From positions 1 through 32,000 of the forward strand of contig NZ_CP021983.2 in assembly GCF_002075285.3 (NCBI RefSeq): a DNA stretch of 32,000 nucleotides, in the 5' to 3' direction. The position numbers and the translations under genes are program-made. Under the pieces are notes generated by a model, which saw only the letters and a list, made by a program, of their open reading frames with translations, searched no databases and was not told where the DNA came from. Shown here piece by piece: positions 1 through 32,000 of this stretch. Source of the stretch: Halomicronema hongdechloris C2206. Its GTDB lineage: Bacteria > Cyanobacteriota > Cyanobacteriia > Phormidesmidales > Phormidesmidaceae. Each line of letters opens with the position of its first letter. The stretch's first letter is position 1.

Positions 1-428
1 GGGTAGGAGTCTGAGATAATCTCACCTAACTACCCGAGAGACCCACTACCGTCATTCCCGCGGCGGCGGGAATCCAGGGAACAAACCTCGGCTTTGGCTC
101 AGAGTACTCTGCCTGGATTCCGGGTCGCGCTGCGCTTGCCCGGAATGACGGGATTCGGTTTCGCGGTAAGTCTGCTACCTCGAGAGACGGTAGTGGTCTG
201 AGATCATCTCACCTAACTACCGTCTTTTCGGCCAGCAGAACTTTGTCGGGAATGTGGAGGACAATGGGGTGGGTGGTCATGGTGCAATTCACCTTTGCAG
301 ACACTTCTATTATCGCGGTGCGGGCATCAGGGACTTAAGGATTGAATAAGCTCTGATGCTTCAGAGATAGGTACGTTAGGCGAGAGCAAGCATCTGGAGG
401 CAGACAAATGGGGATGGGGCGATCGCAA
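1..428. repeat. Copy 1 of a 428-bp direct repeat (partner at 1522-1949)
   Basis: Positions 1-340 are base-for-base identical to 1522-1861 (offset 1521). Positions 341-428 align ungapped to 1862-1949 with about 11 mismatches, and similarity stops after GGGGCGATC. The repeat contains a MITE copy, the 5' fragment of the split UPF0175 gene, the upstream box and a relic start (ATGGGGATGGGGCGATCG versus ATGATGATGGGGCGATCT at the CHAT gene). Confidence 0.9.
3..221 (+). mobile_element. 219-bp MITE-like non-autonomous element, long form, copy 1
   Basis: Identical to 1524-1742. The window begins only 2 bp to its left, so the left flank cannot be seen. GTCTTTTCGG follows at 222-231, as in copy 2. Confidence 0.6.
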
Positions 429-476
429 CACGGGTTCATGACTCGACTAGGGCGATCATCGCTTTTGCATGCAAGG

Positions 477-1235
477 CTATGATTCTTTAGATAAATAGGG
501 CTGTAGCTCTGCGGCTAGCCAAGGCATCGGTGGTGCTTGTTCATAATCAATAAAGTAGTCATAGCCGAGCTGTTCGTAGAGTTCGCTCAACAAAGATTGC
601 ACATTCAATAAAACATCTTCATCTTCTGGCCCCAGAGGCAGGGGAACTGCCGGAATCACATCAGACACGTTGAAGGCGTATAAATCTGCCAGCGGCCGCT
701 GTGGGGCTCGGCTGACCAAGATGCGATAATGACTTTGAGCCACATCTGGTTCCATCAAAAACGGCTGCCCTGCCCGCAGCAAATCAATCTCAACTAAGTG
801 CGTTTGACTACCCAGAATCTGCTGTCGTTTGGCCATATATTTACTGCGACCCTCACCTCTTTTATTAGCTGGCGACAGTACCTCAAGCACGGTGACAACA
901 ATCTGGGTGGCTGCATCTTTCACTTCTAGGTAAGACTGCTGCATTTCCATCGGGACTGGCACTCTGACTTTAACGGGGTGCCCTGTTGCCTTGGGCGTCG
1001 TGGCAATTGGGGTAGGATTAGTCTGTCGTTGCTGAATGCTGACGTCAGGTCGACCCATCGCCACGGTAAGCGCGTCGGTAACGGTATAAACCCACTTATC
1101 GGTGACCACTCGATATTTGGGCAGCAGTTGAGGCACAAGACGCCGAGCGATCGCGGCCACCAGCTGGTTATGGAAGTCTGACCAGTAATCAGGCTGTTCC
1201 AGATACGGATTCATTCCTGGGAAAGGATTGGGCAT
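477..1235 (-). CDS. DUF4058 family protein (PD-(D/E)xK, restriction-endonuclease-like, relative of Uma2)
   Basis: 252-aa ORF. The N-terminus MPNPFPGMNPYLE..W.DFH and the LEVLSPANK (E-x-K type) motif are what I recognise as DUF4058. The family name is from memory and was not searched. Confidence 0.7.
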   Translation of the reverse strand: MPNPFPGMNPYLEQPDYWSDFHNQLVAAIARRLVPQLLPKYRVVTDKWVYTVTDALTVAMGRPDVSIQQRQTNPTPIATTPKATGHPVKVRVPVPMEMQQSYLEVKDAATQIVVTVLEVLSPANKRGEGRSKYMAKRQQILGSQTHLVEIDLLRAGQPFLMEPDVAQSHYRILVSRAPQRPLADLYAFNVSDVIPAVPLPLGPEDEDVLLNVQSLLSELYEQLGYDYFIDYEQAPPMPWLAAELQPYLSKES

Positions 1236-1320
1236 GAGGGGGAGGGCGATCTCGTATGTCTATGATACTGTTGCCCATTTAGCCCGTTGCAGTACCGTAG
1301 GCTGGGCCTTGGAAATGGCC

Positions 1321-1801
1321 TTAGGCAAGGGACTGCTCCAGGTCTTCGAGTTCTGCACTCAAGGGGCAGACGTGGTATCGCTCCAGGCTGAGCAAAAATT
1401 CAACCCGCGACATCCCAGCTAACTCTGCGGCCCGCCCAGAAGACAAGCGCCCCAGTTCGTACAGTTTGACCGCTGCCAGCATAGGCAGTTCGCGGGCAAA
1501 CCCTGCAGCGTCGGTCTTTTCGGGTAGGAGTCTGAGATAATCTCACCTAACTACCCGAGAGACCCACTACCGTCATTCCCGCGGCGGCGGGAATCCAGGG
1601 AACAAACCTCGGCTTTGGCTCAGAGTACTCTGCCTGGATTCCGGGTCGCGCTGCGCTTGCCCGGAATGACGGGATTCGGTTTCGCGGTAAGTCTGCTACC
1701 TCGAGAGACGGTAGTGGTCTGAGATCATCTCACCTAACTACCGTCTTTTCGGCCAGCAGAACTTTGTCGGGAATGTGGAGGACAATGGGGTGGGTGGTCA
1801 T
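1321..1801 (-). pseudogene. UPF0175 family antitoxin-like HTH gene interrupted by a MITE
   Basis: On the minus strand, ATG at 1801-1799 opens MTTHPIVLHIPDKVLLAEKT (1801-1743). The 219-bp insertion follows. The same frame then continues DAAGFARELPMLAAVKLYELGRLSSGRAAELAGMSRVEFLLSLERYHVCPLSAELEDLEQSLA, with stop TAA at 1323-1321. The joined 83-aa product has the LYE.G.LS.G.AAELAGMSR.EF signature typical of UPF0175. An internal ATG at 1482-1480 could still give a 53-aa C-terminal product. Confidence 0.75.
1524..1742 (+). mobile_element. 219-bp MITE-like non-autonomous element, long form, copy 2, with 10-bp target-site duplication
   Basis: The element is bounded by a perfect direct duplication GTCTTTTCGG (1514-1523 and 1743-1752), and removing it restores the UPF0175 frame. 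Both ends carry the palindromic core TGAGAT-N-ATCTCA followed by ACTACC, giving imperfect terminal inverted repeats (GTAG..TGAGATaATCTCA..ACTACC). Internal hairpins are ATTCCCGC-ggcg-GCGGGAAT and ATTCCGGG-N14-CCCGGAAT. It contains no ORF. Confidence 0.75.
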
Positions 1802-1862
1802 GGTGCAATTCACCTTTGCAGACACTTCTATTATCGCGGTGCGGGCATCAGGGACTTAAGGC

Positions 1863-1892
1863 TTGAATAAGTTCTGATGCTTCAGAGATAGG
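1863..1892 (+). promoter_or_regulatory. Conserved upstream box, copy upstream of CHAT gene 1
   Basis: tTGAATAAGTTctgatGctTCAGAgATAgg. The same ungapped pattern occurs at 6230-6259 and 9862-9891, with a diverged relic at 342-371. The box ends 38 nt before ATG 1929. TTGAAT looks like a -35 element, but the -10 assignment is ambiguous. Confidence 0.5.
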
Positions 1893-1928
1893 TACGTTAG
1901 GAGAAAGCAAATATCTGGAGGCAGAAAC

Positions 1929-4484
1929 ATGATGATGGGGCGATCTCAGGCAAGTGGAATGCTGGCAATGATGCTGGTCGTCATGGGTACAGAATTACCT
2001 GTAGCTGCAACCGCTTCGGAACCTGCCGCTCTCATCGCCCAAGAACCCGAACCAGACGCCACGGCCCCCCTGGAGCGAGCCGAAGCGCTTAACCAGCAGG
2101 TGATTGAACTCTACCAAGCGGGACGGTATCAAGAGGCCATTCCCCTGGCAGAAGAAGCCTTAGCCATTCGGCGCCAGCAATTAGGAGAGCGCCATCCCGA
2201 TGTGGCCGCCAGCCTCAACAACCTGGCAGCGCTGTATGAGGCCCAGGGGCGCTATGGCGAGGCCGAGCCCCTCTATCAAGAATCCCTAGCCATTCGGCGC
2301 CAGCAGTTAGGAGAACGCCATCCCGCTGTGGCCCAAAGCCTCAACAACCTGGCATTGCTATATGTTGCCCAGGGGCGCTATGGGGAAGCCGAACCCCTAT
2401 ATCAAGAATCCCTCGCCATTCGTCGCCAGCAGTTAGGGGAGCGCCATCCCGATGTCGCCAGCAGCCTCAACAACCTGGCAGGGCTATATGTTGACCAAGG
2501 GCGCTATGGCGACGCCGAGCCCCTCTATCAAGAATCCCTAGCCATTCTGCGCGAGCAGTTAGGGGAGCGCCATCCCGATGTGGCCGCCAGCCTCAACAAC
2601 CTGGCCGCGCTGTATTATGCCCAGGGGAAAACCGCTCAGGCGGTGCGCAGCTTCCAGGCAGGCTTGGCCATCGAAGAGTGGCACCTGGAGATCAACCTGA
2701 CGACGCTGACAGAGGCCCAACGCCAGGACTACGCCGCCACCCTCTTCGGCACTACGGATGCGGCTATTTCCCTGTCGCTGCAATCGGCAGAGGCGCCACC
2801 CCTGGGGCTGACCACGTTGCTGCGGCGCAAGGGTCGCCTGCTGGAGGCGGGCAGCAGCAGTCTGCAACGCCTGCGCCAGAACCTCACGCCTGAAGACCAG
2901 ACCCTGCTAGACAACCTCATTGATGTGCGTCAGCAACTGGCAGCCCTCACCTTCAATCCCCCGGAAAACCTGCCACCGGAGGAGTACCGATCGCAACTCG
3001 CTGCCCTGGAACAGCAGGACAGTGACCTATCTGCCACCCTGGCTCGTCGCAGTGCTGTATTTCGAGTAGAAGCCGAACCCGTAGAGATTGCCGCAGTACA
3101 GGCCCAGATCCCAGCCGATGGGGTGCTGGTGGAATATGCCCGCTATCACCCCTTTGATGCTAAAGCTAATCCAGCTAACCGCTGGGGTGACCCTCGCTAT
3201 GCGGCCTACCTCCTCTTCCCCAATGGCCGCATTGAAGCCATCGACCTGGGCGATGCCGCTGCCATTGACACTGCCGTGCAAGCCTTCACCACCCTGCTGC
3301 AAGACCCCCGCGCCGACCTACGGGGCGATCCCGCCACCATCATCACCGAGATTGACCCCGACCGGATTGAGACGGTGACCAGCACCCTGCAGGCCCTGGT
3401 GTTGGATCCGATTGCACCCTATTTAGAGGGCCGTGAGCATCTGCTGATCTCTCCCGACAGCCAGCTCAACCGCCTGCCCTTTGAGGCCCTGCAGACGGAC
3501 GATGGTCGTTATCTGGTGGAGCAGTATCAAATCAGCTATCTCAACAGCGGTCGTGACCTGCTCAAATTCGACGTCCTAGATCCCAGCACAGCGCCCGCTG
3601 TCATTCTTGCCAATCCTGATTATGAGCAAGCCGCCCCTCGACTCCGCTCGGGGCTCGACTCGGTAACTGGAAGCTCCCCGAGCGGAGTCGTTGGCGAAGC
3701 TGCTCCGAAGGAGCTAGAGAGCCGGGGCGAGCAGTCGTCGAGCGGAGTCGAGCGGTCGTCGAGCGGAGTCGAGACGAACCGCCGCTCCACCGACCTCAGC
3801 CAACTTCAGGTCGAACCGTTACCCGGCACCGCCGCCGAAGCCGGAGCCATCCAACCCCTACTCCCCAACGCCACCGTCCTCACCGAAGACCAGGCCACCG
3901 AAAACGTGCTCAAGACCGTGCAGGCTCCCCGCATTCTCCACATCGCCACCCACGGCTTCTTCTTAGAAGATCAACCCATTCCAGTCGCCGAGGAGAGTCG
4001 TGGCCTCAGCCTGGCCGCGGCTGACGGGCTGCGGGCACTGCCCCGCTTAACGGCCCCGGTGGAAAATCCCCTGCTGCGCTCGGGTCTGGCCCTGGCCGGA
4101 TTCAACGCCCGCAGCAGCGGTGACGAAGACGGGGTCTTTACGGCTCTGGAAGCCGCTAACCTCAACCTGTTTGGCACCCAGCTGGTCGTCCTCTCTGCCT
4201 GCGATACCGGCTTAGGGGACATTGCCAATGGCGAAGGGGTCTATGGTCTACGGCGGGCCTTTGCCATCGCCGGGGCCGAGACCCAGTTGATGAGCCTCTG
4301 GCAGGTGAGCGATACCGGCACCCAGAGTCTGATGGCGCGGTACTACGAAAAGCTGATGGCGGGTATGGGCCGCAGCGAAGCCCTGCGGGCGGTGCAGCTC
4401 GAGATGATCCGCGAAGGTGGACAGTATAGTCGGCCCTACTACTGGGCGGCCTTCATCCTGGCAGGAGACTGGCGGCCGCTTTAG
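1929..4484 (+). CDS. TPR-repeat CHAT domain protein (caspase-fold protease), probable signal peptide
   Basis: 851-aa ORF. GGAGG lies 7 nt upstream of the ATG. The N-terminus has a hydrophobic stretch, GMLAMMLVVMG..VAATA. Four 42-aa kinesin-light-chain-type TPR units follow (LAIRRQQLGERHPDVAASLNNLAALYEAQGRYGEAEPLYQES). The C-terminal CHAT domain has an intact His/Cys pair (HIATHGFF, VVLSACDTGLG) and the tail YYWAAFILAGDW. Confidence 0.9.
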   Translation: MMMGRSQASGMLAMMLVVMGTELPVAATASEPAALIAQEPEPDATAPLERAEALNQQVIELYQAGRYQEAIPLAEEALAIRRQQLGERHPDVAASLNNLAALYEAQGRYGEAEPLYQESLAIRRQQLGERHPAVAQSLNNLALLYVAQGRYGEAEPLYQESLAIRRQQLGERHPDVASSLNNLAGLYVDQGRYGDAEPLYQESLAILREQLGERHPDVAASLNNLAALYYAQGKTAQAVRSFQAGLAIEEWHLEINLTTLTEAQRQDYAATLFGTTDAAISLSLQSAEAPPLGLTTLLRRKGRLLEAGSSSLQRLRQNLTPEDQTLLDNLIDVRQQLAALTFNPPENLPPEEYRSQLAALEQQDSDLSATLARRSAVFRVEAEPVEIAAVQAQIPADGVLVEYARYHPFDAKANPANRWGDPRYAAYLLFPNGRIEAIDLGDAAAIDTAVQAFTTLLQDPRADLRGDPATIITEIDPDRIETVTSTLQALVLDPIAPYLEGREHLLISPDSQLNRLPFEALQTDDGRYLVEQYQISYLNSGRDLLKFDVLDPSTAPAVILANPDYEQAAPRLRSGLDSVTGSSPSGVVGEAAPKELESRGEQSSSGVERSSSGVETNRRSTDLSQLQVEPLPGTAAEAGAIQPLLPNATVLTEDQATENVLKTVQAPRILHIATHGFFLEDQPIPVAEESRGLSLAAADGLRALPRLTAPVENPLLRSGLALAGFNARSSGDEDGVFTALEAANLNLFGTQLVVLSACDTGLGDIANGEGVYGLRRAFAIAGAETQLMSLWQVSDTGTQSLMARYYEKLMAGMGRSEALRAVQLEMIREGGQYSRPYYWAAFILAGDWRPL
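3639..3775 (+). repeat. In-frame palindromic and tandem repeat block inside the CHAT gene 1 linker
   Basis: A perfect 15-bp inverted repeat, CGACTCCGCTCGGGG (3639-3653) / CCCCGAGCGGAGTCG (3676-3690). A small hairpin GCTCC-gaa-GGAGC. A 21-bp tandem duplication GTCGTCGAGCGGAGTCGAG(cg/ac) at 3734-3754 and 3755-3775. GAGCGGAGTCG occurs three times. The block encodes the low-complexity stretch SPSGVVGEAAPKELESRGEQSSSGVERSSSGVET. Confidence 0.7.
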
Positions 4485-4507
4485 GCCCGGTTAGACGATG
4501 GCTTTCA

Positions 4508-4593
4508 AAAATGACGGTAGTAGGTCTCTCGAGGTAGCAGACTCATCACGCAAACAATCCTGGTCATGCCGGGCAAGCGCCCACACCTCACCC
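4508..4593 (-). repeat. Short-form member of the same palindromic repeat family
   Basis: AATGACGGTAGTAGGTCTCTCGAGGTAGCAGACTCATCACGCAAACAATCCTGGTCATGCCGGGCAAGCGC is the reverse complement of the segment GCGCTTGCCCGGAATGACGGG..GTAAGTCTGCTACCTCGAGAGACGGTAGTGG found in the long-form element. It lies 24 bp after the CHAT gene 1 stop. Confidence 0.6.
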
Positions 4594-4640
4594 AGCAAGA
4601 AAATGCTGTAACAATGGAGATGTCGCTTTAGGGGCAGATC

Positions 4641-4964
4641 ATGTACCAAACCGATCCTCCTCGACCGGCCCAGGAAACGCTGCCGACAATGTACGATTTG
4701 CCCAGCGACAATCCAGAGGAGCCAGGGTTGCCGGACGTTGGCGTCAGCCCGTCGCGAGACGTATTTCACGACATGCAGCCCCAGCTGCTGAAAGAGACCT
4801 GCCGACTCCCTGATGAACTGGCGGACAATGTCTTCTGCGGTACCGATCTAAATCTGTACTATGACACTCACCATCCCCAGTGGTACAAGCGCCCCGATTG
4901 GTTTTTGGTGCTGGGAGTGCCTCGGGCAAAACAGCAGCGAGATCTGCGCCTCAGCTATGTCATA
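4641..4964 (+). pseudogene. Uma2 (DUF820) family endonuclease, 3'-truncated
   Basis: TLPTMYDLPSDNPEEPGLPD..FHDMQPQLL..GTDLNLYYD..HPQWYKRPDWFLVLGV..DLRLSYVI matches the conserved N-terminal half of cyanobacterial Uma2 proteins. The catalytic half (E-x-K region) is absent. Homology stops at 4964 and the frame then runs through tandem repeats to a stop at 5078. VGVSPSRDV looks like a small extra insertion relative to the usual PDEFHD. Confidence 0.7.
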
Positions 4965-4981
4965 AGACTATGGTGGCTGGG

Positions 4982-5075
4982 TTCGCGGGCGTGGAAGCTT
5001 TGTTCGCTACTCTGGAAGGTTCCTTCGCGGGTGTGGAGGCTTTGTTCGCCACTCTGGAAGCTTCCTTCGCCGCCA
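4982..5075 (+). repeat. 42-bp tandem repeat, about 2.2 copies
   Basis: TTCGCGGGCGTGGAAGCTTTGTTCGCTACTCTGGAAGGTTCC starts at 4982, 5024 and 5066 (the last copy is partial), with 4 mismatches between full copies. In one frame it reads FAGVEALFATLEGS, repeated. Confidence 0.85.
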
Positions 5076-5077
5076 TG

Positions 5078-5258
5078 AACCAAACCTCCATCAATGAAAA
5101 TCTCTAGTCGCATAGACAAAATACTTGGTCAGAGGCCACTAACCAAACCTCCATCAATGGAAACCTTTAGTCGCATAGATAAAATACTTGGTTAGAGGTC
5201 GCGAACCAAATCTCCATCAATGCAGACCTTTAGTCGCATAGATAAAATACTTGGTTAG
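5078..5258 (+). repeat. 63-bp tandem repeat, 3 copies
   Basis: AACCAAACCTCCATCAATGAAAATCTCTAGTCGCATAGACAAAATACTTGGT.. starts at 5078, 5141 and 5204. The whole unit is repeated, and only about 10 nt at the unit junctions vary. Each unit contains TAGA(T/C)AAAAT and is bracketed by AACCAA..TTGGTT. Confidence 0.85.
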
Positions 5259-5382
5259 GCAGCGCCAATGACCCCTGCAGCGACGGTGAAGCTTAGGATG
5301 GCAGGATGAACTAAGGGTCTGGCGCTGCTGGAAAAGGGATACGCTTCCTGTTGCTAAGGTAATCCGGTGACGAATCCTGGCA

Positions 5383-5991
5383 TCATGCCTTGAGGATCAG
5401 GTCATAGCGGTTGCACTCATGCACTCGGCTAAACCGTTGTTGAATTTCTGGAACAGATTCCCCACGATACTGAGCAAAGACATGAATGGGCCTCAAACCA
5501 GGAATGCGACTGCCAAGGCACCCATCCACTTCATCATCTTGCAGGTAGACGTGGAGATAGGTGTCTACTTTCTGAAAGCCCTGGGCTTCGTACCACCTTA
5601 GCGTTGAGGCATCGTCGCGGGTCCAGGCTTCGAAGCGTTGGATGTGGGACTGTTGGGCCATGGCAATGGCCACCTTCAACAGCGCTGTTCCAACCCCCCG
5701 TCGTCGATAGTCCGGATGAACCGCAATATTCCAGATCATCCCGGCTTTGCCCGTCGCGGTTGAATGTTTTGGGGGTGAGCAGACACTACCGGGTACCGTT
5801 TCACATTCGACATCGATGAGGCCAATGATGTGCTGGTCGAGTGTGGCAACCAGTTCAATTGATGGATTGGAGTAGTGTTCCTTCTGCCGCAGCACATTGT
5901 CGAAGTAGGCCGTGTCCAAGAAGGCCAGGACCCGGCAGCGCAGCCACTGGGGTTCATCAGCGGGTTGATAGCGGCAAATGCTCCAGTCCAT
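5383..5991 (-). CDS. GNAT family N-acetyltransferase
   Basis: 202-aa ORF with the acetyl-CoA binding motif IAVHPDYRRRGVGTALL and the downstream WYEAQGF, typical of GNAT. Confidence 0.85.
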   Translation of the reverse strand: MDWSICRYQPADEPQWLRCRVLAFLDTAYFDNVLRQKEHYSNPSIELVATLDQHIIGLIDVECETVPGSVCSPPKHSTATGKAGMIWNIAVHPDYRRRGVGTALLKVAIAMAQQSHIQRFEAWTRDDASTLRWYEAQGFQKVDTYLHVYLQDDEVDGCLGSRIPGLRPIHVFAQYRGESVPEIQQRFSRVHECNRYDLILKA

Positions 5992-6046
5992 AACGGTTCA
6001 GCGAAAATACACCTACCCTATTGCCTCACCCTGCCATGGACACTTT

Positions 6047-6115
6047 CCGCACGAAAAAGAGTTCCGTCATTCCGGGCAAGCACAGCGCGACCTGGAATCC
6101 AGTAGAGGGCTCTGC
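6047..6115 (-). repeat. Short or degenerate member of the palindromic repeat family
   Basis: CCGCACGAAAAAGAGTTCCGTCATTCCGGGCAAGCACAGCGCGACCTGGAATCCAGTAGAGGGCTCTG matches the reverse complement of the long-form right half and the copy at 9250-9310. Weaker similarity may continue to about 6180. Confidence 0.55.
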
Positions 6116-6229
6116 AGTCGATAGACATCTCTAAAGCCTCGCCGCGCAGAGAATGGCTGAAGTTCGGTGCATCACACCTCGCGGTGATAGCCCTCTACCC
6201 TCCTTATCTCTGCCAAAATTCATCCAATC

Positions 6230-6259
6230 TTGAATAAGTTTCCCCGGCTCAGACATATA
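6230..6259 (+). promoter_or_regulatory. Conserved upstream box, copy upstream of CHAT gene 2
   Basis: tTGAATAAGTTtccccGgcTCAGAcATAta. It ends 23 nt before ATG 6281 and 38 nt before the alternative ATG 6296. That 38-nt distance equals the one at CHAT gene 1. Confidence 0.5.
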
Positions 6260-6280
6260 GGCTGATGTAAACTCCCCAGG

Positions 6281-9154
6281 ATGGAGCAAGCTCCCATGCA
6301 CTACCCGGCCAAGCTACTGAGTTTAGTGGCTCTTACAACTTTGGCAATGACGACTGTCCAGTTACCAGCCTTTTCTCAAGAACCGAGAGATGCTTACCGT
6401 CTAGCGGCGACTGAGACAAAAACTGAGACGAACCAAGCCAACGAGCAAGGGACTTTACTGCTTGAGGTAGAAGGCATTTTAGAAGTAGGGGATAATACTC
6501 TTGAAAGCGGGAGATTGATTGATGGTCATCAATTTGAAGGGCAGGCTGATCAAATAATCACTATACGCCTTACTAGTGATGAGTTTGATCCGTTTCTCGC
6601 TGTTTTGGAGCCCAGCGGGCAAGTACTTGGTAGTCGAAATAACATAAGTGTATCTAATCTTAATGCTGCTTTGACTATCAGATTACCTAAAAGTGGCACA
6701 TACTTAGTCGGCGTAACTATAGGCTCAGATGACATAAGCGCACAAGGCCAATATCGACTGACTGTAGCTGAGGCAACTACAACGGAAATAAGCAAAGCAG
6801 AAGCTGAACGCTTACTTCAGCTTGGAATTGAGCAATATCAGACTGCTCGACTCCGAGAAGCTATACAGTCATGGGAACAAGCCCTCATTACTTATCGTGA
6901 GATTGACGATCGCCAAGGGGAAGCCGTCGTTCTGGGAAACTTGGGCGTTGCTTATCGTGATTTGGGTGACTATCAGCAGGCTATCAATCTCCATGAGCAA
7001 GCGCTTTTTATTTTCCGTGAAATTGGCAATCGCTTCGGAGAAGTTAGCTCCCTACTTAACTTAGGCGGCGATTACGAAAGCCTAGGCAACTATCAGCAAG
7101 CTATAAACCTACATGAGCAGAGTCTCACCATAGCCCGCGAAATCAATGATCGCGCTGGGGAGGGTAACTCTTTGCGCGGCTTGGGCGCTGCTTATCGTAA
7201 CTTAGGTCAATATCAGCAAGCTATCGAATTCTATGAGCAAAGTCTTGCCATTATCCGCGAAATTGGTGACCGCCTAGAAGAAACTCGCGCCCTATTAGGT
7301 TTGGGAGTTACTCACTATGATCTCGGTAACTATGAAAGGGCCATTGAATTCTATGAGCAAAGTCTTGCCATTATCCGCGAAATTGGTGATCGCCTAGAAG
7401 AAGCTCGCGTCCTCGGGAATTTGGGTAATGTTTCTAGGACCCTGGGTCAATATCGGCAAGCTATTGATCTCTATAAACAGCGTTTAACTATCGCGCGCGA
7501 AATTGGTGATCGGCCTGGTGAAGCCGCAGCTCTACTTGGTATGGGCAACACTTATAGTAAGCTAGGCAACTATGAACAGGCTATTGACCTCTACAGGCAA
7601 AGCCTTGCTATTACCCGCGAAATTGGCGATCGGCCTGGCGAAGCCATGTCTCTTCATAACCAGGGTTTGACCTTTATGAATACAGGCCAACTTCCCCAGG
7701 CAGAATCAGTGTTGCGTCAGTCCATAGAAGTCTTTGAATCCCTCCGCACAAACCTTCCCGATAACCAGCTCATCTCTATCGCCGATACCCAGGCAAGGGC
7801 ATACGCTAACCTAGAGCGTGCCTTAACTGCCCAAGACAAGACAGCTGAAGCCCTTGCCATTACTGAGCGAGGCCGGGCTCGTGCATTTGTGTTGCAGCTG
7901 GCCAGTCGCCTAGCCACTCCAGAAGAGCAGGCGGCCCTGGCCGATAGCCCTATTGCTGAGGCTCCTACCGTCGCTGAGATCCAACAGATCGCCCGCAACA
8001 CCAACACCACTCTGGTCACCTACTCCCTCATCTTCGACCAGGCCCTCTATATTTGGGTGGTGCAGCCGTCGGGGGAGATTCAATTTCGCTCGGTCGAGTT
8101 CAATGGCGCTGGCGGTTCTGGGGTGGTGGTCAATCCCATTGCCGCCATTGATGGCCCGGTCTATCGAGGCACTGACGACCCGTCCGAGTTAGATAGCCTG
8201 GTGGCTGACTCCAGGGCTGGCATTATTGTCGAGCGCACGGGAACCAATCCAGCCCAACTGCAGGAGCTGCATCGGGTCTTGATCGAGCCCATTGCCGCTC
8301 TATTGCCCACCGATCCAGAAGAGAAAGTAGCCTTCATTCCCCAGGGCAACTTGTTTTTGGTGCCCTTTGCCACCCTACAAGACGACGACGGCACGGCCCT
8401 GATCGAAAAACACACTATTCTGACTGCTCCGTCGATTCAGGTCTTCGGCTTGGCCAATGACGTCAGTGGGGAGCCAACAGATGTCAGTAGCTCCCTAAGC
8501 GCCAGCGGCGATGGCGCCCTGATTGTGGGGAATCCAGTGATGCCGACAGTGTGGGCCCCTACGGCCAGCGGTGACTTTGGCGAAATTCAACTGGCGGACT
8601 TGCCAGGGGCTAAACGAGAGGCGGAAGCCGTGGGCGATGTCTTTGGGGTGCCAGTGCTGACAGGCAATCAGGCCACTGAGGCCACCGTAAAGCAACGGTT
8701 GCCAGCAGCCCAGCTGATTCATCTGGCTACCCACGGTCTACTGGAATATGGCGACCCCCAATCCTCTGGGGTTCTGGACGTGCCCGGTGCCGTGGCCTTA
8801 ACGCCCGGGTCAGGGGAAGACGGCTTGCTCACCGCTGCCGAAATCCTGGAAATGAAGTTGCAGGCGGAGTTGGCAGTGCTCAGTGCTTGCGACACCGGGC
8901 GCGGACGCATCACTGGCGATGGCGTGGTGGGGCTGTCTCGGGCCTTGATCACTGCCGGCGTCCCCAGTGTGATTGTGTCCCTGTGGGCGGTGCCCGATGC
9001 CCCTACGGCCATGCTAATGACGGAGTTTTACCGCCAGCTAGACCAAGGGCACGACAAGGCTCAGGCCCTACGGCAGGCCATGTTGATCACCCGGGAGCAG
9101 CATCCTAATCCCAGGGCTTGGGCCGCCTTTAGCCTCATGGGGGCTGCGAATTGA
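6281..9154 (+). CDS. PPC-domain / TPR-repeat / CHAT domain protein (caspase-fold protease), probable signal peptide
   Basis: 957-aa ORF. An alternative start at ATG 6296 has GGAG 9 nt upstream. The signal-like stretch is KLLSLVALTTLAMTTVQLPAFS. A pre-peptidase C-terminal-like beta domain follows (GDNTLESGRLIDGHQFEGQADQIITIRL..DPFLAVLEPSG..GTYLVGV..GQYRLTV). About ten 40-aa TPR units follow (GNLGVAYRDLGDYQQAINLHEQALFIFREIGNRFGE). The C-terminal CHAT domain has HLATHGLL and AVLSACDTGRG. Confidence 0.9.
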   Translation: MEQAPMHYPAKLLSLVALTTLAMTTVQLPAFSQEPRDAYRLAATETKTETNQANEQGTLLLEVEGILEVGDNTLESGRLIDGHQFEGQADQIITIRLTSDEFDPFLAVLEPSGQVLGSRNNISVSNLNAALTIRLPKSGTYLVGVTIGSDDISAQGQYRLTVAEATTTEISKAEAERLLQLGIEQYQTARLREAIQSWEQALITYREIDDRQGEAVVLGNLGVAYRDLGDYQQAINLHEQALFIFREIGNRFGEVSSLLNLGGDYESLGNYQQAINLHEQSLTIAREINDRAGEGNSLRGLGAAYRNLGQYQQAIEFYEQSLAIIREIGDRLEETRALLGLGVTHYDLGNYERAIEFYEQSLAIIREIGDRLEEARVLGNLGNVSRTLGQYRQAIDLYKQRLTIAREIGDRPGEAAALLGMGNTYSKLGNYEQAIDLYRQSLAITREIGDRPGEAMSLHNQGLTFMNTGQLPQAESVLRQSIEVFESLRTNLPDNQLISIADTQARAYANLERALTAQDKTAEALAITERGRARAFVLQLASRLATPEEQAALADSPIAEAPTVAEIQQIARNTNTTLVTYSLIFDQALYIWVVQPSGEIQFRSVEFNGAGGSGVVVNPIAAIDGPVYRGTDDPSELDSLVADSRAGIIVERTGTNPAQLQELHRVLIEPIAALLPTDPEEKVAFIPQGNLFLVPFATLQDDDGTALIEKHTILTAPSIQVFGLANDVSGEPTDVSSSLSASGDGALIVGNPVMPTVWAPTASGDFGEIQLADLPGAKREAEAVGDVFGVPVLTGNQATEATVKQRLPAAQLIHLATHGLLEYGDPQSSGVLDVPGAVALTPGSGEDGLLTAAEILEMKLQAELAVLSACDTGRGRITGDGVVGLSRALITAGVPSVIVSLWAVPDAPTAMLMTEFYRQLDQGHDKAQALRQAMLITREQHPNPRAWAAFSLMGAAN

Positions 9155-9184
9155 AGAGCGCTTTGTAAGCAGCCGATATGGTCT

Positions 9185-9310
9185 CCCTGGATTCCTGCTG
9201 CCGCGGGAATGACAGTAGTACGTTTATTGCGAGCAGCAGACTAATCGCGAAAAAGAATTTTGTCATTCTGGGCAAGCGCAGCACCACCCAGCCTCCAGTA
9301 GAGGGCTCTG
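9185..9310 (-). repeat. Short-form member of the palindromic repeat family
   Basis: CCCTGGATTCCTGCTGCCGCGGGAATGACAGTAGTA..GCAGCAGACTAATCGCGAAAAAGAATTTTGTCATTCTGGGCAAGCGCAGC..CCAGTAGAGGGCTCTGG. It has the same module order as the 4508 copy. The degenerate CTGAGATATAGG and CTGAGATCAC motifs at 9371-9412 may belong to it. It starts 31 bp after the CHAT gene 2 stop. Confidence 0.6.
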
Positions 9311-9861
9311 GGGCCAGTAGCAAGCTGGCAACCAGCCAGCTCAATCGGCCTCGGGTGAATAGGTTCGACCTGCTGAGATATAGGAACCTTTAGAGCACAC
9401 AACCTCTGAGATCACAGCCTACTGTCACCTATCGATAGTGGCCATGGCCTAGGTCCATCCAGCCTACAGGGTGATCCATCTATGAACTCCCATCAGGTCA
9501 GGAATCATGCCCCCATTTAATCAGGTGCCCTACCTCCGTCAACTGTTGAGAAGAATCGCAGCGGCTTCAGGGTTACTGGTATCAGCAGACGGCGTCCCCT
9601 GACTCCCTTGCGGTGCAGGTGCCCAATGGGTCGTCAGTCGGAGGGTTAGGAGTGCTGGGCCTATGGTTTCTGGGGCAACGGCTGCTGCAGGCTGGCGTCT
9701 CAGAACACTGAATCTTAGACCTTGGCTAAACCTTTTAAGAAGTAAGAGTCAAAGCAGGTACCGGGGACGGCTTCACTGTAATATCGCGTTTGTCAGGTAG
9801 CTTCTCCGGTTTTAGGGCATTGGACGCTACGTTCTGTCGTTTTTTCCACCAGAGTGCAAGA

Positions 9862-9891
9862 GTGAATAAGTTCATCGGCCTCAGAGATATA
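9862..9891 (+). promoter_or_regulatory. Conserved upstream box, copy upstream of the YbjN-like gene
   Basis: gTGAATAAGTTcatcgGccTCAGAgATAta. It ends 36 nt before ATG 9926. Confidence 0.5.
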
Positions 9892-9925
9892 CCCCTATGA
9901 CGTTACCCGACATCTTCTAAACATC

Positions 9926-10468
9926 ATGAAAAAAACAATCCCCAGCTTACTTGCCCTGACCACTGCCACCGTTGGCCTGGTCCTATGGCAACCCCACCTG
10001 GTCCCGGTCTCTGTGGCTCAGGTCACCCCCCAGCAAGACAGTTCCCAGGGTAGTCCCGACCCGAGAGTGCAAGCTGCCCTCGATGGTCTGGGCTTCAACT
10101 ACGAAATTCAAGATAGCGGCGCCTTTAGAATCGGGCTGCGCTTCGAAGACGGACGCACCCAGGTAGCCTTTATTAGCTCTGGCACTAGCACCCTGGGCGA
10201 TTTGGAAATCCGAGATATTACCTCGCCAGTTAACGTTACCGATGGTCCTCTATCGGCCGAGACGGCTAACCAGCTGTTACAGGATAATGCCAGCAAAAAG
10301 TTAGGGGCCTGGCAGACGGTTGAACTCAGCGATCAACGCCATCTCACCATGTTTACTGCCCGCATCGATGCCAATAGCAGCCCCGAGCAACTACAGTCTG
10401 CTCTCTATGGGGTGCTCTACACTGCCGATGCCATGGAAGCCGAGCTCTCCGACAGCGATCGCTTCTAG
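9926..10468 (+). CDS. Secreted YbjN-like (type III secretion chaperone-fold) protein
   Basis: 180-aa ORF. The signal peptide is MKKTIPSLLALTTATVGLVLW..VSVA-QV. The body, LDGLGFNYEIQDSGAFRIGLRFEDGRTQVAFI..LLQDNASKKLGAWQ..ADAMEAELSDSDRF, resembles the YbjN family pattern, including the C-terminal D.F. The family call is from memory. Confidence 0.55.
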   Translation: MKKTIPSLLALTTATVGLVLWQPHLVPVSVAQVTPQQDSSQGSPDPRVQAALDGLGFNYEIQDSGAFRIGLRFEDGRTQVAFISSGTSTLGDLEIRDITSPVNVTDGPLSAETANQLLQDNASKKLGAWQTVELSDQRHLTMFTARIDANSSPEQLQSALYGVLYTADAMEAELSDSDRF

Positions 10469-10591
10469 GGTACGGTGCCGTGAGCGGTTTCGCCTGAGCA
10501 CCCTGAACAGGGGCATCTACTGAATGCCCTAAACCGTTATCTCCTAGTATTTGTGTCTAATCTACGAACATCCTGACGAGGATAATCCCCC

Positions 10592-12898
10592 ATGAAACGT
10601 CGTCATTTCCTTCAATTCGCCGGGTCTACCCTGGCCGCCATCGGCCTCAGCCAAGCCGATTTTCTCCGCCAAGCCAATCACTACGGCAAGGCCCTGGCCC
10701 AGAACACCAACCGCAAATTAGCCCTGCTGATCGGCATTAATAACTATCCCGACCCCACCATTAGCAACCTCAATGGCTGCCTCAACGATGTGGAGATGCA
10801 GTATCAGTTGCTGGTGCACCGCTTTGGCTTTAAGCCCAGCGACATTCTTGTAGTGAGTGACACGGCTGATATGCAACCTAGCCGGGCCAATATTCTCCAG
10901 GCCTTTGAGGAGCATTTGATCCAGCGAGCTAGACCAGGGGATGTGGTGGTGGTGCACTATTCCGGCCATGGAGGGCGGGTGGTAGACCCGGATCCGATTG
11001 TGGTGCAAGCCTGCCCCCAATACAACCGGGAGCTTGAAGCGGAAGTCGGTCTCAACGGCACCCTGGTGCCCAATGACCCCATGGCTGCCAACCAATCAGG
11101 CCGGGAGTTGGTGGTGCCCGACATCATGGGGCGCAGCTTGTTTTTGCTGATGGAGCGCATCAACACCGATAACCTGACGGTGGTACTAGATAGCTGCTAT
11201 TCAGGGGCCGGCACCCGCGGCAATGCCCGGGTGCGAGCGGTGGACTCCCGTCTCAGTCGCAGCGCCGACACCCTGGTGGCCAGCGAGGATGAATTTGACA
11301 ACCAAGAACGCTGGTTAAAAAAACTGAACTTAAGCGAGACCGAATTCCATCAGCAGCGGGCTCGGGGCATTGCCAGGGGCGTCACCCTGGGTTCGGCCAG
11401 TTGCAACCAATTGGCCTTCGAGATGCCCTTTAGCGACCAGTTCACGTCTGGGACCTTTACTTATCTGTTGACCAGTTACCTATGGCAATCTCCTGCAACC
11501 CAGGTGGCGGAAACGGTGCAGGCCAACCTGGTGCGCAGCACCCGCACCACGGTCACCAGTGGCACCCAGATTCCGGTCTTTGAGTATGAACCGGGTAGCA
11601 ACTATGGCCAGAAACCTCTGTATTTCTCTTCGATCGCAACTCCCTTCGCCGCTGGGGTGGTGACCAATGTGACGGGGGAGCAGCTTCAGGTCTGGTTGGG
11701 AGGCGTCTCCCATGCCAATTTAGATCGGGCGGCGGCGGGGAGTATCTATACCCTGATTGACGGGGATGGCCATCCCCTGGCAGATATGGTGCTAGAGCAA
11801 CGGCAGGGGCTTCTGGGCTTTGGCAAACTGGCTGCGGGTCAGTCAATCTCTGTGATTGCAGGGATGTTGGTGCGGGAGAAGGTGCTAGCCATTCCTGACC
11901 CGGTGCTCAGGGTGGGTATTGATGCGTCCTTAGCCGATGAAGCCGAGCCAGCTCAGGCAGCTCTGGAGTCGGCCCTGGTCACGGCGATTGCGTCGGGGGA
12001 GACCACTAGTCGCATCGTCGTAGCACCAGTGGGTGAACCGATGGAGTATTTGCTGGCTCGTACCACTGAGACCATTCAGGCAGAACTGCGGCAGACGGGA
12101 GTAGAGACTCCGCCTCCCTTGGGCACGGTGGCTCTATTCGCACCGGATTTCTCCGCCGTGGTGCCCAATACCTTCGACCGGGTGGATGAGCCAGTGACCG
12201 TGGCGGTGACACGGTTACGCCCGCGCTTGAAATCTCTATTAGTGGGTAAAGTACTGAAGGACCTGGCCGTGACTACCTCAGATCTGCGGGTCAGTGGTGA
12301 GGCCTTTGATGCCAGTGGCCGTGGGGTGGCCGTACCGATTGTGCACCAGGGGGCCACGGGCCGTGCTGATACCCGGGTGGCCACCCAGGCGTTTCGCACC
12401 AATGAGGAGATTAAGATTCGGGTTCGGAATCAGGAAAATGATCCGGTCTATCTGAGTGTGTTGGGCATCGGCAGCGATGGCCAGATTGTGGTGCTGCAAC
12501 CGGCTAACTGGAATGACCCGGTAGAGGCGGCTCGGGTGGATGAAGATGAGGAACTGGTAGTCCCTACTGCTGAGGATGGGGTGCGATTCCGAGTGGCCGG
12601 GACAGGTTACATCGAGCTGATTACTTTGGTGAGTCGGGCCCCCTTGCGAGGGTTATTGCAGAGTCTGCAAACGATTTCTCGGGGGGCCGGCCGCGATCGC
12701 GGCTTTGTCGGTCTGGAAGAGGGGGATCCCTTAGATGTGGTCAGGGGATTGTTGGGGGATGTGGATGCAATTTCACGCTCTCGCAATACCACTAGCATTT
12801 TGGTGGAAGCCACTGAGGATAAGTCAGTGGTGGATTCTGATGCGATCGCAACGTTTTCCACCGTCATCGAGATCGTCGCCGACCCCAATGGCCCATGA
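10592..12898 (+). CDS. Orthocaspase/metacaspase-like peptidase C14 with Tat signal and C-terminal DUF4384
   Basis: 768-aa ORF. The twin-arginine motif is MKRRHFLQFAGSTLAAIGLSQA. The caspase p20-like core is KLALLIGINNY..LNGCLNDV..VVHYSGHGG (His)..VVLDSCYSGAG (Cys). The C-terminal segment EEIKIRVRNQENDPVYLSVLGIGSDGQIVVLQP..GYIELITLVS fits DUF4384. Confidence 0.9.
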   Translation: MKRRHFLQFAGSTLAAIGLSQADFLRQANHYGKALAQNTNRKLALLIGINNYPDPTISNLNGCLNDVEMQYQLLVHRFGFKPSDILVVSDTADMQPSRANILQAFEEHLIQRARPGDVVVVHYSGHGGRVVDPDPIVVQACPQYNRELEAEVGLNGTLVPNDPMAANQSGRELVVPDIMGRSLFLLMERINTDNLTVVLDSCYSGAGTRGNARVRAVDSRLSRSADTLVASEDEFDNQERWLKKLNLSETEFHQQRARGIARGVTLGSASCNQLAFEMPFSDQFTSGTFTYLLTSYLWQSPATQVAETVQANLVRSTRTTVTSGTQIPVFEYEPGSNYGQKPLYFSSIATPFAAGVVTNVTGEQLQVWLGGVSHANLDRAAAGSIYTLIDGDGHPLADMVLEQRQGLLGFGKLAAGQSISVIAGMLVREKVLAIPDPVLRVGIDASLADEAEPAQAALESALVTAIASGETTSRIVVAPVGEPMEYLLARTTETIQAELRQTGVETPPPLGTVALFAPDFSAVVPNTFDRVDEPVTVAVTRLRPRLKSLLVGKVLKDLAVTTSDLRVSGEAFDASGRGVAVPIVHQGATGRADTRVATQAFRTNEEIKIRVRNQENDPVYLSVLGIGSDGQIVVLQPANWNDPVEAARVDEDEELVVPTAEDGVRFRVAGTGYIELITLVSRAPLRGLLQSLQTISRGAGRDRGFVGLEEGDPLDVVRGLLGDVDAISRSRNTTSILVEATEDKSVVDSDAIATFSTVIEIVADPNGP

Positions 12899-13032
12899 AG
12901 GCCATCGCTTAGGAGCAGGCCCTTGCATCTCAGGCGCTGACCAGACTGATTCCATCTCTCGACAGTCATCCTTCATCCCCGAGACTGCCTATGATGATTG
13001 AGGAGGTAAATCATGGGAAATAGGGCATAGCT

Positions 13033-13992
13033 TTGGGCATGTTGGTCAATGGCGAGTGGGTTAAGCATCGAGAGCAGGCCGATACTAAAGGCCACTTCGT
13101 TCGCCCCTCGACCACCTTTCGCAATTGGGTCACCGCGGATGGCTCCAGTGGTTTCCAGGCTGCAGCCGGACGCTATCACCTCTATATCTCCTGGGCCTGT
13201 CCTTGGGCCCACCGCACTGCCATTACCCGAGCCCTGCAAGGTCTGGAGTCAGCCATCGGCCTATCTGTGGTCGATCCAGTCATGGGGGATGAGGGCTGGG
13301 CATTTTCTGAGTATCCCGGTTCAATTCCCGATGCCTTGCACGGCGCCCAGTACCTGCGGCAGATTTACCTCAAGGCCGATCCCAACTTTACCGGACGGGT
13401 CACAGTGCCGGTACTGTGGGATCGGCAAACCCACACCATCGTGAATAATGAATCCCGCGAGATCATGCGGATGCTGAATCGCGAATTTAGAGCTCTGAGC
13501 CCATCACCACAGCAGCTCTGCCCCTCAGATTTACAAGCCACCATTGACGACACCATCGACGCCATTTACCAACCGATCAACAACGGCGTTTATCGGGCCG
13601 GGTTTGCCGTCAAGCAAGCTGCCTATGATGAGGCCGTCGTAGCCCTCTTCCAAGCCCTCGATCACTGGGAACAGGTCTTAGCGCGACAACGATATCTGTG
13701 TGGGCCTCAGTTTACCGAGGCAGACATCTGCATGGTTACGACGCTGCTGCGCTTCGATGCCATCTATTACAGTCATTTCAAGTGCAACCTGCGCCGCATT
13801 AACGACTACCCCAATCTGGGCAATTACCTACGGGATGTCTATCAAATCCCTGGTGTCCGCCAGACCTGCTATCTAGACCACATTAAGCTGCACTATTACC
13901 GTAGCCATCCCACCGTCAATCCCAGCGGCATTGTCCCCAAAGGTCCCCTGCTGGACTTCGAAGCGGCCCACGATCGCCATCGCTTTGGCTAA
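13033..13992 (+). CDS. yqjG: Glutathionyl-hydroquinone reductase (Xi-class glutathione S-transferase, YqjG/ECM4 family)
   Basis: 319 aa, collinear with E. coli YqjG as I remember it: MG.L..G.W, FRNW.TADG, RYHLY.S.ACPWAHRT (the CPWA active site), GRVTVPVLWD, NNGVY.AGFA, THFKC, INP.GI.P.GP. Confidence 0.93.
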   Translation: MGMLVNGEWVKHREQADTKGHFVRPSTTFRNWVTADGSSGFQAAAGRYHLYISWACPWAHRTAITRALQGLESAIGLSVVDPVMGDEGWAFSEYPGSIPDALHGAQYLRQIYLKADPNFTGRVTVPVLWDRQTHTIVNNESREIMRMLNREFRALSPSPQQLCPSDLQATIDDTIDAIYQPINNGVYRAGFAVKQAAYDEAVVALFQALDHWEQVLARQRYLCGPQFTEADICMVTTLLRFDAIYYSHFKCNLRRINDYPNLGNYLRDVYQIPGVRQTCYLDHIKLHYYRSHPTVNPSGIVPKGPLLDFEAAHDRHRFG

Positions 13993-14343
13993 TCGCGAGG
14001 CACTGAAGACGCCCCATAGTCGCCACAACTCTAGGGGTTGGAAGGACTGATCCACTAACACCAGCCGCATTTGCTCGAGCTATTCGTGGGGTGTTGTCGA
14101 TTCAATCAAGCGATTCGGCTCTCATGGTGATCTGAGACAGTTCCGTAGTCATACTCAGGTCACAGGCAAGGGTTAAGCGTAACTCTAGGCTTAGGAATGA
14201 TCGCTTATCTTCCTAAGGTGCATAGGCTGCGATCGCACAGAAATATAATCTATCGACATTCTGAGGCGGACGCTCCTCTCAACAGATACCAAGACGTGAG
14301 CGCTCCCCACTGGAGAAACCGATCCACCCAGGAGATCCCCCCC

Positions 14344-14580
14344 ATGGCCACTTCCCTTGCCAACATCAAAATTAGCCGCTTGCTTCTTGCCATTGCAGTG
14401 ACCGTGGCAGTCGCCGACGCCTGTCCTCACCCCTCCCTAGGCCCGAGCTTACTCAGCCAAGCTTTCCAACGGGTACAACAGGTCATGACAGGGCGCTCCC
14501 AAGAAACACGTTCCCTAGTGACAGAGCAGCTGAGCGCTCCCAACCAAGCACAACTACCGCGTCAGCTAGACCTTTTCTAA
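14344..14580 (+). CDS. Hypothetical small protein with N-terminal hydrophobic segment
   Basis: The internal ATG of ORF 14197-14580 is preceded by GGAGA 9 nt upstream. The 78-aa product starts MATSLANIKISRLLLAIAVTVAVADA. I recognise no family. Confidence 0.35.
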   Translation: MATSLANIKISRLLLAIAVTVAVADACPHPSLGPSLLSQAFQRVQQVMTGRSQETRSLVTEQLSAPNQAQLPRQLDLF

Positions 14581-14740
14581 TCCTGGTCTCCCTTGAGGCC
14601 GCCGCGGGCATAATCCGTGATGCCCGCGGCCAATGTCTGGGCATTCTAAAGGTGGAGTGTCATTTGCTACGTCACGTTATTCAGTAAGAGTAGCAGGCGT
14701 AGCCTTGACCTCCCTACCCACAAAGACATTGGCTAAAATC

Positions 14741-14911
14741 ATGATTATTTCCACGGATAAAATCCTGCGGGAGATCACGTTATCTTTGAGATTCGGAATC
14801 ACCCTAGTTATTCTCGTATTTTTACTGATACGAGTCGTAGAGGTCTGGCAACAGGATCCCCTATTCGACACCTGGTCAGAGATCATTGACATCACGCCCC
14901 AGGATGACTAA
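14741..14911 (+). CDS. Hypothetical small membrane protein
   Basis: A 56-aa product from an internal ATG of ORF 14633-14911, with one hydrophobic helix (FGITLVILVFLLIRVV). The stretch is AT-rich and has no clear RBS. Confidence 0.2.
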   Translation: MIISTDKILREITLSLRFGITLVILVFLLIRVVEVWQQDPLFDTWSEIIDITPQDD

Positions 14912-14996
14912 GGCTACGGTTCTCAATCGCAGCGACAGACGAATCCTTGCGCCCTCGCCCCCATAGCCGCTCCTTAACACCAGTGAAGAATCCTGA

Positions 14997-15040
14997 TAGA
15001 AAACAAGCTCCCCCCATGACCATCCGATCTGCGGGGAGCT
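14997..15040 (-). terminator. Rho-independent terminator candidate downstream of glgP
   Basis: The minus strand reads AGCTCCCC-(19 nt loop)-GGGGAGCT followed by TGTTTTCT, 25 nt after the stop codon at 15066. Confidence 0.55.
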
Positions 15041-15065
15041 CACAACTTGGCTATGACCGACTCCG

Positions 15066-17717
15066 CTAAGGAGCAACGGCCATAGACTCTGCTACGGAAG
15101 AAGGTTTCGGGTCTTGGCCCTGATTGTTAACATTAATGGCAACAGTATCGGGCTCAGCCCACATCACCAATCTCAGGTCATAGGGACTATTGAGATATTT
15201 GTGCTCAGGTAGAATTCGCAACGAGAGCCCCTGTAAACCACTGGCTTCGTAAGACACATCGATCTTGTATTGACAGCGCCCCTGTTGGTCCTGTCCTTGA
15301 TAGGTCATTGGCGTAGCTCGACCACTGTGCATCTCCCCATCAATCTCGACTTTGCCCTGGTAAAGCTGTACCTGCACATCGTCCGGCGTCAGGGCTCCTA
15401 GGTCAATCTGAGCCTGAACCTGTAGGACCTGATTGACTGTGAGATCAGACGGTTCCGACACCGTGACCGACTCAATCTTCATGGCATACCAATGCTCTAT
15501 CAGGTGAGCTTGCCAAGTCGCTAATGCCTTCGCAGGAGTATAACTCTGGGCAGCCAACGTCATGCTATTGTCACTGGCTGCAAAGTAGCAACGCTCGGCA
15601 TACTCTTTAACCATGCGGGCCGTATTAAATTGAGGGGTGTTCAGGCGAATAGCATCCTTCATTTTGGCCACCCATCCTCTGGGAAGCTCATCGTTATCCC
15701 GGTCATAGAAGAGGGGGACTACTTCCTGCTCTAATAATTCGTAGAGCGCATTCGCTTCCACATCATCCTGGTAATCTGGGTCGTCGTAATCTTCCCCAGA
15801 TCCAATGGGCCACCCCGTGCGAATATAGTCAGCCTCAGCCCACCAACCATCCAACACACTGAGGTTGGGCAAGCCATTCATGGCCGCTTTCATCCCACTG
15901 GTACCGGAGGCCTCCCGAGGTCGCCGCGGGTTATTGAGCCAGACATCACAACCCGCCACCATCGCCCGAGCCAAATGGATATCGTAGTTAGGCACGAAGA
16001 CAATGGAGCGGCTGAGTTCTTCATCATGGGTAAAGTGAATGATTTTGCGGATCAACTCCTTGCCAGGAATATCTCTGGGATGAGCTTTACCCGCAATCAC
16101 GAATTGCACCCGGCGCCCCTCTCCTTGGCCTTTGATGATGCGGCGAATACGCTCGACGTCCCGCAAAAATAGCGTCGCCCGCTTATAAGTCGCAAATCGA
16201 CGGGCAAAGCCAATGGTCAAGACAAATGGATCGAGGACCTCCTGAGCTTCTAGAAACTCATGGGCAGCCGCTCCTCGTTCCCGCAGGCCTTGTTGCAGCT
16301 TATCCCGCACATAGACGACCAGCTGCGAGCGGCAAAGCTCGTGATTACGCCACAGTTCTTCGTCCGGAATCGAGTTGACTCGCTCCCAGAGAGGATCATG
16401 GCTACCGGCTTGGGACCAGTTGGGACCCAAATAGCGGTCATACAACTCTTGGGTAGACTTGGCCACACAACTGCGGGCATGGACCCCATTAGTGATGGCA
16501 TGAATCGGTACCTCACTCAGGGGAAGTCCGTTCCATAGTCCACAGAACATCTTGCGGGATACCTCGGCATGGAGCTCACTGACACCATTGACCGAGGTTG
16601 CCAGTTTGATAGCCAGCACAGCCATACTGAAGGGGGCACTCAAGTCTCCCGTATCTTCGCGACCTAGGGCTAAAAATTCGTCGTTGGCCAAGCCAAATCG
16701 ATGCCCGTAGTGACCTAGATAATAGAGCACCTTATCCGGGGGAAATAGGTCAATCCCGGCCGGGACTGGGGTATGGGTGGTAAACATCTGGCTGGCTTGG
16801 GCCACCTGTAAGGCCTCGGCATAGCTAATGCCAGCCTCATCCATGAGGTTTTTAATCCGCTCCAGCACCAAAAACGCAGAGTGGCCCTCATTCATGTGGT
16901 ACACCGTGGGCGCCAATCCCAGAGCCTTCAGCATCCGCACGCCGCCAATCCCCAGCATGATTTCCTGGTGAATGCGAACATCAATGTCACCGCCATACAA
17001 GCGATCGCAAATATCCTGATCGTATTGATTGTTAGGCTCAATATTTGTATCTAGTAGGTAAAGAGGTACCCGACCAATCTGCACCCGCCACACCCGAGCA
17101 TAGACAGTACGCCCTGGGTAATCGACCGAGATTCTAAGCTCTGACCCATCTGCCGTGCGTTCCAGATGCAGCGGCATGTTGTAGAAATCATTAATCGGGT
17201 AGCGTTCCTGCTGCCAGCCATCGGCATTGAGGTACTGGGCAAAATACCCTTCCTGATAAAGCAGGCCAACAGCCACCAAGGGCAGTCCCAAATCACTGGC
17301 AGATTTCAAGTGATCACCAGCCAACACGCCTAGGCCGCCAGAATAGACTGGCATGCAAGAGGTGAGGCCAAACTCCATGGAAAAATAGGCGTAGCACTCC
17401 CCGGCCTTGCCCTCAGATCGATGCTTGCGGTACCAAGTCCGCTTCTGCTGATAATCCTGCAACCGCTGGACTGCCCGATCCATTTGGGCCAAGAATCCTT
17501 CGTCTTCAGCAACTTCTTGCAGGCGAGACTGCCGAATGGTGCCCAACATCAAGACTGGGTTGTAACGACTGGACTGCCATAGGTCTGGATCTAAGCGGCG
17601 AAATAGGTCATTGGTATCAGAGTCCCAATCCCAGCGGAGGTTATAGGCGAGTATACGCAGTGCCTCCAATCTAGGGGGCAGTGACGGTGTCACATTGAAT
17701 GTGCAGATGGGTTGCAT
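15066..17717 (-). CDS. glgP: Alpha-glucan family phosphorylase (GT35)
   Basis: The ORF is open to 17861, but the family-typical N-terminus MQPICTFNVTPSLPPRLEALRILAYNLRWDWD starts at ATG 17717-17715. The pyridoxal-phosphate site is REASGTSGMKAAMNG, and SGGLGVLAGDHLKSASDLGLP is also typical. Confidence 0.92.
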   Translation of the reverse strand: MQPICTFNVTPSLPPRLEALRILAYNLRWDWDSDTNDLFRRLDPDLWQSSRYNPVLMLGTIRQSRLQEVAEDEGFLAQMDRAVQRLQDYQQKRTWYRKHRSEGKAGECYAYFSMEFGLTSCMPVYSGGLGVLAGDHLKSASDLGLPLVAVGLLYQEGYFAQYLNADGWQQERYPINDFYNMPLHLERTADGSELRISVDYPGRTVYARVWRVQIGRVPLYLLDTNIEPNNQYDQDICDRLYGGDIDVRIHQEIMLGIGGVRMLKALGLAPTVYHMNEGHSAFLVLERIKNLMDEAGISYAEALQVAQASQMFTTHTPVPAGIDLFPPDKVLYYLGHYGHRFGLANDEFLALGREDTGDLSAPFSMAVLAIKLATSVNGVSELHAEVSRKMFCGLWNGLPLSEVPIHAITNGVHARSCVAKSTQELYDRYLGPNWSQAGSHDPLWERVNSIPDEELWRNHELCRSQLVVYVRDKLQQGLRERGAAAHEFLEAQEVLDPFVLTIGFARRFATYKRATLFLRDVERIRRIIKGQGEGRRVQFVIAGKAHPRDIPGKELIRKIIHFTHDEELSRSIVFVPNYDIHLARAMVAGCDVWLNNPRRPREASGTSGMKAAMNGLPNLSVLDGWWAEADYIRTGWPIGSGEDYDDPDYQDDVEANALYELLEQEVVPLFYDRDNDELPRGWVAKMKDAIRLNTPQFNTARMVKEYAERCYFAASDNSMTLAAQSYTPAKALATWQAHLIEHWYAMKIESVTVSEPSDLTVNQVLQVQAQIDLGALTPDDVQVQLYQGKVEIDGEMHSGRATPMTYQGQDQQGRCQYKIDVSYEASGLQGLSLRILPEHKYLNSPYDLRLVMWAEPDTVAINVNNQGQDPKPSSVAESMAVAP

Positions 17718-17989
17718 GGTGACAGAGATCCCTGTGTTCCAGCTAGGAGCATTCTGCCCCCTTGTCTTCACCTTCCCCGCCTCTCTTAATACTCTTTTGG
17801 GATCTTCAGCCTTGATAGGTGGCTCTAAGCCACTTTCGTCCCCGACGGGCTTAGCGTACATGCCTCCCCCAAGTAGCTCGGGAAAGCCCCAGTCATCTTC
17901 AGCGGCGAGAGGTTCCCCTTGGCAGTTCCCTACAGCTACACAGCCTCTGCCTTTCCCCTAACGGATAGGTCCTTCAGTGAACAGTCGTA

Positions 17990-19264
17990 TCATTTAACCA
18001 CCACAGTTTCAGGGTCCTGTTGGGTTACTACGGGCTTAGCGTTGACCAGGCGGCTAAATAGAGTCTCATAGCGCTCTAGGGAGGCCGCAAATGAATAGTT
18101 GTCTAGGGCAAACTGACGTCCCTGTTTCCCCAGTTGTTCCGCCACGTCCGGATGGTTGTACAAATGCAGGATGGCATTGGCCAAAGCCGTGGGATGCTCA
18201 GGAGTAACGACCATCCCCCCACCACTGGCCTCTACTGCCTGAGCCGCAGTGCCATTGGTAGGCACGGAGGCAACAATGGGGCGGCCACTGGCCAGCAACA
18301 CCTGAGTCTTAGAGGGCATGTTGAAGCCGACCACATTGCGCTTCTGCAGAATTAGGCCCACGTCAGCCGCCGCTAGCATCTCAGGCAAGTCAGCTCGAGG
18401 CACAAAGGGCAGGAAGGTAATATTGTTTACACCTAGCTCTTGACTTAAGGTCTGTAACTCACCCAGTTGATTGCAGTCGCCTACGATCACGAAGGCAATA
18501 TCGGGATGGACCATCAACTTCTGGGCCGCTCGGATGGCGGTGCGAATCCCCTGGGTGCGAGCAATATTGCCAGAATAGAGCACGACAAATTTATCGGTGA
18601 GGCCGTGGGCTGCGCGAAAGGCATTGGGCTGCTTGGGCAATGGTCGAATGAAGTTGACGTCTACCCAGTTGGGGATATGGACCATCTTTTGGTTAGGAAC
18701 GCCTTTGCTAAGTAAATTAGCCCGAAAGCCCTCTGTGATTACGCCAATTTGGGTGGCACTGCGGTAAGCAAATTTTTCTAAGATTTCAAATACACCGATG
18801 GCGAGCCGATTACTGAGTAGCCCCGTTTCCACAGCGGCTTCTGGCAAGATATCTTGCAGGCTCAAGACACTGGGACAGCCGTAGAGCCATCGCAGCAGGG
18901 CAACAGGAACACAGGCTGGTAGAGAAGGACTCGTGGAGAGGATGATATCTGGACGCCACCCCCGCAATGCCTGAATGAAGCTAAGCGTGACAAAGCTGGC
19001 GTCTAGGAGCACTCGAGCAATGAGACCAGGGTTGGGACGTACGGTGACATAGCATCGTTGGATGGTGACCCCGTTATGCTCTTCGGTGCAATAGAGCTGG
19101 CCCCGATAGGCGGGATAGATGCGCCGCTCAGGATAGTTAGGCATCGCTGTGATCACCCTGACTTGGTGCCCCTGCTGCACTAACCCTTCAGCGAGTTCAG
19201 TCATCAGCGGGGCGATACCAATGGGTTCAGGGGAATAGTTGTAGGAGTAAATTAAAATCCGCAT
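17990..19264 (-). CDS. Glycosyltransferase family 4 (WcaI-like)
   Basis: MRILIYSYNYSPEPIGIAPLMTELAEGL..GH.V.VIT..PNYP is the N-terminus typical of WcaI-type GT4 enzymes. The start is taken at ATG 19264 rather than the ORF opening at 19282. Confidence 0.85.
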   Translation of the reverse strand: MRILIYSYNYSPEPIGIAPLMTELAEGLVQQGHQVRVITAMPNYPERRIYPAYRGQLYCTEEHNGVTIQRCYVTVRPNPGLIARVLLDASFVTLSFIQALRGWRPDIILSTSPSLPACVPVALLRWLYGCPSVLSLQDILPEAAVETGLLSNRLAIGVFEILEKFAYRSATQIGVITEGFRANLLSKGVPNQKMVHIPNWVDVNFIRPLPKQPNAFRAAHGLTDKFVVLYSGNIARTQGIRTAIRAAQKLMVHPDIAFVIVGDCNQLGELQTLSQELGVNNITFLPFVPRADLPEMLAAADVGLILQKRNVVGFNMPSKTQVLLASGRPIVASVPTNGTAAQAVEASGGGMVVTPEHPTALANAILHLYNHPDVAEQLGKQGRQFALDNYSFAASLERYETLFSRLVNAKPVVTQQDPETVVVK

Positions 19265-19784
19265 GGAACAATTAAGGAACACTGAGAAAGGACTAAAGTG
19301 GACCCTTGGGGCTAGTTAACGGGCTTAAACGGAGGCATATCAAGGAATCACAGTAGCGACCGAATAACCAGACTAGATAGACAATCTAGGCATCTTTAGG
19401 GAGTCTTCAGCAGAAATCTTGGATTGTGTATGGAGGCTGGCATCGGCGGGAACATATCGAAGGAATTGACATCTCTAGAGATGGATACTGTGTCGCCCTA
19501 GCCAATCTTGTTGGCACATCGGGGTGTTGAGTATGGCAATGGCTGCTTAGATGAGTGGCTCATAATATGCATCGTCTTTACTTCTGTAATTAGGGTTCCC
19601 ATGCTTTCAAGAAACTTATCTTTTGCAGCATGATTAGCGTTGTGACGCCGATGTCGCCGTTAGGACGATAGCGATAGGCTAGGGGTAGGCCTAGTTTAGA
19701 CTCAAAGGGTTAGGTCAAAAAGGACTCATTCAAAAAGGACTCATTCTGAACCGAATTGGGTATTGCTGTCATCGGCGAGAACAT

Positions 19785-20966
19785 ATGGCACACTCTGGCT
19801 CTCAATCGTGGGATTTGGGACGGTTTCTCAAAACCATGGCATTTTTTAATGTCATTCCTCTACTCAGTCGCATGAATCCCCTGCAAACGTCTGAGCCAGC
19901 CCGGGCATCATCAACATCGGATGCGGAGATATCGTTCCAGCCCTCGGTGGTGGTGGTCGGCGACTTGGCAGCTCCTATGAGTCGTGGGCTGGTGCAGGAG
20001 TTGCGTACGGAGATGATTCCAGTGCGGTCATATCCCTGGCCGCAGATGTCTCCAGATGGTGCACAGGCAATATCCTCGCCCGACCCTGTGCCTAGCTCGG
20101 CCCAGTCCCTATCCCCCTGGGAAACCATCTTAGTCAATGCGGCCTTAGTGATTGTCTGTTGGGACGCAGGACAGCCCCTATCGACCTTAGGTGGAGCAGT
20201 GGTAGGAACGGCGAGCCAAGAACAGGTTTTGTTTGACTACCGATCTCCCCAGGCGGCATTGTCTGAGCGCTGGGGCGCCCTAGACGATGTGGTCATGGGG
20301 GGGGTTAGTGCCAGTCGGTTTGACTGGGCTGATGGGGCGGCTGTCTTTCGAGGGCGAGTATCTACAGCCAACTCTGGCGGCTTTGCCTCGGTTCGCACTC
20401 GCAATGCAGACCCTGCTTATGACCTAGGCGCCTGGCACGGCATTGCTCTGCGGCTCAAAGGGGATGGCCAACGCTACAAGCTGATTCTCCGGCAAGATTC
20501 GGGGTGGGATAGCGTTGCCTATTGCCAGTCTTTTGATACTCTTGCCGGTCACTGGCAAACCGTGCATCTTCCTTTTGCTGCCATGGTTCCCACCTTTAGG
20601 GCCAAGCGAGTTAGTGGGGCTCCGCCACTAGATCCAAGCCGCATTCGCTCCATGCAGCTGATGCTGAGCAAATTTGAATATGATGGGGCGTTGAATCCTA
20701 CCTTTACTCCCGGGGATTTTGAGTTACAGGTGAAGACCATCGGGGTTTATCGACCGGTGCCAGTCCCCCCGGTTTGGGTGTTGACTCCAACTGCTCCGGG
20801 CCAGGCGAAGGAGCTAGAGGATGACAAGATGCGCCTGATTACGGCTGTGACTCCCCCTTGGTCAGCATCAGACGCTGGGGATGCCCTATCAGAGCAGCAA
20901 AAAGATTGGCTACCCCGCGTCGATGCCCTATGTCGGCAGGTGGTCCGGTCTATCTCGGCTGATTAA
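19785..20966 (+). CDS. CIA30 (complex I intermediate-associated protein 30) domain protein
   Basis: W.ALDDVVMGGVS.S......A.F.G.VST.N.GGFASVRT....P.DL....GI.LR.KGDG.RYK..LR..........Y...F....G.W.....PF is the CIA30 pattern. The N-terminal 150 aa are poorly conserved. Confidence 0.8.
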   Translation: MAHSGSQSWDLGRFLKTMAFFNVIPLLSRMNPLQTSEPARASSTSDAEISFQPSVVVVGDLAAPMSRGLVQELRTEMIPVRSYPWPQMSPDGAQAISSPDPVPSSAQSLSPWETILVNAALVIVCWDAGQPLSTLGGAVVGTASQEQVLFDYRSPQAALSERWGALDDVVMGGVSASRFDWADGAAVFRGRVSTANSGGFASVRTRNADPAYDLGAWHGIALRLKGDGQRYKLILRQDSGWDSVAYCQSFDTLAGHWQTVHLPFAAMVPTFRAKRVSGAPPLDPSRIRSMQLMLSKFEYDGALNPTFTPGDFELQVKTIGVYRPVPVPPVWVLTPTAPGQAKELEDDKMRLITAVTPPWSASDAGDALSEQQKDWLPRVDALCRQVVRSISAD

Positions 20967-20991
20967 CTTAGGTGGAAGACAGGGAGGAAGA

Positions 20992-21654
20992 TTAGTAGGC
21001 CGGTCGGGGAGCACTGCTGCGCTCACTGCGAGCCCGTTCCTTGGCCTTGGCGGCACTTTTCTTCAGCGCTTCCAGGCGCTTGATATAGCGATCTCGCTGG
21101 CGCTTCTTGGGGGTTTGCTCGATTAGCGTTTTCAGGGCGCTGCCCAGGCTCTTGTAGGCGTTAGGCAGGGTGTAGCCGAAGCGAGTTGCGATCGCAATGG
21201 CCCGTTCATCAGCATCGATTGCTTCCTTCAACCGCTTTTGGCTGTTATTGCGACGATATAGCCGATAGCCGGAAAAACCGCACAGGGCCAGCGCCAGGAC
21301 CAGTAATAAGCCATCCTGGACCCAGAGTTCGCCCACAGCCCCGCCGAGACCAATGGCCAAGGCCGCCATTTCCCAACCATCCCGCGGGATCGTGTCATTC
21401 TGGATACGTGCCACCTCGTGCCAGAACAGCAAGTTGCGTTGATCGAGGGCCAACTGCTCCCACTTCACCAGGTCAATTTGCACTTCTACCTGGTCTTTCC
21501 CCAGTTCCTCACAGGTAATGAGGGGGGGGGAGACATCTACGGCTGCTTCCACGGTCACCCAACTCTGCAGTTCGGGGGGCAGCAAACTTCGCAGGCGACG
21601 TAATTCACCCATATCGGTCCGGGCAGTAGACGTGGCGTAGGAAGTCATGGGCAC
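20992..21654 (-). CDS. Conserved cyanobacterial membrane protein (possibly DUF3318)
   Basis: 220-aa ORF with ELRRLRSLLPPELQSWV, two hydrophobic helices and a basic C-terminal tail. The DUF3318 name is a recollection only. Confidence 0.6.
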   Translation of the reverse strand: MPMTSYATSTARTDMGELRRLRSLLPPELQSWVTVEAAVDVSPPLITCEELGKDQVEVQIDLVKWEQLALDQRNLLFWHEVARIQNDTIPRDGWEMAALAIGLGGAVGELWVQDGLLLVLALALCGFSGYRLYRRNNSQKRLKEAIDADERAIAIATRFGYTLPNAYKSLGSALKTLIEQTPKKRQRDRYIKRLEALKKSAAKAKERARSERSSAPRPAY

Positions 21655-21883
21655 TTGGATCGTTAACGATACGGAAACAGGAGGTACTGAGATAGATTAA
21701 CCGGGGAGGTTGCGATCGCACCGCCAGGCAGTCGATCAAGAGATGGCAGTATCCATCTAAATATTGACCATCTTATCTTTAAATGCTTTTGTGCATCGAT
21801 CTGGTCAGGCAACGGCAGCCCTTCAGTCTCTAGGGATCGACTGCAACCGGCAAAGACTGCTGGGAGACGTGACTACCCTTTCC

Positions 21884-23395
21884 CTATTTTTTAACACCGA
21901 TTAACCAGTAGGTGGTCATGGGGCCCCGCCCTTTGATGGCGATGGTTCCCCGTTGTTGAAAGGTAAAGCTTTCCTTCAGGTGTTCATAGATAACAGCGGT
22001 GGTCTGAATCTGTTGCGGTTCGCCGGTAGTTTCCATGCGGCTGGCCAGATTAACGGTGTCCCCCCAGAGATCATAGGCAAATTTCCGTTTACCGATGACC
22101 CCGGCTACTACCGGGCCAGTATTAATGCCAATGCGCAGCTGAAAAGGGGAGCCATCAGGGCGGGGGAACCGTTGAATCGCAGCTTGCATATCTAAGGCCA
22201 TGCGGGCAATTGCGATCGCATGATCGGAGCGCGGGGCTGGTAATCCAGCGGCGACCATGTAGGCATCCCCGATGGTTTTAATTTTTTCCAGGGAATGGAC
22301 GGCAGCAAGTTGGTCGAAAGCAGAAAAGATATCGTTTAATAACTTGACCAACTCCTGGGGGGTCATTTGGCTAGAGGCCGCCGTAAAGTCCACCAGATCG
22401 GCAAATAATACGCTGACTTCATCGAAGTTTTCCGCGATCACCCGGGAGCCAAGTTTGAGTCGCTGAGCGATCTGATAGGGCAAGATATTAATCAACAACC
22501 GATCGGCCTGCTGCCGCTGCTGGCGTAGTTCATCTTCCATCTGGCGACGCTCACTGATGTCATGGACGATGCCTTCGTAGCAGAGGAAACGTCCTTGGTC
22601 GTCGCGGACGCTCCAAATGTCTTCACTGATCCAGAAGCAGGTGCCGTCTTGGCGATAGACCTGGGACTCGGCATCGGTGATCTTGTCAAAGCGCTTCAGG
22701 TAGGCAATCAGCTCTTGCCGGCGCTTGGGCTGAACGTAGACTTGCTCGGCAATGGTCGTAATCGTCGCGATCATTTCCTGGGGAGAACCGTAGCCATAGA
22801 TGTGGGCCATAGCCGCATTGACACTGAGATAGTGGCCATCTTCTGTGGTTTGAAAGATGCCCGCGGTAGAGTTTTCAAAAATGCTGCGATATTTGGCTTC
22901 TGCTTGCCGCAGGGCTTGCTCTATTTGGGTCCGTTCTCGCACTTCATCTAACAGGAGGGCGTTCTGCTGACTCAGTTGCTGACGCTGACGGTACAGATAC
23001 AACTGGTTCTGCACCCGGGCTAACACTTCCTCTGGATGACAGGGTTTGGTGATGAAATCAGCGGCCCCCACCTCAAAGGCGTTGATCTTATCGCGATAAT
23101 CACTCAAACGGCTGAGGAAGACCACGGGAATCGGACGAGTGTCTAGGTTCTCTTTCAGCCGCTGGCAGATGCGGTAGCCGCTGATGTCAGGTAGCTCGAT
23201 GTCTAAGAAGATGACGTCAGGGACGTGGGTCTCGATCTGCTGCCAGATGTCATGGCCGGTGGTCAGTTCATAGACCAAGTAGTCATGTTGGCTCAGGACC
23301 TCGGCCATATGACGGCGATGGTTGCGATCGCAGTCAATCAAGAAAATGGTGCCGTTAACAGGGGCATTCGTTAGAGGCTGTTGTTGGGTATCCAT
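21884..23395 (-). CDS. Response regulator receiver - PAS - class III adenylate/guanylate cyclase
   Basis: REC domain: DVIFLDIELPDISG, VVFLS, FITKP. PAS domain: YRSIFENSTAGIFQTT..G.Y. Cyclase domain: VSVLFADLVDFT, KTIGDAYMVAAGLP, RIGINTGPVVAGVIG, YDLWGDTVNLASRMETTG. Confidence 0.92.
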   Translation of the reverse strand: MDTQQQPLTNAPVNGTIFLIDCDRNHRRHMAEVLSQHDYLVYELTTGHDIWQQIETHVPDVIFLDIELPDISGYRICQRLKENLDTRPIPVVFLSRLSDYRDKINAFEVGAADFITKPCHPEEVLARVQNQLYLYRQRQQLSQQNALLLDEVRERTQIEQALRQAEAKYRSIFENSTAGIFQTTEDGHYLSVNAAMAHIYGYGSPQEMIATITTIAEQVYVQPKRRQELIAYLKRFDKITDAESQVYRQDGTCFWISEDIWSVRDDQGRFLCYEGIVHDISERRQMEDELRQQRQQADRLLINILPYQIAQRLKLGSRVIAENFDEVSVLFADLVDFTAASSQMTPQELVKLLNDIFSAFDQLAAVHSLEKIKTIGDAYMVAAGLPAPRSDHAIAIARMALDMQAAIQRFPRPDGSPFQLRIGINTGPVVAGVIGKRKFAYDLWGDTVNLASRMETTGEPQQIQTTAVIYEHLKESFTFQQRGTIAIKGRGPMTTYWLIGVKK

Positions 23396-23747
23396 GAGTT
23401 ATTGCATCAGTCCCCTATCGTGGCTAAGATACGCCCCTAAGCATCCCGAAGACCCAGAGCAATAACGCCAACGTCAACGGCAAACGGCCAGTATAGTATC
23501 CCGTGAAGACACCCAATTCTAGAGGATATTGGCCCAGGGATTCTAGCCGTAGGTCGGGCCGTTAGATTATGCCGTAGCCTCGATTTTTGGGGGCCTCAAG
23601 CCCCGATGGTGGGATCTCTAAAACGATGATCAGACACTATGATCAGAGCTACTGACCCGGCGCTGATACTGTCGGTCAGTCACGGCAAGCTCGTAACATC
23701 GCTAAGATTGCTAGGATTAAGGCCCATCTGGTCTCTATCGTCGACCC

Positions 23748-26081
23748 ATGGCGGAATGTCATCAGGCTTGGTCCATTGTTGCGACGGATGCGATGCCATC
23801 ATCCTGGGTGGATCAGGTTACCCAGGTCATTGATTGGCCGGCGGCAACGCCGCCTCGTCACGCCGCCCAGCTATTGTGGCAGCGAGGATTCCGGGATCTA
23901 GGGCAGTTGCGAGGATTTCTCGATCCGCATCAGTATGCTCCCACCGCGGCGGCGGCCTTTGGCGATGACATGCAATGGGCCGTCCAACGGCTGCTACAGG
24001 CGTGCGATCGCACCGAGAAAGTCGCCATCTGGGGCGACTTCGACGCCGACGGGGTCACAGCCACGGCAGTGCTGTGGGATGGCTTGGGGCAACTCTTTAC
24101 CCCCCATGACCAACTCCGATATTTCATTCCCAATCGGTTAACCGACTCCCACGGGCTCAATCGTCATGGGTTAGAGACCCTAGCCGCTTGGGGCTGTAGC
24201 CTTGTGGTCACCTGCGACACCGGCAGTACCAGTCTGGCAGAACTAACCTACGCTGGCGAATTAGGCTTAGATGTCATTGTCACCGACCACCATACCCTAC
24301 CGCCCCGACGGCCGCCGGTGGTGGCGATCATCAACCCGCGCAGTCTGCCATGGCAGCATCCGTTAGCGACCTTGTCGGGGGTGGCCGTAGCCTACAAATT
24401 AGTAGAGGCCCTGTATCAAGCCCTGCCTGAGCCACCGACTTATCCTGTCGAAAGCCTATTGGACTTGGTGGCCATTGGCCTGATTGCTGATCTGGTGGAG
24501 TTGCGGGGAGATAGCCGCTATCTGGCTCAAGTGGGGATTGAGCACCTGCAACGCCATGTCCAGCCTGGCCATGACTCCCGGCGCCCCGGCATTGCCGCCC
24601 TACTGCGCTTCTGCAAGCGGATGGGGGATCGGCCCACAGACATTTCCTTTGGCATCGGTCCTCGCATTAACGCCGTCAGCCGCATCCATGGCGATGCCAG
24701 CTTTTGTGTGGAACTGCTCACCAGTCCCGATCCAGACCAGTGCCAACGTCTAGCTGCCGAGGCCGAGTTGGCTAACAGCCGCCGCAAAGCCCTGCAGAGA
24801 GACGTGATGGCCCAGGTAGAGCAGCAGCTGGCTGCGGTAGATTTAGCCACCAGCCATGCCATCGTCTTGGCCAATGAGCAATGGCCCGCTGGGGTGTTGG
24901 GCCTGGTGGCTGGGCAGGTAGCCCAGCGCTATGGTCGCCCCACCCTACTGCTACGACTGGATCCCGAGCCCCCCGAGGGCAGTGACACCATACGGCTGGC
25001 CCGGGGCTCGGCCCGCTCGGTGCAGGGGCTCGATCTCTATCAACTGATGCAAGACCATAGCCATTTGCTGCATCACTTTGGCGGCCACCCCCAGGCCGCT
25101 GGCCTGAGTCTGCCGGCAGAGAATGTGCCGCTGTTGGCAGCAGCGCTGAATCGGCAGCTACGGGAGCAGTTGGGACCCCTCAGCCTGGCCCCACCACTGC
25201 CGGTGGATTTGGTGGTGACAGTGGCCGAGTTAGGCAAGTCCCTATTTCGGCAGCTGAAGTTACTGGAACCCTATGGCATGGGGAACCCAGTCCCCCGACT
25301 ATTGGTGCGCCAGGCCTGGTTCACCAATGGCTGCCACCGCAATATTCGCGATTTGCAGGGGGGGAAGCTGCGCTATATCAAAACCGAGTTTATGCTGTGG
25401 GATGACACCGCCCAGCAGGGATTTCCGGGGGAGTGGTGGGGCCATTACCAAGACGAGCTCCCCCCAGGGCGCTGTGATGCTTTGGTGGAGTTGGATTTTG
25501 ATGCCTATAAGCGCGCCGCTATCAGGTGCGATTGGTGGCGGTTAGGCCGGTTGAGAGACCTCGACGACAGTGCCGCCGTCGTCGGGGCGATGCTGATGGA
25601 CCAGCGCCAGTCCCAGGAGATGGTCTCTGCCCTCTCATCGACAACGTTGGTGGTAGATCAATGTCCCAGACCTGGCGGAGTGGCAACACTGGTGGCGGAG
25701 GCTACCGCTGAGCAGCGGCCCCTAGCTTTGGCCTATGGGCCGCCGTCGTCTGCCGCTCCCCTGGATACCTGGACGATGTTGGTGGGTATGGCTAAATACC
25801 TCAGCCGGGTAGGCAAACCGGTGCGGCGATCGCATCTACTAGAGCGCCTGCAGATTTGCGATCGCAGCCTAGATATTGGCCTCGATTGCCTGACTACCAT
25901 GGGCTTTACGATCCAGCCGGAAGGACCTGAGCTCATAATCCAGCAGCGAAGCCAGCCACTGACCCCAGGTCGTATCCGCCCATTCCTAGCGGCTTTGCAG
26001 GAAGAAGCCTTTCGGCGTCACTACTTCTATCAAGTCCCCCCCGAAATCTTACAGACCATGGCCCAACAGAGCCTCAATTGA
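23748..26081 (+). CDS. recJ: Single-stranded-DNA-specific exonuclease RecJ
   Basis: DHH motifs: VAIWGDFDADGVTATAVL, LVVTCDTGS, VIVTDHH. DHHA1 motif: GGHPQAAG. The long C-terminal extension is as in cyanobacterial RecJ. Confidence 0.9.
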   Translation: MAECHQAWSIVATDAMPSSWVDQVTQVIDWPAATPPRHAAQLLWQRGFRDLGQLRGFLDPHQYAPTAAAAFGDDMQWAVQRLLQACDRTEKVAIWGDFDADGVTATAVLWDGLGQLFTPHDQLRYFIPNRLTDSHGLNRHGLETLAAWGCSLVVTCDTGSTSLAELTYAGELGLDVIVTDHHTLPPRRPPVVAIINPRSLPWQHPLATLSGVAVAYKLVEALYQALPEPPTYPVESLLDLVAIGLIADLVELRGDSRYLAQVGIEHLQRHVQPGHDSRRPGIAALLRFCKRMGDRPTDISFGIGPRINAVSRIHGDASFCVELLTSPDPDQCQRLAAEAELANSRRKALQRDVMAQVEQQLAAVDLATSHAIVLANEQWPAGVLGLVAGQVAQRYGRPTLLLRLDPEPPEGSDTIRLARGSARSVQGLDLYQLMQDHSHLLHHFGGHPQAAGLSLPAENVPLLAAALNRQLREQLGPLSLAPPLPVDLVVTVAELGKSLFRQLKLLEPYGMGNPVPRLLVRQAWFTNGCHRNIRDLQGGKLRYIKTEFMLWDDTAQQGFPGEWWGHYQDELPPGRCDALVELDFDAYKRAAIRCDWWRLGRLRDLDDSAAVVGAMLMDQRQSQEMVSALSSTTLVVDQCPRPGGVATLVAEATAEQRPLALAYGPPSSAAPLDTWTMLVGMAKYLSRVGKPVRRSHLLERLQICDRSLDIGLDCLTTMGFTIQPEGPELIIQQRSQPLTPGRIRPFLAALQEEAFRRHYFYQVPPEILQTMAQQSLN

Positions 26082-26718
26082 TCCCGGCCTGATGTTCACA
26101 CTTAAACCCTCGAGCCTGCCACGCAACCAGATCCACAGAGGCCAGTGGAACCACCTGACGGCAACGGCGATGATATCCCTGGCTCAAGATGGCCCATAGA
26201 CCGCTGCGCGTAACATCCAACCCCGTCTTGAGCCAACTCTCCTGATTACCAGGGATGCCCTGCTCCTCTACCAGCTCCAAGGTCGTCCAGATGCCATGGC
26301 TGCCAAAGAGAATCCGCGCCATAGCGTAGGCACGAGGAGCATGCCCCGGAGAGGTAATCAACTGCACATGACGCATCCCCCACTCCTCTAAGATGGGCAG
26401 ACTATAGGCTAGATTTTCGAAGGTGGACTCAGCACATTTCTCCAGCCAAACTTGGTCTAGGTCAGCCCCTGCACGCTCAAATAGGATACGAATACAAGGA
26501 TCTAGCGAGCCGCGAGAAATCAATAAAGGCCGCGGTAAGGCATGCTCTGCGGCATAGATTTCCCGGCGAATACTTCCTCCCAGCACCAGAGTGGCCTCTG
26601 CAGGAGTCTGAGCTGCCATGACCAGGCGATAGCCTGTCACCATCACCCAGGTGACCAATAGAGCCACCACAGCTAGCCCCAGTCGGCGTCGCCAGCGTCG
26701 CTGGATTCTCTGGCTCAT
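26074..26718 (-). CDS. YdcF/DUF218 family protein
   Basis: The start is taken at ATG 26718, which has GGAGGA upstream. The N-terminal TM segment is RRLGLAVVALLVTWVMV. LVLGGS..RE and STFENLAYS..L....G...V.LITS..H..RA fit DUF218. The ORF is open to 26856. Confidence 0.8.
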   Translation of the reverse strand: MSQRIQRRWRRRLGLAVVALLVTWVMVTGYRLVMAAQTPAEATLVLGGSIRREIYAAEHALPRPLLISRGSLDPCIRILFERAGADLDQVWLEKCAESTFENLAYSLPILEEWGMRHVQLITSPGHAPRAYAMARILFGSHGIWTTLELVEEQGIPGNQESWLKTGLDVTRSGLWAILSQGYHRRCRQVVPLASVDLVAWQARGFKCEHQAGIN

Positions 26719-26964
26719 GCTTCCTCCATACAATTGAGGCCTGGTCAAAAATCTTAGAACTAGATTGAGATCACCCAACTTGGCAGGTTCGTCAGCTAGA
26801 CTAAAGCTCAGAGAGCGGGGGCACCTCTGGGTCAAGGACATTGGCAGTTTAGCCATTTGTTGCCAATTCCCCGCAACTAATCTCCATCGCTTAGCCCCCC
26901 GCTCTTAGACAACTTCAGTTGTATCTGTAGCGACTGCTCCGCACCGTCATAGATTCCAGCCTAG

Positions 26965-28347
26965 ATGACTTTTCCTACTGATCTCCGGCACCTATCCTCC
27001 ACTCCAGTCTTCAGCAACGCTATTACCCGCATGGGGCAACCTCTGATTATAGCCATAGTAGCCTTGGGCCTCCCCGTCCAGCTTGGAGGCGAACCGGCCC
27101 AAGCTGAGATGGACGATAGCTTCGAAGACAGCTATAAGGTAACCCTGGATGAAGCCTGGCAGATTGTTCACCGGGAATACGTTGACAACAGCTTTAACCA
27201 CGTCGATTGGCAAGCTACCCGTCAGCGCCTATTGGGGCGCGAATACACCTCACGGCAGCAAGCCTATGCTGCCCTCAGGGGCGCCCTACGCCAACTCGAT
27301 GATCCCTACACTCGCTTTCTCGAGCCCGAGGAATATGCGGCCTTGACCGAACAGACCGCAGGTGAGGTGTCTGGCATTGGCTTGCGGTTGCGCCGAGATA
27401 GCAGCACCCAGACAGTTTTAGTCACAGAGGTCGTCCCTGACTCTCCGGCTGATGAGGCTGGCCTGCAGGTAGGAGACCATATTGTCATGGTGGATGGCCA
27501 ATCGACTGAGCGCCTGACGGCAGAAGGGGTGTCTCAGCTGTTGCGGGGAGCCGACAGTAGTCAAGTCACCCTCAGCATCTCTCGCAACGGTGGCCAACCT
27601 CGCACCCTGATTCTCCACAGAACCCGCTTAGAAGTCTCTAGTGTCGAATATCGAGTCACTCAGCAAGGCAATCGTCGGCTTGGCTATGTGCGGCTGCTAG
27701 AATTCAATGCCCACTCCACCGAACAGATGGCCGCAGCAATCGAGGCGTTGATGGATCAACAGGTCGAGGGCTTTATTCTGGATCTACGAGACAATCCAGG
27801 GGGATTGCTGCAGGCTAGCATTGAAATTAGCCGACTGTGGTTGCAGCGAGGGGCCATTGTGCGCACTCAAGACCGTGATGGACAGCAGGAGTCGATTTTA
27901 GCTAATCGCACTGCGTTGACTGATCTACCCTTGACAGTCTTAGTAGACGGCCGCTCCGCCAGTTCCAGTGAAATCTTGACAGGGGCCCTGCGCGACAATG
28001 ATCGAGCCACGGTGGTGGGAAGCCCCACCTTCGGTAAGGCCCTAGTGCAATCCCTCCATGGACTCTCCGATGGCTCAGGTCTGACAGTGACGGTGGCGCA
28101 TTACTACACTCCCAATGGCACCGATATTAGCCGTAAGGGTATTGCACCGGATGTGGTGGTTACTCTGTCAGAGCAAGAGCGCCGCACCCTGTTCAACAAT
28201 CCCCAACGATTGGGAACCGAGGCCGATCCCCAGTATATGAGGGCGGCTAATTTGCTAGACCAGATCATTGCAGCCCAGGAGCAATCGCCTCAGCAAGCCA
28301 CAAGCACAGAACCTTCCTCCAGTCGCCTGGGTCAGGTTGCTAATTAA
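26965..28347 (+). CDS. Carboxyl-terminal processing protease (peptidase S41A, Ctp)
   Basis: LDDPYTRFL. PDZ domain: GIGLRL..V..VVPDSPADEAGLQVGDHIV.VDG. LDLRDNPGG. Catalytic residues: GRSASSSEILTGAL (Ser) and TFGKALVQS (Lys). The start could instead be the downstream MGQPL. Confidence 0.9.
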   Translation: MTFPTDLRHLSSTPVFSNAITRMGQPLIIAIVALGLPVQLGGEPAQAEMDDSFEDSYKVTLDEAWQIVHREYVDNSFNHVDWQATRQRLLGREYTSRQQAYAALRGALRQLDDPYTRFLEPEEYAALTEQTAGEVSGIGLRLRRDSSTQTVLVTEVVPDSPADEAGLQVGDHIVMVDGQSTERLTAEGVSQLLRGADSSQVTLSISRNGGQPRTLILHRTRLEVSSVEYRVTQQGNRRLGYVRLLEFNAHSTEQMAAAIEALMDQQVEGFILDLRDNPGGLLQASIEISRLWLQRGAIVRTQDRDGQQESILANRTALTDLPLTVLVDGRSASSSEILTGALRDNDRATVVGSPTFGKALVQSLHGLSDGSGLTVTVAHYYTPNGTDISRKGIAPDVVVTLSEQERRTLFNNPQRLGTEADPQYMRAANLLDQIIAAQEQSPQQATSTEPSSSRLGQVAN

Positions 28348-28350
28348 CAA

Positions 28351-29901
28351 TTACCGCAACTCACAGAACTTCCGCACCCGATCAAATTCGGGATCCTGCC
28401 AGGAGTAGGCGAAATGGCTGAGGCTATCGATCTGGGGTAAGGCCCGCTGAATAGCGTCCATCTGAGTCTCCAGGGCCGGACGATTGTTGCCAGGTCGTCC
28501 CCACACTCCAGCAAGGGCGGGTTCTACAAAGCGCTCACTGCCTGACCCAGCCGTATTGATGACCCGACGAATGTCATCCAAAATGCAACCGGTATGGCCA
28601 CAGACGCTGTAGGCCATAGGATGCCAAGACATAGTTCTGGGAAATCGATCCCAATATTGCAGACGAGAATCATAGCCGCCACTGCCCACGGTACGATTGC
28701 CATCTGGGAAAAATACGACTCCAGCTTCAATCCCCTGTTGTTGGACTGGCTGAGATATTTGCCCCAAGAAGTCGATCACTCCCTGCACCGCATGGGCGAC
28801 ACTGAAGCGCCACAGCTCATTTTGAAGTTGCAGCCGTCGAGTCGCTAGGGTTTGCGCCTCGACATCGTCGGGAGGCATCCGGCTTTGCCACAGGGGCGGG
28901 CCTTCCTCTGGAAAGAGTTGATCGACCTCGCTCAGATCCGCTTCTAGCAGATAGCCGCGGCTGAGGAAGCGACGCATGAGTTCACGCCCCTTACGGTTTA
29001 GAGCCCGCTGAAAGAACGACCGCCGAGAGGCATCGCCGTAAATCCAGAGATCCTGGACTTTTGAGGCCACTGAATTAGCACCAGTGCCTCGAGGATAGCG
29101 CACATAGTCAAACAGGACACCATCGGGACGCCGCTGTAGCACTGCCTGTATGAAGCGCTGGTAGTCTTGCTGGGCTAGGGGATGATAAGGGTCGACGAAT
29201 ACCTCGTCGGGATTGCTGGTCAACCCTAGATTGGCAGCCGTCAGGCTATCTTGGCCGCGGCCATTTCGAGCCAATACGGATTGCCGGTCAGAGCGTTGGG
29301 TGTACGAGAAGCCAAAATTGAGGGTGAATACCCAGGCATATACTTGCAGTCCCCGGTCTCGCCCCTTGGTAATGGCCTCTGCCAGGAGATCTCGTCGTTC
29401 ATAGCCGGGAGTTTGGACGACAGTGGGCCAGACGGTGGGATTATCTGCCTGGGGGAGCAGGACTTGGCCATTGTAAAACACCTCGACGTAGACCTGGTTA
29501 TAGCCCAAGTTAACGATGCGATCGAGGACAGCCTCTAGAATGCCGGGCTGTAAATCACAGGGATAGAGACGGAGCCAAACGCTTTGCTGGCGTGGCCAGG
29601 TACGGCTGCGACACTGACGCAGGGTATCTGCGTGCTGTTGCCAGGTCATCTCATACTGCTGTTTAGCCTCGGCGTCTCCAGTGAAGGCAGCTCGGCGTAA
29701 GGTTTCCTTCTCGACAGCAGTGGACTGGGAGACTTGGCAGTAGCGATTCAGCTGCTGCGCCACCACAGTCGTGGGGTGAAACAGCCCAGTTACCAGCAAT
29801 AGGGCGGTTTGTCCCAGGATAAAGGGAGGAAGGCACCAGTGGCGGAATCGATTCAAAGACCAGAGGAACTGCGGTTTGACGTTCACCAACCGTATGCTCA
29901 A
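28351..29901 (-). CDS. Glycoside hydrolase-like family 10 (GHL10/DUF187) protein, N-terminal signal or anchor
   Basis: 516 aa. GYNQVYVEVFYNGQVLLP, RDLLAEAITKGRDRGLQVYAWV, VFVDPYHPLAQQDYQRFIQAVLQRRPDGVLFDYVRYP resemble the GHL10 pattern. The family call is from memory. Confidence 0.6.
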   Translation of the reverse strand: MSIRLVNVKPQFLWSLNRFRHWCLPPFILGQTALLLVTGLFHPTTVVAQQLNRYCQVSQSTAVEKETLRRAAFTGDAEAKQQYEMTWQQHADTLRQCRSRTWPRQQSVWLRLYPCDLQPGILEAVLDRIVNLGYNQVYVEVFYNGQVLLPQADNPTVWPTVVQTPGYERRDLLAEAITKGRDRGLQVYAWVFTLNFGFSYTQRSDRQSVLARNGRGQDSLTAANLGLTSNPDEVFVDPYHPLAQQDYQRFIQAVLQRRPDGVLFDYVRYPRGTGANSVASKVQDLWIYGDASRRSFFQRALNRKGRELMRRFLSRGYLLEADLSEVDQLFPEEGPPLWQSRMPPDDVEAQTLATRRLQLQNELWRFSVAHAVQGVIDFLGQISQPVQQQGIEAGVVFFPDGNRTVGSGGYDSRLQYWDRFPRTMSWHPMAYSVCGHTGCILDDIRRVINTAGSGSERFVEPALAGVWGRPGNNRPALETQMDAIQRALPQIDSLSHFAYSWQDPEFDRVRKFCELR

Positions 29902-29927
29902 AGGGGCTGCGCCTCAGCTTAGCATCG

Positions 29928-30260
29928 CTATTCTGAAATAGGGGACTCCTCTTCACAGCTATCGGTTTCCAGAAAGGCCTCCAGTAGCGATCGCAACTTC
30001 ATGCGCTGGATGTAGGGCCAGCCTCCATGGACTTCAATATCCCGTAGGAAGGCATACAGACGTTGGCGATTAGTGGGTAAAGCCTCTCGAAATAGAGTAT
30101 CCCGAATATCCCGGTGAAGCCCCTCTAATAGCCGTAGAAGTTGCAGCAGGGCGAGACTATCTCCTCGGTGAGCCGCTGCAGTTTTTTCGACTTGCTCAAC
30201 AATTTGTTGCAAATCAGCAGGTAGGGCGTGATCGAGGTTGAACTGGAGACGATCGCTCAT
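29928..30260 (-). CDS. Hypothetical protein (110 aa)
   Basis: Clean ORF on the same strand, 26 bp upstream of the GHL10 gene. Its ATG overlaps the stop of the upstream ORF (ATGA at 30257-30260). I recognise no family. Confidence 0.55.
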   Translation of the reverse strand: MSDRLQFNLDHALPADLQQIVEQVEKTAAAHRGDSLALLQLLRLLEGLHRDIRDTLFREALPTNRQRLYAFLRDIEVHGGWPYIQRMKLRSLLEAFLETDSCEEESPISE

Positions 30261-30586
30261 GGCTTGGGATTAGCTCCCTCAGTACTTCTCAACTTTACTG
30301 GCATAGCCCCAGTTGGAGCCCCGTCAATGCTTAGCATCATCAGGGCTTTACAGTTGGCATTAGCCCTTGATCTTGCTAGTGCAAGTTCTATTGTGGCCCG
30401 ATAGATTAGGCATTGTCCGCCAACGACGGGCCGGGAATTGAAACGCTGAGATGGGAGAGCCAGGCTGGAGCAACCGGAATAGACAGCCCGAATAGTCACA
30501 ACGCCATGTAGAATGCTTACTTGAGGCTCTGTCAAGTCTTCATCCATTTTGGTAAGAGGAGGGTTGTTGAAGTCAACTTCAACCAT
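30257..30586 (-). CDS. Hypothetical protein (109 aa)
   Basis: The ORF is translationally coupled to the next gene by a 4-bp ATGA overlap. I recognise no family and the composition is unremarkable. Confidence 0.4.
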   Translation of the reverse strand: MVEVDFNNPPLTKMDEDLTEPQVSILHGVVTIRAVYSGCSSLALPSQRFNSRPVVGGQCLIYRATIELALARSRANANCKALMMLSIDGAPTGAMPVKLRSTEGANPKP

Positions 30587-30900
30587 GCTTTAGAGACTGT
30601 CTCGAGGATCTGCCCTCGACAGTTGTCCCTGGCGGAAGCTAGGTCGATAGTCCATTAACTGCATTTGGGTAAGTTCAGGTCAAGGGTGTTTACGAAGGTA
30701 CTCAGCCATAGCCTAGTCTCAGCATAAACTCAGATTATGCCAGCCTTAGCGGCTGCTGGATTTATGTTAGGTCATGGCATGGTGTCTTCTCCATTCTCAC
30801 TCGAAGCCAGGCTTACCCCTTCACCGCATGTCAGAGCCATATTTCCATTGATTGAATACCTACGCTGACAGAGATTTTTTATATCGATTTGAGGTTGACC

Positions 30901-31734
30901 ATGAGGTATCGTGCCCTATTAGTTGCGTTCTTGGCTCTCTGCCTGAGTGTCTTGACGGCTTGCAGCGAAGGCCCGGTCGCAACGAGTGATGCTCCCCTGA
31001 CCTACGATCAGATCAAGGACACGGGGCTGGCGAATAAATGTCCCCAGATTTCGTCCACCCGTCGTGGTGATATCCCCCTTGAGCAGGATCGGTCCTACAA
31101 AATTGTAGACATGTGCCTGGAACCCACTAGCTATTTCATCAAGGAGGAGCCCACCAGTAAGCGTAAGGAAGCGGAGTTTATTCCTGGTAAGATCCTGACT
31201 CGCAAGACGTCGAGTCTAGACCAGGTATTTGGCGATCTGGTGAAAGAAGATGATGATAGTCTCACCTTCTATGAGAAGGGCGGCTTCGATTTCCAGGCAA
31301 CGACTGTACAACTACCTGGTGGTGAGCAAGAGCCCTTCCTGTTTACAGTGAAGGGACTGGTGGCGCACTCTCAGCCAGGATTGGCAGCCGTCACGACTTC
31401 TACCGACTTAGAGGGTGATTATCGGGTACCGTCCTACCGCACCTCTAATTTCCTCGATCCCAGAGGTCGTGGTCTGGCCACTGGCTATGACGCAGCAGTA
31501 GGACTTCCGGCCCGCAGTGACAGTGAAGAACTGCGTCGAGAAAACACCAAAGCCTTCGACGTAGGGCAAGGTCATATCTCCCTACAGATTTCTCAGATAG
31601 ATGGCTACACCGGTGAAATCGCCGGCACCTTCGAGGCACTACAGCCCTCTGACACTGATCTGGGAGCCGATGAGCCGGTTGATGTAAAGATTCAAGGATT
31701 CTTCTATGGCCGGGTGGAGTCATCGGAAGCCTAG
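30901..31734 (+). CDS. psbO: Photosystem II manganese-stabilizing polypeptide PsbO
   Basis: The lipoprotein-like signal is MRYRALLVAFLALCLSVLTAC. LTYDQIKDTGLANKCP, CLEP.S.F.KEE, FQ.T.VQLPGGE..PFLFTVK.LVA, VPSYR.SNFLDP.GRG..TGYD.AV.LPA, GEI.G.F...QPSDTD.GA.EP.DVKIQG.FY.R are typical. GAGG lies 6 nt upstream of ATG 30901. The ORF track opens at TTG 30889. Confidence 0.95.
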   Translation: MRYRALLVAFLALCLSVLTACSEGPVATSDAPLTYDQIKDTGLANKCPQISSTRRGDIPLEQDRSYKIVDMCLEPTSYFIKEEPTSKRKEAEFIPGKILTRKTSSLDQVFGDLVKEDDDSLTFYEKGGFDFQATTVQLPGGEQEPFLFTVKGLVAHSQPGLAAVTTSTDLEGDYRVPSYRTSNFLDPRGRGLATGYDAAVGLPARSDSEELRRENTKAFDVGQGHISLQISQIDGYTGEIAGTFEALQPSDTDLGADEPVDVKIQGFFYGRVESSEA

Positions 31735-31790
31735 TATCTGCGGGAGAGTATTCTCTGAATCGACTTGATTTCGGTTTAGATTATGGCAAC

Positions 31791-31822
31791 GGGGGAGCAT
31801 TGCTCCCCCATTTTTGTCTTTT
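31791..31822 (+). terminator. Rho-independent terminator of psbO
   Basis: GGGGGAGC-att-GCTCCCCC is followed immediately by ATTTTTGTCTTTT, 57 nt after the stop. Confidence 0.85.
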
Positions 31823-31929
31823 GCCAGAGTTCCTAGCTCCCGTTCCTCTCATTACAATTAGTTAAAGACTCCACATCATCCCCAAGTCGCTGTCGTTGGG
31901 GCTGTTTCGGCTGCGCTGTTGGCAAATCT

Positions 31930-32000
31930 ATGGCTTTCTCTTCCATTACTCGCGCCTTGGGGCGTTCCCCGTTAACTGCTGATCTCCTCGATAAGCTGCA
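31930..32000 (+). CDS. 5' end of an ORF running off the window (possibly phosphoketolase; very tentative)
   Basis: MAFSSITRALGRSPLTADLLDKL. The SPL..(D/E)LL.K(L/M) stretch resembles the part of cyanobacterial phosphoketolases that precedes AYWRAANYLS, but only 23 codons are visible. Confidence 0.25.
   Translation, partial: MAFSSITRALGRSPLTADLLDKL

Follow-up and report, generated by a model that had tools for sequence, protein, structure and literature searches.

IS1 forms cointegrates with directly repeated IS copies, and Tn9 is an IS1-flanked composite transposon. Tn6645 is flanked by ISAba3-like copies of the IS1 family and has 8-bp duplications (PMC6382973). Among bacterial MITEs, MITEAba12 is tied to ISAba12 by shared ends and duplication length (PMC6382973); a 187-nt Microcystis MITE has ISL3-type ends (PMC11448079), and Nezha is a further cyanobacterial MITE (Zhou et al. 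2008, as cited in PMC6382973). Single-ORF cyanobacterial IS of the IS1 family, ~1.22 kb long, are found in Acaryochloris marina plasmid pREB1 (NC_009926, 267369-268588) and in plasmids pMB01, pMB03 and pMB05 of Acaryochloris sp. ‘Moss Beach’.

The window, i.e. the whole stretch of 32,000 nt that we analysed, is the start of the 5,577,845-bp chromosome of Halomicronema hongdechloris C2206 as identified by exact protein matches. Sequence comparisons support the reading that in this window a non-autonomous transposable element has landed in a UPF0175 gene and duplicated its target site. Very probably, the element is a 220-bp IS1-type composite that was moved by an IS1-family DDE transposase acting in trans and was inserted in an orphan UPF0175 gene. 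The class of event, disruption of a cyanobacterial toxin-antitoxin gene by a MITE, is ordinary, and comparable cases exist (PMC6382973, PMC11448079); the architecture, with direct end modules and a composite permuted interior, is mildly unusual. The finding leaves existing knowledge of transposition unchanged and is of value mainly for annotation.

Like the IS-tied bacterial MITEs, this is a small non-coding element that folds strongly and stands between the two copies of a direct duplication; it has the ends of an IS family and belongs to a kind that can land in genes. Unlike them, it appears to derive from IS1, its terminal modules are direct, and it holds a permuted hairpin repeat captured from the host, together with internal 8-bp repeats. 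The likeness to IS1 composite transposons and cointegrates is that two direct IS1-type units bracket a passenger, with a short target duplication outside; here, in contrast, the units are no more than end remnants of 33 bp, around a passenger of 154 bp of repeat DNA, which makes the structure miniature and non-autonomous.

The interrupted gene and its neighbours are located as follows.

477-1235, XM38_000010, DUF4058 gene (exact protein match)
1321-1513, minus strand, 3′ part of the split UPF0175 gene (codons ~21-83 and stop)
1514-1523, left target copy GTCTTTTCGG, of which 1514-1522 (9 bp) is probably the real duplication
1743-1752, right target copy GTCTTTTCGG (by sequence identity)
1743-1801, minus strand, 5′ part of the split UPF0175 gene (codons 1-20; ATG at 1801-1799)
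1929-4484, XM38_000030, CHAT/TPR gene (exact protein match)

The minus strand of 1801-1743 encodes MTTHPIVLHIPDKVLLAEKT and that of 1513-1321 encodes DAAGFAREL…EQSLA*. Deletion of 1514-1742 (229 bp) joins MTTHPIVLHIPDKVLLAEKT in frame to DAAGFAREL…SLA and gives an ORF of 83 codons, with neither stop nor frameshift. The rejoined protein matches the UPF0175 family of Pfam (PF03683) with E = 8.9e-24 and 83.4 bits, where the curated cut-off is 27.9; the match runs unbroken across the junction, from profile position 1 to 73 of 75, and with such a full-domain match above the curated threshold the protein belongs to UPF0175. In a large protein collection 4171 homologues were found with E <= 1e-5, and PF03683 is present in all of the best 120 of them. 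Intact homologues are 83-87 aa long (many exactly 83 aa), those of 83 aa align with the rejoined protein from end to end, and identity reaches 93% at 100% coverage; residues K19, D21 and A22 beside the junction are invariant in the alignment. Both the profile search and the homologue search thus bear out the original prediction, made from the sequence alone, that removing the insert fuses the flanks into an 83-aa UPF0175 protein.

Uninterrupted DNA for comparison was found in three relatives (L013, L008 and L010), where the sequence GCCGAAAAGAYYGAYGC is unbroken across the insertion site. The comparison with empty sites proposed in the original prediction therefore succeeded at homologues, rather than at the orthologous locus. 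Being small, lacking a transposase and carrying a target-site duplication verified against these empty sites in homologues, the insert fits the description of a MITE in these respects.

In relative L013 the antitoxin gene is followed by a DUF3368 toxin gene that overlaps the antitoxin stop (L013 4417-4902). No DUF3368/PIN-like toxin partner is present in the window at 1236-1320, 3′ of the antitoxin; homology to the relatives ends ~17 nt past the antitoxin stop, and the DUF4058 gene comes next. Judged by gene content, the interrupted UPF0175 gene is an orphan or a decayed module. Since the toxin partner is already gone here, loss of the antitoxin should be harmless; the insertion would have struck an already orphaned antitoxin, which fits with its being tolerated. 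The current annotation has in this place a 53-aa ORF, XM38_000020, that starts at an internal ATG (1482) of the 3′ fragment; its product is an exact match to ASC69076.1 and is unique in the genome. The published proteome table lists zero peptides for XM38_000020, while both neighbouring genes have peptides. XM38_000020 can be re-described as the tail of a transposon-split UPF0175 antitoxin, rather than as a distinct hypothetical protein.

Between the two gene parts the element has five segments, in which Z denotes a hairpin repeat also found elsewhere in the window.

1523-1555, plus strand, end module U1 (GGTAGGAGTCTGAGATAATCTCACCTAACTACC), a 33-nt near-palindrome with a match to the IS1-like inverted-repeat consensus
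1556-1563, left copy of the inner 8-bp direct repeat CGAGAGAC, which is single in uninterrupted Z at 4511-4537
1564-1701, plus strand, passenger DNA: right half of Z (1564-1614), TTGG (1615-1618) and left half of Z (1619-1701)
1702-1709, right copy of CGAGAGAC (by alignment with Z)
1710-1742, plus strand, end module U2 (GGTAGTGGTCTGAGATCATCTCACCTAACTACC), a direct repeat of U1 (30/33) that matches the IS1-family terminus

The outer repeat GTCTTTTCGG stands at 1514-1523 and 1743-1752 with 219 bp between, and a third copy is at 222-231; these three copies compare with 0.05 expected per 32 kb, and none of 100 shuffles reached three. By comparison with relatives, GTCTTTTCGG is target DNA, because it encodes AEKT in intact homologues and because in the related IS copies the sequence beyond the terminal …CTACC is unrelated. 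The opposite case, in which GTCTTTTCGG would be a part of the element itself, was ruled out on these two grounds; the copy at 1-340 has the string only because it shares 121 bp of flank.

The duplication is at most 10 bp long. Its final one or two G's could equally open the element (GGTAG…), and the insert is 219-221 bp depending on the parsing; the 8-, 9- and 10-bp parsings all remove the same 229 bp. From a single insertion the length of the duplication can be stated only as 8-10 bp. The 9-bp parsing is favoured because U2 starts with GGTAG right after its inner flank and IS ends start with GGTAG as well; the element is then probably GGTAG…CTACC, 220 bp (1523-1742), with the 9-bp duplication GTCTTTTCG. 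Of the original prediction of a 10-bp duplication with precisely defined length, the perfect repeat around a 219-bp insert stands, whereas a length of exactly 10 bp is not established.

The IS1-like inverted-repeat consensus has two strong matches in the element (26/29 each, at 1527-1555 and 1714-1742), both in the same orientation. U1 matches this consensus at 26/29 positions as a right end and at 20/29 as a left end, and over 31 nt it is 97% identical to the right end of the L002 IS. Each U module is nearly palindromic (GGTAG … TGAGATnATCTCA … CTACC), which is why U1 read from the left mimics a left end at only 20/29. The palindromic subterminal cores TGAGAT-N-ATCTCA described in the original prediction are located at 1533-1545 and 1720-1732. 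Inverted parts of the element are confined to GGTAG/CTACC and this 13-nt core, while the 33-nt modules are direct repeats. A left end that reads as an inverted repeat at only 20/29, combined with 26/29 ends in the same orientation, is atypical for a MITE and counts against the proposed reading.

The last 23 nt of the element (TGAGATCATCTCACCTAACTACC) match IS1-family ends at 22/23; the lone mismatch is the palindrome centre, C in the element and A or T in the IS copies. When the end query TGAGATNATCTCACCTAACTACC (with N at the palindrome centre) was scanned against one genome per prokaryotic species, seven cyanobacterial contigs were matched and every match was the end of an IS. Four IS copies in one metagenome-assembled genome have >140 nt in common inside the IS and diverge right after CTACC. 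The right boundary of the element can be fixed to the base at 1742, because it coincides with the terminus of IS1-family elements elsewhere. This exact coincidence, together with the empty sites in homologues, upholds the original prediction of a MITE insertion with a target-site duplication.

Complete copies of the related IS are ~1.22 kb long, have inverted repeats GGTAGTTAGGTGAGATWATCTCAGCCCCC and encode either one 368-aa protein or two frameshifted ORFs. In the Acaryochloris plasmids the RefSeq name is ‘IS1 family transposase’, the NCBIfam IS1 model matches the IS transposase with E = 8.8e-18, and homologues of the transposase carry PF03400 and the JGI IS1 label. The element resembles these IS in its termini (GGTAG…TGAGATNATCTCA…CTACC), in the right-end 23 nt (22 of which match) and in its inner 8-bp repeat, equal to their duplication length; it differs in having no transposase, a length of 220 bp versus 1.2 kb, direct end modules and an interior of unrelated host repeat DNA. 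With a right end at 26/29 to the consensus and terminal 23 nt at 22/23 to annotated IS1-family copies, derivation from IS1 is supported. This gives a name to the cognate family, and with it to the likely mobiliser (an IS1-family transposase), although the window itself encodes no transposase (tblastn, best E = 3), as the original prediction had said. Its statement that the element has no ORF does not hold, as a 35-aa ORF lies inside at 1615-1722; the exact sequence of this ORF product is absent from the protein collection.

Clean 8-bp target duplications (ATAGCGTC, CTTCCTCC and CGATGGTT) flank three full IS copies, other copies being without duplication. All three informative IS copies thus have 8 bp, the length of the inner CGAGAGAC repeat, while the outer repeat of the element has 8-10 bp with 9 favoured; this difference is a second point against the proposed reading. 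A third is that cognate IS with matching ends were found only in other genera. For H. hongdechloris, the genome paper reports ISsaga matches to the IS1 family, with regions near 1.556 Mb and 2.92 Mb, and an insB gene (XM38_014610); the end motifs were not found in the partial ISsaga/insB sequences of its supplement, and the best 120 homologues of the Acaryochloris transposase include none from H. hongdechloris. A metagenome scan with a U-specific 24-mer gave no match, a metagenome scan with a relaxed pattern gave five IS ends and no MITE-sized pair, and a search of the element against plasmids gave no match. In A. marina pREB1, a solo right-end inverted repeat (L006 3332-3397) was observed next to a full IS1-family copy, at 8 bp from its left end; this full copy has two frameshifted transposase ORFs and no target duplication.

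The repeat Z, a family of nested GC-rich hairpins of ~150 nt with modules GTCATTCC…GGAATCCAGG, occurs directly after or before CHAT-domain genes. Three copies lie outside the element.

4510-4580, minus strand, uninterrupted partial Z copy with the ‘empty’ site CTACCT-CGAGAGAC-CTACTACCGTCAT
6052-6114, minus strand, partial Z copy, left hairpin only (repeat alignment)
9171-9310, minus strand, near-complete colinear Z copy (repeat alignment)

Short GC-rich nested intergenic hairpins beside gene ends (at 4.5, 6.1 and 9.2 kb) make Z similar to REP/BIME-like repeats, from which it differs in that neither a RAYT-type gene nor an Rfam match was found. A comparison with ~60 kb of contigs of related cyanobacteria gave no copy of Z.

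The 154 bp between U1 and U2 open and close with CGAGAGAC, and they are a circular permutation of Z: once the halves are swapped at TTGG (1615-1618), the interior aligns colinearly with the Z copies. Local alignment scores are 113 in the permuted versus 67 in the native order with Z at 9.2 kb, and 91 versus 68 with Z at 4.5 kb, where shuffles score about 15 ± 2.5. The Z copy at 4511-4537 has a single CGAGAGAC and can stand for the empty state of the inner junctions. The flanks of the two U modules are swapped, with gtcttttcg-U1-cgagagac on one side and cgagagac-U2-gtcttttcg on the other. Because the interior is permuted Z bracketed by the 8-bp direct repeat CGAGAGAC, the element is composite by its sequence organization.

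As the simplest history we propose that an end module was inserted into Z repeats with 8-bp duplications, so that the inner CGAGAGAC copies would be footprints of earlier insertions. Two U modules would then have ended up on either side of a stretch made of the right half of one Z and the left half of its neighbour, forming a composite of two direct 33-bp modules derived from IS1 ends (U1 and U2) around 154 bp of the local hairpin repeat. Through its outer GGTAG and CTACC termini the U-Z′-U unit may have moved as a whole into the antitoxin gene, between codons 20 and 21, with an IS1-family DDE transposase supplied in trans; repair of the staggered target cut would have produced the 9-bp direct duplication GTCTTTTCG (8-10 bp), and the insertion would have inactivated the UPF0175 gene. 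The insertion itself, the duplication, the in-frame restoration, the IS1-family termini and the permuted Z interior are shown by the sequence; which transposase acted, in what order the steps came and that the composite moves as one unit are what we infer. The two adjacent Z copies, each with a U module, that the composite model needs were not observed.

The same arrangement could have arisen in two steps: a single 33-bp U inserted first with the GTCTTTTCG duplication, and 154 bp of Z-derived DNA with a second U were added later, in which case the 220-bp unit was never mobile as a whole. For the second step, a small circular Z::U donor could have taken part in replicative transposition of U, as in an IS1-type cointegrate, or a resident U could have recombined homologously with the U of a Z::U-derived circle. 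Direct U copies with flanks of the type a-U-b … b-U-a are exactly the topology of a cointegrate or of circle integration, and the circularly permuted Z interior fits as well. We nevertheless regard this origin as unlikely: it calls for a circular donor of ~187 bp, which is physically improbable, no solo U module is seen anywhere in the window, and the composite-transposon route yields an identical structure with ordinary intermediates. The need for the ~187-bp circular donor is the reason for ranking the cointegrate or circle route below the composite route.

The composite build offers a concrete, checkable example of how a new MITE might be assembled, with direct end modules, 8-bp footprints and a permuted host repeat. 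More tentatively, and with some doubt on our part, the element could be described as a ‘micro-composite transposon’, in which two direct 33-bp fused-end remnants of IS1 captured and mobilised a permuted hairpin repeat, or as the product of a miniature IS1-type cointegrate. If true, passengers could be captured by end remnants far smaller than any IS, and this could be one route from host repeats to new MITE families.

A second copy of the element is located at the very start of the window.

1-340, plus strand, second copy: element (3-221), target repeat (222-231), 5′ fragment of the antitoxin gene and upstream region

Window positions 1-340 and 1522-1861 are 100% identical, which takes in the element and a further 121 bp on its right side; past 340 the two sequences still agree at ~90% up to ~430, after which they no longer match. 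Since the copy at 1-340 shares the same right flank, it is on sequence grounds a duplication or gene conversion of the whole locus rather than an independent transposition, and it is the only other element copy seen in the window, which documents one insertion event. That no independent copy with a different duplication was seen is a further point against the proposed reading. The left flank of the copy at 1-340 precedes the first position of the window and so belongs to the opposite end of the circular record. A tandem duplication of a 1521-bp unit was rejected as its origin, as the sequence after ~430 mismatches that after ~1951. The drop in identity at ~340/1861, from 100% to 90%, resembles a boundary of gene conversion or recombination.

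According to the genome paper, a repeat of ~350 bp is present at the scaffold start, at ~1800 bp and at three other sites; this repeat blocked closure of the genome, and the scaffold start had chimeric PacBio reads, poor coverage and numerous repeats. The ~350-bp repeat can now be recognized as the element with its flank. These difficulties, reported exactly here, and the position of the element in a segmentally duplicated region would suit an origin without any transposase, either by microhomology-mediated insertion or template switching or as an assembly artefact in a region hard to assemble. Such an origin is highly improbable given that the right boundary coincides to the base with a known IS-family terminus and that the duplication is perfect and of transposase-typical length, with a conserved ORF exactly restored. 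As to an artefact in particular, the same source states that PCR and Sanger sequencing were used to close and correct the region, and we regard it as unlikely on that account.

Folded as single-stranded DNA, the insert reaches -56.9 kcal/mol (z = -6.25). Such strong predicted secondary structure, along with a perfect duplication that would permit precise excision, could also be expected of a functional intervening or regulatory element (programmed excision, an intron-like RNA or a structured non-coding RNA). We give this explanation very little credence: the ends are IS ends, the disrupted gene is already without its toxin partner, neither recombinase nor transposase is encoded nearby, and a promoter and terminator scan of 1-2000 gave nothing above shuffles, with no promoter-like site. 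The intron or non-coding RNA version was dropped after a search of 1-10000 gave no Rfam family at E <= 1. Insertion of a non-autonomous IS1-type element remains the preferred reading of the locus.

Several further repeats were observed around the element. Positions 400-476 hold the remnant of a CHAT/TPR gene start (SGGRQMGMGRSQHGFMTRL, then a stop; …SGGRQMGMGRSQ…stop), resembling the N-terminus of the paralogue XM38_006810, which belongs to the paralogous locus XM38_006760-006810 near 640 kb. The CHAT protein of the window and XM38_006810 are 98% identical, and a nearby DUF4058 copy is identical over 245 aa; these identities imply that at least 4 kb are segmentally duplicated between the start of the genome and ~640 kb. 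A motif of ~29 nt (CTTGAATAAGTT…CTCAGAGATA) occurs at 341-369, 1862-1890, 6229-6257 and 9861-9889. The copies at 1862 and 6229 are upstream of the CHAT/TPR genes at 1929-4484 and 6281-9154, and the motif may be a shared 5′ regulatory element. Tandem coding repeats of 126 bp (TPR_12 units) and 120 bp are located within these two genes, at 2120-2627 and 6938-7653. An ORF at 4641-5258 with a Uma2-like N-terminus (…TMYDLPSDNPEEPGLPD…) enters 21/42-bp tandem repeats after ~105 codons (4981-5070) and ends in an array of three 63-bp units (5072-5258); a similar array of three 63-bp units at 2,917,694 is given in the genome paper's tandem-repeat table.

Follow-up and report, generated by a model that had tools for sequence, protein, structure and literature searches.

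Results

A shared box upstream of protease genes

Bacterial caspase-like proteases have been connected with cell death or with self/non-self interactions, and to our knowledge the control and joint role of the orthocaspases and CHAT proteases of cyanobacteria are largely unknown. The stretch of Halomicronema hongdechloris C2206 DNA analysed here (32,000 nucleotides, referred to below as the window) carries two CHAT protease genes and an orthocaspase gene that lies behind a YbjN-like gene, and a first-pass annotation had pointed to a similar box upstream of each of these three units. The question raised by the locus is therefore whether this box puts the proteases under common, dedicated control and, if so, what kind of site it is.

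The exact box pattern (TGAATAAGTT-N8-TCAGA-N-ATA) is present in the window at 1864, 6231 and 9863. Searching with TGAATAAGTTNNNNNGNNTCAGASATA gave these three exact matches (1864–1890, 6231–6257 and 9863–9889) and a further match with one mismatch (343–369), and no matches were found in 100 dinucleotide-preserving shuffles as against the three exact copies in the real 32 kb. The count reported originally for the three-way ungapped alignment was confirmed, 19 of 27 positions being invariant. With a length of about 29 bp (27–30 bp), the box is asymmetric and bipartite, consisting of TGAATAAGTY, 7–8 free bases and TCAGA-n-ATA-K-R, and its span is that of a −35 to −10 promoter. In the −35-like TTGAAT noted earlier the leading T is variable: the base preceding TGAAT is T, G or C, and is T in just nine of 27 copies.

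A box model built only from sequence (R1) finds exactly five copies in the window, all on the forward strand. The CHAT1 box (1863..1892, tTGAATAAGTTCTGATGCTTCAGAGATAgg, E=8e-6) lies 38 nt 5′ of TPR-CHAT protease gene 1 (1929..4484, forward strand; Pfam CHAT 1e-85 plus TPR), whose product has an N-terminal signal-like segment; its orthologue is kept in loci L085 and L070, where the DNA 5′ of the box is unrelated. The CHAT2 box (6230..6259, E=4e-6) lies 38 nt 5′ of TPR-CHAT protease gene 2 (6296..9154, forward strand; Pfam CHAT 2.5e-69 plus TPR) and has orthologues ahead of CHAT2-like genes in L086, L022 and L025. The start of this gene was revised to ATG 6296, which the first-pass annotation had considered as an RBS-supported start, because its homologues begin MHFSTKLL, MRYSAKLF and MRYAAKWF. 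The YbjN-like box (9862..9891, E=7e-6) lies 36 nt 5′ of a gene (9926..10468, forward strand) for an exported 180-aa protein that is 100% identical to H. hongdechloris XM38_000070, a YbjN domain protein in UniRef; the Pfam YbjN score of the window protein is 16.3 bits, under the 22-bit cut-off, and that of its homologue P0006 is 24.6 bits. Orthologues of this box stand ahead of YbjN-like genes in L085/L086 and L022. The three spacings between box end and start codon (ATG 1929, 6296 and 9926) are thus those given by the first-pass annotation.

The two remaining copies are of a different kind. The one at 342..371 (AAGTT changed to AAGCT, E=5e-5) is indeed present 38 nt before a relic CHAT start codon at 408, but it cannot be counted as an independent fourth occurrence because it lies inside a segmental duplication of about 420 bp: 1..425 is a copy of 1522–1946 containing the MITE, the UPF0175 5′ fragment, the box, the leader and the first CHAT1 codons, with 1–300 being 100% identical to 1522–1821 (repeat family D3, 300 nt) and the similarity extending to about 425/1946. 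The other (9355..9384, TGAATAGGTTCGACCTGCTGAGATATA, E=4e-4) had been overlooked. It is an orphaned box in which TCAGA is mutated to TGAGA, and it belonged to a gene for a 313-aa exported protein of which the window retains a remnant with an internal deletion of about 727 bp (9507..9717, forward strand, MPPFNQVPYLRQLLRR...). In a close relative the orthologous box (L085 8679) lies 124 nt 5′ of the intact gene, and blastn aligns window positions 9248–9588 with L085 8570–8911 and 9585–13989 with L085 9639–14057.

The box model agrees with the earlier observation that no box stands before the housekeeping genes of the window or directly before the orthocaspase gene (10592..12898, forward strand; Peptidase_C14 plus DUF4384, Tat-like N-terminus MKRRHFLQFAGS...). 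Co-transcription of the YbjN-like and orthocaspase genes from the box at 9862 would fit the data, because the gap between them (10469–10591) contains neither a box by the model nor a terminator-like site and because in other genomes the box is found either directly before the orthocaspase gene or before a single co-oriented preceding gene. The box at 9862..9891 is the probable promoter of a YbjN-like/orthocaspase unit.

Occurrence of the box in other cyanobacteria

Scanning with the exact pattern returned 32 stretches from 596 Gb of genomes and 52 from metagenomes, most of these being chance matches in AT-rich, non-cyanobacterial DNA. Seven were judged to be cyanobacterial, in part from gene content, and are probably not due to chance. 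Six of the seven precede genes of the set considered here: L025 an orthocaspase gene, L032 a TpsA gene followed by TpsB, L022 a YbjN-like gene, L013 a trypsin-like gene, L070 a CHAT1 orthologue and L023 a TPR gene, the last by way of another copy within that locus. As a test independent of the box, ten loci were chosen solely by homology to the YbjN-like or orthocaspase protein, and in seven of these (L085/86, L090, L091, L092, L094, L096 and L097) a box precedes the orthocaspase gene or its co-oriented preceding gene, often with boxes ahead of CHAT-CHASE2 genes as well. In the six positive loci chosen by orthocaspase homology (L090, L091, L092, L094, L096 and L097) all 11 model matches with E<0.01 are intergenic and in the same orientation as the downstream gene, which belongs to the set in ten cases and encodes a Ser/Thr kinase-receptor in the other. 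Two of these loci (L094 and L097) have back-to-back boxes separating divergent CHAT-CHASE2 and orthocaspase genes. In cyanobacterial loci totalling 249 kb, sites with 0, 1, 2 and 3 mismatches number 9, 6, 10 and 4 respectively, and the reversed-sequence control has none in any of these classes.

The genomes bearing the box are those of thin filamentous cyanobacteria assigned to three orders, and in these other cyanobacteria the genes that follow it are of the orthocaspase, TPR-CHAT, YbjN-like, trypsin-like, TpsA and CHAT-CHASE2 types. This strengthens the link originally drawn between the box and dedicated control of the CHAT and YbjN-like/orthocaspase genes, and the pattern (an oriented motif, functionally related non-homologous genes, several genomes) is that expected at the sequence level of a regulon, whose genes would also be co-expressed. 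No gene for a sigma factor or DNA-binding regulator adjoins any box in about 285 kb of loci, and full-text literature searches found no description of the motif.

The genes downstream of the boxes are mutually non-homologous, paralogous copies have unrelated flanks and there is no conserved sequence 5′ of the box across copies. In close relatives similarity begins at the box and continues to the ATG; thus for CHAT1 and the YbjN-like gene, comparison of the window with a relative at about 88% protein identity gives an ungapped identity of 25–27% over the 60 nt leading up to the box and of 85–93% within it. Such a pattern suggests that the box itself is under selection.

The box as a proposed shared core promoter

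In our preferred reading, to which we give a probability of about one half, a set of exported proteins forms a regulon for which the box would be the common core promoter, recognized by an alternative sigma factor or a dedicated regulator. Joint control of the exported-protease genes is suggested because the same box lies just upstream of them in Halomicronema and in three cyanobacterial orders. RNA polymerase holoenzyme carrying an alternative, non-housekeeping sigma factor would recognize the box, possibly with the help of a dedicated activator, and transcription would start about 8–10 nt past it to give 5′ leaders of about 27–30 nt. The regulon would comprise TPR-CHAT proteases, orthocaspases, trypsin-like proteases, CHAT-CHASE2 sensor proteases, TpsA and TpsB as a secretion pair and some uncharacterized proteins, with the orthocaspase joining through the YbjN-like gene in H. 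hongdechloris. The predicted output of the window is CHAT1, CHAT2 and the YbjN-like/orthocaspase operon, the other two copies being relics.

The geometry of the box resembles that of a promoter. The box keeps a strict orientation and ends 36–38 nt from the ATG in 12 of 25 cases, distances of 22–241 nt also being seen; one copy (L023 4676) has a spacer that is 1 nt shorter. T/G is weakly enriched 9–10 nt past the box, where a pyrimidine–purine start would be expected, and no canonical TAnnnT recurs at a fixed distance beyond the box. Several observations count against a promoter. The −35/−10 register gives a −10 element of n-A-T-A-K-R, which lacks T at −7, the match to TTGACA is poor and the box fits none of the sigma-factor consensus sequences that were checked. 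The first half is evenly conserved over 9–10 bp, which is more usual for a protein operator than for a −35 hexamer.

Comparison with known promoter systems

Housekeeping (SigA) promoters have a −35 near TTGACA and a −10 near TATAAT (A at −11, T at −7) spaced 16–18 bp apart. A promoter of this sigma-70 type was rejected, since a consensus scan called no box and the −10 has A or G in place of T(−7). The SigF promoters of Synechocystis PCC 6803 (pilA1, sigF, sll0837) have TAGGC at −32 and GGTAA at −12 and are AG-rich (PMC2532724). They resemble the box in being non-canonical and in serving genes for surface or periplasmic proteins, and −15 to −7 of pilA1 (GGGTAAGTT, as we read the published description) has TAAGTT like the first half of the box. 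However, the box lacks the AG-rich context and has a second conserved block that SigF promoters do not, and a SigF-type (group 3) promoter was rejected because there is no TAGGC about 20 nt before TAAGTT and AATAA stands in place of GGTAA. The ‘J-Box’ of SigJ in Nostoc punctiforme (GGGaAtacT) is a single extended −10 block (PMC6495340). It too is a short, directional and highly conserved motif a little way 5′ of many functionally related genes, kept in several cyanobacterial lineages and found by upstream alignment, but it has one block where the box is bipartite (TGAATAAGTY-N7/8-TCAGAnATA), and it serves hormogonium and motility genes rather than exported proteases; with no GGG triplet or AtacT in the 26-copy alignment this candidate was also rejected.

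Promoters of ECF sigma factors have an AAC-containing −35 and a CGT- or TC-type −10 about 16–17 bp apart, and autoregulation and an adjacent anti-sigma gene are usual. They are like the box in being bipartite, with strongly conserved −35 and −10 elements that tolerate few changes, and they govern small dedicated regulons of exported or envelope proteins, as the box may do, but the box alignment has no AAC at −35 and no CGT at −10, though ECF groups vary widely in motif (for classification see PMC7826278). No sigma or anti-sigma gene lies next to the box in the loci examined, so that the ECF pairing is not seen there. For Bacillus, sigma-G has a TGAATA −35, about 17–18 bp and a CATA-type −10, and sigma-H has a GAAT −10 core. 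Parts of the box are similar to these consensus sequences, a resemblance that we treat as a lead only; both are Firmicute sporulation factors for which we know of no cyanobacterial orthologue function.

Alternative explanations

Part of the evidence could be read in another register. Box positions 5–10 (TAAGTT) fit the hexamer TAnnnT in 15 of the 23 copies that are non-redundant and could themselves form a −10 element, in which case the second half would fall past the start site. The first half (TGA-A-TAAGTT) would then serve as an extended −10, much as in the group 3 sigma promoters of cyanobacteria, with no −35, with the start inside the free spacer and TCAGA-n-ATA at about +2 to +12 acting as a repressor operator or conserved mRNA 5′ end. 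The absence of conservation 5′ of the box is as expected without a −35, the spacer is A-poor, and the box (GAATAAGTT) equals the SigF-dependent pilA1 promoter from −15 to −7 in 7/9 bases (pilA1 read from purine tracts, PMC2532724). Nevertheless, we regard this register as rather unlikely: position 10, the supposed −7 T, is occupied by C in eight of 27 copies while A7, G8 and T9 are nearly invariant, which is the inverse of a normal −10 profile, no conserved purine is present at the predicted start (positions 16–19) and the elements that define SigF promoters, the GG of GGTAA and TAGGC at −32, are both absent.

The long, even conservation of 9–10 bp per half, which includes the would-be promoter spacer, and the misfit to the sigma-70, SigF and SigJ consensus sequences would also suit a site for a dedicated transcription factor, activator or repressor, over a weak housekeeping-type promoter, with no sigma recognition sequence in the box. 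Bacterial regulators are mostly dimers that bind symmetric sites. The halves of the box (TGAATAAGT and TCAGAnATA) agree at only 3/9 positions, directly or as reverse complement, so that there is no dyad or direct-repeat symmetry and a symmetric operator of the NtcA/CRP, LexA or Fur type was rejected. The strict orientation and ATG distance, the lack of a separate TAnnnT at fixed offset and the copy with the shortened spacer also make a pure factor site doubtful.

The first-pass annotation had left the choice between a promoter or regulator site, which we favour, and a 5′ leader element. A box acting in the leader RNA, as the target of a translational regulator or small RNA or as a processing signal, would account for the tight clustering of start-codon distances at 36–38 nt, and in CHAT1 orthologues base pairing is possible between YCAGAG in the box and the ribosome-binding region UCUGGAGG. 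This pairing, however, is restricted to CHAT1 leaders, distances of 22–241 nt also occur, the mean folding z-score is 0.08 and the alignment fold is empty. A known cis-regulatory RNA was rejected, since Rfam gave no match at E≤1 (window 1–13000) and the copies neither fold with excess energy nor share a consensus structure. As a leader element needs an upstream promoter, the unrelated DNA 5′ of the CHAT1 and YbjN-like boxes in close relatives also counts against it, and we think a role in the leader very improbable.

That the similarity is passive, inherited by gene duplication or carried by a MITE or other mobile element without regulatory role, might be suggested by the paralogy of CHAT1 and CHAT2, the segmental origin of the copy at 343 and the MITE remnants near three window copies, but is already contradicted by the data and can hardly be right, since genes that share no homology (C14, CHAT, trypsin, TPS, YbjN-like, PPC and CHAT-CHASE2) follow the box, which is kept across three orders with randomized flanks. 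Membership of a MITE or repeat family, which had been denied from the outset, was rejected: box–MITE distances vary in the window, L086–L088 have boxes and no MITE core, L085 has its MITE copies elsewhere and in other genera the box is not accompanied by this MITE.

Discussion

Going beyond a shared core promoter, we tentatively propose that the box could be the recognition sequence of a dedicated sigma factor or regulator not yet described, which in thin filamentous cyanobacteria would switch on together a full set of exported proteases (orthocaspase, TPR-CHAT, trypsin-like and CHAT-CHASE2) and a two-partner secretion system. As the CHAT-CHASE2 membrane sensor protease has a box of its own, it might provide the signal input through feedback on the regulon.

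Within H. hongdechloris the box backs the operon reading of the YbjN-like/orthocaspase pair and has led to correction of the CHAT2 start codon. Its presence across three orders yields a computable list of co-controlled genes (orthocaspase, TPR-CHAT, trypsin-like, CHAT-CHASE2 and two-partner secretion), and it offers both a bait for the regulator, usable in DNA pull-downs or in screens of sigma factors, and a simple reporter for conditions that induce these proteases. If a dedicated sigma factor or regulator does read the box, bacterial caspase-like proteases would for the first time have a transcriptional handle.

Copies of the box in the window

The first-pass annotation had placed a shared box ahead of the two TPR-CHAT protease genes (CHAT1 and CHAT2) and the YbjN-like gene, and all three copies were found where it put them: the pattern TGAATAAGTT-N5-G-N2-TCAGA-S-ATA is matched exactly on the plus strand at 1864-1890, 6231-6257 and 9863-9889, and the distances to the CHAT1 ATG, CHAT2 ATG 6296 and the YbjN-like start codon are the claimed 38, 38 and 36 nt. 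The N-termini of homologues (MHFSTKLL, MRYSAKLF, MRYAAKWF) favour ATG 6296 as the CHAT2 start. The fourth copy that it listed does match the same pattern with one mismatch (343-369, +) but belongs to a segmental duplication (1-~425/1522-~1946), as 1-300 is 100% identical to 1522-1821 and the likeness extends to about 425/1946; besides the box and its leader, the duplicated segment takes in a MITE, the 5' fragment of UPF0175 and the opening codons of CHAT1. A fifth copy (9355-9384, +) lies ahead of the remnant of a gene for a 313-aa exported protein. A sequence-only profile built from 26 copies (the box model) recovers exactly these five sites across the 32-kb window, and in 100 shuffles of the window that preserve dinucleotide composition the pattern is not matched even when up to three mismatches are allowed. 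A site at 14219-14245 with four mismatches was not counted because the box model does not recover it at E ≤ 5; it sits ~98 nt before 14344-14580, which encodes a conserved 78-aa protein whose N-terminus is signal-like, and the ORF given for this protein (14197-14580) probably starts too far upstream. The four-mismatch site at 21535 in locus L094 (MAG P01_F01_bin.150) was missed by the model too and was rejected.

Pfam identifies TPR and CHAT domains in both protease genes (1929-4484 and, as listed, 6281-9154, both +) and Peptidase_C14 with DUF4384 in the orthocaspase (10592-12898, +), and on the minus strand DUF4058 (477-1235), UPF0175 (1321-1530) and a GNAT acetyltransferase (5383-5991). The YbjN-like protein and the orthocaspase are 100% identical to XM38_000070 and XM38_000080 of Halomicronema hongdechloris C2206, respectively; the former (180 aa) reaches 16.3 bits against the Pfam YbjN cut-off of 22, which one homologue passes (24.6 bits). 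PADLOC matches were limited to generic TPR and caspase domains. Signal-peptide-like N-termini are found in nearly all products encoded downstream of boxes.

The box at 9355 is orthologous to one at 8679 in L085, a close relative, where it precedes an intact 313-aa gene. This gene is intact throughout the close relatives L085-L088, whereas the window retains a pseudogene remnant at 9507-9717 (MPPFNQVPYLRQLLRR..., family unassigned) with an internal loss of ~727 bp relative to L085 8912-9638. Both relic boxes carry changes at positions shared by at least 85% of copies (TCAGA to TGAGA at 9355 and AAGTT to AAGCT at 343), which would fit relaxed constraint, although TGAGA is also present in one apparently active copy (L086) and this tempers such a reading. 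The duplicate itself (1-425 against 1522-1946) is a mosaic, with one mismatch in the first ~341 nt and ~12% divergence from the box onward, and in its leader and start (ATGGGGATGGGG) the relic is closer to CHAT1 of the relative than to that of the window; this suggests that either the upstream part has undergone gene conversion or two events took place at different times.

Other rearrangements were seen nearby. CHAT2 with its box (~6115-9170) is bracketed by MITE copies at 6039-6114 and 9171-9310; in L085 the entire cassette is missing and one MITE remnant (8570-8644) stands in its place, L086 has CHAT2, and the cassette looks to have been gained or lost via recombination between MITEs. The UPF0175 antitoxin-like gene (1321-1530 and 1741-1801, minus), which adjoins the DUF4058 gene (477-1235, minus), is split by a MITE insertion at 1513-1740. 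An ORF at 4641-5078 (region 4614-5260) has no Pfam match, can be aligned with the 5' portion of a gene of the Uma2 family (L085 6659-7402), runs on into tandem repeats of 42/21 and 63 nt (4967-5260) and is probably a disrupted gene.

Occurrence in other genomes

The exact pattern TGAATAAGTT-N8-TCAGA-N-ATA was matched by 32 stretches in a one-genome-per-species collection (596 Gb) and by 52 in the JGI metagenome collection. Most of these lie in AT-rich non-cyanobacterial DNA, often within genes, and look like chance matches; near-matches in the surrounding 430 kb do not exceed those in a reversed-sequence control. Two matches named as cyanobacterial (L001 and L002) were nevertheless set aside as chance-like. 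Seven further matches, cyanobacterial by record name or by inference from gene content, are not chance-like. The box lies 63 nt upstream of an orthocaspase in Thainema sp. (L025), 52 nt upstream of a TPS-domain TpsA followed by a ShlB/FhaC-type TpsB in Leptolyngbya sp. PCC 6406 (L032), 37 nt upstream of a YbjN-like orthologue (L022) and 40 nt upstream of a trypsin-like protease (L013) in MAG SRP332253_co2_75, and 36 nt upstream of a CHAT1 orthologue in a metagenome contig (L070). In MAG P01_F01_bin.150 (L023) only hairpin repeats follow the exact box, with two tandem ~75-nt copies (gatcccggggttcttcaaaagcg...) and then a convergent gene (1697-1880); this box is either an orphan or drives a non-coding transcript, and the locus has another copy, 1 nt shorter in the spacer, ahead of a gene for a long TPR protein.

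Loci chosen by protein homology only were then scanned by mismatch count and with the box model. The close relatives (L085-L088, ~88% protein identity) carry boxes before the CHAT1, CHAT2, 313-aa and YbjN-like genes. Elsewhere boxes lie 241 nt before the orthocaspase in Leptolyngbya sp. PCC 6406 (L090), 120 nt before it in a Leptolyngbyaceae MAG (L096), before a trypsin gene with the orthocaspase directly after in Leptolyngbya sp. BL0902 (L091), before a PPC-domain gene, a TPR-CHAT gene and a trypsin/orthocaspase pair in Kaiparowitsia implicata (L092), and back to back between a divergent CHAT-CHASE2 gene and the orthocaspase in both L094 and Romeria aff. gracilis (L097). A further box in L097 (19655-19682, minus; model E = 6e-4) is 95 nt upstream of a gene whose product joins a Ser/Thr protein kinase to a periplasmic binding-protein domain and which may belong to the regulon in a signalling role. 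The fetched DNA of L089 (a metagenome contig), L093 (L. ohadii) and L095 (Leptothoe) holds no box, but in the last two the first gene of the co-oriented cluster is at the edge of that DNA, which makes them uninformative rather than negative. By NCBI taxonomy the hosts are Nodosilineales, Leptolyngbyales and Oculatellales. The cyanobacterial loci, 249 kb in all, contain 29 sites with up to three mismatches and their reversed sequences contain none; this control, the shuffles and the contrast with AT-rich non-cyanobacterial matches, which have no excess of near-matches, rule out chance.

Trypsin-like genes share an extra stretch, c/tATGAAAcAcT/ATGAAATAAT, ~10-20 nt before the box (L013 640-670, L092 8805-8834, L091 8780-8808), which other box genes lack. 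A CHAT-CHASE2 membrane protein and a ~230-aa exported, Cys-containing protein form a module recurring beside box genes (L085 1-1166, L089 1436-7378, L090 12377-18102, L092 1-2247, L094 7045-9726, L097 6940-9342), to which DUF1822 and a ~455-aa domain-less protein are added in L089 and L090 only; CHAT-CHASE2 has its own box in L094 and L097, divergent from that of the orthocaspase. Among these neighbours sought as candidate regulators, the ~230-aa protein was rejected as an exported, Cys-containing protein and not a DNA binder, and the ~455-aa and DUF1822 proteins have no informative domain.

Conservation of the box

The genes downstream of the boxes are mutually non-homologous, so descent of the genes cannot explain the common box, and the copies have unrelated flanks. 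When the window is compared with its close relative, alignable sequence starts exactly at the box for CHAT1 (ungapped identity is 27% over the preceding 60 nt, 93% over the box itself and 82% over the leader), 4 nt before it for the YbjN-like gene (25%, 85% and 89%, respectively) and 28 nt before it for CHAT2. The box is thus the 5' edge of a conserved unit, and these comparisons indicate that the box itself is under selection. Positions left free in the search pattern are also constrained in the cyanobacterial copies (a pyrimidine at 11; G/T and A/G after ATA), and information-content values for the box are inflated because the copies were gathered by similarity to the pattern. As the annotation had stated, the box is not part of the MITE family: relatives carry boxes with no MITE beside them, and the reading as MITE cargo was rejected.

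Nature of the element

The box is asymmetric, ~29 bp long, made of two blocks and always co-oriented with its gene, and 12 of 25 copies lie 36-38 nt from the ATG, the remainder 22-241 nt from it. We give a probability of about one-half to the reading in which the box would act as a core promoter common to these genes and be recognized by a sigma factor other than the housekeeping one. Its 5'-edge position matches a promoter. A weak enrichment of T then G 9-10 nt after the box, a count inflated by orthologous copies, would fit a pyrimidine-purine start site if the two blocks are the -35 and -10 elements. There may be some resemblance to Bacillus sigma-G or sigma-H motifs. One main rival shifts the register, so that TAAGTT in the first block would be -10-like and the second block would lie just after the start site; this hexamer has the form TAnnnT in 15 of 23 copies and resembles the -15 to -7 stretch of the SigF-dependent pilA1 promoter as read from the text of PMC2532724. 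The box nevertheless lacks the TAGGC and GGTAA of SigF promoters (PMC2532724), as it lacks the GGGaAtacT of the SigJ J-Box (PMC6495340). The other main rival is that the box is a dedicated transcription-factor site. That it is more than a generic promoter, as first proposed, agrees with a consensus scan that calls no box as a sigma-70 promoter. An RNA element was rejected, as box leaders show no excess folding energy and no consensus structure and the box region has no Rfam match, and the promoter of a leader element would need conservation further upstream. In CHAT1 leaders (window 1880-1920, L085 2925-2965 and L070) the YCAGAG within the box can form base pairs with the ribosome-binding region UCUGGAGG, and a T-to-C change in the relative strengthens the pairing; this is relevant only if the box is transcribed and is not shown by other box genes.

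The orthocaspase and the proposed regulon

The annotation had reported no box directly upstream of the window orthocaspase and proposed its co-transcription from the 9862 box. Within 10469-10591 the model indeed places no box, and nothing terminator-like was seen there. Other genomes have the box either directly before the orthocaspase (L025, L090, L094, L096 and L097) or before a single co-oriented gene preceding it, YbjN-like in L085 and L086 and trypsin-like in L091 and L092. This placement and the clean interval support, and do not prove, that the orthocaspase may be co-transcribed from the 9862 box.

No paper describing the box was found in the literature searched for the motif string and for CHAT/orthocaspase promoter motifs, and the motif appears to be new. 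Regulon-defining promoter and operator motifs are an already known kind of element, and the box would be a motif of this kind.

Follow-up and report, generated by a model that had tools for sequence, protein, structure and literature searches.

The window analyzed here, 32,000 nucleotides of Halomicronema hongdechloris C2206 DNA, carries genes for two TPR-CHAT proteins and a single C14-DUF4384 orthocaspase, with intact dyads in all three, together with one for a 180-aa protein that has a YbjN/type III chaperone fold. We consider it probable that this cluster is a co-regulated extracytoplasmic protease module and one case of a conserved cyanobacterial neighborhood, probably a regulon, whose core is a Sec-exported TPR-CHAT protein and a Tat-exported, catalytically intact C14-DUF4384 orthocaspase. 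The in silico analysis shows the domain content of the proteins, catalytic dyads that are intact, N-terminal signals that are conserved, a shared 27-nt upstream box, and the conserved adjacency of the two families. The genes discussed below are as follows.

1929 to 4484, + strand: CHAT1, 851 aa, TPR and CHAT (PF12770, 288 bits)
6281 to 9154, + strand: CHAT2, 957 aa, TPR and CHAT (234 bits)
9507 to 9708, + strand: remnant of a gene for a 313-aa Pro/Ser-rich membrane or secreted protein, with an internal deletion
9926 to 10468, + strand: YbjN-like protein XM38_000070, 180 aa, signal peptide with predicted cleavage SVA/QV after residue 31
10592 to 12898, + strand: orthocaspase XM38_000080, 768 aa, Peptidase_C14 (63.6 bits) and DUF4384 (37.8 bits)

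The initial annotation described three caspase-fold proteases with intact His/Cys dyads, and the motifs were located in each of them; domain, dyad, and box checks likewise recovered its other elements in the sequence where it had put them. CHAT1 carries TPR repeats at about residues 50–250 (TPR_12, 248 bits) and a CHAT domain at 485–847, with His675 and Cys758 as the dyad (HIATHG 671–676, SACDTG 756–761). A Shine-Dalgarno sequence, GGAGG, precedes its ATG by 8 nt, its Sec-type signal has a predicted cleavage site after residue 29 (ATA/SEP), and the CHAT domain of its orthologue in L001, a locus from a close relative, is 74% identical. In CHAT2 the repeats span about residues 175–500 (TPR_12, 202 bits) and the CHAT domain 659–955, with a dyad of His818 and Cys870 (HLATHG 814–819, SACDTG 868–873). 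Translation of CHAT2 likely begins at Met6 (6296), with a GGAG 9 nt before it, and the Sec-type signal of the protein has a predicted cleavage at AFS/QEP. Both proteins combine a CHAT domain over the PF12770 cut-off with N-terminal TPRs and the conserved His and Cys, and in both a signal of 29–32 aa leads directly into PPC or TPR domains. The proposal of a PPC recognition module stands in part: CHAT2 has a PPC-like match at about residues 83–146, with a score slightly below the cut-off (24.3 vs 25.9 bits), and the CHAT1 orthologue of a relative scores above it (32.8 bits). PPC domains are typical of secreted proteases.

The orthocaspase matches PF00656 over residues 41–331 (63.6 bits against a gathering score of 21.4), followed by β-rich domains in the middle and the DUF4384 module that had been assigned to it at residues 601–683. 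Its dyad, His126 and Cys202 (YSGHG 123–127, DSCYSG 200–205), is invariant in 31 orthologues. The AF2 model (pLDDT 81) has the caspase-hemoglobinase, metacaspase-like fold, with a Foldseek match to AtMC4 at E = 3e-14 and further matches to AtMC9, Yca1, and MALT1. Asp66 and Asp200 are invariant among orthologues and a disordered Arg-rich loop at 205–218 is conserved; these are indications that hint at Arg/Lys-specific cleavage and autoprocessing. A twin-arginine leader occupies residues 1–36 (KRRHFLQ-FAGSTLAAIGLS-...-ALA/Q), and its RR motif is retained in 116 of 120 database homologues and in 72 of 76 metagenome orthologue ORFs. The TIGR01409 TAT_signal_seq profile matches residues 1–30 at 18.5 bits against a cut-off of 16.7 (19.1 bits for one orthologue); with residues 1–60 the score is a borderline 16.5 bits. 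With its RR motif of the S/T-R-R-x-F-L-K type, weakly hydrophobic h-region, and AxA site, the leader has the motifs of a Tat substrate, as read from the sequence, and no 19-residue hydrophobic segment was found in the orthocaspase outside it. The leader is unusually well conserved and its c-region is long and charged; it could serve as an uncleaved anchor or a pro-segment.

Sec-type N-termini were called with our own n/h/c-region heuristic on translated ORFs. CHAT1, CHAT2, and the YbjN-like protein scored positive, as did the control PsbO, and GlgP, RecJ, GST, and GNAT scored negative. The heuristic errs in both directions, because it flagged the CIA30-domain ORF at 19785–20966, possibly a false positive, and missed CtpA. 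By the same heuristic, which flags 28% of control ORFs, signal-peptide-like starts are present in 32 of 39 neighboring TPR-CHATs versus 49 of 172 other ORFs (p = 1.3e-9). All seven trypsin-like neighbors scored signal-peptide-like, and the single S8 protease read so by eye. Taken with the TIGR01409 match, these results agree with the earlier assignment of export-type N-termini to all four proteins, and the three proteases and the YbjN-like protein look exported. The accompanying premise that characterized caspase-like proteases are cytoplasmic is out of date (PMC11506125, PMC6426788, PMC3501461); a 2012 paper already noted that metacaspases can bear signal peptides (PMC3501461).

We regard as very unlikely the alternative that these proteins are cytoplasmic or inner-membrane-anchored parts of an EACC/CATRA caspase-type cell-death or anti-phage system, with N-terminal stretches that are anchors or mis-called starts. 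A weak NCBIfam match to "caspase, EACC1-associated type" (50 bits vs a cut-off of 140), a generic caspase match from PADLOC, and an EACC2-like CHAT-CHASE2/DUF1822 module nearby in relatives (PMC8195603) point that way. Against it, the starts have good Shine-Dalgarno sequences, the N-termini are conserved, all four are built like signal peptides and have AxA-type sites, there is a PPC domain, and the Tat profile is matched. The expected partners of a defense system are missing as well. As the initial annotation had noted, partners of the NTPase, CRISPR, cyclase, or gasdermin kind are absent from the window, by the ORF and domain search, PADLOC, and a CRISPR-array scan; nor does the window hold a TIR or nuclease effector. 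PADLOC returned generic TPR and caspase matches only, and we rejected membership in a defense system. The same holds for comparison with type III-E Craspase, gasdermin-activating, and CBASS-type systems, given that no Cas7-11, CRISPR-like array, gasdermin, or cyclase/NTPase was found in the window. Craspase (the type III-E Csx29 TPR-CHAT) and separase share the TPR-CHAT fold and the dyad with the CHATs of the cluster, and their activity is under the control of an allosteric partner; they are, however, cytoplasmic and regulated by RNA or securin, whereas the cluster is devoid of Cas7-11, a CRISPR array, and Csx30/31.

The extracytoplasmic protease module that we favor is further marked by a shared upstream box, TGAATARGTT-N8-TCAGASATA, 27 nt in length. 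It is present in 5 copies versus 0.01 expected, all on the + strand and within the first 10 kb, and typically about 35–40 nt 5′ of a start codon.

343 to 369, + strand: orphan box within the duplication 1–369, with a degenerate CHAT1 start after it
1864 to 1890, + strand: box TGAATAAGTTCTGATGCTTCAGAGATA before CHAT1, ending 38 nt 5′ of the CHAT1 ATG
6231 to 6257, + strand: box before CHAT2, ending 38 nt 5′ of Met6
9356 to 9382, + strand: box before the 313-aa gene remnant
9863 to 9889, + strand: box before the YbjN-like gene, ending 36 nt 5′ of the ATG

The first two copies (343 and 1864) are part of a single 369-nt duplication (1–369 = 1522–1890). Orthologous boxes are present at the CHAT1 site in L001 (at 2909), at the CHAT2 site in L002 (at 907), and before the YbjN-like gene in L001, L002, and L006 (at 9938, 4984, and 3900, respectively). 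A terminator-like hairpin at 9822–9834 lies just 5′ of the box of the YbjN-like gene. The 123-nt gap between that gene and the orthocaspase holds neither a terminator nor a box of the orthocaspase's own, and the two genes are therefore probably co-transcribed. The box extends beyond this lineage: at a threshold of at least 16 bits, independent loci contain 26 matches (1.5 ± 1.3 for permuted matrices), of which 11 precede family genes (0.05 for the permutations). At 12 bits or more, it precedes 19 of 151 family genes versus 11 of 458 other genes (p = 5e-6), and the "other" genes mostly encode signal-bearing PPC, TPR, S8, or trypsin-like proteins. Outside the Halomicronema lineage the box is recognizable before just ∼10–30% of family genes, and none was found in L005. 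These counts, and its recurrence ahead of these same families on cyanobacterial contigs that are unrelated, bear out the common upstream box that had been proposed. A consensus scan for canonical σ70 promoters passed over it, and zero Rfam matches in the window discount a known RNA.

The arrangement of the two families was compared in 84 independent C14-DUF4384 loci, 31 of which have at least 3 kb on both flanks. A CHAT gene lies within 3 kb of the C14-DUF4384 gene in 22 of these 31 well-flanked loci (71%), which share 34–62% identity; the remaining ∼30% have no CHAT neighbor. Leptolyngbya BL0902 and PCC 6406 are among the strains with the arrangement. CHAT genes occur at 1.35 per 10 kb within 3 kb of C14-DUF4384 versus 0.21 beyond 5 kb, and this 6.5-fold local enrichment over 84 loci supports the view that the adjacency is not just paralogue density. 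Among the other recurrent neighbors of C14-DUF4384 are secreted proteases of the trypsin-like and S8 types. The initial annotation asked whether a CHAT, YbjN-like, and Tat-C14-DUF4384 arrangement recurs elsewhere: the TPR-CHAT/Tat-C14-DUF4384 part is widespread in cyanobacteria, and the YbjN-like part is present at 0 of 84 loci. An apparent C14/TPR-CHAT fusion (a 1597-aa ORF in L115) was discarded as an out-of-frame artifact running into a separate downstream TPR-CHAT gene. Negative signals, absent synteny, and an adjacency due to paralogue density alone were thus not what we found, because export-like signals, the box, and the recurrent arrangement are all in place.

The window also bears signs of rearrangement. 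CHAT2 sits between 63-nt direct repeats (6052–6114 and 9248–9310), its presence varies among relatives, and it is absent from L001; it is a repeat-flanked, dispensable cassette, and the three proteases do not form a fixed unit. The 369-nt duplication surrounds the DUF4058 gene, MITE-like repeats are scattered across the region, and the 313-aa gene, intact in L001–L004, is reduced to residues 1–27 and 270–310 (tblastn). The GNAT, Uma2, and DUF4058 genes, whose membership had been entertained, are bystanders: of the Uma2 gene a truncated fragment is left, the DUF4058 gene sits within the duplication, and GNAT, like GST and the 313-aa protein, is found at 0 of 84 orthologous loci. One could accordingly read the whole cluster as a variable island in which paralogues (CHAT, caspase, Uma2, DUF4058, toxin–antitoxin) were heaped by repeat-mediated rearrangement, with adjacency devoid of functional meaning and the box a duplicated promoter fragment. 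The repeats around CHAT2 and its loss from L001, the duplication, the Uma2 and 313-aa remnants, IS elements around the L006 locus, and the pairing of the YbjN-like gene with C14 in the Halomicronema lineage only all fit such an island. We nevertheless judge it unlikely as an account of the cluster, since the adjacency of TPR-CHAT and C14-DUF4384 is retained in 71% of well-flanked loci at 34–62% identity with 6.5-fold enrichment, the box copies are alike over 27 nt only and have variable flanks, and the box recurs before the same families on unrelated contigs.

The YbjN-like protein scores 16.3 bits against Pfam YbjN (PF10722), under the cut-off of 22, with a match that covers the full profile; its relatives score 12.4–20.7 bits over nearly the entire profile. 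The AF2 model has a pLDDT of ∼90 for residues 45–180, and the best Foldseek matches are 5fr7 (AmyR), 8q8o, 6vu7 (YbjN), and 1jyo (SicP), with a probability of 1.0 and target-normalized TM of 0.54–0.65. The protein shares its α-β3-α-β2-α fold with the YbjN/AmyR family and the class I type III secretion chaperones. Known members of these groups are cytoplasmic, whereas the clade described here has signal peptides and scores under the Pfam cut-off. The initial annotation cast this protein as a partner of the proteases, which does not generalize: it adjoins C14-DUF4384 at none of the 84 loci outside the Halomicronema lineage, and caspases were never among the neighbors of the 28 relatives that a genome-wide scan turned up. 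These relatives are mainly from Stenotrophomonas, Pseudidiomarina, and Planctomycetota, with neighbors that include ClpA, amidoligase, MipA, GH116, and ClpP. The YbjN-like partner is lineage-specific.

A further reading places the cluster as the output arm of caspase-based transmembrane signaling, in which a CHAT/caspase-CHASE2 sensor, DUF1822, and a divergent ECF-like sigma factor ("unk455") sense an envelope signal and drive the box-bearing exported-protease genes. A module of unk455, DUF1822, CHAT-CHASE2, and a secreted 235-aa protein adjoins C14-DUF4384 at 11 of 84 loci; in L005 its neighbor is the YbjN-like gene, and in L001 the CHAT1 orthologue lies no more than ∼3 kb from it. H. hongdechloris has an orthologue of the 235-aa protein (74% identity). 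The helix-turn-helix of unk455 resembles sigma-70 region 4, the box is not of the σ70 type, ECF sigma and DUF1822 were reported in such neighborhoods by Kaur et al. 2021 (PMC8195603), and DdvA-DdvS provides a precedent (PMC11506125). However, the module is absent from the window, where no caspase-CHASE2, DUF1822, or sigma-like genes were found; the box precedes module genes in 0 of 33 cases at 10 bits or more and occurs nowhere in L005; the helix-turn-helix matches are weak (E = 0.03–0.1); and most C14-DUF4384 loci have no module within 7 kb. Small genes beside C14 were considered as sigma factors and dismissed, their Pfam matches being RRM, Uma2, DUF4351, or nothing, with no sigma domains. 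We therefore hold it improbable that the cluster is such an output arm. It is similarly doubtful that the box is a promoter read by an unk455-family sigma factor and that filamentous cyanobacteria possess a caspase-gated, envelope-triggered transmembrane pathway inducing exported Tat-orthocaspase, TPR-CHAT, S8, and trypsin-like proteases; if true, caspases would form a cascade in the periplasm or outside the cell, serving conflict, fratricide, or the remodeling of filament and sheath.

Among the closest characterized proteins is DdvA of Myxococcus, whose periplasmic TPR-CHAT has been solved (PMC11506125); it has the canonical His-Cys dyad and a location like that proposed for CHAT1 and CHAT2. 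Because DdvA is periplasmic, an extracytoplasmic CHAT protein is already documented. DdvA, however, spans the membrane once, has a zinc anti-sigma domain on the cytoplasmic side, and is paired with an ECF sigma factor, whereas CHAT1 and CHAT2 have only a cleavable-type signal of ∼30 aa, lack an anti-sigma domain, and are paired with an orthocaspase instead; no sigma gene was found in the first 14 kb of the window. The EACC2-caspase/CHASE2 systems of Kaur et al. 2021 (PMC8195603) involve the same module that frequently neighbors C14-DUF4384 and lies near this cluster in relatives, but the window proteins have no EACC2, CHASE2, or transmembrane segments past the signal peptide. Cyanobacterial orthocaspases such as MaOC1 share the C14 p20-like domain with the protein described here, and C14+DUF4384 architectures have been tabulated (23 proteins in 132 strains; PMC6426788, PMC8283722). 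The YS pseudo-orthocaspases bear an RR...AxA Tat-like N-terminal extension, which in the 2019 paper marks inactive variants (PMC6426788); the orthocaspase here, in contrast, has an intact His126/Cys202 pair. The idea of an exported caspase-type protease is thus not wholly new, with periplasmic DdvA and Tat-like leaders on pseudo-orthocaspases both published. In the searchable literature we found no description of a conserved pairing of orthocaspase and secreted TPR-CHAT or of the common box.

In the extracytoplasmic protease module that we propose, the box would act as a putative non-σ70 promoter or operator, and we infer that CHAT1, CHAT2, and the YbjN-like/C14 operon are therefore switched on together. 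The CHAT proteins would pass unfolded through the membrane by Sec and be cut after A29 (CHAT1) and S32 (CHAT2), and the orthocaspase would fold in the cytoplasm, pass through Tat, and be cut after A36. The targets may be envelope proteins, extracellular proteins, or the proteases themselves; we favor zymogen activation between proteases through the conserved Arg-rich loop after Cys202. The Halomicronema lineage may have recruited a secreted chaperone-fold protein as a binder or inhibitor, and comparable slots would be occupied elsewhere by secreted proteins that are trypsin-like, S8, PPC-only, or TPR-only. Experiments look feasible, since an orthologous locus is present in Leptolyngbya sp. BL0902, a genetically tractable strain.

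To our knowledge, current discussion of bacterial caspase-fold proteases places them almost exclusively in the cytoplasm, as executioners of cell death or immunity. These findings point to a family of orthocaspases, widespread in cyanobacteria, that are catalytically intact, carry a strongly conserved twin-arginine leader, and are as a rule paired with other secreted proteases, among them TPR-CHATs that bear signal peptides; a common cis element marks the set. The box is a candidate regulatory motif to follow, and the genes provide a concrete set for studying caspase-type proteolysis in the periplasm, thylakoid lumen, or extracellular matrix of multicellular cyanobacteria.

The window begins the Halomicronema hongdechloris C2206 genome record, and the following genes lie in and around the cluster.

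477-1235, minus strand: DUF4058 gene (Pfam)
1929-4484, plus strand: CHAT1, TPR + CHAT protease, 851 aa (Pfam)
4641-5078, plus strand: 145-aa ORF, 5′ part of a Uma2 gene (no Pfam match; Uma2 is intact in a relative)
5383-5991, minus strand: GNAT gene (Pfam)
6281-9154, plus strand: CHAT2, TPR + CHAT protease, 957 aa (Pfam)
9926-10468, plus strand: YbjN-like protein, 180 aa (identical to XM38_000070)
10592-12898, plus strand: C14 orthocaspase, Peptidase_C14 + DUF4384, 768 aa (Pfam; identical to XM38_000080)

The ORF map and Pfam place GST, GlgP, and further housekeeping genes 3′ of the C14 gene. Beyond the cluster the window is ordinary core genome (PsbO-like, CtpA-like, GlgP, RecJ, and others), and its remainder contains no further caspase-fold genes. 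In translations read by eye, the CtpA-like gene is at 26965-28347 and the PsbO-like gene at 30889-31734.

The protein sequences carry the catalytic motifs HIATHG/SACDTG (CHAT1), HLATHG/SACDTG (CHAT2), and YSGHG/DSCYSG (C14), which match exactly the three intact His/Cys dyads described in the initial annotation. His126 and Cys202 of C14 are invariant among the 31 orthologues compared, and its AF2 model (pLDDT 81) resembles plant and fungal metacaspases and MALT1. Immediately after Cys202 is an Arg-rich, low-confidence loop with R209, G210, and R215 invariant; it could plausibly be a site of processing, which would fit zymogen control without proving it. A PPC-like module in CHAT2 falls narrowly under the cutoff (24.3 vs 25.9 bits); in a close relative, the PPC domain of the CHAT1 orthologue exceeds it, at 32.8 bits. 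The alignment of the YbjN-like protein with Pfam YbjN covers the whole profile but scores 16.3 bits against a cutoff of 22. Its model (pLDDT ∼90 from residue 45 on, <50 for residues 1-29) matches AmyR, E. coli YbjN, and PA14_16140 as well as the type III chaperones SicP, SigE, SycH, CesT, and ExsC, so the name "YbjN-like" is right at the level of the fold.

Export was assessed along four lines: an n/h/c-region heuristic, the start codons, conservation among homologues, and a curated profile. The heuristic, simple and home-made, errs in both directions: it was positive for CHAT1, CHAT2, YbjN-like, PsbO, and one 516-aa ORF and negative for GlgP, RecJ, GST, GNAT, and DUF4058, but it missed CtpA and flagged a CIA30-domain ORF (19785-20966), possibly a false positive. 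Outside the N-terminus, CHAT1, CHAT2, YbjN-like, and C14 have no transmembrane-like segments. The CHAT1 ATG has GGAGG 8 nt 5′, and the true start of CHAT2 is most likely Met6 (6296), which has GGAG 9 nt 5′ and agrees with the start of the orthologue. In the YbjN-like family, the N-terminus is hydrophobic but variable in each of the eight members, and the mature domain after it is conserved. The C14 leader, KRRHFLQFAGSxLAAxGLSQ...ALAQ, is present in 72/76 metagenome orthologue ORFs and in 116 of the top 120 database homologues; the other four lack the N-terminus and are fragment-like, three of them either being short or bearing the label partial. Residues 1-30 of C14 exceed the NCBIfam TAT_signal_seq cutoff (18.5 vs 16.7 bits), an orthologue scores 19.1 bits, and residues 1-60 are borderline at 16.5. 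The predicted cleavage sites are ATA↓S (CHAT1), AFS↓Q (CHAT2), SVA↓Q (YbjN-like), and ALA↓Q (C14), each with a small residue before the cut and the last three with Gln after it. Signal-peptide-like starts occur in 32/39 TPR-CHATs neighboring C14 genes versus 49/172 control ORFs (p = 1.3e-9), and many of the signal-negative TPR-CHATs look truncated, since their ORFs start within TPR repeats close to the end of a contig or right at it. We note that (V/I)(L/I)AQ or xAQ is a very frequent signal-peptide end across many loci, in TPR-CHAT, trypsin-like, 235-aa, and YbjN-like proteins, and would leave a mature N-terminal Gln. We infer the export routes and cleavage sites from these patterns; the destination may be the periplasm, the lumen, or the medium. 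One rival reading is a cytoplasmic conflict system. PADLOC returned generic matches only on the window.

The 32-kb window has five copies of a 27-nt box, TGAATARGTT-N8-TCAGASATA, versus 0.01 expected; they are at 343, 1864, 6231, 9356, and 9863, all on the plus strand and within the first 10 kb. Three copies end 36-38 nt 5′ of the CHAT1, CHAT2 (Met6), and YbjN-like starts, one precedes a remnant of a 313-aa protein gene, and the copy at 343 is an orphan within a 369-nt duplication. The 123-nt gap between the YbjN-like and C14 genes has neither a box nor a terminator-like site, and a terminator-like hairpin lies just 5′ of the YbjN-like box, which suggests that the two genes form one operon. 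Relatives with 88% and ∼70% nucleotide identity keep the box at the orthologous sites. A weight matrix built from Halomicronema-lineage copies only gave 26 matches of at least 16 bits over 84 independent C14-DUF4384 loci, versus 1.5 ± 1.3 for 60 column-permuted matrices; 11 matches were directly 5′ of C14, TPR-CHAT, TPR, or trypsin-like genes, versus 0.05 in controls. At a threshold of at least 12 bits, 19/151 family genes have a box versus 11/458 other genes (p = 5e-6), and the box-bearing genes among the latter encode mostly signal-peptide proteins (stand-alone PPC, TPR, S8 subtilase, trypsin-like). Stand-alone secreted PPC-domain proteins with a box 5′ are found at L039:2335-2793 and L041:810-1304. 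No Rfam family matches the box region, and by a consensus scan the box is not a sigma-70 promoter; it may act as a promoter or operator of another type.

The close relatives (contigs L001-L004) retain the order 313-aa gene, YbjN-like, C14, GST, GlgP. CHAT2 is missing from L001, which does carry the CHAT1 orthologue, GNAT, and an intact Uma2; the CHAT2 orthologue is present in L002. In the window, 63-nt direct repeats (6052-6114 and 9248-9310) bound CHAT2 exactly, and the gap in L001 matches these bounds; the bracketing repeats and the variable presence together mark CHAT2 as a dispensable cassette. These features could also be read as those of a variable genomic island without functional meaning, a rival against which the synteny below has to be set. 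Other signs of rearrangement accompany them. A direct duplication (1-369 = 1522-1890, the first 300 nt 100% identical) brackets the DUF4058 gene, holds the orphan box as well as a degenerate second CHAT1 start, and suggests that an insertion or duplication took place recently. MITE-like repeats of ∼50-64 nt lie intergenically in both orientations (113-188, 1634-1709, 4524-4580, 6039-6114, 9171-9310). The Uma2 5′ fragment (4641-5260; an intact 247-aa gene in L001) leads into two blocks of tandem repeats, the first of 21/42-nt units (4981-5071) and the second of three 63-nt units (5072-5258). Only the two ends of the 313-aa gene are left (9507-9708), with its upstream box; in relatives (L002:3876-4817) the protein is Pro/Ser-rich and has a TM segment at its N-terminus, and its C-terminus, a hydrophobic tail with basic residues after it, resembles a PEP-CTERM-type sorting signal.

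The C14 orthocaspase family is large, conserved over its full length, and present in Leptolyngbya- and Nodosilinea-type cyanobacteria. We sampled four named contexts and 80 metagenome loci, with neighbors labeled by phmmer. Among the 31 loci whose two flanks each extend 3 kb or more, 22 have a CHAT-family gene within 3 kb, and the density of CHAT genes is 1.35 per 10 kb up to 3 kb from the orthocaspase gene versus 0.21 beyond 5 kb. Secreted trypsin-like proteases recur as neighbors, as do S8 subtilases with a signal peptide near C14-DUF4384 or TPR-CHAT genes (9/84 loci plus L006; for example L043:817-3012, L065:7761-9875, and L006:7621-9912, among others). YbjN-like, GNAT, GST, and 313-aa genes were each near C14 in 0/84 loci outside the Halomicronema lineage. 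More distant YbjN-like genes (61-63% identity) again adjoin CHAT genes, in rearranged loci; outside cyanobacteria, 28 loci have unrelated neighbors, and the products also look secreted. This YbjN-fold clade with signal-peptide-like N-termini (L007-L032) includes Stenotrophomonas, Pseudidiomarina, Planctomycetota, and Cloacimonadota, and a Thermostichales member (L033) is without a signal; known YbjN proteins are cytoplasmic.

A third rival makes the cluster the output arm of a CHASE2-caspase/sigma pathway. Kaur et al. described neighborhoods that combine EACC2-caspase/CHASE2, DUF1822, and an ECF sigma factor (PMC8195603), and a module found at 11 of our loci, unk455 - DUF1822 - CHAT/CHASE2 - secreted 235-aa protein, matches them. 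The unk455 family (∼455 aa, no Pfam match, conserved Cys residues, and a C-terminal helix-turn-helix) has weak matches to a sigma-70 region-4-like helix-turn-helix and is probably the "ECF sigma" of EACC2 systems; members adjoin DUF1822 and CHAT-CHASE2 at L035:10377-11738, L005:1436-2821, and four more loci. Elsewhere, the Myxococcus anti-sigma factor DdvA contains a periplasmic TPR-CHAT of solved structure (PMC11506125), possible signal peptides of prokaryotic metacaspases were reported in 2012 (PMC3501461), Tat-like leaders have been proposed for YS pseudo-orthocaspases and presented as distinguishing them from active orthocaspases (PMC6426788), and C14+DUF4384 architectures have been tabulated without localization (PMC8283722). 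In the literature searched, we found no paper describing a secreted TPR-CHAT/Tat-orthocaspase pairing or the box.

The domains, dyads, signal conservation, box statistics, and synteny, all in silico observations, are most economically read as an extracytoplasmic protease module under common regulation. At its conserved core would be a Sec-exported TPR-CHAT and a Tat-exported C14-DUF4384 protein, which lineage-specific secreted accessories would join, here a chaperone-fold protein; the proteases may also stand in a cascade relationship. The apparently exported set seen in the initial annotation is confirmed as an observation, and its interpretation as a different kind of system is partly supported; what is new is a variant of orthocaspase plus TPR-CHAT, both known, and no new category. 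The cluster represents a conserved exported caspase-fold module that is open to experiment, with a candidate regulatory motif now defined.
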